Positions 1-34,640 of a stretch of 34,640 bases of DNA are shown in pieces. The stretch is from contig JAYUYF010000538.1 in NCBI GenBank assembly GCA_043752605.1, forward strand, positions 1-34,640, written 5' to 3'. Source of the DNA: Roseiflexaceae bacterium. Lineage in GTDB: Bacteria; Chloroflexota; Chloroflexia; Chloroflexales; Roseiflexaceae. Positions within the stretch are counted from its first letter, which is position 1. Every line of letters begins with the position of its first letter. The position numbers were made by a program, and so were the translations under genes. The notes below the pieces were generated by a model, which worked only from the letters and a program-made list of their open reading frames with translations, made no database searches and was not told the DNA's origin.

Positions 1-753
1 ATAATCTTTCCGATCGCGCAGCGGCTCTCGGGCAGCGTCGGCGCGATCTTGCCAAACAATCAGGTCGCCACCATCCGCAGGAAGCTTCTGATGGCTGGTA
101 ACCCGAGCGGGCTGACCGTCGCGTTGTTTATCGGCATCAAGGGTATGGCCTTGATCGGCACACTCGGCGTCGCGCTGGCGTTTGGTGTCGTCGGTGGGCT
201 GCCCGCAAATCTGCAAAATCTTGGTCTGCTCACGGTACTCTGTTTTTGTGCATTCTTTCTGCCCGATTTTTGGCTTTCGAGCAAGATTACTGCGCGTCAA
301 CGTGCGCTTACCAACTCGCTGCCGGATGCGCTCGATCTGCTGACGATCGCAAACGCCGCCGGGCTCAGCTTTGAAAACGCTATTCAGGAGATCTGCTCGA
401 AGTGGGATGATGAGCTGGCGCACGAGTTCGAGCGCGTGCTGCGCGATGTCGGCATGGGTGTCTCGCGGCGGCAGGCAATCACCGATTTTGGTGACCGCAC
501 CGGCGTGCCCGATATTATTAGCTTTGCATCGGCGATCAAACAGGCCGAGACGCTTGGTATCAGTATCGGTCGCACGCTCCAGGTGCAATCGGAAGAGATG
601 CGCACCCGCCGCCGCCAGCGTGCTCAGGAGACCGCCAATCAGGCACCGATCAAGATGATGTTCCCGCTGGTGTTCCTGATCTTCCCGGCGATCTTTGCCG
701 TACTGCTCGGCCCGGCGGTGCCGCAATTGCTGACCACATTTGACAATCTGTAG
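1..753 (+). CDS. tadC: Tad/Flp pilus assembly inner-membrane platform protein TadC (T2SS-F/GspF family), 5' partial
   Basis: Frame 1 is open from nt 1 (IIFPIAQRLSGSVGAI...), so the TTG at 49 in the ORF track is probably internal. GspF-type domain (LPDALDLLTIANAAGLSFENAI...) flanked by hydrophobic helices, with a C-terminal helix MMFPLVFLIFPAIFAVLLGPAV. Tad pseudopilin genes follow. Confidence 0.75.
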   Translation: MIFPIAQRLSGSVGAILPNNQVATIRRKLLMAGNPSGLTVALFIGIKGMALIGTLGVALAFGVVGGLPANLQNLGLLTVLCFCAFFLPDFWLSSKITARQRALTNSLPDALDLLTIANAAGLSFENAIQEICSKWDDELAHEFERVLRDVGMGVSRRQAITDFGDRTGVPDIISFASAIKQAETLGISIGRTLQVQSEEMRTRRRQRAQETANQAPIKMMFPLVFLIFPAIFAVLLGPAVPQLLTTFDNL

Positions 754-804
754 CAAACTCTCCTGCGTGCAAACGCTATAGAAAACCGAATCCACATCGA
801 TTAT

Positions 805-833
805 AAAACGACGCACAACTCGTGCGTCGTTTT
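805..833 (+). terminator. Rho-independent terminator after tadC
   Basis: Perfect 12-bp stem AAAACGACGCAC / GTGCGTCGTTTT with 5-nt loop AACTC. The 3' arm ends in TTTT followed by GTATG. Confidence 0.7.
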
Positions 834-883
834 GTATGATACGACGTAATAATGAACTATCTGTTACTAACCACCGACGGTCG

Positions 884-912
884 TTGTAACGGTTGTGTAT
901 CTTCATTATGGT
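884..912 (+). promoter_or_regulatory. Putative sigma-70-type promoter for the pseudopilin operon
   Basis: TTGTAA (884-889), 17-nt spacer, TATGGT (907-912), about 45 nt upstream of ATG 956. Hexamer match only. Confidence 0.3.
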
Positions 913-955
913 ACTCTGGTAATGTCAGTATTGGTACCGCTACCCGGAGCAGCTT

Positions 956-2455
956 ATGTTGCGTCTTATCGCTCGCTTACGCCGCCGTCCGGGTCAGAGC
1001 CTGGTCGAATTTGCCCTGATCCTGCCGCTCCTGCTGCTCCTGATTATGGGCATCATCGAGGTTGGCTACCTGACGTTTGTGTACGTCCAGCTGCAAAATG
1101 CGGCTCGCGAGGGAGCGCGCTATGCAGCGGTGCGGCCGTGCCCAGATGCTCAAGATCAGCAAGAGATTACTAATGAGACGAAAAGCCGCATATTCGCACT
1201 TATTGATATTCCAACCATTACACCACTTATCCAGCATAGTACGCAGAATATTGGCGGTAATGTCTACTTACTGGCACGTTATGGTGATCCAGTAACGGTG
1301 ACGGTCAATTACTCACTCGAACCGCTTGATCCGATCACCCAGCGCTTTATCCCGCAGTTCAATTTGCATGCACAGTCGTCGCGCAGTATTACAACCGATT
1401 GCGGCACAGGTGGCCTGCCGGTCGCCTCGCTGACGCCGTCGCCTACGCCGACGAGAACCCATACACCGACCAGCACCAATACGCCGAGCCATACTGCCAC
1501 GCCCACAGACACAGCCGTGCCAAGTAATACACCGACGGAAACACTGACGCCGGTGCCGCCGACCGAGACGCCGACGCCGGTGCCGCCGACCGAGACACTG
1601 ACGCCGGTGCCGCCGACGGAGACGCCGACGCCGACACAGACACTGACGCCGACGGTGACCGAGACGCCGACCGAGACACCGACGGTGACACAGACACCGA
1701 CGGAGACACTGACGCCGACGGTGACGCAGACGCCAACGCGGACGCCGACGCCGACGGTGACACAGACGCCGACGGTGACACAGACGCCAACGATGACTCG
1801 GACGCCAACGATGACAAACACCCGGACGAATACACCGTTGCCAACAAATACGCCGCGGCCAACAAACACGCGGCGGCCAACAAACACGCCGCGGCCAACA
1901 AACACGAATACTCAGACGCCATTGCCGACGAACACATCGCCGCCGACGAACACATCGCCGCCGACGAACACGTTTACGCCCGCGCCGCCGACGAATACGC
2001 ATACGCGCACGCCGACGCACACAAACACGCCACTGCCGACGCGTACGTTTACCCCATCGCAGACAGCGACGAATGCGCCCACAGCGACGCCAATCGCCAC
2101 GGCGACGCCAACCGCCACGGCGACGCCAACCGCCACGCCGCGGCCACTGCGCTTCAGCGGTTCGGCGAGCAAGTTGACGGTGTCGGGTTCACCCGGTACA
2201 ACCGGGCTGCGTATTCAGATCCAGACACGCTATCAGGATAATAGCGCCGGGCCGTCTGGGATGACATTTACCTTCCGTATTCAGCTCGACAACGGCACCG
2301 AGATCACGCGAACGGGCACAACCGATGCGTCTGGTCAGATCTCGCTGTGTGTGACGGGTCTGCCACTTGGAAATTCCGCGACGGTGCGTGGTTCGGCACC
2401 AGGTATCTCAGAGCAACCAATTACCGTGGCAAATGCGCTTGCCACGTGCAATTAG
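956..2455 (+). CDS. TadE-type pseudopilin with long Pro/Thr-rich spacer and C-terminal beta-rich domain
   Basis: N-terminus [30 protein letters not shown] has the Flp-type prepilin peptidase motif G/xxxxEF plus a hydrophobic helix. GGAG lies 6 nt upstream of the ATG. Residues ~159-397 are almost pure P/T. The last ~100 aa are non-repetitive ([28 protein letters not shown]). Confidence 0.7.
1430..2146 (+). repeat. In-frame Pro/Thr-coding tandem-repeat tract made of several distinct micro-arrays
   Basis: 27-nt unit (c/t)tgacgccggtgccgccgac(c/g)gagac x3 starting at 1544, 1571 and 1598 (TPVPPTET). 18-nt units: ccgacggtgacacagacg x2 at 1751-1786 (PTVTQT), cNgcggccaacaaacacg x3 at ~1853-1906 (RPTNT), ccgacgaacacatcgccg x2 at ~1924-1959 (PTNTSP), and an ATATPT unit x2 at ~2095-2140. 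Confidence 0.9.
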
Positions 2456-2461
2456 GATACG

Positions 2462-2938
2462 ATGATGCGATATCGACGATACACCACGCCAGTTCGTGAT
2501 CGTACAAAGACGACGTGTACGCTGAAGCAGAGCGCAGGACAGGCACTTGTCGAGTTTGCCTTGCTCGCAACGCTGCTGATCACATTGCTACTGGCAGCAT
2601 TTGATTTTGGTCTGGCATTCTATGCCAATCTGGTTGTCAAAAGTGCGGTCTCGGAGGCAGCATACTATTATGCGCAAAATCCGTATGACTGGCCAGGGAC
2701 TGAACAGCGCGCACGGCTCGAATTGCGCGCGCTGAGTAACGCCGCCGGCGCGCAAATCTCATCGACGGTGCTGTCGAGCCCGGCGTGCGATCCGACGCTC
2801 AAGACGATGACACGCAACGTGGTCATTACCTACACACACGAATTTCTTTTTGCACCGGTTGTGCCAGTACCGCAGGTGCAACTCAGCGCTCGTGAAACAT
2901 TTTTACAATCTGGTACATGTCGGGAGATACGCCCGTGA
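2462..2938 (+). CDS. TadE-like pseudopilin
   Basis: SAGQALVEFALLATLLITLLLAAFDFGLAFY is a second G/xxxxEF motif plus hydrophobic helix. Starts 6 nt after the previous stop. Confidence 0.7.
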   Translation: MMRYRRYTTPVRDRTKTTCTLKQSAGQALVEFALLATLLITLLLAAFDFGLAFYANLVVKSAVSEAAYYYAQNPYDWPGTEQRARLELRALSNAAGAQISSTVLSSPACDPTLKTMTRNVVITYTHEFLFAPVVPVPQVQLSARETFLQSGTCREIRP

Positions 2939-4137
2939 AACAGCAAATTGTTGGTAAACTACGCATCAATGACGCAAAATCCGGTCAGGCATTACCATTG
3001 ATCGCACTGATGCTGGTGTTGCTGATCGCATTTGTGGCGCTCGCAACCGATGCGGTGATCGCGCTTTCATTCCGTAGGCTAGCGATTAATGCAGCAGATA
3101 ATGCAGCGCTTATCGCGACTCGCCAGATGATTGAGGCTCGCCGTCTTGGTGGAAGTGGAACAACAATCAACGACACTATCGATACGCTGCTCGCCAACAG
3201 TTTTAGCGGGAGCGGTGCGACAACAATCAGTGCGCAGGCACGCTATGTTGATCTGCTGGGCAACCCGCTCGGTCATGTCACAAATGGTGTGGCGATTCCA
3301 AGCGATGCGCGTGGCATAACTGTCGATACCACATTTCAAATCGAAACGTACTTTTTGCGGCTGTTTGATCAGGATCAATTGACAATTCTTGTGAGTTCGA
3401 CCGCACGTGCTGGCCAGGTTGGTACCGCAACCGGTATCGGTGTACTTCCGCTCGGCATATCGACCGATATTGCGGCGATTATCGAAGATAATCCGAATCA
3501 GGACGTCATCCTGGATCTTCGTGGCCAGCAGTACGACGCGTGGAGCGCTGAACAACCATTTTGCGATCCTACCTACACGGTGACTTTTAACCCTGCACTT
3601 TGTACAGGAATTGACAAGCCCGATGGCGAGAACAACTCGCTGTATATTGTCGGGTTCAAACGACCGACAGCGCCGACGTTCCAGAGAGTTTCCTCCTGCG
3701 CATCGGCAAGTAATGTCAATCGTGTTGAGTACTGGATGTGCCGCGGTAGCCAATATCGGATCGAGGCCAACCGGCTTGGCTATCGTCGTAGTTATTTAAA
3801 TGACAATGCGATGCATGCCCAACGCATGTATCAGACGCTGCGTAGCGGCCGCGCCGTCAATGAGGTGATTTTGTTGCCAGTGATGGGTTTTGAAGTTGCA
3901 CTCGACTCGCCAACAAACAACCCTTTCGATGGCAGCGCACTGATTGTTGTTGATCGGTTTGTGGCTGTCAAAGTGATAAGTTACAACTCCACATATGAAA
4001 ATGTCGTTGTGCGCTACGCAGGTGAGTATGTGACCGCCGGTGGTATTGCCGCCACCGCCAATGATTGCGCGACACCGGCTGATGGACAGGGGCGCTGTAA
4101 TGCTTACGCGATCAATCTTGTCAAAGGTAATGACTAA
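2917..4137 (+). CDS. TadG-like pilus assembly protein
   Basis: N-terminus KSGQALPLIALMLVLLIAFVALATDAVIALSFRRLAINAADNAALIATRQM matches the TadG-type N-terminal pattern (helix, D, then AADxAALA). Overlaps the previous gene by 22 nt. An alternative GTG at 2935 would give a GTGA overlap. Confidence 0.6.
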   Translation: MSGDTPVKQQIVGKLRINDAKSGQALPLIALMLVLLIAFVALATDAVIALSFRRLAINAADNAALIATRQMIEARRLGGSGTTINDTIDTLLANSFSGSGATTISAQARYVDLLGNPLGHVTNGVAIPSDARGITVDTTFQIETYFLRLFDQDQLTILVSSTARAGQVGTATGIGVLPLGISTDIAAIIEDNPNQDVILDLRGQQYDAWSAEQPFCDPTYTVTFNPALCTGIDKPDGENNSLYIVGFKRPTAPTFQRVSSCASASNVNRVEYWMCRGSQYRIEANRLGYRRSYLNDNAMHAQRMYQTLRSGRAVNEVILLPVMGFEVALDSPTNNPFDGSALIVVDRFVAVKVISYNSTYENVVVRYAGEYVTAGGIAATANDCATPADGQGRCNAYAINLVKGND

Positions 4138-4158
4138 GCGTAACGAAGCGCCGCAGCA

Positions 4159-4183
4159 AGCCCCCACGCACTGCGTGGGGGCT
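4159..4183. terminator. Bidirectional hairpin between convergent TadG-like gene and prfB
   Basis: AGCCCCCACGC / GCGTGGGGGCT, perfect 11-bp stem with 3-nt loop, 22 nt after the + stop and 6 nt after the prfB stop. Confidence 0.65.
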
Positions 4184-4188
4184 GTGAG

Positions 4189-5302
4189 TTAGGCTTCGAC
4201 TTCGCGGCTGACGTTCCAGCGCAGGTAGGCCTCCACGAAGGGGTCGATATCACCATCGAGTACACCGTGGACGTTGCTGGTCTCGGCTTCGGTGCGATGA
4301 TCCTTCACCAGTGTGTAGGGGTGCAGGTAGTATGTCCGCATCTGGCTGCCAAAATCTGCGGCGCGGTGCTCACCACGCAACTTTGCGCGCTCCTCACGTC
4401 TGCGCTGGATCTCGCGCTCGAGCAGCCGCCCGCGCAGCACCCGCAGCGCGGTCTCCTTGTTTTGCAGTTGCGAGCGCTCGTTTTGACAGGTGACGACGAT
4501 CTGCTCGGGTGTGCCGGCCCGATATGTCAGCCGCACGGCCGAGTCGGTCGTGTTGACGCCCTGGCCGCCGTGGCCACCGGCGCGAAACACGTCGACGCGC
4601 AGATCTTCGAGCCGAACGATGACATCGGCGGTATCATCGACTTCTGGCAGCACCTCGACAAGCGCGAATGATGTCTGCCGCGTGTTGCCCGAGTTGAACG
4701 GCGATAGCCGGATCAGCCGATGCACGCCGGCTTCGGCCTTGACGTTGCCATACGCATAATCGCCGCGAATTTCGAGTGTGGCGCTCTTGATGCCCGCCTC
4801 TTCACCTGCGCTCTCTTCGATCAGCTGCACCTGATAGCCGCGTCGCTCGGCCCAGCGGTTGTACATACGCAGCATCATCTGCGCCCAGTCCTGCGCATCG
4901 CTGCCGCCCATGCCCGCTTTGATCGAAAGGAACGCGTTATTGCCATCGTATGGCGCGCTCAATAATAATTCGATCTCGAGCGCATCGACTTCGGCGCGCA
5001 CAGTCTGATATTCGCGCATCAGCTCATCACGCAGCGAGTCATCATCTTCGCTGGCGGCCATCTCGCTAAGTTCGGCAATTGCGGCCAGTTGCGCATCGGC
5101 ACCCTGCCAGCGATCGATCTCGCGGCGTAGCCGATTGAGCTTTTGCATCACGCCCTGCGCCTCCTGCGGGCGGCTCCAGAGATCGGGGTCTGCGGATTGC
5201 GCCTCGAGCGCATCGGCCTGTTGCTGTTTGCCTGCTAAGTCAAAGACCCCTGCGGATGGCGTCGAAACGCGCCCGCAGGGACTCCAGATCGGTATGTTCC
5301 AT
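4189..5302 (-). CDS. prfB: Peptide chain release factor 2, made by programmed +1 frameshift (join 5302..5243, 5241..4189)
   Basis: ATG at 5302 encodes MEHTDLESLRARFDAIRRGL followed by TGA. The +1 frame continues DLAGKQQQADALEAQSADPDLW... with the GGQ motif (GGHGGQGVNTTDSAVRLT) and SPF region (RLSPFNSGNTRQTSFA). GAGGA lies 4 nt upstream of the ATG. Confidence 0.95.
5239..5251 (-). promoter_or_regulatory. RF2 autoregulatory +1 frameshift site
   Basis: Minus strand reads AGG GGT CTT TGA C: an SD-like AGGGG just upstream of the slippery CTT and an in-frame TGA followed by C, the canonical RF2 recoding signal. Confidence 0.9.
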
Positions 5303-5366
5303 AGCATCCTCGTTGTTGTAAGACCGCCTGTCATGGTACCACAGCGTGTTGTGCCCGGCAATTGGC

Positions 5367-5395
5367 TTGACGCTGGCGAACGTGTGTGCTATGGT
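5367..5395 (+). promoter_or_regulatory. Putative promoter of the NurA-like gene
   Basis: TTGACG (5367-5372), 17 nt, TATGGT (5390-5395) preceded by TGc (extended -10). GGAGG at 5414-5418 precedes ATG 5423. Confidence 0.5.
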
Positions 5396-5422
5396 TGCCG
5401 ATGACCGAACAGGGGAGGAACC

Positions 5423-6631
5423 ATGAGTCTCGATCTCGAAGCGATTGGTCGCCAGCTGCGCGCAATGACGGGCGTGCTGCTGCACGACCACGATAATCGG
5501 CGCGAGCGCGTGCTGCTGGCGCTCGGGCGCTATCTCGAAGACCAGGCGAGCCACACGCAATGGGCCGAGATGGTTGATCTGAGCCAGGAGAGCGCGCAGT
5601 GGCTGCTCGCGCGGCCAGTCGAGCCGCTCGATACGGTCGTCGATTTGCCGCCGCGCCCGGAAGCATACGCGATCGTCGCGACCGATGGCAGCCAGATCGA
5701 TGTCGAACGCCACGGTCCGCTGCCGTGCTATGTGATCAATATCGGCTGTGTCTACCTGCGCTACGGTGCCGAATCGCAGGCGCGGCTCTTCTCGCGCCCG
5801 CAGCTTTTTTATCGCGATGAAGATCGCTTTTTGACCAATGGTATCAAGCGCGTCCCGATCGAGGGCAATTATCTGAGCGCGCGCCGCGATGTCGAGGAGG
5901 GCGCGGTGCTGGCCGAACTGGCGGCCGAGTTGCTGGCGGGTGATCTGCCGCAGATCGCGGTACAGGATGGTACCCTCGTGCGCTGGGCGCTTGCAAACGC
6001 CGAGCAGTTTGTACAAGACCATTTTCTCAGCCGCTACATCGCGTATCTTGACCGCATGGAGGCGCTGGGTGTGCCAGTGGCGTCGTATATCAGTCGCCCG
6101 CGCGCGCCCGAGGCGGCCGGTCTCATCCGGCTGATGTTCTGCCCCGATGTCGATATGGCGGCGGGCAAAGGCGCGGTCTGTAGCACGTGCAGCGATGTCG
6201 CGGCCGGGCGGCCAGTCTCGTGTATGGTCTGCCACGACCTGAGCGATGCCGAAATTCTTGGCGATCTGCTCGCCGAAGGGCAACGCGGCCCGCTGTTTGT
6301 CTCGATGTCACGCATCAATGTCGAGGCGTACGGGCGGCATTTGATCCACTTCTTCTATCTGCGCGTCGGGCGCGAGCTTGCACGCATCGAGATCCCGCGC
6401 TGGGTGGCCGAGGATCGCGCGCAGGTTGATCGGGTACACGCGCTGCTGTACGACCAGTATGAGCGCGGCCAGGGCTACCCGGTGGCGCTCCAGCGCGCCC
6501 ATGAGAAGGCAGTGGTCAAAGCGACCGACCGGCGTACATTCTTGAATATGGTCGAAAATAGCCTGACGCGCGCCGATCTGCCGGTCAATTCATCGCGTAA
6601 GCGTGAGAGCAAGACGCGCCAGGCGTTGTAG
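5423..6631 (+). CDS. NurA-domain-like nuclease with CxxC-x10-CxxC insertion
   Basis: IVATDGSQIDVERHGPLPCYVINIG and IAVQDGTLVRWAL resemble the two acidic DGS/DGxL motifs of NurA 5'-3' nucleases. CSTCSDVAAGRPVSCMVC lies at nt 6179-6232. Strong RBS. Confidence 0.5.
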   Translation: MSLDLEAIGRQLRAMTGVLLHDHDNRRERVLLALGRYLEDQASHTQWAEMVDLSQESAQWLLARPVEPLDTVVDLPPRPEAYAIVATDGSQIDVERHGPLPCYVINIGCVYLRYGAESQARLFSRPQLFYRDEDRFLTNGIKRVPIEGNYLSARRDVEEGAVLAELAAELLAGDLPQIAVQDGTLVRWALANAEQFVQDHFLSRYIAYLDRMEALGVPVASYISRPRAPEAAGLIRLMFCPDVDMAAGKGAVCSTCSDVAAGRPVSCMVCHDLSDAEILGDLLAEGQRGPLFVSMSRINVEAYGRHLIHFFYLRVGRELARIEIPRWVAEDRAQVDRVHALLYDQYERGQGYPVALQRAHEKAVVKATDRRTFLNMVENSLTRADLPVNSSRKRESKTRQAL

Positions 6632-6688
6632 TAGGGCCGAAGCATCCCCGCGCGATGACGATCAGGCATTGGCATGCTTCGGCCCTAC
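6631..6688. repeat. 15-bp inverted repeat (GTAGGGCCGAAGCAT ... ATGCTTCGGCCCTAC) with 28-nt loop between convergent genes
   Basis: Arms at 6631-6645 and 6674-6688 overlap both stop codons (TAG 6629-6631, and TAG on the minus strand at 6685-6687). The arm sequence resembles the palindromes at 18557-18626 (GCATGC core, CCCTAC end). Confidence 0.7.
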
Positions 6689-7512
6689 GGGTCGCGCCGT
6701 AGCCGCTGTGCCAGCCGCGCATAAAAGATATCGAGCGGGAAGACGCGCGCGAAGATACAGGTCTCAGCGGCGCGGCTGATGATAATCTCGTCGCCATCTT
6801 CGAGCTGCACAGTGTTGCGGCCATCGGCAGAGAAGGCCGCCACGTGGCGGCTGCGCAGTGTCAGATGGACGACGGCGTCTTCGTGCAGCACGAGCGATGG
6901 CAGCGGCGTCAGGTGCGCGGCCACCGGCACCAGCACCAGCGCTTTGGATCGTGGATCGACGATCGGGCCGCCAGCTGCCAGTGCGTAGGCCGTGCTGCCG
7001 GTGGCCGTCGCCACCAGCACCCCGTCGGCGTGGTAGGTCGTCACCCGCGATTGGTACACCTCGACATCCACCGCCACCACACGGTTGATATCGCCGCGTG
7101 CCAGCAGCACCTCGTTGAGCGCAAGCGCGGGCTCGGTGGTGGTACCGTCTGTGCGGCGCACGTAGGCGGTCAACAGCGTGCGCTCATCACGCCAGCCGCC
7201 ACCAGCGAGCAGCGTCGTCAGCCCATCGTCGATCTGGTCGGGCAGCAGCTCGGCCATGAAATTCAGATGGCCGAGCGCCACCGGCAGCACCGGCACCTGA
7301 TGCGCCACCGACATGCGCGCCGCACGCAGTACGGTGCCATCGCCACCGAGTGCGATAATCAGATCGAGATCCGCGATTACGGTATCGTTGGCATCGCTGG
7401 GTACCCCGCGCCAGACGCGCAGGCCGCGCGCGGTGATCCGTTCGGCCAGTGAGACTGAGAGGTCGACCGAGGCGGCTGAGAGCGGATTGTAGACGACACC
7501 AATGGTTTCCAT
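6685..7512 (-). CDS. nadK: NAD kinase
   Basis: GGDGT motif (IIALGGDGTVLRAAR), NFMAEL, TGSTAYALAAGGPIV. About 275 aa, the typical size. Confidence 0.9.
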   Translation of the reverse strand: METIGVVYNPLSAASVDLSVSLAERITARGLRVWRGVPSDANDTVIADLDLIIALGGDGTVLRAARMSVAHQVPVLPVALGHLNFMAELLPDQIDDGLTTLLAGGGWRDERTLLTAYVRRTDGTTTEPALALNEVLLARGDINRVVAVDVEVYQSRVTTYHADGVLVATATGSTAYALAAGGPIVDPRSKALVLVPVAAHLTPLPSLVLHEDAVVHLTLRSRHVAAFSADGRNTVQLEDGDEIIISRAAETCIFARVFPLDIFYARLAQRLRRDP

Positions 7513-7521
7513 ACTGCTTCC

Positions 7522-8451
7522 TTACGCTGCCGGCCACGGGGCGATGATATCGGCCAACTCCATGATACTCGTAACTGTGGCAAACGCCGCAGCCCGCGCG
7601 CCGACCACTAGCAACGGGACGGGGTTGCGCGTGTGGCCGCTGGCGGCGATGCTTTCGCAATTGCCGTGGTCGCTCGTGATCAGCAGCGTATCCTGCGGGC
7701 GCAGCTGCGCGAGCAGCTCGCCAAGCATCCGGTCGATTGTCGTAAAGGTGGCCGCCACCTGCTGCGGATCGCGTACGCGCGGCGTGCCGGGCGCACGCGC
7801 CAGCGATGTACGCCCGTGTGCGCTCAGGTCGGGCAGCGGGCATTCGAAGAAGACCAGATCGTAACTGGCGGTCAGCCCGGCGAGCACCGCACCGGCGCTG
7901 GCGGGTGACAGGAGTGGCAGTTCACCTGGCCGCCCCCCGGCAGCCGCACCAGTAATATCGTAGGGCACCGCCGCACCGTGTCGCAGATCCTCCAGATCGC
8001 GTAGCCGCACACCCGCACCTTCGGCCGCGATCACCGAGGCGCTGCGGCGGATGCGGCGAGTGGCCACAGCCGCTGCGTAGCCCGGCCCAAAGACATTGGC
8101 AAACGCCGTACTTCCGCCCGTGAGCAGTGTACGGCGGAAGATGCTCTCGGCCGCGAGGCGTGGCTGGAGCGCAACCGGCGGCACGTGCGGCTGGTGGCGG
8201 CCGTGGAGTGCTGCCGCGTTGAAGCCGGCCAGCATGGCTGTTTGGCCGGTACCGCTCTGTGGCAGCCCAGATACGCCTAGTGTCGCATCGATCGCGGCGA
8301 GCAGCAGCCGATCGTGCTGCTGCAGGTGTTCGAGCGTCAGCGGCCCACCGAGCAACGCGTGCAGTACGGGAGTAGCGGCGTGGGCGAGTGGGTTGTCGTC
8401 GCTTGCGCGTGCGAGCCCAACACCATCGAGAAAGACAAACAGCAGCCCCAT
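7522..8451 (-). CDS. Alkaline-phosphatase-superfamily metalloenzyme (cofactor-independent phosphoglycerate mutase/phosphopentomutase-like)
   Basis: N-terminal LLFVFLDGVGLA, central LPQSGTGQTAMLAG, C-terminal LLITSDHGNCE...GHTRNPVPLLVVG. ATG 8451 is preceded by GAGGA at 4 nt and is preferred over the TTG at 8472. Confidence 0.55.
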   Translation of the reverse strand: MGLLFVFLDGVGLARASDDNPLAHAATPVLHALLGGPLTLEHLQQHDRLLLAAIDATLGVSGLPQSGTGQTAMLAGFNAAALHGRHQPHVPPVALQPRLAAESIFRRTLLTGGSTAFANVFGPGYAAAVATRRIRRSASVIAAEGAGVRLRDLEDLRHGAAVPYDITGAAAGGRPGELPLLSPASAGAVLAGLTASYDLVFFECPLPDLSAHGRTSLARAPGTPRVRDPQQVAATFTTIDRMLGELLAQLRPQDTLLITSDHGNCESIAASGHTRNPVPLLVVGARAAAFATVTSIMELADIIAPWPAA

Positions 8452-8511
8452 GCAGTCCTCAGATAGGCTCAATCAGATCCATCATAAAAGGCGAGCGGTC
8501 TGAATGCAAAT

Positions 8512-8540
8512 TTGACACGAATCGCCTTTTTATGTATACT
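8512..8540 (+). promoter_or_regulatory. Near-consensus sigma-70 promoter upstream of rpsA
   Basis: TTGACA (8512-8517), exactly 17 nt, TATACT (8535-8540). The predicted start near 8547 leaves a ~245-nt leader before ATG 8793. Confidence 0.65.
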
Positions 8541-8792
8541 ACACGGGTTGAAAACAACACACGTATCAGGCTCCGCCCTCTGCGCATCCCCAAAGTATGT
8601 CGCTGTCTCAGGTGAGCACCTACGTGGTGCCCCGACGTCACCGCACGCACGGTATGATCTGTATTGCCCGCAACAGCGGCGTACGCAGAGTATCGTGTCT
8701 ATGGTCGATCGCGTTGGCGGGGCACAGCATTCGCACCCGATCGGAGCAGCGCCGACGGAATTTGTACTTCCGATGTACGGAGGATTGTTTTA

Positions 8793-9938
8793 ATGGACGT
8801 AGCCGAGATGACCGACCAAGATTTTGAAGGCCTCGACTGGACCCAGTTGCTCGATGAATATGACTATGCCCGGCCACAGCGCGGCGAAGTGCGCGAAGGC
8901 ATCGTCATGAAAGTTGAAGAGAGCAGCGTTCTTGTTTCGATTGGAACCAAGCGCGAAGGTATTATTCCTCAGAATGATCTCCGCCAGGTAGGCGATGAAG
9001 TAACCGGCAATCTCAAAGTCGGTGATCTCATCCAAGTCTACATTCAAGACCCCGAAAATCGTGATGGTGAGCTGATCCTGTCGCTCACGATGGTTCAGGT
9101 CGCACGCGACTGGGAAGAAGCTGCACGGCTGAGCACCGAGGGCGGTATTGTCCAGGGCCAGGTGATCGGCTATAACAAGGGTGGGCTGCTGGTGCAGTTC
9201 AACCGTATCCGTGGATTTGTGCCGGCCTCACAGGTCGCGCAGTTGCACGGGCGCACGGCAGCCGAGGAGCGCCAGCAGGCGCTGCAGCGCATGGTCGGCC
9301 AGACGATCCCGCTCAAGGTCATCGAAGTCGACCGTGAGCGCAACCGGCTGGTGCTCTCAGAGCGCAGCGCGACGCAAGAGTGGCGCAAGGCGCAGAAGAA
9401 CCGTCTGCTTACTGAGTTGCAGCCAGGTGATGTGCTCTCGGGCCGCGTCAACCAGCTCACCAACTTTGGTGCTTTTATCGACCTTGGTGGTGCCGATGGT
9501 CTGGCGCATATCTCTGAGCTCTCGTGGCAGCGTGTCAATCACCCGCGTGAGGTACTGACGCCCGGCCAGGAGGTCAAGGTGATGGTCGTCGAGATCGATC
9601 CAAGCCGCGAGCGGATCGGTCTGAGCCTGCGGCGCCTGCAGACCAACCCGTGGGAGACGATCGACCAGCGCTATACGCTTGGTCAGCTCGTCAGCGGCCC
9701 GGTCACCAACGTCGCACCGTTTGGTGCGTTCGTCCAGATCGAAGAAGCAGTCGAGGGGCTCATCCACGCCAGCGAGCTCGACAACGACCCGCAGGCGCAG
9801 CCGCGCGATCTGCTCCAGCCAGGGCAGACGATCACAGCGCGGATTATCAGCCTCGACAAGCAGCGCCAACGCATGGGTCTCAGCCTGCGCCGCGGCGATG
9901 GCGAGGAGATTACGCCCGCCGAGACCCCGGAGGAGTAG
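8793..9938 (+). CDS. rpsA: 30S ribosomal protein S1 (four S1 domains)
   Basis: Repeated S1-fold units (GEVREGIVMKVEE.., GGIVQGQVIGYNKGGLLVQF, GDVLSGRVNQLTNFGAFIDLGG.DGLAHISELS, GQLVSGPVTNVAPFGAFVQIEE.VEGLIHASEL). ATG 8793 has GGAGGA at 8779-8784. The ORF-track start at 8664 lies in the leader. Confidence 0.9.
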   Translation: MDVAEMTDQDFEGLDWTQLLDEYDYARPQRGEVREGIVMKVEESSVLVSIGTKREGIIPQNDLRQVGDEVTGNLKVGDLIQVYIQDPENRDGELILSLTMVQVARDWEEAARLSTEGGIVQGQVIGYNKGGLLVQFNRIRGFVPASQVAQLHGRTAAEERQQALQRMVGQTIPLKVIEVDRERNRLVLSERSATQEWRKAQKNRLLTELQPGDVLSGRVNQLTNFGAFIDLGGADGLAHISELSWQRVNHPREVLTPGQEVKVMVVEIDPSRERIGLSLRRLQTNPWETIDQRYTLGQLVSGPVTNVAPFGAFVQIEEAVEGLIHASELDNDPQAQPRDLLQPGQTITARIISLDKQRQRMGLSLRRGDGEEITPAETPEE

Positions 9939-9947
9939 AGGTAAAAC

Positions 9948-9979
9948 AATCGGCGACCTGTTCAAACAGGTCGCCGATT
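9948..9979. terminator. Bidirectional terminator between rpsA and gnd
   Basis: AATCGGCGACCTG / CAGGTCGCCGATT, perfect 13-bp stem with 6-nt loop. The minus-strand reading is followed by GTTTTAC. Confidence 0.7.
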
Positions 9980-9998
9980 ACTGTATCTCTCCTACGTG

Positions 9999-10901
9999 TT
10001 ATTCGGCCTTTTTGACCGCGTGGCCGCCAAACCCCTTGCGCAGCGCGGCGAGTACACGTGCACCGTACGAATCATCCTGGCGCGAATGAAAGCGCTCGAA
10101 CAGCGATGCGGTGATCACCGGCGCGGGGACATCGAGGTCGATCGCCTCCTGGATCGTCCAACGCCCCTCGCCACTATCCTGTACAAAACCCTTGATCTGA
10201 TCAAGCTTGGGATCCTGTGCAAACGCCTCTTCGGCCAGCTCGAGCAGCCACGAACGCACGACACTGCCGTGATTCCAGACGGCGGCGATTTTGTGCATGT
10301 CGAGGCCAAATTCCGTTTTGCTCGCCATGATCTGGAAGCCCTCGGCATACGCCTGCATCATGCCATACTCGACACCATTGTGTACCATTTTGACATAATG
10401 CCCGCTGCCGACCGGCCCGCAGTGTAGATAGCCATCTTCTGGTGCGAGCGTGATGAATGCCGGTTCAAGCCGCTTGACATATGTGTCGTCGCCACCAACC
10501 ATCAGACAATACCCCAGCTCGAGGCCCCAGATTCCGCCTGACGTTCCCTGATCCACGTAGCCGATACCCTGGGCGGCGAGCGTGATCGCGCGGCGCTGGT
10601 CATCGTGGTAATTGGTGTTGCCGCTGTCGATGATTACATCGCCCGGGCTCAGCAGCGTGGCCAGTGTATCAATCGCCTGCTGCGTCACATCGCCGGCTGG
10701 TAGCATGACCCACACCGCGCGCGGTACTTCGAGCGCGGCCACCAGTTCTTCGAGCGTACCGGTACCCTGCGCGCCATCGGCAACCAGTTCATCCACAGGT
10801 CCACGGCTGCGGTTGTGGACAACGACCTGGTGTCCGCCACGTAGCCAGCGGCGCGCCATATTAGCTCCCATGCGACCGAGCCCGGTGATCCCTATCTGCA
10901 T
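9999..10901 (-). CDS. gnd: 6-phosphogluconate dehydrogenase, short (~300 aa) decarboxylating type
   Basis: MQIGITGLGRMGANMARRWLRGGHQVVVHNRS Rossmann N-terminus, GDVIIDSGNTNYHDD, GTSGGIWG, GSGHYVKMVHNGVEYGMMQAYAEG. ATG 10901 is preceded by GAGGAGTGAGGAA. Confidence 0.85.
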   Translation of the reverse strand: MQIGITGLGRMGANMARRWLRGGHQVVVHNRSRGPVDELVADGAQGTGTLEELVAALEVPRAVWVMLPAGDVTQQAIDTLATLLSPGDVIIDSGNTNYHDDQRRAITLAAQGIGYVDQGTSGGIWGLELGYCLMVGGDDTYVKRLEPAFITLAPEDGYLHCGPVGSGHYVKMVHNGVEYGMMQAYAEGFQIMASKTEFGLDMHKIAAVWNHGSVVRSWLLELAEEAFAQDPKLDQIKGFVQDSGEGRWTIQEAIDLDVPAPVITASLFERFHSRQDDSYGARVLAALRKGFGGHAVKKAE

Positions 10902-10915
10902 TGGTTCCTCACTCC

Positions 10916-11257
10916 TCAATCAGCCGGTTCAAGATAAAAACTGAGCGGATACCCCGCCGCGCGCGCCTGGCTGTGCGCGTCGTAGACACGATCCTGCGCT
11001 TCGCGTAGCGGCAGCATGACGACCAGCGCGCGGCCTGCGGTGTGGGCTTCGCGCATGATCGCGACCGCCTGCTCATTCGATCGCACGAAGATAACCCGTA
11101 AGACAGTTACCACAAACTCCATCGGCGTCGTGTCGTCATTCTCGATGATAACACGGTATGGCCGATCGAGATCGGCTTCGGGCATCACCCGATAGTCGGT
11201 CGTAGGCGAGGTGGTCGTCTCGGGGAGTGGTAGTGTGATAACCTCTGACATCAGCAT
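10916..11257 (-). CDS. clpS: ATP-dependent Clp protease adaptor ClpS
   Basis: YRVIIENDDTTPMEFVVTVLRVIF..SNEQAVAIMREAHTAGRALVVMLPLREAQ is the ClpS core. The start overlaps the upstream regulator's stop (TGATG). Confidence 0.9.
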   Translation of the reverse strand: MLMSEVITLPLPETTTSPTTDYRVMPEADLDRPYRVIIENDDTTPMEFVVTVLRVIFVRSNEQAVAIMREAHTAGRALVVMLPLREAQDRVYDAHSQARAAGYPLSFYLEPAD

Positions 11258-11994
11258 CAGTTCTCGGAAAGCTTATAGCCCACGCCGCGAACTGTGACGA
11301 TGATGCGCGGTTTGGATGGCTCTATCTCGACCTTCTCGCGCAGGCGGCGCACGCAGACATCGACGAGATTGGTCTCGCCGACGTAATCGTAGCCCCAGAC
11401 CTCGCGAAACAGCGTCTCGCGGTCGAAGACATGGCCCGAGTTTGCGGCGAGAAAATAGAGCAACTCGAACTCCATCGGCGTGAGGTTGATTTCTTTACCG
11501 CGCACCAGCACGCGGTGACGCGGCTCGTCAATCTCAAGTTCGCCGACGCGCACAATCGGCGGCGCAGTACGATGTTTGTAGCCTTCAACGCGCCGCAGGA
11601 TCGACTCGACGCGTGCGAGCAGCTCGGCGGTGCGAAACGGCTTGTTGATGTAATCGTCTGCGCCGAGCTCAAAACCGTGGACAACATCATCCGTGCCATC
11701 GCGCGAGGTGATGATGATGATTGGCACATCAGAGCGTGCCCGAATGCGTTCGCAGGCCTCGAAGCCATCGACGTACGGCATCATCACATCGAGCATCACC
11801 AGATCAAACGATTGCTCCTCAAAGGCTTTTAATGCCTCGAGGCCGTTTTTGACAGCGATGATCTCGTAGCGTGGATCTTTGAGCGTAAACTGGATGAGCG
11901 CCGCGATCGACGGATCATCATCGGCGATGAGAATACGGCGTGGCGCGCTCTGTTCTTCGATCGAGCGGTCGGACGTTCTTCGAATTAGTCGCAT
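11257..11994 (-). CDS. OmpR-family response regulator (REC + winged helix)
   Basis: ILIADDDPSIAALI, DLVMLDVMMPYVDGF, PIIIITSRD, DDYINKPF, then LTPMEFELLYFLAANSGHVF...VRGVGYKL. ATG 11994 is preferred. GTG 12003 is an alternative start. Confidence 0.85.
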   Translation of the reverse strand: MRLIRRTSDRSIEEQSAPRRILIADDDPSIAALIQFTLKDPRYEIIAVKNGLEALKAFEEQSFDLVMLDVMMPYVDGFEACERIRARSDVPIIIITSRDGTDDVVHGFELGADDYINKPFRTAELLARVESILRRVEGYKHRTAPPIVRVGELEIDEPRHRVLVRGKEINLTPMEFELLYFLAANSGHVFDRETLFREVWGYDYVGETNLVDVCVRRLREKVEIEPSKPRIIVTVRGVGYKLSEN

Positions 11995-12025
11995 GCATAC
12001 CACCAGGACTCGTACGGTTCAAGTC

Positions 12026-12054
12026 AGTATACGATCGAACCGACGCGCCGTAAA
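12026..12054 (-). promoter_or_regulatory. Putative promoter for the regulator-clpS-gnd unit
   Basis: Minus strand reads TTTACG, 17 nt, TATACT. Hexamer match only. Confidence 0.3.
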
Positions 12055-12072
12055 GTACGACGCGCGGCGATC

Positions 12073-13395
12073 TTAGCCAGCTTCAGGTATGCGGCGGCGG
12101 CTGATGGCGCGATCCGTGGTGCGTGGCACGGTGATCGGATGACCACGGCCGTGAACCACCTCGGCGTTGATAATACAACGCCCGATGTGATCGTGCGACG
12201 GAATATCGTACATCACATCGAGCAGCACTTCCTCGACGATCGTACGTAGCGCGCGCGCGCCGGTGCGGGCGGCCAGCGCTTTGTCGGCAATCGCCTCGAG
12301 CGCATCATCCGTGACTTCGAGTTCGACGTTATCGATCTCGAGCATTTTCTGGTACTGACGGATGATCGCGTTCCGCGGCTCGGTCAAGATTCGGAGCATC
12401 GCCGATCGGTCGAGCGGCTCGAGCGCGACCGTAACCGGCAGACGGCCGATAAACTCGGGGATAAAGCCGTAGCGCAGCAGATCGTCTGGCGTACACTGCG
12501 TGATCAGCGCGCGCTCGTTGATCGGGGCTGCGGCGTCGCCTGCGGCATCGCTCTGGAAGCCAATCGTGCGCCCCTTGCCAACCCGCTGCCCGATGACCTT
12601 CTCAAGGCCTTCGAACGCACCGCCGCAGATAAACAACACGTGCGAGGTATCGAACGAGATATACTCCTGCTGCGGGTGCTTACGGCCGGGCAGTGGTGGC
12701 ACGTGGGCATTGCAGCCTTCGAGGATCTTGAGCAGCGCCTGCTGCACACCTTCGCCCGAGACATCACGCGTAATCGATGGATTGTCGCTTTTGCGCGTAA
12801 TCTTATCGATCTCATCGATATAGATAATGCCGGTCTGTGCGCGCTCGATATCGCCATCGGCGGCCTGGATGAGGCGCAGCAAAATATTCTCGACATCCTC
12901 GCCAACATATCCGGCCTCAGTGAGCGCGGTGGCATCGGCTATCGCAAATGGCACATCGAGCACCTTGGCGAGTGTCTGCGCCAGCAACGTCTTGCCGCTG
13001 CCAGTCGGGCCGATCAGCAACACGTTGCTCTTGCCGATCTCGACATCTTCGACGGCATAATTGGCGCGTAGCCGTTTGTAGTGATTGTAGACCGCGACCG
13101 AGAGGACAATTTTGGCGCGATCCTGGCCGATCACATACTGATCGAGCCGCTCCTTAAGCCGCCGGGGGACGGGCAGGCGAGACGGGCCAAGCGGGGCGGT
13201 GCGCTTTGGCGGCGGTGCCTTGGCGGCGGTCTCTTCGGCGATGATCGCCCCGCAGAGCGCCACGCATTCATCGCAGATAAAGACGGTGCCAGGTCCGGCG
13301 ATCAGGCGCTGAACCTCTTCCTGACCACGACCGCAGAACGAGCAGGTATAGCTACTCCCGCGATTGCTATGGCCGCTGCTACGCGAGCGTGTCAT
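12073..13395 (-). CDS. clpX: ATP-dependent Clp protease ATP-binding subunit ClpX
   Basis: N-terminal zinc finger [28 protein letters not shown], Walker [16 protein letters not shown], Walker [17 protein letters not shown] sensor. Confidence 0.95.
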
Positions 13396-13449
13396 GCAAA
13401 CTCCATCGATTGTACCCGGGGCTTATCACCGGCTGTGTGGTGCAAACGA

Positions 13450-13471
13450 GGGCGACCACCGCTGGCCGCCC
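13450..13471 (-). terminator. Hairpin in the clpP-clpX spacer (possible attenuator or processing site)
   Basis: Minus-strand RNA GGGCGGCCA-gcgg-UGGUCGCCC forms a 9-bp stem with one G-U pair, followed by UCGUUUG. The U tract is weak. Confidence 0.3.
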
Positions 13472-13509
13472 CGCTACGAACCTGGAAATAGCTGATCGAA
13501 CCAAACGAC

Positions 13510-14172
13510 CTAAATCGTGCCGACATCATCGCGAGTCAGGATTTCATCGATGATGCCATATTCTTTGGCCTGTGTCGGATCCATAAACATGTCGCGGTCA
13601 AAATCGCGCGAAATGCGTTCGATCGGCTGGCCGGTATCTTTTGCGAGCAACTCACGAATGATTTGCTGCTCGCGCAACATCTCACGCGCCATGATCTCGA
13701 CATCGGGGGCATAGCCGCGCGCGCCGCCACCGGCCGGATGCATATGAACTGTCGAATGTGGCAGGCTGTAGCGTTTGCCCTTGGCACCGCCAGCGAGGAT
13801 CGGCGTGGCCATACTACCCGCCATACCGAGGCAGACCGTCGCCACATCGGGGCGGATCAGCCGCATCGTGTCATAAATTGCCAGACCGGCCGTGATCGAG
13901 CCACCCGGACTATTGATATACAGCCGGATCTCGCGTTCGGGGTCTTCGTGCTCGAGAAACAGCAACTGCGCGACGATCAAATTGGCGATCTGATCTTCGA
14001 TCGGCGTGCTGAGCATCACAATTCGCTCTTTGAGCAGCCGTGAATAAATATCCATCCCGCGCTCACCACGGCTGGTGGTCTCGACAACGTATGGTACCAG
14101 CGCCTGCGGCCCCGAGATCCAGCGCGCGTCAAATTCAAGCTGTGCCTTCATGCGCTCCTCTTTCCTCATCAT
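13510..14172 (-). CDS. clpP: ATP-dependent Clp protease proteolytic subunit ClpP
   Basis: [13 protein letters not shown]...[41 protein letters not shown], catalytic-Ser context GMAGSMA, HMHPAGG. The ATG overlaps the tig stop (ATGA). Confidence 0.95.
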
Positions 14173-15521
14173 TCCAGAGCCACGCCGCCGCCAACCTCCC
14201 CCACTGACTCGACGGCGATCGGCACCGTCCCGGTCGCGAGTTGCAGGATTCGCTCGCGCAACTTGCGATCGATCACCGAACTGGCGACACTATCGATCAA
14301 TTGGCCCGAAAGCATCTCACGGGCGCGCTCGCGCATCGCTTCATCGTAGCCTTCGACGAGCCGGTCAACTTCAGCGTTGAGTTCTTCGGCACCAAGCGCG
14401 ATACCCTCGCGCCGCAGCAGTTCGCGCATCACCAGATTAACCTTGAGTCGCTCTTCACCTTGCGGCAAGATCTCAGCGACGGCATCATCGCGGGTACGGC
14501 CCTGCATCTCGTAGATCTGCTCAGGTGTAATACCGTAGCGCGCATATTCTGATTCGCGCTGCTGGAGCAGGCGGCTGGCCTCGCGCTCGATCAACGCGGC
14601 CGGCAGATCAAATGACGTCTGACCGACCAGTTGCTCGACAAAACCATCGATGACTTTTGTTTCGGCAGTGTCGTTGGCAGCCTTGACCAGGTCTTCGTGG
14701 GTCTTGGTGCGCAACTCGTCAAGCGTGCCCTCGAATTCTTCGAGCGTCGGCAGTTCGTCAAAATCGGGCAGCAGGCGCTCCTCGATCTTCTGAACCGTCA
14801 CAACGAAATCGACGGTCTTCCCCGCGACTTCATCGTTGTTATGATCATCGGGCATCTGCGAGACAACCGCGATCGTTTGATCGATCTGTGCGCCAACCAG
14901 CCCTTCGAACAAACCGGGTGCGAGCCGCTCGGACTCCAGCACCAGTGTCGACGGGGCGGGCGGCGTGCCCGGCTCGCGATCGTCGAGCGGCTCACCGTTG
15001 ACCGAAGCTTCGAGCAGTACGGTGAGTTGATCGCCGACCTGTGCCGCGCGCGGCTCTTCAGGCTCGCGCAATACCACATGGCGCTCACGGCGACTTTCCA
15101 TCGCGGCATCGAGCATCTCGTCCGTCACGGCGACAGGCTCATTTGCGATCCGGATCGATTGATAATCGGGAACTTCGATCTCGGGCTCGACCTGTACTTC
15201 GACGATAAAATGATAGGGCTCTTCGTCAAGATTGACTGTGGTAATATTTGCCTGCGCCAGTGGCTCAAGCTTTTCCTGCTCAAGCGCGGCACGAAATGAT
15301 CGATTGATCAGATCATCCATCGCTTCTTCAAGAATTGCCGCGCGGCCAAAATAGTTTTCGATAATAAAGCGTGGCGCTTTGCCTTTGCGAAAACCAGGGA
15401 TGGTATGCTTATCGGAGAGCCGACGTGATGCACGATCAAGACCTTTTTCGACCTGCTCACGCGGAATCTCTACCGTTAGGGCAACGATACTGCCGGGCTT
15501 TTTTTCCGTCGTAACCTTCAC
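14169..15521 (-). CDS. tig: Trigger factor
   Basis: (V)[19 protein letters not shown]...[19 protein letters not shown] is the ribosome-binding signature. GTG 15521 has GGGAGA 6 nt upstream. The ORF-track start at 15542 adds 7 unlikely residues. Confidence 0.9.
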
Positions 15522-15565
15522 CAGACATCTCCCATGTTGCATTGCTCTTCCAGCTAGCTCCGCGT

Positions 15566-15574
15566 ATTATAGCA
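15566..15574 (-). promoter_or_regulatory. Extended -10 promoter (TGcTATAAT) for tig-clpP-clpX
   Basis: Minus strand reads TGCTATAAT about 45 nt upstream of the tig start. No good -35 element. Confidence 0.5.
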
Positions 15575-15597
15575 CGGATAGCGCCGTAGCCACGTAG

Positions 15598-15621
15598 GCC
15601 CCCGTGGCAGGCTACGGGGGC
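15598..15621 (-). terminator. GC-rich hairpin downstream of the phosphatase gene
   Basis: GCCCCCGT / ACGGGGGC, 8-bp stem with 8-nt loop, 16 nt after the stop (TGA, 15637-15639). No U tract. Confidence 0.4.
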
Positions 15622-15636
15622 TACAGGGCGATGGCA

Positions 15637-16134
15637 TCATCGGCTGGCAGCGTATGCATGCAGGGCGGTGAGTTGTTCGGTGTTTGGCATCACGATCGTA
15701 CGCGCACGCGCAATCAGCCTGATCGCCTGGGCGGGTGTGTGGCCCTCGGCCACCAAGCACGCAGCAGCAGCGATCGGCGCACGCCCGACGCCCGCGCGGC
15801 AATGTACAAACAGCGGCAGGCCATCGCGCCGTGCGGCAGTACCAAACGCTGCTGCTACGTGCAACTGCTCGATTGTGGGTGCGTGATAATCGATCACTGC
15901 TACGCGCAGCGTACGATCGGGTGGCGTGCCGCTGAAACGGTCGACGTTTTCAGCTTGCATACTCAAGACCGCACGCACGCCCAGCGCGGCAATTGTTGGC
16001 CACTCATCCGCACGAAATTGCCCGCCGACGAATAACAACGGGTCGATCTGCGTAAGATTCGGGCGCAAAAATCGCGATAACAGATCGGTGAGATAGCGGC
16101 GTGTCGCACTCTCGTTTGTTGCCGGGTCATTCAC
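15637..16134 (-). CDS. Dual-specificity / tyrosine protein phosphatase
   Basis: CX5R active-site loop VHCRAGVGRAP, and LFVGGQF near the N-terminus, typical of the DSP fold. Confidence 0.8.
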   Translation of the reverse strand: MNDPATNESATRRYLTDLLSRFLRPNLTQIDPLLFVGGQFRADEWPTIAALGVRAVLSMQAENVDRFSGTPPDRTLRVAVIDYHAPTIEQLHVAAAFGTAARRDGLPLFVHCRAGVGRAPIAAAACLVAEGHTPAQAIRLIARARTIVMPNTEQLTALHAYAASR

Positions 16135-16215
16135 AGTCGTTTTCCCTCATCCTGCTATACTGACAGGATACCATGTTCTGTCGCGCACACGGGTGCTCAG
16201 TTTGTGAGGGCAATG

Positions 16216-17193
16216 ATGCGAATTTTGACCGCGGATGATGTGCGGCGCGTGGTGCCGATGGAGCTGGCGGTGCGAGCGGTGGCGGTGGCATTTGCGCAGC
16301 TAGCGCGTGGCACCGCGCAGGTGCCGCTCCGTACGGATGTGGCGCAGGAGCAGTATGCATCGCATAGTTTCTTTATGCCGGCACTCCTCGGTGAGAGCGG
16401 CGAACTGGGCATGAAAGTGGTCTCGGTCTTCCCGCACAATGCGTCGCAGGGGCTGCCGGTGATCCACGCGCTAGTGGTCCTCATCGAAGCGGCGACCGGG
16501 CGGCCGCTGGCGATGCTCGATGGCCGCTATCTGACCGCCCTGCGCACGGGTGCTGCATCCGGTGTCTCGGCGCAGTACATGGCGCGTGCCGATGCGCAGG
16601 TGCTGGCGATCATCGGCGCAGGCGCGCAGGCAGCGCATCAGGTCGAAGCGGTCTGCGCGGTGCGGCCAATCGAGCGGGTGCTGATCGTCAACCGTGGCAC
16701 CGCCCGCGCCGAGATCCTGCGTGCGACGCTCGTCGCACGTGGGATCGGCGGCGATGTACGGATAGCAACATCGGCGCGCGCCGCGCTCGCTGAGGCCGAC
16801 ATCGTGTGTTGTGCCACGTCATCCGCAACGCCGGTCTTCGCTGATGCCGATGTACGACCGGGGACTCATATCAGTGGTGTCGGCAGCTTTACACCCGCGA
16901 TGGCCGAGGTGCCCGCCGCCACGATCGGGCGCGCGCGCGTTGCTGTCGATCAACACATAGCTGCCTGGCACGAAGCGGGTGATCTAATAGCCGCGCGCGC
17001 GGCGGGTCTGATCGACGAGACACGCACGGTCGAGTTAGGCGCGATCATCGCCGGACGTGTACCCGGGCGCAGCACGGCCGACGAAATCACCTTTTTCAAA
17101 TCGGTAGGGAATGCGGTGCAGGATGTTGCAGTCGGGCATGTTGCGCTTGCCGAGGCCATGCGGATGGGGATCGGGGTTGAGGTGGGGTTGTAG
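16216..17193 (+). CDS. Ornithine cyclodeaminase / mu-crystallin family protein
   Basis: MRILTADDVRRVVPMELAVRAVAVAF..G....P.R, LTALRTGAASGVSAQYMAR, LAIIGAGAQAAHQVEAV Rossmann motif, FKSVGNAVQDVA. GAGGG lies 5 nt before ATG 16216. ATG 16213 and GTG 16204 are alternatives. Confidence 0.85.
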   Translation: MRILTADDVRRVVPMELAVRAVAVAFAQLARGTAQVPLRTDVAQEQYASHSFFMPALLGESGELGMKVVSVFPHNASQGLPVIHALVVLIEAATGRPLAMLDGRYLTALRTGAASGVSAQYMARADAQVLAIIGAGAQAAHQVEAVCAVRPIERVLIVNRGTARAEILRATLVARGIGGDVRIATSARAALAEADIVCCATSSATPVFADADVRPGTHISGVGSFTPAMAEVPAATIGRARVAVDQHIAAWHEAGDLIAARAAGLIDETRTVELGAIIAGRVPGRSTADEITFFKSVGNAVQDVAVGHVALAEAMRMGIGVEVGL

Positions 17194-17232
17194 CGCGTCG
17201 TGTGGCAAGATACATGCAGGGTAGCAGTGTCG

Positions 17233-17280
17233 GGCAAAACAATCGCCCCGGTGACATACCACCGGGGCGATTGTTTTGCC
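17233..17280. terminator. Bidirectional terminator, perfect 21-bp stem
   Basis: GGCAAAACAATCGCCCCGGTG - ACATAC - CACCGGGGCGATTGTTTTGCC, between the convergent OCD-family gene and the 110-aa gene. Confidence 0.75.
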
Positions 17281-17291
17281 TGTACAGGTGA

Positions 17292-17624
17292 TCAACCCAG
17301 CGTCTTGCCGACTTTGCTGAGCGCGTTGCCAAGCTGCGTGAGTTTGGCGCTGTAGGCCGCATCGGCCGCTTTCGCGCAGGCGCTGGTCTGCTCGCCGAGG
17401 CGGCTGAGGATGCCACCAATCTTCTTGCCATCAAGCGACTTGTTATCGAGCGCATTGCGCAATTCGCCAAGCGTCTCACTGACTTCCGTCAGCGCCGCAT
17501 CGCTGCTCTGGCCGAGCGCGCGGCGCCAGGTGCTGATAACCTCGAGTGCATCGGCTGGCTTGATCTTGGTGAGATCGCCGCTGAGCGCCTCGATCGTCGT
17601 ATCCAAATGCTCTTGCTGATCCAT
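17292..17624 (-). CDS. Hypothetical all-helical 110-aa protein
   Basis: Clean ORF with protein-like composition and internal L..LG.AL repeats (LGELRNAL, LSRLGEQT, LTQLGNAL). No recognisable family. Last gene of the minus-strand photolyase block. Confidence 0.5.
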   Translation of the reverse strand: MDQQEHLDTTIEALSGDLTKIKPADALEVISTWRRALGQSSDAALTEVSETLGELRNALDNKSLDGKKIGGILSRLGEQTSACAKAADAAYSAKLTQLGNALSKVGKTLG

Positions 17625-17689
17625 TGAGATCTCCTCTCTTCACTGGGTCTCTAACCCAATGTATTTTGGAGCAAGATACGTGCCAGTTG

Positions 17690-18523
17690 CTAGCGGCGCT
17701 GGCCGCGATCGTCTTGATTATTTGCGGGCTTGTGCGGAAACAGATCGTCTTCGAGCACCTCGTAGCTCGCATCGAGTGGGCAGTTTTTTGCCAGTGGACA
17801 CGCGCGGCAGTAGACAGCATCGGTGTAGCGCTCAAGATTATCGCGGTTGAAGAAGTACGGTTTGTGGCTAAAGGTGCTGGCAACCCATTGCCACGAGAGA
17901 TTGTTGCTTGCCGGGTCACCATCGAGCAGATGCTGCAAAAACCAGCGCGCCCCCGCCTGCCATCTGACGCGCCGCCAGTGGACGATATACGCCGCCAGCC
18001 ACAGCCGCATATGATTGTGCAGATAACCATTGTTGTGCAATTCGGCGGCGAACCCGTCCATGCAGGCCAGCCCGGTCGTGCCGTTGCGCACGTCATGCGG
18101 CAGGTCATCGGCGTACTCCCGCGCGGCGAAGCCGGTCTTGTACGGCTCACGATCGTGCCAGATGCCGTTGCCAAGCTGGGCATACAGCCGCTGCCAGTAA
18201 TCGCGCCAGCCGAGTTCATTCACAAACTTGCGGGCGTCGTCCGGGCGGCGCACACGGGTGAGAACGTGATCACGCACCTCAGCGAGGCTGAGGACACCGT
18301 GGCGGATGTAGGGCGAGAGCCGAGTAATTGCCCCGCCGATGTGGTTGCGCGATGCGGCGTATTGCCGTGGCTCAACGGCGCTGAGCTTCTCTTCGGCCGC
18401 AGCACGCCCGCCGATGATTGTACTGATGGCTGGGTCAACCTGTGCGGCAACGGGGAATTGTTCGCGGATGTAAGATGCCAGATCTTCGCGGTCGGCGAAC
18501 TCGCGGCGCATGTCGTTGGTCAT
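17690..18523 (-). CDS. Photolyase/cryptochrome FAD-binding-domain-only protein (no N-terminal alpha/beta domain)
   Basis: GGRAAAEEKL...YAASRNHIGGAITRLSPYIRHGVLS, NELGWRDYW, GTTGLACMDGFAAELHNNGYLHNHMRLWLAAY, LLDGDPASNNLSWQWVAST. ATG 18523 (MTNDMRREF) is preceded by GGAG. The upstream part of the ORF-track ORF is repeat-encoded. Confidence 0.75.
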   Translation of the reverse strand: MTNDMRREFADREDLASYIREQFPVAAQVDPAISTIIGGRAAAEEKLSAVEPRQYAASRNHIGGAITRLSPYIRHGVLSLAEVRDHVLTRVRRPDDARKFVNELGWRDYWQRLYAQLGNGIWHDREPYKTGFAAREYADDLPHDVRNGTTGLACMDGFAAELHNNGYLHNHMRLWLAAYIVHWRRVRWQAGARWFLQHLLDGDPASNNLSWQWVASTFSHKPYFFNRDNLERYTDAVYCRACPLAKNCPLDASYEVLEDDLFPHKPANNQDDRGQRR

Positions 18524-18546
18524 TGAATTGATCTCCAATTGGGTAT

Positions 18547-18626
18547 GATCTCGTCGGGACGCAGCATGCTGCGTCCGTACACGGCGGCGGGAGCGGATCT
18601 CGTCGGGACGCAGCATGCTGCGTCCC
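18547..18626. repeat. Two tandem 30-bp direct repeats (period 49), each containing a perfect 20-22-bp GC-rich palindrome
   Basis: GATCTCGTCGGGACGCAGCATGCTGCGTCC at 18547-18576 and 18596-18625. Palindrome core GGACGCAGCATGCTGCGTCC, extended to 22 bp (GGGACGCAGCATGCTGCGTCCC) in copy 2, which abuts the DUF2256 stop codon. Confidence 0.9.
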
Positions 18627-18784
18627 TACGGTCGTTTGCCGCCGCTGTTTTTAAATTTACGACACGCATCGCTGCAATATTTCACCTCATCCCAGTTTTT
18701 GGCCATGCTCTTGCGCCAGGTGAACGGCCGACCACATGCGGCGCAGATCTTCTCTGGCAGATGTTCTTTTTTAACGCCGCGCAC
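18626..18784 (-). CDS. DUF2256-type zinc-ribbon protein
   Basis: KKEHLPEKICAACGRPFTWRKSMAKNWDEVKYCSDACRK matches the DUF2256 pattern as I remember it (CxxCGRPFxWRK...W..V.YCS..CR). GTG 18784 has GGAGGA 5 nt upstream and overlaps the upstream gene by 14 nt. The ORF-track ATG 18889 would overlap by 119 nt. Confidence 0.75.
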   Translation of the reverse strand: MRGVKKEHLPEKICAACGRPFTWRKSMAKNWDEVKYCSDACRKFKNSGGKRP

Positions 18785-20306
18785 GATATTCCTCCAACAA
18801 CCGGGCCGCGTCGGCGCGGATTGCCGCGCGCTCGTCTGATTCGATCCGGCGCAGGCCAAGCACGGCCGGGCCAAAGCGCGGGTTGGCACGCAGCTGCGTT
18901 TCGTGCGTCAGCAAAAAGTTCCAGTACAGCACATTGAACGGGCAGGCATCGGCCCCGCTGCGCTGTTTATGGTTGAAGCGGCAGCCGCCGCAGTAATCGC
19001 TCATACGGTTGATATAGGCGGCCGAGGCGATGTACGGCTTGGTACCGATGATGCCGCCGTCGGCGTTGAGCCCCATTCCGATCACATTTGGTGGCATCAC
19101 CCAATCGTAAGCGTCGATGTAGCACGCCAGAAACCAGTTGTTGACTTCGCCAGGCGTGATGCCCGCCAGCGTGCAAAAATTGGAGACAATCATCAGCCGC
19201 TCGATATGATGGCTGTAGCCGGTGTCGATCGCGCGCGTAATGACGTGCTGCATACAGCGCATATCGGTCTGGCCATCCCAGAAGAACTCGGGTAGCGGCT
19301 GCGTCGCCTGCCAGGCGTTGGCGCGCAACAAATCGGGCATCAGCCGCCAGTATTGCCAGTACATAAACTCGCGCCAGCCGATGATCTGGCGCACAAATCC
19401 TTCGACGGCGTTGAGCGGCGCATGACCGGCGCGGTAGGCAGCTTCGGCGGCGCGGATCAGCTGGAGCGGTTCGAGCAGGCCAATATTCAAATACGGCGAG
19501 AGGATTGAATGATACAGCGTGGCATTGTCAGCGCGCATCGCGTCTTCGTAATCGCCAAACAGCGGCAGACGCTCGGTAATAAACTGATCCAGCGCGTGCG
19601 CGGCCTGCGCGTGCGTCACCGCGTAGGCAAAGTCGGCGGTTGAGCCGATCATATCGGGCAGCGCATCCACCTTCGCCATGACCGCCTGCGTGGCTGCATC
19701 AGGTGCAAAGATCGGCGGTGCAGGGGGATCAAGCTGTTTTGGCAGCGGCTTGCGGTTTTCGGCGTCAAAATTCCAGCGGCCACCTTCGGGCTCGCCCCGG
19801 CTATCGAGCAACACGCCAAATTCGCGGCGCATCGCGCGGTAAAAGTTTTCCATCACATAGCGCTTGCCGGGCGTCGGATTGGGAATCGGATCAAAGCTGC
19901 CGACAAGAAATTGCGTGTTTGGCAGAATCTCGACCGGCAGCGCGAGCGCGTCTACCAGCGATTGCTGCAATTGCCACTGGGCATATTCGGCCGAAGCCAT
20001 CACCACGAGTCGCGTCGAACCTGTCTGCGCCAGGTGTTCGCGCAGACCATCGGCAAAACCATTGACTTCGCGGTGATCGACGACGTATCCCGCGCCGCGC
20101 AGATCATCGGCATAATGCCTGAGCGCGCTCAGGAGCAGCACCAGTTTTTTGCGCTGATACCAGTGTTGGGTGAGCCGCGTGTGGCTTTCGAGCAGCACCA
20201 CGCGGATATTCGCGCGGCTCACCGCTGCCTCAGCGGCGGCGAGCGCCGGGTGGTTGCGCAGCAGTTGGTCGGCGGTGATCCAGACCGAGACGGTGTCGTG
20301 TGTCAT
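18771..20306 (-). CDS. Cryptochrome/photolyase-family protein of the Fe-S bacterial (6-4)-photolyase (FeS-BCP, PhrB/CryB-like) type
   Basis: About 510 aa with N-terminus VWITADQLLRNHPAL and a FAD-domain region (GWREFMYWQYW, GYSHHIERLMIVSNF). Four Cys in the arrangement expected for the [4Fe-4S] site (LACYIDAYDW ... DYCGGCRF ... ADACPFNVLYWNFL). Confidence 0.75.
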   Translation of the reverse strand: MTHDTVSVWITADQLLRNHPALAAAEAAVSRANIRVVLLESHTRLTQHWYQRKKLVLLLSALRHYADDLRGAGYVVDHREVNGFADGLREHLAQTGSTRLVVMASAEYAQWQLQQSLVDALALPVEILPNTQFLVGSFDPIPNPTPGKRYVMENFYRAMRREFGVLLDSRGEPEGGRWNFDAENRKPLPKQLDPPAPPIFAPDAATQAVMAKVDALPDMIGSTADFAYAVTHAQAAHALDQFITERLPLFGDYEDAMRADNATLYHSILSPYLNIGLLEPLQLIRAAEAAYRAGHAPLNAVEGFVRQIIGWREFMYWQYWRLMPDLLRANAWQATQPLPEFFWDGQTDMRCMQHVITRAIDTGYSHHIERLMIVSNFCTLAGITPGEVNNWFLACYIDAYDWVMPPNVIGMGLNADGGIIGTKPYIASAAYINRMSDYCGGCRFNHKQRSGADACPFNVLYWNFLLTHETQLRANPRFGPAVLGLRRIESDERAAIRADAARLLEEYRARR

Positions 20307-20380
20307 ACACCAAGCTACGCACGCCGTGTGCCGCGAGGATTTGTGGCGTGTGTAGGGGCGTGTACAGGCTCAATATTGGG

Positions 20381-20997
20381 TTACGCTGAAAACAACCGGG
20401 CGAGAAACGCGATGAGTGTGCGTGCGGCTGTCGCATTACGGTTGAGGTAGCGCTGAGCAGGGACACCAACCTGAAGACCTGGCTCGTCTTACCAGGCAAG
20501 CCAGATATGTACGTGCGCCTTCTGACGGTCTTTCGGCGCAAATCGCTTCTCGGGCAATGCGTCCAGTGTCGTCGCGGCGTGGCCCCAGAGAATATCTTCA
20601 TTTGGCACCAGCGCCCCGATAAATTGTTCAAGCGCCCAATATTCTGGTTGTCTGGCATCAACCAGAACCCGACCGTCGGTCGCTCGGAAGCGGAAAGGAT
20701 CGTTCCTATTGGATCGGGAGTGCCCGGCAGCGCATCGTACCCATTGCGGCGAAGAGTATCGCAGCAACGCGTCCACGTATTGGCCAGATCATCGTCGGCA
20801 TCGATGATTATGCCGATAGCCGTATACTGCTTATCATCTCGTATCGGCAACTGTGCGCGCAGTGTTTTGAGCACACCGTCTTTGCCATCCCGGCGCTCGA
20901 TAGTCACATCTGGAAGCACAGGCTGATAGTGTTCTATCAGACTTTGCAGAACGACTTCGTCACCACGACCTTCAACACAGAGCACCGATCGAGCCAC
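20381..20997 (-). pseudogene. Toprim-like small partner gene of the upstream ATPase, disrupted by a 1-nt frameshift (~20635) and an in-frame TAA (20489-20491)
   Basis: GTG 20997 shares 1 nt with the ATPase stop. Frame A gives MARSVLCVEGRGDEVV...IGIIIDADDD...GFWLMPDNQNIG. The protein-like continuation ALEQFIGALVPNEDILWGHAATTLDALPEKRFAPKDRQKAHVHIWLAW is in the -1 frame. After the TAA the same frame stays open for DEPGLQVGVPAQRYLNRNATAARTLIAFLARLFSA up to TAA 20381-20383. The reconstructed product is ~205 aa. Confidence 0.6.
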
Positions 20998-21941
20998 TAG
21001 CGCACCTCGACCGCTTCTTCGACGGCAGCAGTAAGATCCTCTTCATCGTAGATCGACGCCACTACGTCGCCTTTGCGATGGCCAAGCCGCACCAGCACAC
21101 CTACCTGCGGGTGTGCGGTCGCTGCTTCCTGGAACGCGCGCACACAATCCTGACTGTGGGTGGTTGCGAACACCTGAATGTTGAGTTCGCTCGCGAGATA
21201 GAAGATGAGCTTCCAGACATCTGGTTGCACCGAATAGTGAAACCCATTCTCGATCTCGTCGACAAGTAATACACCGCCCGGTACATTGACGAGTGCCAAC
21301 GCCAGGCCAAACAACCGCACCATGCCTTCGCCAAGCGAACGCAGGGCAACCGGAAACGTATCGCCCTGGAGCCGAACCTTTGGACTACGCTTACCGCGAC
21401 GCTGACCATTCTCGACCACTGCGATGGCAACGCGCTCGACGCGCGGTTCGATGATGCGCAGTGCGTTGATGACCTGCTCTTCGTAGATTGAGACCGCAAT
21501 TTTATCCCAGAAGGCGATGAGTCGGTCGGTGCTGAGACCACCAGCATGAATGGTAACCAGCGGCGAACCGTTCCACGCTGGATGGGCAGACCAGAGCCGC
21601 AGCATTTTCTTCGCCGGGCGCACGTAAATATCGCCATCTGCATCAAACGGAATACCCTTGTGTGGCCCAATCTCGACAGGTGATTGAGCAGGGACACCGC
21701 GACATTGCACTGAACGCCAGTCGGGGAATTCTTCGTCGCGGCGAACCGTGACTTGATCGACCGGAACCGACGAATTCGATCCTTCCTGGCTTACATACAA
21801 CTCAATTGCTTCGAGCAGACTTGTCTTGCCAACATTGTTCTTGCCCACGATCAGATTGACTCGGCCAAGCTGTTCGACCACAAGGTGGCGAAATCCGCGG
21901 TAGTTGTGTAGTTCAAGCGAGTCGAGAACAATATCATCCAT
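20997..21941 (-). CDS. ABC/SMC-like AAA ATPase (AAA_21/AAA_15-like, OLD-family ATPase-domain-like)
   Basis: LELHNYRGFRHLVVEQLGRVNLIVGKNNVGKTSLLEAIELY (Walker A), signature-like LRSLGEGMVRLFGLALAL, Walker B GVLLVDEIENGFH, H-loop VFATTHSQD. Appears intact at 314 aa. Confidence 0.8.
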   Translation of the reverse strand: MDDIVLDSLELHNYRGFRHLVVEQLGRVNLIVGKNNVGKTSLLEAIELYVSQEGSNSSVPVDQVTVRRDEEFPDWRSVQCRGVPAQSPVEIGPHKGIPFDADGDIYVRPAKKMLRLWSAHPAWNGSPLVTIHAGGLSTDRLIAFWDKIAVSIYEEQVINALRIIEPRVERVAIAVVENGQRRGKRSPKVRLQGDTFPVALRSLGEGMVRLFGLALALVNVPGGVLLVDEIENGFHYSVQPDVWKLIFYLASELNIQVFATTHSQDCVRAFQEAATAHPQVGVLVRLGHRKGDVVASIYDEEDLTAAVEEAVEVR

Positions 21942-21970
21942 ATAGGTTTCTCAGCGATACAGCTACCACT

Positions 21971-21979
21971 ATTGTACCA
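21971..21979 (-). promoter_or_regulatory. Putative extended -10 promoter (TGgTACAAT) for the ATPase module
   Basis: Minus strand reads TGGTACAAT about 30 nt upstream of ATG 21941. Weak -35 and weak RBS. Confidence 0.3.
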
Positions 21980-22051
21980 CTGCCCTACCCGATTGACACG
22001 CCGTGCGTTGCCTGGCAATATGTTCCGCCTCTACAGACGATTCATGGGCCT

Positions 22052-23077
22052 CTACCGCCCTGCCTGCACCGCGCCGGGCAACACCAGATCGGCGTGCGTC
22101 CAGCAGTGATCGGTGCCGACGCGCTCGCAATGCACCGCCGCAGACGTTGGGATGATCGCCGGGCTCGTCCAGATATAATCGAGCCGGATCAGCGGTACCG
22201 GGTAATTGCGCGTAGCTCCCGGGTTTGGGAAGCTAAAGCCCGGCCCGATGTTTGTCGCACGGAATGTATCCGTGAGCCGTGTGCGAAACCGTGCGAGTTG
22301 CGGTTCGCGCTCGGCGGTGTTCAGATCGCCCGCAACGATCACCATGCCCTGCGTCGCGTCAAGCACGCGCAGCAGCGCCGTCAACTCGCTATCGCGCGCC
22401 CGCGTGCTCATGCGGGGGGTAAAACGACCGCGTGAGAACGATGGTACGGTGGGATGCACATTGAACAACGTGATCGGCTGGCCGTTGACATCGATCTGGG
22501 CTTGCAACAGGCGCACGCCAACTGGCGAGGATTCGATCGTGATTGGATAGCGACTGTAGATGCCAAAACCACTCGCACCGTATGTCGCCAGTTCGAAGCG
22601 GTAGGGTAATGTAGTTCCCAACGCCGCGTTGAGCGCGGCCGCACCATCTGGTGCAAGCTCCTGTATCGCCAGAATGTCGGCATTCAGCGCGACGATCGCC
22701 GCCGCAGTTTCATCTGGCGTGCGGTTGCTGTATAAAATATTGGCGCTGACGACCCGCAGCGTCTGCGTCTCCAGGCGCGCCGCCGCACCTGATTGTGGCA
22801 GCAAGCCAGGTAATGCACCAACCAGAAACCACAGTAATCCGATCGCCGCACCCGCCGCCAGCCAGCGCGAGCGCAGCAGCAGCGCGGCCAGTGGCACCAG
22901 CGCGGCTGGCACAAATAGCCAGGTGCCAAACATGTTGAGCAGCGCCAGCCACCAGAATCGATCCGCTCCCAATCCCCAGAGTAGCGTCAGCGCACCAAGC
23001 CCGCTTACATACACCATCACCACCGCGATACATAGCCGACGAAACATGTCTGTGTCCTCGTTCAATTCTTGCGACAT
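22052..23077 (-). CDS. Membrane-anchored endonuclease/exonuclease/phosphatase (EEP) family protein
   Basis: Three to four N-terminal hydrophobic helices, then LRVVSANILYSNR...ADILAIQEL...LFNVHP...AGDLNT...DHCWTHADL, the EEP catalytic motifs. Confidence 0.75.
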   Translation of the reverse strand: MSQELNEDTDMFRRLCIAVVMVYVSGLGALTLLWGLGADRFWWLALLNMFGTWLFVPAALVPLAALLLRSRWLAAGAAIGLLWFLVGALPGLLPQSGAAARLETQTLRVVSANILYSNRTPDETAAAIVALNADILAIQELAPDGAAALNAALGTTLPYRFELATYGASGFGIYSRYPITIESSPVGVRLLQAQIDVNGQPITLFNVHPTVPSFSRGRFTPRMSTRARDSELTALLRVLDATQGMVIVAGDLNTAEREPQLARFRTRLTDTFRATNIGPGFSFPNPGATRNYPVPLIRLDYIWTSPAIIPTSAAVHCERVGTDHCWTHADLVLPGAVQAGR

Positions 23078-23140
23078 CGGCGCACCTGCCGCATACTAGC
23101 ACGCGAGCATATCGCCTGCCAAGCACACAAGGACACATCC

Positions 23141-24091
23141 ATGCGCACACTGGTGATCGGCGCCGGGGTCTCGGGGCTCACCACCGCCATCCGGCTACTG
23201 GAGGCAAGCCATCAGGTGACGATCGCCGCCGCCGCACAGGGCCGCGCGATTGTTTCGTCGGTGGCGGCCGCGATCTGGTATCCGTACAAAGCCTACCCGC
23301 AGCATCTTGTCAGCGCCTGGGGTGCGACGACCTACGCCGAGCTGGTGCGCCTGATACCAGATTCGGCGACCGGGATCGTGCTGCGCCGCGGCCGCGAGCT
23401 CTTTCACGCACCCGAACCCGATCCGTGGTGGCGCGCGGCGGTGCCCGACTGGCGGCGTGCGACACCTGCAGAGCTGCCCGCGGGTTATGTTGATGGTTTC
23501 GCATACTCGACCCCAATCATCGATATGCTGCGCTATCTGCCGTGGCTCGCAGCGCGTGTCACCACGCTTGGCGGCCAGATTGTCGTGCAGGATATCACTG
23601 ATCTCGATGCGTGCCTGGCAGAGTATGATCTGGTCGTCGATTGTGCCGGGCTGGGCGCGCGTATGCTTGTGGGCGATGCCACGCTGACGCCGATCCGTGG
23701 CCAGGTCATCCGCGTCGCGCAGGTCGGTCTTGAAGAATTCTTCCTCGACGACAACAACCCGGCCGGCATTGTGTATATCATCCCGCGCATCGATGATATT
23801 GTGCTGGGTGGCACTGCGCAATCGGGTGACGCCACGATGGAGCCAGACCCGGCGACGGCCGCTGCGATTCTGGCGCGCTGTATCGCACTGGAGCCACGGC
23901 TGCGCGATGCCGCGATTATCGAGCATCGCGTCGGCCTGCGGCCCGGCCGCCCCGCCATCCGGCTCGAACGCGAGCAGCGCGCGGGTGGCGTGGTGATCCA
24001 CAATTACGGCCACGGCGGCGCGGGTGTCACGCTCTCGTGGGGCTGTGCGCAGGCGGTGATCGATCTTCTACAGACGGAGAAAGCGCCATGA
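23141..24091 (+). CDS. FAD-dependent oxidoreductase, D-amino-acid-oxidase-like
   Basis: [28 protein letters not shown] dinucleotide-binding motif and C-terminal [17 protein letters not shown], typical of DAAO. The stop overlaps the dcd start (ATGA). Confidence 0.8.
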
Positions 24092-25776
24092 GTATCAAGG
24101 CAGATCGCTGGATCCAGCAGATGGCCACCGAGCACGGCATGATCGAGCCGTTTGTGGCCGATCAGGTACGCGGCGGGCAAATTTCGTATGGCCTGTCATC
24201 GTATGGTTATGATATGCGGATCGCCGACGAATTCAAGGTTTTTACCAACATTTACAATACCCTCGTTGACCCAAAGCAATTCGATAATCGCTCATTTGTC
24301 GATTTCAATGCGCCATATATCGATATCCCGCCGAATTCGTTTGCACTCGGGCGGTCAATCGAGTACTTCCGCATCCCGCGCAATGTCTTGTGCATTGTGC
24401 TCGGAAAGAGCACCTATGCGCGCTGTTTCAGCGGTGACACACGGGTTGCACTGGTCGATGGTACATCGGTTGCGTTTGCCGATATGGCTGAACGTGCGTC
24501 GCGTGGTGAGCACTTCTGGGGCTACAGCATTGGCCAACACGGGCGGGTGATTGTCACGTTGCTTGATGCGCCGCGCCTTGTTGGTCGGGATAGTCTGCTC
24601 GAAATCGAACTCGACAACGGCGAGACGATTCGCGCGACGCCCGATCACGAGTTCGTCGGCCGCGACGGTCGATTGGTGCAGGCGGCCGCGCTTCGACCGG
24701 GAGCGTCGCTGATGCCGCTCTATCGCGATGTGTTTCGTGGCTACGAGATGGTGTATCAGCCGATTATCGGCTACTATGAGCCAACACATCGCCTTGCAGA
24801 TGAGTGGAATGTGCGTGCTGAACTATATATCGATGCTCCTGATACCGACCGACATCATATCGACCACAATCGTCGAAACAATAGCCCGACGAACCTGATC
24901 CGTATGAACGAGAGTGATCATGCACGCTATCATAATCGCGAATATTATGATAGCGATGACTTTAATCCGATAGAGCACGGCGAGTCGATCCGTGCAGCAT
25001 TCGAGCGGTTGAGTGTCGATGAAGATTGGATAGCGAGGATGTCGGCGGCTCAGCGCGCACGGGTGCGAGCATTCTGGGAAGAACCTCGCTATGCGAATAT
25101 TCGTGAACAGCTCATTTCGCAACGAGTTACCTACTGGAGTGATACGAAGAATCGCGATGCACAACGTGAACGACAGCAGGTGTACTGGGAAAATGAGGAT
25201 CAACGTGCTGAACGCGCGGAATTTTCACGAAGTGTTTGGGAGCAGAGTGATTTGCCGCGCCGTGAGCGCCAGCGTGAGATTGCGCGTGCAATAAATATAC
25301 GAAGTGAGATCGACGCCGACCAGGTACGTGCAGCGCTTGACAAAACGGGTTCCATTCGAGGTACAGCGCGACTGTTGGAATGTGACCGATCTGTCTTCCG
25401 AAGATTTCCGCAAGTTATCGATGAGTTTCGCGGTACGAAAGCACTTAATCACAAAGTCGTGTCGGTTCGCGCAATTCCAGGCTCACACGATGTATATTGC
25501 CTCACCGTACCAGAAGCAGGCAATTTTGCCCTCGAAGCTGGCGTCTTCGTGAAAAATTGTGGCCTGATCGTAAACGTGACACCTCTGGAACCTGCCTGGG
25601 AAGGCTATGTGACGATTGAGGTGAGCAACACGACGCAGTTGCCGGCACGCGTCTACGCCAACGAAGGGATCGCGCAGGTGTTGTTCCTCGAGAGCGATGA
25701 GCAATGCATGACGTCGTACGCGGATAAGGCGGGCAAATATCAGGGGCAGGTGGGCGTGGTGCCACCGCGACTGTGA
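24088..25776 (+). CDS. dcd: dCTP deaminase precursor containing an intein (exteins 24088-24423 and 25558-25773, ~184 aa after splicing)
   Basis: Exteins [22 protein letters not shown]...[17 protein letters not shown]...[33 protein letters not shown] and [46 protein letters not shown]...GKYQGQ join into a normal short Dcd. GGAGA RBS lies before ATG 24088. Confidence 0.9.
24424..25557 (+). mobile_element. Intein (378 codons) with HNH-type endonuclease, W-centred repeats and HTH
   Basis: Begins [13 protein letters not shown] (block A) and contains TPDH (block B). HNH motif [27 protein letters not shown] at ~24850-24935. Ends [23 protein letters not shown], followed by extein Cys 25558. Confidence 0.85.
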
Positions 25777-25785
25777 GAACTGCTG

Positions 25786-25794
25786 TGCTATAAT
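25786..25794 (+). promoter_or_regulatory. Extended -10 promoter (TGcTATAAT) upstream of the SCP2 gene
   Basis: TGCTATAAT at 25786-25794. AAGGAG at 25824-25829 precedes ATG 25836. Confidence 0.45.
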
Positions 25795-25835
25795 CGTTTG
25801 GCGGTGTGTTCGCAACAGAGTAAAAGGAGCGGCTA

Positions 25836-26270
25836 ATGGCGGTCTTCAGCAGCTACGATGACCTGTATTACTGTATGGGCAAGCTCTACGATGAAGCCAA
25901 GGCCGATCCGCGCGTCGCGCCGAAGATTAAAGATAGCAATCTGGTGATCCAGTTTCGCTACGATGAACCTGCCGCGGTGGTGACGATCAACGCCGCTGCC
26001 GCGCCGACCCAGCCGGGCGGTTTTTTTGATGTCTTGTGGGGCGAGCAGCCGGATCTCAAGCCCGATATTGAAATGAGCATGAAGGCCGATGTGGCACACC
26101 AGTTCTGGCACGGTAAAGTCAACCTGATGGCCGCACTCGCCCGCCGCCAGATTGTGGCCAGGGGGCCGATTCCCAAAATTCTGAAATTGCTGCCGGCCGT
26201 CGAGCCGATGTACGAAATGTATCCGCGGCTGCTGCATGAACTCGGTCGCGACGATCTCGTTCTCGGGTAA
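25836..26270 (+). CDS. SCP2 sterol-binding-domain protein
   Basis: About 144 aa with a pattern typical of the SCP2 fold: ...VIQFRYDEPAAVVTIN...MSMKADVAHQFWHGKVNLMAALARRQIVARGPIPKILKLLP. Strong RBS. Confidence 0.65.
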   Translation: MAVFSSYDDLYYCMGKLYDEAKADPRVAPKIKDSNLVIQFRYDEPAAVVTINAAAAPTQPGGFFDVLWGEQPDLKPDIEMSMKADVAHQFWHGKVNLMAALARRQIVARGPIPKILKLLPAVEPMYEMYPRLLHELGRDDLVLG

Positions 26271-26332
26271 TTCGCCTGCTGCGCGCGCTGTGATCGCGCG
26301 GCCAGATACACGATGCTCCGGGAGGCGCACGC

Positions 26333-26923
26333 ATGGATATGAACGAAATGCGGGCGCAGGGCACGCGTGATGCACAGGCGGATGTGTTCAACGCATTCTA
26401 TTATGAGCATTATTTTCCCTACCGCCAGGGGTATGATAGTGCGCGGCGCGCGCTCCAGCGCGGGCGCGTGGGGTGGCGCGCCCCGCTGGCGATCGCTGCG
26501 CTGGTGGCTGTCCTGATCGCGATCGGGGCGGTGTGGGCGCTGCGTCGCCCGGCACCTGTGGCGCCGACGATCGCGCTGGCGACGCTCGCACCACGGCCGA
26601 CGTTCGCGCCGCTAGCGACGGCGGTGGTGCCAACGGTGGCTGCGGCCACACCGACAACCGTGCTGGTGGCGACGCCCGGATTGCAAATCGGCGCGCGCGT
26701 GCGGATCGCCAATACGGAAGGCCGTGCGCTGCGCGGCCGCGCCGAACCTGCGCTTGCAGCGCCGGTACGCGTAAGCTTTGCTGCGGATGAGGTGGTCGAG
26801 ATTCGTGGCGGCCCGGTGGCGGCTGATGGCTATGTCTGGTGGCAAATCAGCGGGCGCGGCGGCAGTGCGTGGAGCGCCGAACGCTCGCTGGAAGGGATTG
26901 TATGGCTGCTGCTCGAACCATAG
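26333..26923 (+). CDS. Hypothetical single-pass membrane protein with Ala/Pro/Thr linker and SH3b-like C-terminal domain
   Basis: GGGAGG lies 7 nt upstream of the ATG. TM helix APLAIAALVAVLIAIGAVWAL. C-terminus ARVRIANTEGRALRGRAEP...EVVEIRGGPVAADGYVWWQISGRGGSAWSAE resembles bacterial SH3. Confidence 0.5.
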   Translation: MDMNEMRAQGTRDAQADVFNAFYYEHYFPYRQGYDSARRALQRGRVGWRAPLAIAALVAVLIAIGAVWALRRPAPVAPTIALATLAPRPTFAPLATAVVPTVAAATPTTVLVATPGLQIGARVRIANTEGRALRGRAEPALAAPVRVSFAADEVVEIRGGPVAADGYVWWQISGRGGSAWSAERSLEGIVWLLLEP

Positions 26924-28176
26924 CGGCGATTCCATATACACCGCGGCTCGCACGTCGCCTGACAGCGACGCTGTTTGTCGTCCAGAGTCTGGCATCGGCT
27001 TCGCTGATCGCCAATGCGGCGGTGAATCCGATCATCGGCGCACGGCTCGGTGGCACGGATGCGCTCGCCGGGCTGCCAGGCACGATGCTGTTGCTCGGCG
27101 CAGCCGTTGCCTCGTACCCCGCCGGGCAGTTGATGCAGCGCGTCGGGCGGCGCAATGGTCTGGCACTGGGCTTTGGGCTTGGAGCGCTTGGCATGCTGCT
27201 CGGCGCGCTGGGGATCAACACCCAATCGTTGCTGGTATTCTTGGCCGGGCTGGTGCTGATCGGGTGTGCGCGCGGCGCGACCGACCAGAGCCGCTATGCC
27301 GCCGCCGACGCGGAGACTCCGGCGCGGCGCGGGCGCGCGATCAGTACTGTCGTGTTTGCGGGCACGATCGGTGCGGTGGGTGGCCCGGCGATGGTGGCAC
27401 CGCTGGCCGGGGTCGCCGAGCGGCTGGGATTTGACCCGTACTCGGGGTCGATGGTCGGTGGTGCGCTGCTGTTTGGGATGGCCGCGTTGTTACTGATGGC
27501 GCTGCTGCGCCCGGATCCGCTCGCTATTGCCCGTGGCTTCGCCGCCGCCGCGCCACCGCCTATCGTGCGGGCGATCCCGCAGCACGCGGCCTGGCAGGTG
27601 CTCCTGGCCAATCCTGGCGTGCGCGCGGCGGTGGCGGCGATGACGCTCGGGCAGGCGGTGATGGTGATGGTGATGACGGTCACGTCGCTGCATATGTATC
27701 ACAATCATCACGGGCTAAACGAGGTTTCGCTGGTAATCGCGGCGCATACGTTTGGCATGTTTGGCGTCTCGTTTATCACCGGCGCACTGGCAGCGCGGAT
27801 CGGGCAGCGCGCCACGATTGTGATCGGCTGCGCGCTGCTAGCACTGGGCTGCCTGGCGGCTCCGCTCTCGCCGCAGCTGGTGCCGCTCGCGCTCACACTA
27901 TTTCTTGTTGGTGTTGGTTGGAATCTCTGCTACATCGCGGGGAGTTCGCTGCTCACCGAGACCGTCGCCGCCGAGGAGCGCGGCGCAGCGCAGGGTGCCG
28001 CCGAGGTGGCGGTCAATCTCGCATCGGCGGTCGGCAGCCTTGGCAGCGGGTTTGTCATGGCGGCGCTCGGTTTTGGTGCGCTGTGTATCGGCGGCGCGCT
28101 GATGTGTATTGTGCCAGCACTGCTGGCGGTACGCGGCGTGCGTGGCGCGCTGGCGCTGCCGCGTAGTGGTCAATAA
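26902..28176 (+). CDS. MFS transporter
   Basis: About 12 hydrophobic segments and the loop 2-3 motif GQLMQRVGRRNGL. ATG 26902 has GGAAGGGA upstream and overlaps the previous gene by 22 nt. Confidence 0.8.
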   Translation: MAAARTIAAIPYTPRLARRLTATLFVVQSLASASLIANAAVNPIIGARLGGTDALAGLPGTMLLLGAAVASYPAGQLMQRVGRRNGLALGFGLGALGMLLGALGINTQSLLVFLAGLVLIGCARGATDQSRYAAADAETPARRGRAISTVVFAGTIGAVGGPAMVAPLAGVAERLGFDPYSGSMVGGALLFGMAALLLMALLRPDPLAIARGFAAAAPPPIVRAIPQHAAWQVLLANPGVRAAVAAMTLGQAVMVMVMTVTSLHMYHNHHGLNEVSLVIAAHTFGMFGVSFITGALAARIGQRATIVIGCALLALGCLAAPLSPQLVPLALTLFLVGVGWNLCYIAGSSLLTETVAAEERGAAQGAAEVAVNLASAVGSLGSGFVMAALGFGALCIGGALMCIVPALLAVRGVRGALALPRSGQ

Positions 28177-28191
28177 CCGGCGAACGAGGCG

Positions 28192-28200
28192 TGGTACAAT
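28192..28200 (+). promoter_or_regulatory. Extended -10 element (TGgTACAAT) ending 6 nt before the cyclase ATG, suggesting a possible leaderless transcript
   Basis: TG at 28192-28193, TACAAT at 28195-28200, ATG at 28207. No SD-like sequence lies between them. Confidence 0.35.
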
Positions 28201-28206
28201 CGATCT

Positions 28207-31080
28207 ATGAGTGAACCAGCGCACATTCTTGTCGTCGATGATGATACCGCGATCCGGCGCATGTTCCAGATCCTGCTCACGGGCGTCGGCTATCGGGTAT
28301 CGCTTGCAGGCAGCGGCGAGGAGGCGCTGGCGTTCCTCGATCTGGTCACGCCCGATCTGATCATGCTCGATCTCAACTTGCCGGGGATGAATGGCCGCCA
28401 GATCACCGAGACGATCAAGGCCGATCCGAAACGCCCGTTTGTGCCCATTATCCTTGTGACGGCGCAGGGTGATCAGGGCAGCAAAGTCACCGCGCTCGAT
28501 GCGGGTGCGGATGAGTTCCTGGTCAAGCCGGTCGAGTTCTCCGAGTTGTTGGCGCGCATTCGCGCGATGCTTCGTCTCCAGCGCAGCCAGCGTTTATTGC
28601 GCACCGAGCAACGCAAGAGCGAATTGCTGCTGCATCTGACGCGCGAACTCGGCACGACGTTCGAGCTTGATGGGCTGCTCTCGCGCTTTCTCGATCGGCT
28701 GGCCGATGCGGTTGGCGCGGTGCGAGCAAGTATTATTCTGGTCTCGAATACTCAGCCGCGTCTGTTTTCGAGCACACGTTACCGCGCCACGATCGCGCTC
28801 AGCGATATTTTGCGCGACGGGATCGCTGGCTGGGTACTCCGTGAGCGCACGCCACAGATGATCGCCGAGACCCGCGATGATCCGCGCTGGGTGGCTGTCA
28901 CGCCGCTCCAGCGCGCGGTGCGTAGCGTCGTCGCGGTGCCAGTGCAGCGTGAGGATCGCGTGCTAGGTGTGCTGACGCTCGTGCATCACACGCCCGGCTA
29001 TTTTACCGACGAACACCTCGATCTGGTGACCTCGGTGGCGGCACAATGCGCGGTCGCGCTTGATCAGGCCGAGCTGTTTCAGCTGACGCAAGCGCAGAAG
29101 GTGCTGATCGAGCGGCGCGCTGAAGAGCTGCAGCGCATCAATCAGCTCAGCCGCTTGCTCACCGAATTGATGCCGCCCGATCACCTGATGCGGCTGGTGG
29201 CGCATCTGATCCACTATACCTTTGGGTATCCACACGTTGGCCTGCTGACGCGCGAAGGTGACCAGCTCGAAGTACGTGCGACGGCAGGCGATCTGGTGGG
29301 TGCCGAGCAGATCGGCGAACGCCTGCCCGCCGATGCGGGTGTGCTGGGCTGGGCGATCAGCAATCGTGCGGCGGTGTGTGTGCGCGATCTGCAATACGAT
29401 GCGCGTTCGCAACGCACGGCCGACGATCCGGTTCGGGCGCAGCTCACCGTGCCGATTGTGACATCACGATCGATTTATGGTGTGATCGATCTGCTCAGCC
29501 ATCAGCCAGGTGCGTTCGAAGAGAATGATGTGCAGTTGATTACGACGCTCGCGGGGCAACTCAGTATCGCGCTCGAAAACGCGCGCCTGTTTGATGAGGA
29601 GCAGCAACGCGTTGGTCAATTGACCCACGTCAACAATCTGTCGATCGCGATCACCGCGCAACTCGACCCGACCGAGAATGTGCGTATCGCGGCAGAAGCG
29701 ATGGCGACGATCTTCCGGGTCTCGCGTAGCGGTGTGCTGGCCGATGCCAATGCCGGTATTACGTGCGTCGGGGCTCCCGATACATTTGTGGCGTTGCTGC
29801 CCGGTATGATGCGGCTGCTCGATGGTTCGGCGGCCGCTGTCGTGCTCGAAGCCGCCGACCAACCCGCCCGTCACGCAGATATATGGCAGGTGCTGGTGGC
29901 GAACGGTGTCGAGGCGGTGGCGCTCGCGCCACTGATTACGGGTGGGCGCAGCGTTGGCTTGATGGCGCTCGATGTCAGCGGCCGCAGCGCGTCGTTTCGC
30001 CAGCATGATCTGCCGCTGTTTGAGACGGTGGTCGGCATTATTGGTCAAGCACTCGAAAATGCGCGGCTGTACCGGGCGGTCGAGCAGGAACGCGGGACAC
30101 TCAACGCGGTACTCTCGGGTGCGGCCGATCCGATCCTGTTGATCGACCCGCAATTGCAGCTGCTGCTCGCCAATCGTGCTGCGCGCGAGCGGTTGCACAT
30201 CAATGATGGTGATCTACCGCTCACCGAGCCACAGCAATTGATTGCGATGCTCAACAGTGGTGCGGATACCGGTGAGATTGAGCTGCCCGACGGGGGAATT
30301 TTCACCGTACGCACCGCTCCCGTGCGCAGCGCCGATGATGCACTGCTCGGCCGGGTCGCGGTGTTGCAGGATATATCGGCGATCCGCGAGCTCGAACGCC
30401 GCGAACAGGAGCGGCTGCGCAGCGTCTTTCGCCGCTACCTCTCGCCGCAGGTCGTCGAGGAAGTGCTGGCCGGTGGCGCGACGCTTGGTGAACCCGCCGA
30501 GCACGAGGTTGTCGTCTTGTTTACCGATCTGCGTGGCTACACCTCGCTCGCCGAAGGCCTCAGCCCGCGCATCCTGGTTGATCAGGTGCTCAATCGCTAC
30601 TTTACCGCGATGACCACCGTACTGCATCAGTATGATGGCACGGTCGATAAATTTCTCGGCGATGGTGTGATCGGGTTGTTTGGCGTCCCGATCCGGCGCG
30701 CCGACGATATCGCCCGTGCGATCGCTGCGTCGGTCGATCTGCAACTGGCGGTGGCGCAATTGCGCACGACCTGGCAGCGCGATCTCGACCGTGATATTGG
30801 CATGGGGATCGGGATTAGCTATGGTCGCGCGATCGTCGGTAACATCGGCTCCGAGCAGCGGATGGATTACACCGTGATCGGCGATGTGGTCAATACAGCC
30901 AGCCGCCTGAACGGCCTGGCGATGGCCGGGCAGATTATGGTCTCGCACAGTCTGGTCGATGCGCTGCTCCCCGGCCAGACCACCGCGCATCAGCTGCGTT
31001 CGGTGGGTAACTTCACGCTCAAAGGAAAACACGAGCCACACCTGGTGTACGAAGTCGTGTACAGCGTACCAGATCGATGA
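28207..31080 (+). CDS. Multidomain signalling protein: receiver (REC), tandem GAF domains, PAS-like region, class III adenylate/guanylate cyclase
   Basis: REC: ILVVDDDTAIR, IMLDLNLPGMNG, ILVTAQGD, EFLVKP. GAF-like blocks (e.g. RVLGVLTLVHHTPGYFTDEHL, IYGVIDLLSHQPGAFEENDVQL, SVGLMALDVS). Cyclase: VVVLFTDLRGYTSLAE, KFLGDGVIGLFGVP, GIGISYGRAIVGNIGSEQRMDYTVIGDVVNTASRL. Confidence 0.85.
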   Translation: MSEPAHILVVDDDTAIRRMFQILLTGVGYRVSLAGSGEEALAFLDLVTPDLIMLDLNLPGMNGRQITETIKADPKRPFVPIILVTAQGDQGSKVTALDAGADEFLVKPVEFSELLARIRAMLRLQRSQRLLRTEQRKSELLLHLTRELGTTFELDGLLSRFLDRLADAVGAVRASIILVSNTQPRLFSSTRYRATIALSDILRDGIAGWVLRERTPQMIAETRDDPRWVAVTPLQRAVRSVVAVPVQREDRVLGVLTLVHHTPGYFTDEHLDLVTSVAAQCAVALDQAELFQLTQAQKVLIERRAEELQRINQLSRLLTELMPPDHLMRLVAHLIHYTFGYPHVGLLTREGDQLEVRATAGDLVGAEQIGERLPADAGVLGWAISNRAAVCVRDLQYDARSQRTADDPVRAQLTVPIVTSRSIYGVIDLLSHQPGAFEENDVQLITTLAGQLSIALENARLFDEEQQRVGQLTHVNNLSIAITAQLDPTENVRIAAEAMATIFRVSRSGVLADANAGITCVGAPDTFVALLPGMMRLLDGSAAAVVLEAADQPARHADIWQVLVANGVEAVALAPLITGGRSVGLMALDVSGRSASFRQHDLPLFETVVGIIGQALENARLYRAVEQERGTLNAVLSGAADPILLIDPQLQLLLANRAARERLHINDGDLPLTEPQQLIAMLNSGADTGEIELPDGGIFTVRTAPVRSADDALLGRVAVLQDISAIRELERREQERLRSVFRRYLSPQVVEEVLAGGATLGEPAEHEVVVLFTDLRGYTSLAEGLSPRILVDQVLNRYFTAMTTVLHQYDGTVDKFLGDGVIGLFGVPIRRADDIARAIAASVDLQLAVAQLRTTWQRDLDRDIGMGIGISYGRAIVGNIGSEQRMDYTVIGDVVNTASRLNGLAMAGQIMVSHSLVDALLPGQTTAHQLRSVGNFTLKGKHEPHLVYEVVYSVPDR

Positions 31081-31793
31081 GCCGCAGCGCGCCACTGTTG
31101 TTGCTCGTCGATGACGAACGCGTGATTGCCGCGAACCTTGGCGCATTTCTCGAGCGGCTCGGGTTTGCGGTGTTGCTGGCCGAAGATGGTCGCGTCGCGG
31201 TCGAGTTGGTGCGCGCGCACGCGCCCGATCTTGTCGTGCTCGATGTGATGATGCCACGTTGCGATGGGCGTGCCGCGCTGCGTGAGTTGCGCCAGAGCGG
31301 CGACTGGACGCCGGTAATTCTTCTTACACAGGTGGGCAATTCGACCGAACGTGCGCTGGCGATTGAGGAGGGTGCTGACGACTATCTCAACAAGCCGTTT
31401 GATCCATACGAGCTCGTGGCGCGCATTCGCGCGTTGCTGCGCCGCGCTAGCCCCGGCAAATCACCACTCGCGGTCGCACAGCGGCTACGATGTGGTTCAC
31501 TGGTGACCGATCGGAGCGCTCGGCGTGCGTGGCTCGCTGGCAAAGAACTTGCGCTCACGCCCAAAGCCTTTGCCCTGCTCGATTACCTGATGACCCACCC
31601 GGACGAGTTGTTGAGCCGCGAACGCTTGCTCGATGCCGTCTGGGGCTGGGAACATCCTTCGGGCACACGCGCGGTCGATGCACGTATTGCCGAATTACGG
31701 CGCGCGCTCGCCGAAGATGCCACGCAGCCGCAATTTATCGAGACGCTCGCTGGCCAGGGGTATCGGTTCGCTGCTGCGGTGGAGCGCGCCTGA
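31077..31793 (+). CDS. OmpR-family response regulator
   Basis: LLLVDDERV, LVVLDVMMPRCDG, VILLTQVG, DDYLNKPF, then LTPKAFALLDYLMTHPDELLSRERL...LAGQGYRF. ATGA overlap with the cyclase stop. Confidence 0.9.
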   Translation: MSRSAPLLLLVDDERVIAANLGAFLERLGFAVLLAEDGRVAVELVRAHAPDLVVLDVMMPRCDGRAALRELRQSGDWTPVILLTQVGNSTERALAIEEGADDYLNKPFDPYELVARIRALLRRASPGKSPLAVAQRLRCGSLVTDRSARRAWLAGKELALTPKAFALLDYLMTHPDELLSRERLLDAVWGWEHPSGTRAVDARIAELRRALAEDATQPQFIETLAGQGYRFAAAVERA

Positions 31794-32695
31794 TGCGTTG
31801 GGCGCTGGTTGTGGCGTTACCACTCGTGGTGGCTCTGGCGCTGCTCGCGCTGTTGGTGCTCACCGCGAGCGCCGAACGGGTGGTGTTGGTGCGGGTTGGT
31901 ATTGGGTTGGGCGTGGCGCTGCTGGGCATCGTGCTGTCGCTGGCGTGCGGCGTGGCAGTCGTCGTGCGGGCGCGGGCGCGGCGCATGATGCAGGCCGCGC
32001 ACGATGCGGTCGTCGCCCATGCGGCTGTCGATCGGCGGCGCTTCTTACAACGTCTTGACCACGAACTCAAAAATCCGCTGATGGCCATCCGCGCCGGGCT
32101 GGTGGGTTCGAACGAATGGTCGCCTGCGGCGACGGTGCAGATCGAGGCACAGGTCGAACGGATTTCGCGGCTGGGAGCCGATCTGCGTAAGCTCGCCGAG
32201 CTCGAGACCTGCCCGCTCGAATGGACCAGGGTCGATATGATGGCTTTGCTCGGCGAACTCGAACAACTTGCTGTCGAACACCCACATGCTGCAGGGCGCC
32301 AGCTCAAGTTCACGCTGCCACAGGTTCCGTGGTCACTGCCTGCCCTGCGTGCCGATGCCGATCTGCTCTTGCTCGCGTTCTACAATCTCGTCGACAATGC
32401 GCTGAAGTATACGCGTCCGGGCGATATTATTGAGGTTCGCGCGCTTGAAACCGGGCGCGAGGTGCTCATCGAAGTGGCCGATACTGGCCCCGGGATCGCC
32501 GAAGCCGACAGCGCGCACGTCTGGGAGGATTTGTATCGTGCGCCCGCAACCCAGGCGGTGGCTGGCAGTGGTCTCGGGTTGCCGCTGGTGCGTGCGATCA
32601 TCGCGCGCCACGGTGGCCAGTGTACATTGCGCAGCCGCATCGACCAGGGCACGATTGTGAGTGTTCGCCTGCCGATTACCCAGGGTGCGCTGTGA
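31793..32695 (+). CDS. Sensor histidine kinase, intramembrane-sensing type (two TM helices, minimal loop)
   Basis: ATG 31793 overlaps the regulator's stop (TGATG). MRWALVVALPLVVALALLALLVL - 8 aa - VVLVRVGIGLGVALLGIVLSLACGVAVVV, H-box FLQRLDHELKNPLMAI, N-box NLVDNALKYT, G-boxes DTGPGI and GSGLGLPLV. Confidence 0.85.
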   Translation: MRWALVVALPLVVALALLALLVLTASAERVVLVRVGIGLGVALLGIVLSLACGVAVVVRARARRMMQAAHDAVVAHAAVDRRRFLQRLDHELKNPLMAIRAGLVGSNEWSPAATVQIEAQVERISRLGADLRKLAELETCPLEWTRVDMMALLGELEQLAVEHPHAAGRQLKFTLPQVPWSLPALRADADLLLLAFYNLVDNALKYTRPGDIIEVRALETGREVLIEVADTGPGIAEADSAHVWEDLYRAPATQAVAGSGLGLPLVRAIIARHGGQCTLRSRIDQGTIVSVRLPITQGAL

Positions 32696-34083
32696 TGCGT
32701 CGCGCAGCCTGGCTGTTGCTCGTCGCGCTCGTGTTGGTGCGGTGCGGCACATTGTCGGTGGCGCTCGAGCAGCCCCCGACGCCCGACCCGCGCATCGATG
32801 CGCTGGCCACCCGCGTCGCCGCGCTTGAATCGCAGGTCTCCCCGCTGCCTGAACCCACCAGCGTACCGCCCGATACCTCGTGGGGCTCGCTGGCATATGT
32901 ACAGGGCGGCGATATCTGGGTACGCGCGCTACCCGAAGGTGAGGAGCAGCGTCTCACGACCGATGGCCGTAATCGCGCGCCACGCTGGTCGCCATCGGGC
33001 GCGTGGATCGCCTTCACAAAAGACGATGATGTCTGGTTGATGCGCGCCGACGCGACCAGTGCGCGCCGGGTGCCGGATAGCTTTGGCGCGTCCTGGTCGC
33101 CCACCGCAGATCGTCTCGCGTATCTCTCGCGCACGCAGTCGGGTGCCTGGCTGATCGAAGCCGAGGCACTGGGCAACACCGGGAGTAGTGGACGAGGGCG
33201 TGTCGTATTTGTCGATCAGCCAGGTGCTGTGGCTGGCGGCGAGATCGACCAGGTACTCTGGCGTCCAGACGGTGGTGCGATCGCCCTGACCGTTCAGCGT
33301 TGGCAGCCAGACCTCTCGACGGGTAGTGATGAGTATTCGTCGAGCTATAATGGCATCTGGACCATCGTCATTGATGATGAGCCACAGGCCGCTGAGCGGT
33401 TTGCCGCCGACCAGCCGACTGATCAGGGCTTGTTGCTTGCGGACTGGACGCCAGACACGGAAGGGCTGTTGTTCTGGTATGCCGCCGATCTGGATACCGA
33501 CGCGGCGAAGCCGACGTTGCGGTTGCTCACGTTCGCCGATGGTGCCACCCGCGCTGTCGCCGATGTCGCCTTTGAGAGCCCCGCAATGCGCAGCATAGCA
33601 CGTACGACGGTGGTCGTTACATCCGGGGCGCGCCGCTCGCTCTGGGAAGCGCAACAATTACGGCTGGTGGATCCGTATAGTGATCAAGCGTCACTGCTCA
33701 CCGACGATCAGACGATTGCGTTTGCGCCGCGCTGTAGCCCCGATGGTGCGAGCATCGCGTATGTTGCTCAGCCACGCGATGCTGATTTTGGTCAGCGCCG
33801 GATTTGGATTTCGACCCTGACTGACCCGCCACAGGTGCGCCAACTCACCAACGACCCGGCATTTCGCGATGAACACCCGCGCTGGTCGGCTGATGCTAGC
33901 GTGCTCATGTTTGCGCGGCTCACGCCCGAGGGGCGCGCATCAATCTGGATGATTGGCGCGGATGGTGGCCAGCCATGGGAAATAATCGATGAGCTCACAC
34001 CTGCACCAAATTGGAATGGCGACGCCGGGCTGATCGCCTGGGACGAGCTGCTGGACTGGTGGGTCGGCCCGCCGGGCGAGTGA
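32695..34083 (+). CDS. Secreted or anchored TolB-like (PD40/WD40-like) beta-propeller protein
   Basis: ATG 32695 overlaps the kinase stop (TGATG). Signal/anchor MRRAAWLLLVALVLV. Repeated PD40-like motifs: APRWSPSGAWIAF, GASWSPTADRLAYLS, FAPRCSPDGASIAYVA, DEHPRWSADASVLMFAR. Confidence 0.7.
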   Translation: MRRAAWLLLVALVLVRCGTLSVALEQPPTPDPRIDALATRVAALESQVSPLPEPTSVPPDTSWGSLAYVQGGDIWVRALPEGEEQRLTTDGRNRAPRWSPSGAWIAFTKDDDVWLMRADATSARRVPDSFGASWSPTADRLAYLSRTQSGAWLIEAEALGNTGSSGRGRVVFVDQPGAVAGGEIDQVLWRPDGGAIALTVQRWQPDLSTGSDEYSSSYNGIWTIVIDDEPQAAERFAADQPTDQGLLLADWTPDTEGLLFWYAADLDTDAAKPTLRLLTFADGATRAVADVAFESPAMRSIARTTVVVTSGARRSLWEAQQLRLVDPYSDQASLLTDDQTIAFAPRCSPDGASIAYVAQPRDADFGQRRIWISTLTDPPQVRQLTNDPAFRDEHPRWSADASVLMFARLTPEGRASIWMIGADGGQPWEIIDELTPAPNWNGDAGLIAWDELLDWWVGPPGE

Positions 34084-34211
34084 CCCGCCGCTACCAGCTG
34101 CGCCTGTAACGATGCTGTTACACACGCCACCCATCCTGTTACCACGCTGCACAACCGGTGCAACAGCCGCAGGGTATCCTCAATGCAGGTCGAACACTGC
34201 GGAGGTACCCG

Positions 34212-34640
34212 ATGCCCTACACCCGACGCGCGTTCCTGCGCCATACCCTGCTCAGCGGCGGCGCGCTGGCCACCGCCGCCTGCACCATGGATCAACGCCC
34301 CAACAAGGCGGCTCACCCTGGCCCCGACGGAATAGCTAGCTCCACTACGGCCACCGATGCTCTACGACGTGGCGGCACCTTCGCCTGGCTCCAGCGCGCC
34401 AGTTACGGCGTGCGCTCACAAGACCTGGAGCGATTGGAATCGATCGGGCTCGCGGCGTATCTCGACGAGCAACTGACCCCAGCAGGTGCGGATCCCGATC
34501 TCGACGCGCGGCTGGCCGCGCTGCTGCTGCCGATCCAATATGAAGCCGAGGGCCGGTACCCCGCCACCGATGAGCGCCGCCCGCTGGCGTATCTCGGTGC
34601 ACCGCTCAGCACGCTCTGGCCGCTGAGCCGCGAGGACGAA
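34212..34640 (+). CDS. DUF1800-family protein with Tat signal/lipobox, 3' partial
   Basis: Not in the ORF track because it runs off the window. GGAGG lies 6 nt before ATG 34212. MPYTRRAFLRHTLLSGGALATAAC (twin-Arg plus AAC lipobox), then LQRASYGVRSQDLERLESIGLAAYLDEQLTP, which matches the DUF1800 N-terminal pattern as I remember it. Confidence 0.6.
   Translation, partial: MPYTRRAFLRHTLLSGGALATAACTMDQRPNKAAHPGPDGIASSTTATDALRRGGTFAWLQRASYGVRSQDLERLESIGLAAYLDEQLTPAGADPDLDARLAALLLPIQYEAEGRYPATDERRPLAYLGAPLSTLWPLSREDE

Follow-up and report, generated by a model that had tools for sequence, protein, structure and literature searches.

Does the two-gene unit between positions 20381 and 21941 belong to a known kind of defence system, and does it still work in its host? 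The window, which is the whole 34,640-nt stretch of Roseiflexaceae DNA analysed here, carries at this place an ATPase gene followed by a small Toprim-like gene, and the features needed below are these:

20997-21941, minus strand: ABC-type ATPase gene, 314 aa, matching PDC-M38A as well as AAA_15 and AAA_21; looks intact
20381-20997, minus strand: DUF3226 gene as a whole, its GTG start overlapping the ATPase stop by one base
20635-20997, minus strand: DUF3226 codons 1-121, Toprim core with E9, D13 and D66xD68 (Pfam DUF3226 1e-28, PDC-M38B 5e-19)
20635-20637, minus strand: frameshift, a 1-nt deletion after codon 121 (GGG in the window, GGGG in other assemblies of the same organism)
20492-20634, minus strand: DUF3226 codons 122-169, in the other frame in the window (ALEQF...KAHVHIWLAW), with conserved E124 and K160
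20489-20491, minus strand: premature TAA replacing the conserved glutamine after WLAW, present in L001-L004 too
20381-20488, minus strand: relic of the C-terminal 35 codons, DEPGLQVGVPAQRYLNRNATAARTLIAFLARLFSA, in frame, with the original stop TAA at 20381-20383
21971-21999, minus strand: possible sigma-70-like promoter from a consensus scan, GTGTCA-17-TACAAT with TG, 30 nt upstream of the ATG

The upstream gene encodes an ABC/SMC-type ATPase exactly as the initial annotation had described it, and the translation of its 314-aa ORF contains all four motifs, GKNNVGKTS, LGEGMVR, LLVDEIENGFH and ATTHS. It matches Pfam AAA_15 at 5e-22 and AAA_21 at 2e-20, and among the 133 PADLOC families that match it the top one is PDLC04611 (PDC-M38A, 6.2e-88), with AbiLi at 6e-53 and AriA at 3.5e-25. 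The strongest profile matches are all defence ATPases, namely PDC-M38A, AbiLi, AriA, GajA and PtuA; in the PDB, the profile matches include the retron Eco8 OLD nuclease, PtuA and GajA, with AriA missing at E <= 1e-3. The AF2 model (pLDDT 81) adopts the Rad50, SMC-head and PtuA fold at E values of about 1e-10, and the protein resembles RecF as well as Rad50. By comparing the window protein with alignment A2, we found that it keeps 39 of 39 invariant columns and departs at 4 of the 52 columns with a conservation of 90% or more, while 12 of the 93 references depart equally or more. Judged by its conserved columns, which reveal no sign of decay, the window ATPase gene looks intact.

The two genes meet at base 20997, which is at once the G of the ATPase TAG stop and the first base of the partner GTG start, confirming the one-nucleotide overlap and the tight coupling noticed earlier. 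The partner protein opens with MARSVLCVEGRGDE and contains GIIIDADDD. Its N-terminal fragment matches Pfam DUF3226 (PF11536) over profile positions 2-126 at 1e-28, far beyond chance, and the ORF 20489-20776, which is identical to the protein P0121 of other assemblies, matches profile positions 122-172 at 3e-10; the N-terminal fragment scores 100.8 bits and the middle one 40.7 bits, both above the gathering threshold of 27 bits. The PADLOC model PDLC04624 (PDC-M38B) matches codons 1-125 at 5e-19 and PDLC04623 matches the second-frame fragment at 1.8e-6, and all 27 of 27 partner homologues match PDC-M38B. The partner is thus DUF3226, one of the families that had been proposed for it, beside an ATPase of the AAA_15/AAA_21 kind, and the reconstructed protein of about 205 aa is real once two repairs are granted, one of the 1-nt deletion and one of the in-frame TAA.

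In order to place DUF3226 among nuclease folds, we turned to the AF2 model of the homologue P0123 (pLDDT 92.4), in which strands 8-12, 35-38 and 63-69 alternate with helices. Together with alignment A1, this model displays the Toprim pattern of a Glu after strand 1, a DxD after strand 3 and a beta-alpha-beta sheet. The conserved set in P0123 numbering comprises E13, D17 (at +4, acidic), D69xD71, E127 and K165; E13 and D17 are conserved in at least 90% of the sequences of A1, D69 is invariant, E127 opens the first helix that follows the sheet, and E9, D13, D66 and D68 of the window correspond to E13, D17, D69 and D71. The order of the conserved residues matches that of the two-metal catalytic residues in the Burkholderia enzyme BpOLD, that is E400, E404, D455/D457, E508 and K562 (PMC6755086). 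Four of the six best PDB matches in Foldseek are C-terminal regions of class 2 OLD proteins (probability 0.72-0.95, TM up to 0.50), and the top ones, 6njx, 6njw, 6nk8 and 6njv, are statistically weak (E 0.013-0.043, TM 0.32-0.50), no match of the model in the PDB reaching 1e-3. Pfam OLD-like_TOPRIM is matched by 6 of the 27 partner homologues, at best at 4e-5, and the window protein itself falls short of this profile; a PDB sequence search with the DUF3226 profile returned only AriB at E 0.15 and chance matches to antibody light chains through WLAWYQQKPG. Weak as these match statistics are, DUF3226 appears to be a Toprim domain of the OLD type with a helical domain attached. The OLD relation that had been proposed is backed by the class 2 matches and the OLD-like_TOPRIM homologues, and the architecture of an ABC/SMC-type ATPase with a separate, translationally coupled, small Toprim-like protein is likewise supported.

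The initial annotation could not assign the pair and considered it a possible undescribed variant. Judged by its profile matches (6e-88 for A, 5e-19 for B), the pair is assignable to the PADLOC phage defence candidate PDC-M38 as a degenerate member. The cassettes that gave rise to PDC-M38 lay inside BREX, DISARM or type I RM systems (Payne et al., bioRxiv 10.1101/2024.01.29.577857). Since it is a prediction only, membership says nothing about function. The main-text literature search returned nothing on DUF3226, PF11536, PDC-M38 or four RefSeq protein accessions, and the DefensePredictor preprint is silent on Toprim and OLD; an unnamed ATPase and Toprim pair of Nostoc was reportedly described by Makarova in 2011.

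The relatives of the pair are widespread. A DUF3226 relative is encoded in at least 590 GTDB species genomes from many phyla, and the family comprises about 4900 clusters at 50% identity. The GTDB scan was run with a narrower alignment of DUF3226, and 80 loci were kept; nearly all have the ATPase upstream, the ATPase stop and the DUF3226 start mostly lie -4 to +4 nt apart, and both genes are intact at 64 of the 70 loci with enough upstream DNA. At four of the six decayed loci, as well as at L011, the ATPase is lost and the nuclease gene looks intact, which argues against a strict toxin-antitoxin relationship of the PARIS type. The neighbourhoods of related pairs share nothing with one another: across 38 loci, the 141 ORFs nearest to the pair match 177 Pfam families, none of them found in more than two ORFs, and only a handful are of defence type. 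Most relatives stand alone amid unrelated housekeeping genes, so the question raised earlier of whether intact pairs sit in defence islands is mostly answered in the negative. One pair (L028) lies inside an Hma system, flanked by HmaA and HmaB. A tblastn search of a phage genome collection gave no match to the pair, and no match in a viral structure library reached 1e-3.

According to the above-described analysis, we consider it fairly likely that the locus arrived by horizontal transfer and has since degenerated, being a copy of a cassette of an ATPase and a DUF3226 protein (PDC-M38) with, if intact, a PARIS/OLD-like mechanism. In favour of mobility and a link to defence count the spread over many phyla, the unrelated neighbourhoods, the plasmid-borne pairs, the pair inside the Hma system, the origin of PDC-M38 itself and the lowered GC3, whereas the failure of HEC-01 to protect, the weak structural statistics, the housekeeping surroundings of most relatives and the lack of a match among the phage genomes count against this reading. 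Such a cassette would consist of a Rad50/SMC-like ABC ATPase and a translationally coupled DUF3226 nuclease of about 215 aa. By analogy with PARIS AriA/AriB and with OLD/Gabija, an ATPase oligomer would hold or control the nuclease and sense a phage or foreign-DNA cue, an ATP-dependent rearrangement would then license the Toprim nuclease to cut nucleic acid, and this cutting would stop the invader or the infected cell. The comparisons made here show the family identity, the damage to the gene, the pattern of conservation, the distribution and the genomic surroundings, while the defence function and the sensor-effector mechanism are inferred; intact copies probably work like PARIS or OLD. The best-understood template is PARIS, where the nuclease is kept sequestered by an ATPase hexamer until a trigger sets it free (PMC10802264).

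A second reading, which we hold only tentatively, keeps PDC-M38 as a genuine anti-phage or anti-plasmid system and gives it a mode other than that of PARIS. Here the partner would act as an OLD-like two-metal nuclease, the WLAWQ helical domain would be needed for activity or for docking on the compact ABC ATPase, and toxin-antitoxin behaviour would be lacking, because genomes tolerate the loss of either partner. If this were true, the window copy would be a natural experiment, with the removal of the C-terminal helices as the inactivating lesion.

It is unlikely, in our judgement, that the family is not anti-phage at all and serves instead as a selfish maintenance, addiction or anti-plasmid module of small mobile elements, or as a DNA repair pair of a Rad50/RecF-like ATPase and a Toprim nuclease that chromosomes occasionally capture. 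The pair does ride tiny plasmids of E. coli and Klebsiella, is the sole cargo of some 4.7-kb ColRNAI plasmids, is also carried by MOBQ plasmids and adjoins BrnTA on an Acinetobacter plasmid; of 5426 E. coli genomes, 9 have the pair, always on a small plasmid. Those loci that have lost the ATPase and kept the nuclease nevertheless speak against simple addiction, and against the mostly solitary chromosomal copies with their few defence neighbours stand the copy inside the Hma system and the PADLOC cassettes inside BREX, DISARM or RM systems. The repair variant could draw on the likeness of the ATPase to Rad50 and RecF and on the photolyase-related genes adjoining the pair in the window; however, this adjacency is unique to the present genome among the relatives, and with neighbourhoods that vary from locus to locus there is no repair operon. 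The similarly built HEC-01 gave no phage protection, which would fit a role outside defence, but the strongest profile matches of the ATPase are to defence ATPases throughout.

The composition and the flanks bear on the preferred reading of an acquired and then degenerate cassette. The GC content of the pair is 0.558, against 0.61-0.62 in the flanking genes and 0.608 in the whole window, and the pair ranks among the lowest 7% of windows of its size; the two genes have a GC3 of 0.60 and 0.555, compared with 0.70-0.75 in most neighbouring genes. The AT-richness seen by eye earlier is therefore real yet modest, and the composition looks foreign. The flanks in the window are the DPRP and EEP genes. 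The window contains no tRNA genes, no convincing direct or inverted repeats surround the pair, and the neighbouring genes include no integrase, transposase or UvrD-like helicase. The promoter and terminator scans gave nothing above chance, and the candidate promoter is not significant because the consensus scan found two sites against a chance expectation of 1.0 +/- 1.0.

The partner gene is damaged twice, which bears out the suspected decay. One lesion is the premature TAA, at a position where 101 of the 102 homologues carry Q; it is common to every assembly of the organism, and the resulting 169-aa product (P0121), called on 8 contigs, has lost the last two helices through this CAA-to-TAA nonsense mutation in the nuclease gene. 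The other is the 1-nt deletion, which is private to the window's record: the four other assemblies of the same organism (L001-L004) have GGGG at this site with zero mismatches over 1.9 kb, and in an alignment of about 20 kb with L001 the frameshift is the sole indel, besides 16 SNPs. The protein without the frameshift, P0121, is absent from the NCBI source, and in the window's record the -1 frameshift additionally removes E124 and K160.

Downstream of the TAA, the relic tail aligns with the family tail (E/D)EPG...RLF. It has the lowest score among the 102 homologues, 0.996 bits per position against 1.49 +/- 0.14, and its tail-minus-body difference lies about 3 SD under the mean. The tail is thus more diverged than the body, as relaxed selection after truncation would give. 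It is not a separate ORF, since no in-frame ATG, GTG or TTG occurs before its last four codons, and recoding of the TAA is unsupported because the other genes of the window have normal ORFs.

It is very improbable that the system still functions, with the frameshift being a homopolymer assembly or sequencing error and the 169-aa product serving as a short but working partner of the intact ATPase. In favour of this reading, the G4 run is whole in eight further contigs, which come from independent samples and encode this protein, the allele is fixed across samples, the ATPase is without sign of decay and all putative catalytic residues, E124 and K160 included, lie upstream of the TAA. Against it, every homologue runs on for at least 30 residues beyond the stop position, and the best 150 of 4910 representative clusters all extend to profile positions 211-214 of 215. 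The truncation costs the protein the nearly invariant P178, G179 and W204 as well as a terminal helix that is modelled with confidence; the likely BpOLD counterpart of the lost segment, helix alpha6H, packs on the Toprim sheet, and the deletion of most of the helical domain abolished BpOLD activity (PMC6755086). The relic tail has also diverged well beyond the protein body. Because every putative catalytic residue is retained, the loss of function of the 169-aa product is something that we infer from these comparisons. Most likely, then, the degenerate cassette in this Roseiflexaceae bacterium is inactive and leaves an orphan ATPase that looks intact.

As a pseudogenised copy of a catalogued family, the window locus matters little and is a poor choice for experiments. 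The wider DUF3226 family, which is a PADLOC candidate only, is of more interest. The present analysis yields clonable intact pairs, defined residues (E13, D69, D71 and K165 in P0123 numbering) and a truncation at Q175 as experimental targets. Among the intact pairs are WP_064765252.1 with WP_064765251.1 on the E. coli plasmid NZ_CP082125.1, the pair of Citrobacter pRHBSTW-00398_4 and, as the nearest intact relative, L005:8001-9579.

Among the known systems, PDC-M38 is the closest: the window pair is matched by its HMMs in both genes and shares its order, strand and tight coupling, and the relative inside the Hma system repeats the logic of guilt by embedding that defined the candidate. The window differs in its truncated and frameshifted B gene and in an ATPase with a short insert-1; the genes are adjacent, on the same strand and overlap by 1 nt, but the broken B gene leaves the system incomplete. 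By its profile matches, the pair is therefore a decayed member of an already known candidate kind.

The likeness to PARIS and AbiL proposed earlier holds for the architecture of an ATPase plus a Toprim protein and fails for membership in either system. As in PARIS, an ABC ATPase gene precedes a separate gene for an OLD-family Toprim effector, and AriA models match the window ATPase at 3.5e-25 and 1.1e-20, far more weakly than PDC-M38A and AbiLi do. However, the partner is DUF3226 and not DUF4435, for which Pfam gave no match, the AriB model reaches only 0.06 on it, and the AriB chain 8ux9_A ranks 17th in the fold search of the DUF3226 model with a probability of 0.13. The PDC-M38-type ATPase has 314-390 aa, whereas AriA has 53-55 kDa and a coiled-coil four-helix bundle, and the loci keeping the nuclease without the ATPase suggest no strict toxin-antitoxin dependence in DUF3226 pairs. 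AbiL and RloAB, which are grouped with PARIS in the literature (PMC10802264), share the ATPase plus Toprim/OLD arrangement, and AbiLi matches the window ATPase at 5.9e-53, but DUF3226 is a Toprim partner family other than AbiLii or RloB, neither of which matched the partner at E <= 1 in PADLOC and Pfam. [quoted passage not shown]

The pair belongs to neither class 1 (P2 Old, TsOLD) nor class 2 (GajA) of the OLD proteins, since its ATPase and Toprim parts lie on two ORFs and a helicase neighbour is missing; splitting of the domains over two genes, absence of a UvrD-like helicase partner, marginal sequence similarity and the family-specific invariant WLAWQ motif of the helical domain set DUF3226 apart. 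It nonetheless resembles the OLD proteins in pairing an ABC ATPase with a catalytic region of Toprim and helical parts, the closest, if statistically weak, structural matches of DUF3226 are C-terminal regions of class 2 OLD proteins, its conserved residues keep the BpOLD order, and the family may be seen as a further branch of the ABC-ATPase plus OLD/Toprim theme that is known from PARIS, AbiL, RloAB and Gabija.

The window locus is a degenerate member of a catalogued candidate family. In Pfam, its ATPase matches AAA_15 (5e-22) and AAA_21 (2e-20), and both fragments of the interrupted partner gene match DUF3226, one at profile positions 2-126 (1e-28) and the other at 122-172 (3e-10). PADLOC-DB recognizes the two proteins as the components of a single candidate system, PDC-M38 (A, 6.2e-88; B, 5e-19), so the view of the initial annotation that the pair could not be assigned to a named system has to be abandoned. 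The runner-up PADLOC-DB matches of the ATPase were AbiLi (6e-53) and AriA (3.5e-25), and the partner showed nothing significant against AriB (0.06), HEC-01B (0.014) or any AbiLii or RloB model in that database. Membership in PARIS or AbiL is ruled out, since the partner comes from another Toprim family. No specific NCBIfam model exists for the pair; the matches there were confined to an N-terminal P-loop resemblance to PtuA, RecF, Rad50 and the retron Eco8 effector. Systems labelled PDC ("phage defence candidate") are gene cassettes that were found inside BREX, DISARM or type I RM systems and entered PADLOC as candidates; supplementary file 8 places CAS_00138 and CAS_00155 in PDC-M38 (bioRxiv 10.1101/2024.01.29.577857). 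In our literature search, DUF3226, PF11536 and PDC-M38 went unmentioned in main text.

The two genes are arranged in tandem on the minus strand, and the final base of the ATPase TAG stop is the first base of the GTG start of the partner. The partner reading frame starts with MARSVLCVEGRGDE and contains GIIIDADDD; beyond codon 121 it is no longer protein-like, and homologous sequence resumes in another frame (…ALEQFIGALVP…KAHVHIWLAW), which runs into a TAA followed by 35 in-frame codons (DEPGLQVG…FLARLFSA). Tracing these frames and codons bore out the coordinates and the reconstructed partner of ~205 aa in the initial annotation, and all four ATPase motifs that it listed are present:

20997-21941, minus strand: ABC ATPase gene, 314 aa, with GKNNVGKTS, LGEGMVR, LLVDEIENGFH and ATTHS
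20635-20637, minus strand: frameshift site in the partner gene, GGG in the window and GGGG elsewhere
20381-20383, minus strand: final TAA of the partner gene, after the 35-codon tail

The two lesions of the partner gene differ in their distribution. Public assemblies include 7 contigs that encode the exact window ATPase protein, and P0121, the 169-aa partner without the frameshift, is called on 8 contigs from independent samples. Four of the P0121 loci are identical to the window over a 1.9-kb region except for one base, where they have GGGG; over the roughly 20 kb shared with L001, a locus in another assembly of the same organism, this G-run base is the sole indel, besides 16 SNPs. P0121 is also absent from the NCBI source, in which the ATPase is present. 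Therefore, the frameshift is private to the window's record, reflecting either genuine strain variation or an error in the homopolymer. The premature TAA, by comparison, is shared by all assemblies. When 102 homologues were aligned with an HMM, 101 had Q and 1 had K directly behind the invariant WLAW, so a single CAA-to-TAA transition explains the stop. The untranslated tail beyond it is still recognizable yet decayed: scored with an HMM that was trained on the reference sequences and excluded the window sequence, it has the lowest value of 102 (0.996 bits per position; mean, 1.49; SD, 0.14), while the translated part ranks 8th from the bottom and the tail-minus-body difference lies about 3 SD below the mean. 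The tail carries a W-to-F change at the strongly conserved W204 (≥90% in the DUF3226 alignment) and a deletion within the conserved "AI." With that difference in HMM training as a caveat, the pattern fits relaxed selection since the stop arose, and the initial description of the module as decaying was right. The 169-aa allele keeps E9, D13, D66, D68, E124 and K160 and loses the last two helices; the frameshifted allele of the window loses E124 and K160 as well.

An exact 14-nt direct repeat, TGAGCAGGGACACC, is found at 20454-20467 and 21685-21698, and both sites encode GVPAQ. One copy lies in the DUF3226 relic tail, where it coincides with a stretch departing from the family consensus, and the other falls within the ATPase variable insert. 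By chance, 2.8 kb should contain about 0.015 matches of this kind, and no similarity was found in the flanks.

Judging from its conservation, the window ATPase is apparently not decayed. It keeps 39 of 39 invariant columns in a 32-sequence alignment, and against an independent set of 93 homologues it deviates at 4 of the 52 columns conserved at ≥90%, as many as or fewer than 12 of the references. Compared with most relatives it lacks about 55 residues, the gap falling in the variable insert behind helix 1. P0002 (49% identical, 315 aa), the nearest relative, likewise has this short insert, and its gene is followed by an intact 209-aa DUF3226 gene. The AF2 model (pLDDT 81) adopts a Rad50/SMC-head/PtuA fold (E about 1e-10), and the sequence profile retrieves the retron Eco8 OLD nuclease, PtuA, GajA, Rad50 and RecF.

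A profile search of 1.84 billion representative proteins yielded 4910 clusters at E ≤ 1e-3, of which 1330 also passed E ≤ 1e-30. The top 150 of the 4910 (201-321 aa) all extend to profile positions 211-214 of 215, so family members are normally full-length. When GTDB was scanned with one genome for each species, at least 590 loci were found, in Chloroflexota, Armatimonadota, Acidobacteriota, Planctomycetota, Pseudomonadota, Cyanobacteriota, Myxococcota, Verrucomicrobiota and other phyla. Among the 70 loci with enough upstream DNA, both genes are intact at 64, the ATPase is damaged at 4 and the partner at 2, and the stop-to-start spacing is mostly -4 to +4 nt. Better, intact representatives than the window copy are available; the window locus itself is of low interest, and the family is a reasonable target for experiment.

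The flanks of the pair are chromosomal, with a DPRP gene, DUF2256, a photolyase FAD-binding protein, an EEP-family protein and a DAO oxidase, along with genes for an intein-containing dCTP deaminase, trigger factor, ClpP, ClpX, RF-1/2 and the Tad pilus. No tRNA gene, integrase or convincing flanking repeat was found in the window. The GC3 values of the pair (0.60 and 0.555, versus 0.70-0.75 for most neighbors) are consistent with horizontal acquisition. Three further features of the window were recorded:

18547-18640: 49-nt tandem repeat GATCTCGTCGGGACGCAGCATGCTGCGTCCGTACACGGCGGCGGGAGCG, around the upstream end of the photolyase FAD-binding-domain ORF (17690-18616) and beside the DUF2256 gene
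24037-25776, plus strand: dCTP deaminase-like gene split by an intein (Pfam DCD, 1.8e-25; Intein_splicing, 7.9e-14)
2917-4137, plus strand: 406-aa ORF without a Pfam match, just past two TadE-like pilus genes

Each GATCTCGTCGGGACGCAGCATGCTGCGTCCGTACACGGCGGCGGGAGCG unit contains a GC-rich palindrome, and the copy number differs between assemblies (about 2 in the window, 3 in L001). The intein-bearing gene also has a low GC3 relative to its neighbors (0.566). The 406-aa ORF holds the window minima of GC (0.516) and GC3 (0.516) and may be another foreign or fast-evolving gene.

The neighborhoods of the relatives differ in every case examined and include no conserved housekeeping partner. At 38 loci, the two closest ORFs on either flank of the pair (141 in all) matched 177 Pfam families, each in at most 2 ORFs; these were mostly metabolic or housekeeping, with few of defence type. 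Defence islands are not the usual setting, the relatives being mostly solo. The clear exception is an Anaerolineaceae MAG (VFKN01000069.1, 1068-15602), in which an intact pair is embedded inside an Hma system, in the order HmaA (E = 0), two small ORFs, the pair, HmaB (4e-302), one ORF and HmaC on one strand; its ORFs at 4617-5345, 5382-6008 and 11013-12167 matched no PADLOC model. In E. coli and Klebsiella, 4.7-kb ColRNAI plasmids carry the pair as their sole cargo besides replication functions, and a 6.4-kb ColE10/MOBQ Citrobacter plasmid bears it too (PDC-M38A, 2e-139; B, 7e-79). On these small ColE1-type plasmids (NZ_CP082125.1 and NZ_CP055541.1) it is essentially the only accessory cargo; on an Acinetobacter plasmid it adjoins BrnTA. 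Among 5426 complete E. coli genomes, 9 have the pair, each on a small plasmid; none of the genomes in a phage collection encodes it. As for the alternative that such pairs never occur in defence or mobile contexts and serve a housekeeping function, most contexts are indeed neither, but it is opposed by the carriage of the pair on plasmids, its place inside an Hma system, the derivation of the PADLOC models and the lack of a conserved housekeeping partner.

A lack of Toprim fold or acidic-motif conservation in the partner, which would have spoken against the initial annotation, was not borne out. The AF2 model of P0123, an intact homologue (43% identical), is confident (pLDDT 92.4, pTM 0.89); its core alternates strands and helices and leads into a helical domain. 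Class 2 OLD nucleases supply four of its six top PDB matches, each through the C-terminal catalytic region (6njx, 6njw, 6nk8 and 6njv; probability, 0.72-0.95; TM up to 0.50); this points to an OLD Toprim, although the fold evidence is weak (E just 0.013-0.043, and nothing in the PDB at 1e-3). Of 27 DUF3226 homologues, 6 matched Pfam OLD-like_TOPRIM (best, 4e-5), and the other weak PADLOC matches were only to Toprim-bearing defence proteins (HEC-01B, AriB, GajA and Old). The family motif WLAWQ(E/D)xPG resembles, by chance, WLAWYQQKPG of the antibody kappa light-chain framework, which filled the low-significance list of a PDB search with the DUF3226 alignment with Fab chains, a search artefact. 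The acidic motifs claimed for the small Toprim-like partner are conserved in the family, whose conserved columns are E13, G14, D17, the invariant D69 of the DxD, G113/W115/M117/P118, E127, K165, WLAW171-174, Q175, P178, G179 and W204. In the window partner, E13, D17, D69, D71, E127 and K165 correspond to E9, D13, D66, D68, E124 and K160.

Loci L030, L034, L035, L046 and L011, the last metagenomic (7583-8678) with a 138-aa ATPase remnant, have an intact-looking DUF3226 gene beside a truncated or split ATPase gene, the order of decay opposite to that of the window. Such loci would not be expected for a toxin neutralized by the ATPase; the tolerated ATPase loss in these 4-5 genomes is a hint against a nuclease that acts as a free-standing toxin, although the sample is small and the nuclease genes there might carry inactivating point mutations.

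The initial annotation was right in its description and in the general idea of an ATPase/Toprim-like pair. In the Burkholderia OLD active site, E400, E404 and D455/D457 are joined by T506/E508 in the first helix of the helical domain and K562 in a later helix, and an amphipathic C-terminal helix packs on the Toprim sheet (Schiltz et al., PMC6755086). Judging from order and secondary structure, we infer that DUF3226 presents the same elements in the same order and spacing: E13, D17 (+4), D69xD71, E127 where the first helix past the sheet begins, K165 and the terminal helix 196-210. Intact copies would most likely combine a sensor ATPase with a Toprim nuclease effector, a mechanism proposed by analogy with PARIS and OLD (PMC10802264, PMC10568477).

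Follow-up and report, generated by a model that had tools for sequence, protein, structure and literature searches.

An intact-looking intein of the Dcd/HNH family in the dCTP deaminase gene of a Roseiflexaceae bacterium

The dcd gene and its insert

The window analyzed here is a stretch of 34,640 nt of DNA from a Roseiflexaceae bacterium, and no tRNA genes or Rfam matches were found within its 34,640 nt. It includes a dcd gene whose start codon overlaps the TGA stop codon of an upstream DAO-family gene in the form ATGA. A profile search identified the host protein as a dCTP deaminase (TIGR02274, dCTP_deam, 129.1 bits with a cut-off of 92.8). The initial annotation had described the 563-codon ORF as a Dcd of about 184 aa interrupted by 378 codons, and translation matched this description to the base. 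The parts of the precursor are the following:

24088–25776, forward (+) strand: dcd precursor ORF, 562 aa plus stop (563 codons), with the ATG at 24088 and the stop codon at 25774–25776
24088–24423, forward (+) strand: N-extein, Dcd residues 1–112, ending in ...LGKSTYAR (aligned with 4dhk residues 3–120, E 1e-45)
24424–25557, forward (+) strand: intein CFSGDTRV...GVFVKN, 378 aa (PF14890, TIGR01445, TIGR01443; AlphaFold2 model; Foldseek)
25558–25773, forward (+) strand: C-extein, Dcd residues 113–184 (aligned with 4dhk residues 119–190, E 7.6e-30)

Both exteins together make a Dcd of 184 aa, and the residue that opens the C-extein is the +1 nucleophile, a Cys encoded at 25558–25560. When the joined exteins were compared with the Dcd of B. 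thailandensis (PDB 4dhk), the alignment was gapless over the junction R119|C120 (E 3.2e-77), and the same was observed with PDB 3km3, another intein-free Dcd. The insertion point that had been proposed, exactly GKSTYAR|CGLIVNV, is therefore correct, as its flanks are contiguous in both of these structures. The GKSTYAR loop is presumably the Ser/Arg substrate-binding motif of Dcd. The intein-less dcd site, as reconstructed, reads CTCGGAAAGAGCACCTATGCGCGC|TGTGGCCTGATCGTAAACGTGACA. Among the genome loci compared, the nearest extein, from a Chloroflexota MAG, shares 83% identity with that of the window, and the next ones, from Chloroflexaceae, Thermoflexus and Anaerolineae, share 75%.

The splicing domain and its known relatives

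The intein scored above the cut-offs of the curated profiles PF14890 (54.1 bits, cut-off 35.8) and TIGR01445 (38.4 bits, cut-off 24.5), and TIGR01443 was found in the dcd precursor with 19.7 bits (cut-off 15.6). The AlphaFold2 model of the intein shows a Hint domain fold (pLDDT 89.6), and when this model was compared with the PDB using Foldseek, the top 30+ matches were intein or Hedgehog Hint domains (best E 2.6e-7). The profile check and the modeled fold thus agree with the original reading of the insert as an intein. The two lobes of the Hint domain were located as follows:

24424–24759, forward (+) strand: Hint N-lobe, intein residues 1–112 (beta-rich in the model; Cys1 in block A and T72-P-D-H75 in block B)
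25444–25557, forward (+) strand: Hint C-lobe, residues 341–378, blocks F and G (ungapped HMMER alignment with the C-termini of the Pho RadA and DnaE inteins)

The hallmarks of splicing that had been pointed out in the sequence, namely Cys1, the TPDH motif, a C-terminal Asn and a +1 Cys, are all present and are nearly invariant in the homologues. Cys1 in block A is encoded at 24424–24426 and the TPDH motif of block B (T72 to H75) at 24637–24648; C1, T72, D74 and H75 are invariant across 118 sequences, as are C359 and G366 in block F. The terminal Asn378, at position G:7 (25555–25557), is kept in 120 of 121 homologues and Cys+1 in all 121. Some residues that commonly, although not obligatorily, assist the reaction are replaced: Cys359 (25498–25500) takes the place of Asp at F:4, and Gly366 and Lys377 take the place of His at F:13 and G:6. 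The initial annotation had remarked on the penultimate Lys instead of the usual His. Lys377 is indeed there, but its status as an anomaly was rejected because this position varies among Dcd inteins, with R in 55, S in 23, H in 21 and K in 8 of the 121 sequences.

It had been left as a question whether dcd is among the catalogued insertion sites, and the literature answers it affirmatively (PMC6293099, PMC5714182). According to PMC6293099, Dcd inteins were first reported by MacGregor et al. in 2013, and gp069 of the Aphanizomenon cyanophage vB_AphaS-CL131, when expressed in E. coli, yielded only a spliced Dcd of ~25 kDa. The CL131 intein aligns with that of the window over its full length (100% coverage, E 2e-46) and has the same Dcd host, the insertion site GKSTYAR|CF..., the order Hint, HNH_3, helical region and HTH (GSIRGAARxLExDRSxFRRFP), and the C-terminus ...YCLT..GNFAL..GVFVKN|CG. 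It differs in being shorter (351 aa with the authors' boundaries) and in being carried by a phage rather than by a bacterial chromosome; the bacterial Dcd inteins form a much tighter group (52–97% identity) than they do with the CL131 intein, which is 31% identical to that of the window. Since this phage homologue splices with the same types of residues, the three non-canonical assisting residues are not disqualifying.

The nuclease has been classified as well. Group 22 of the His-Me finger superfamily, named [quoted passage not shown] and assigned to PF13392 (HNH_3), comprises 84 bacterial and 7 archaeal sequences (Jablonska et al. 2017, PMC5714182). The element described here resembles this group in having an HNH_3-type nuclease embedded in a dcd intein; that paper is limited to cataloguing the nuclease domain and leaves aside the residues at the splice sites, the helical repeats, the HTH and how widely the element occurs (PMC5714182). 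The insert is an intact-looking, ordinary new example of the already described Dcd/HNH intein family. It adds little as a dcd intein, because the site, the HNH type and the splicing of an allelic intein are published and the family is found in hundreds of genomes.

The nuclease and DNA-binding modules

Between the lobes of the Hint domain lie the following modules:

24844–24948, forward (+) strand: HNH / His-Me finger core, residues 141–175 (PHROGs HNH families, beta-beta-alpha model, invariant residues)
25021–25284, forward (+) strand: Arg/Glu-rich helical region, residues 200–287 (five helices, four degenerate repeats of ~17–20 aa)
25315–25431, forward (+) strand: helix-turn-helix (HTH) module, residues 298–336 (model helices, conservation)

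The HNH core is composed of beta1 (RHHID), beta2 (LIRMN) and a helix (ESDHARYHN), and in the AlphaFold2 model the strands at 141–145 and 158–162 followed by the helix at 163–175 have the beta-beta-alpha topology. Residues H144, H145, D147, N153, P155, N157 and R160 are invariant in 118 sequences, and H166, H170 and N171 are conserved at 90% or more. The putative roles are catalytic for His145, ligands for His144, His166 and His170, and structural for Asn153 and Asn157. HNH families of PHROGs matched the intein with E values of 1.3e-7 to 1e-3. HNH_3 (PF13392) reached 18.3 bits on the window protein, under the Pfam cut-off of 24.8, and matched 8 of 13 family members (best E 6.5e-9). Together with the beta-beta-alpha topology, these matches support the proposal of a homing module of the HNH type, without LAGLIDADG, whose HNH stretch HHIDH...ARYH is at 24853–24933.

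The helices of the Arg/Glu-rich region were modeled at residues 200–219, 221–239, 241–256, 258–273 and 277–287, and the repeats are centered on W218, W238, W255 and W272. Self-alignment of residues 196–295 gave a score of 53, compared with 33±7 for shuffled sequences, of which 2 of 200 scored as high. Comparison of the profile with itself peaked at offsets of 17, 34–37 and 54, in agreement with the 16–20-residue helices of the model. The four aromatic-Trp repeats noticed by eye are thus present but weak, with a period of ~18 residues, and since the periodicity is weakly significant we use the label "degenerate helical repeats" and nothing stronger. A search of 13 family members at E<=1 detected no NUMOD or other Pfam DNA-binding repeat in this Trp-centered region, which is presumed to be a DNA-contacting spacer.

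The final segment, which had been described as helix-turn-helix-like from a peptide encoded at 25348–25407, falls inside the predicted HTH module. The model places helices at 298–308, 311–317, 322–327 and 329–336. L305, D321, R322 and R327 are invariant in the 118 sequences, and G309, S310, R312, G313, F325, R326, F328 and P329 are conserved at 90% or more. Splicing blocks aside, the HTH core is the most conserved part of the insert. Its Foldseek matches were weak, to LysR-type HTH domains (E 1–4). When the endonuclease module alone (residues 113–342, pLDDT 89.2) was compared with the PDB by Foldseek, nothing was found under E 0.5, the best matches being the HNH proteins Cas8-HNH (E 0.55), I-PpoI (1.6) and I-HmuI (2.6). 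HNH and HTH are therefore assigned from profile hits, from motifs and from the topology that the model predicts, and not from a fold match.

The window intein resembles the site-specific nickase I-HmuI (PDB 1u3e) in the arrangement of a His-Me finger, helices and a C-terminal HTH, and Pfam HNH_3, which members of the Dcd intein family match, would be common to both. I-HmuI differs in being intron-encoded and free-standing and in having a beta-sheet domain at its N-terminus that binds DNA; the two structures match weakly (Foldseek E 2.6 over 70 columns), and no counterpart of the ~90-residue Trp-centered helical region was detected in I-HmuI. Homology to the Hint N-lobe and the HNH core was also found in the intein of Bacillus phage SP-15 gp022 (27% identity over the whole intein) and in the RtcB-family intein of NCBIfam NF052663 (local match of 128–139 bits). 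Related inteins, many of them in multi-intein proteins, amount to 3869 representatives (50% clustering, E<=1e-3). Many of these relatives align only to residues 1 to ~172, so their DNA-binding part differs, as expected for other targets.

Considering all the modules, the locus very probably encodes a full-length intein of the Dcd/HNH family with a class 1 signature, located in the substrate-binding loop of Dcd and combining a self-splicing precursor with a homing module. In the pathway by which the precursor most likely splices itself, Cys1 would undergo an N-S acyl shift with help from Thr72 and His75 in block B, and the N-extein would then pass to Cys+1. Cyclization of Asn378 would free the 378-aa intein, and an S-N shift would remake the ...STYAR-CGLIV... 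peptide bond to give an active Dcd of ~21 kDa. The freed intein or the precursor would carry the I-HmuI-like module (His-Me finger, helices and HTH), and this module may recognize the intein-less dcd at ...GGNAARTCNACNTAYGCGCGC|TGYGGNATCATCGTNAAYGT... and nick or cut it there, after which repair would copy the intein in (homing). Both the nuclease activity and this target site are predicted.

Distribution, selection and alternative readings

Homologous inteins at the Dcd site occur in at least 435 species genomes, a count that is a lower bound, and in at least 6 phyla, the phyla recorded being Chloroflexota, Deinococcota, Pseudomonadota, Cyanobacteriota, Acidobacteriota, Planctomycetota and Actinomycetota. 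The window intein is 56–63% identical to those of 80 genome loci over residues 1–378. The insertion YAR|C...N|C(G/S) was found in all 121 aligned homologues and in 79 of the 80 genome loci. Every module of the Dcd intein is under strong purifying selection, with dN/dS values in 12 close pairs of 0.06 for Hint, 0.063 for the HNH core, 0.09 for the HTH and 0.11 for the helices. The nuclease and DNA-binding modules are thus selected as strongly as the splicing domain, which is unusual under the textbook cycle, where the homing endonuclease decays after fixation of the element.

The insert had been judged by eye to be AT-richer than the exteins. This was confirmed at third codon positions only (GC3 of 0.51, vs 0.65 in the N-extein and 0.74 in the C-extein), while total GC is not lower overall (0.537 in the intein, 0.512 in the N-extein and 0.594 in the C-extein). 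The GC3 deficit was repeated in 75 of 79 other genomes. Since it is shared across the family, it is a family property and not proof of recent arrival. Low GC as a mark of recent transfer was accordingly rejected.

An alternative to the homing function is that the intein splices but its HNH and HTH no longer act as a homing enzyme. In that case dcd would carry the element as a fixture inherited vertically, and these modules would be kept because the intein needs them to fold or splice or because they bind DNA to the benefit of the host. Intein similarity goes up with extein similarity (Spearman 0.32), and the pairs closest in their inteins are also closest in their exteins. Because close pairs are alike in both, the recent history looks largely vertical rather than one of active homing. 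With so many species genomes carrying the element, few empty target sites may be left within lineages, and the conservation of the HTH exceeds even that of the nuclease core. On the other side, the catalytic-type His and Asn residues are invariant, which would be unnecessary in mere structural filler, and the HNH core and the splicing domain have equal dN/dS. The element also occupies one site both in a phage and in phyla very distant from each other, and between phyla the identity of the inteins (at least 52%) is above that of the exteins (down to 33%), a difference that by itself fits either horizontal spread or strong constraint. Loss of the homing function is considered unlikely, and a splicing intein with a homing module is the preferred reading.

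A different question is raised by Cys359, which could be a class-3-type nucleophile with a block-F branched intermediate or a disulfide partner of Cys1 or Cys+1. In class 3 inteins, Cys F:4 is an obligate nucleophile and a redox toggle, and in solved and modeled inteins F:4 sits between both splice junctions (PMC2807308, PMC6195587). Cys359 is invariant not only in the 118 sequences but also in the distant phage intein, and in an ungapped alignment it falls on the F:4 Asp of the inteins of Pho RadA and DnaE. In a set of 162 C-termini from related inteins, His was absent at both F:13 and G:6 in 32 of the 48 with Cys at F:4, and the G:6 His was retained in 94 of the 102 with Asp at F:4. Most related HNH inteins of other hosts end canonically, VYDxxV...HNF...VHN|S/C, unlike the Dcd intein. 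The class 3 signature is nevertheless lacking, with Phe77 for Trp at B:12 and Val376 for Thr at G:5 (Thr occurs at G:5 in 4 of 121 sequences), and Cys1 and Thr B:7 are invariant, as class 1 chemistry demands. The nearest matches in sequence and fold are of class 1, and the class 3 structure 6bs8 ranked 43rd. In addition, Cys1 and Cys F:4 occur together in 43 of 153 related inteins, so Cys F:4 may be a tolerated substitute for Asp. A role of Cys359 as nucleophile or disulfide partner is, then, improbable. Membership in class 3 (WCT) was rejected on B:12, G:5 and residue 1. The Dcd intein is like the class 3 inteins of mycobacteriophage Bethlehem DnaB and M. smegmatis DnaBi1 in its invariant Cys F:4 (PMC2807308, PMC6195587); unlike them, it keeps Cys1 and Thr B:7, together with Phe B:12, Val G:5 and Cys+1, and there is no specific kinship in sequence or fold.

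The reading of the insert as a lineage-specific Dcd domain that does not splice, or as an artefact of assembly or annotation, found no observation in its favor and is effectively refuted, as the 562-aa precursor recurs on 12 independent public contigs from different samples, orthologues without the intein are contiguous at the site, Hint profiles and fold both match, the insert would sit in GKSTYAR|CG, a conserved loop of an enzyme that forms a compact trimer, and a homologue splices (PMC6293099).

The Dcd intein, with its at least 435 species genomes, is far commoner than the "two bacteria" of the literature (PMC6293099). The combination of an invariant Cys F:4 with missing His at F:13 and G:6 is under-described in this intein. 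There is a slim chance that the Dcd inteins, with about one in four of their HNH-intein relatives, are mechanistically a subtype of their own, with a relay through Cys F:4 or a reversible disulfide. Such a subtype would have a class 1 N-terminus (Cys1, Thr B:7 and His B:10) and Cys F:4 and would lack His at both F:13 and G:6, and three cysteines (1, F:4 and +1) would share one active site. Because Cys F:4, Gly F:13 and a variable G:6 form a consistent set, these inteins are a convenient natural system for the role of Cys F:4 beside Cys1. A relay by Cys F:4, if true, would be a hybrid of the class 1 and class 3 routes. In the disulfide form, cellular redox would gate the maturation of dCTP deaminase and hence the supply of dUMP and dTTP. 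As the intein gates an enzyme that provides the dTTP precursor, conditional splicing, should it exist, would give a clear read-out at the level of physiology.

Insertion site and splicing domain

The dcd gene and its insert were defined by translation:
ATG 24088, stop 25774-25776, + strand: dcd precursor ORF, 562 aa
24424-25557, + strand: Dcd intein, 378 codons (CFSGDTRV...GVFVKN), preceded by ...LGKSTYAR

The ATG overlaps the stop codon of the upstream gene as ATGA and is the start in public gene calls; an alternative GTG start at 24037 is possible and would give a longer reading. The initial annotation had proposed an HNH-type intein within dCTP deaminase (Dcd), and its coordinates and quoted motifs were all found as described when the window was translated. 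The exteins together comprise 184 aa, and the host protein scores 129 bits against the NCBIfam dCTP deaminase equivalog, above its cut-off of 92.8. In a search against solved structures, the flanks aligned to 4dhk, the B. thailandensis dCTP deaminase (E 3e-77), as residues 3-120 and 119-190; the exteins are therefore contiguous at R119|C120 and nothing is missing. They were likewise contiguous in 3km3, and the proposed junction was confirmed by these two intein-free proteins. The insertion point is the conserved GKSTYAR|CG loop, which in Dcd structures carries the nucleotide-binding Ser and Arg. This location fits the rule that inteins occupy conserved, functionally critical sites.

Profile models identify the insert as an intein: it scores 54.1 bits against Pfam Intein_splicing (cut-off 35.8) and passes both NCBIfam intein domain models, N- and C-terminal. 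The top PDB matches of an AlphaFold2 model built on an alignment of 118 homologues (mean pLDDT 89.6) were all intein or Hedgehog Hint domains, with E values down to 2.6e-7, and included Ssp DnaE, Mtu RecA and Npu DnaE. Cys1, Thr72, Asp74 and His75 (the block B TPDH motif), His355, Cys359 and Gly366 (intein numbering) are invariant among the 118 homologues. The first C-extein residue, Cys+1, is present in 121/121 aligned sequences and the terminal Asn378 in 120/121. These profiles, structural matches and conserved splice residues bear out the original call.

Endonuclease module and C-terminal residues

Residues 141-175 are predicted to form strand-strand-helix (RHHID / LIRMN / ESDHARYHN), and in the model this region is a beta-beta-alpha-metal finger. 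His144, His145, Asp147, Asn153, Pro155, Asn157 and Arg160 are invariant in the 118 homologues, and His166, His170 and Asn171 are nearly so. The window copy scored 18.3 bits against Pfam HNH_3, below the cut-off of 24.8; the same model matched 8 of 13 family members (best E 6.5e-9), and several PHROGs HNH endonuclease families matched the intein with E 1.3e-7 or weaker. Taken with the predicted fold and the invariant His and Asn residues, these matches support the HNH motif recognized by eye. Modelled separately (pLDDT 89.2), the endonuclease module had no significant PDB neighbour; its weak top matches were HNH domains, I-PpoI, I-HmuI and LysR-type HTH domains. Downstream of the HNH, five modelled helices (200-287) hold the four Trp-centred degenerate repeats that had been described; the repeats are present, with a periodicity that is detectable but weak. 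The helix-turn-helix segment placed last corresponds to a predicted four-helix HTH-like unit at residues 298-336, the core of which ranks among the best-conserved stretches of the entire element. Pairwise dN/dS in 12 close genome pairs was 0.060 for the Hint N-lobe, 0.063 for the HNH, 0.109 for the helices, 0.092 for the HTH and 0.060 for the Hint C-lobe. Therefore, every module is under strong purifying selection.

The C-terminal 36 residues aligned without gaps (HMMER) to the Pho RadA intein and a DnaE intein, which puts the invariant Cys359 at F:4 (position 4 of block F), Gly366 at F:13 and Lys377 at G:6. Standard inteins mostly have Asp at F:4 and His at F:13. The Dcd intein shares Cys F:4 with class 3 (WCT) inteins, where it is the signature nucleophile (PMC2807308, PMC4031507); in M. 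smegmatis DnaBi1, this Cys additionally acts as a redox toggle (PMC6195587). Membership in class 3 was rejected because the Dcd intein has Phe at B:12 and Val at G:5 and retains invariant Cys1 and Thr B:7. Alternative roles for Cys359 have a low probability. The best-supported reading is that the precursor would undergo ordinary class-1 splicing, and that HNH-mediated homing would then carry the intein into an empty dcd site, with the consensus CTCGGCAAATCCACGTATGCGCGC|TGCGGCATCATCGTGAACGTAACG as reconstructed from 80 loci. Splicing of the window copy, nuclease activity and target specificity are what we infer.

Among 1.84 billion representatives, 3869 relatives of the HNH intein were detected by a profile-free search, many of them in large multi-intein proteins. 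The F:4/+1 combinations at 162 C-termini were Asp/Ser (77), Cys/Cys (37), Asp/Cys (17), Cys/Ser (11), Asp/Thr (8) and Thr/Ser (7). Where F:4 is Cys, 32/48 relatives have a residue other than His at both F:13 and G:6; where it is Asp, 94/102 retain His at G:6. Cys starts 151/153 relatives with a pairable N-terminus, including 43/43 having Cys at F:4. Thus, 'Cys1 + Cys F:4' is recurrent in the clade, not unique to dcd; no literature on the role of this combination was found. Bacillus phage SP-15 has a related HNH intein in a different host protein, and this one differs in having the canonical VYDM...EHNF...VHN|C ending.

Multi-intein precursors among the related proteins include P0134 (3009 aa, 7 matched stretches) and P0145 (2818 aa, 9). 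Most stretches in these proteins (P0128-P0270) match only intein residues 1 to ~172, the Hint N-lobe and HNH core, so their DNA-binding parts are different. In a small group of related C-termini (e.g. P0190, P0197, P0234, P0270), the sequence is ...RDTWCMEVAGTHNFGLS..VIISN|SKA, in which F:3 and F:4 are Trp-Cys and +1 is Ser, a pattern of neither the canonical nor the Dcd type.

Neighbouring genes

The following genes were also recognized in the window:
4189-5361, - strand: release factor 2 gene (prfB), PCRF and RF-1 domains, SPF and GGQ motifs
5423-6631, + strand: NurA-domain nuclease (E 4e-40)
17690-18616, - strand: short 308-aa ORF, FAD_binding_7 from residue 131 only
18771-20306, - strand: photolyase-related DPRP protein, adjoining the 308-aa ORF
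20230-20997, - strand: DUF3226 protein (PDC-M38B, E 5e-19), immediately downstream of the ATPase gene
20997-21941, - strand: AAA_15/AAA_21 ATPase (PADLOC PDC-M38A, E 6e-88; AbiLi, E 6e-53)
28207-31080, + strand: 957-aa signalling protein, response-regulator receiver, two GAF domains, adenylate/guanylate cyclase
31490-32695: histidine-kinase-like ATPase gene, after the 957-aa signalling gene

A programmed +1 frameshift is a known feature of prfB, and the classic form was seen near 5245: the short upstream frame (...IRRGL-stop) terminates at CTT TGA, and the main frame continues from that point. No recognizable HerA-type ATPase was found beside the NurA-domain gene, and the neighbouring 406-aa ORF (2917-4137) had no Pfam or PADLOC match. 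No photolyase N-terminal domain was detected in the 308-aa ORF, which may be a truncated or divergent photolyase. From its sequence matches, the pair at 20230-21941 (-) looks like a candidate anti-phage system. The 28207-32695 region is an ordinary signalling locus.

Distribution and descent of the family

The intein alone was searched against 5.8 billion proteins, yielding 2550 matches. The best 120 were all Dcd-plus-intein proteins (~560 aa, 58-63% identity, 100% coverage), one of which carries the JGI annotation 'deoxycytidine triphosphate deaminase/intein/homing endonuclease'. The junction YAR|C(F/L)...|C(G/S) occurs at the same dcd site in each of the 121 aligned sequences. When one genome per GTDB species was scanned, the intein was present in at least 435 genomes; 79 of the best 80 loci were parsable as dcd insertions, all at the same site. 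The hosts of these 79 were Chloroflexota, Trueperaceae, Deinococcaceae, Burkholderiales and other Pseudomonadota (Thiomargarita, Ectothiorhodospira), Cyanobacteria (Calothrix, Trichormus, Spirulina), Blastocatellia, Planctomycetota and Actinomycetota.

The best match in a phage collection was gp069 of Aphanizomenon phage vB_AphaS-CL131, annotated as dCTP deaminase; pairwise alignment showed the same insertion site, module order and GVFVKN|CG ending. The CL131 insert has HintN and HNH_3 domains within 4DHK-like exteins, and the purified product of ~25 kDa corresponds to spliced Dcd; earlier Dcd inteins cited there came from one proteobacterium and one Chloroflexi member (PMC6293099). The His-Me finger classification lists a 'Deoxycytidine triphosphate deaminase intein' with GyrB inteins in group 22, PF13392 (PMC5714182). 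Therefore, dcd, which the initial annotation could not place among known insertion sites, is already catalogued, and the window intein adds one more member to an established family. The penultimate Lys, flagged as unusual, is unremarkable in Dcd inteins, since the family has Arg (55), Ser (23), His (21), Lys (8), Gly (6), Gln (4), Leu (3) and Ala (1) at this position and the experimentally spliced CL131 intein likewise has Lys.

Among the matches listed, the window extein has its nearest counterpart in a Chloroflexota MAG (83%), followed by those of Chloroflexaceae, Thermoflexus and Anaerolineae (75%), and the window intein shares ~56-63% identity with all other copies. Identity in the intein rises with identity in the extein (Spearman 0.32, 2701 pairs) and the most similar inteins reside in the most similar exteins, a pattern indicative of mainly vertical descent over short distances. 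Between phyla, intein identity is always at least 0.52 and extein identity falls to 0.33, values compatible with old horizontal spread or very strong constraint. The insert had been judged AT-richer than the exteins; this did not hold for total GC (0.537 versus 0.512 and 0.594) and held only at GC3 (0.51 versus 0.65 and 0.74). Intein GC3 was below extein GC3 in 75/79 other genomes (L004-L083; mean -0.125), with total GC no different. The gap is therefore a family property and does not indicate recent arrival in the window genome. Possible explanations are repeated exchange or codon adaptation that is weaker than that of the exteins. The codon-usage gap between element and host gene is systematic, whatever the host GC content.

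The observation was confirmed and its interpretation supported, with low novelty. Of most interest are how widespread the family is, how strongly its endonuclease is conserved, and the non-canonical F:4/F:13/G:6 set.
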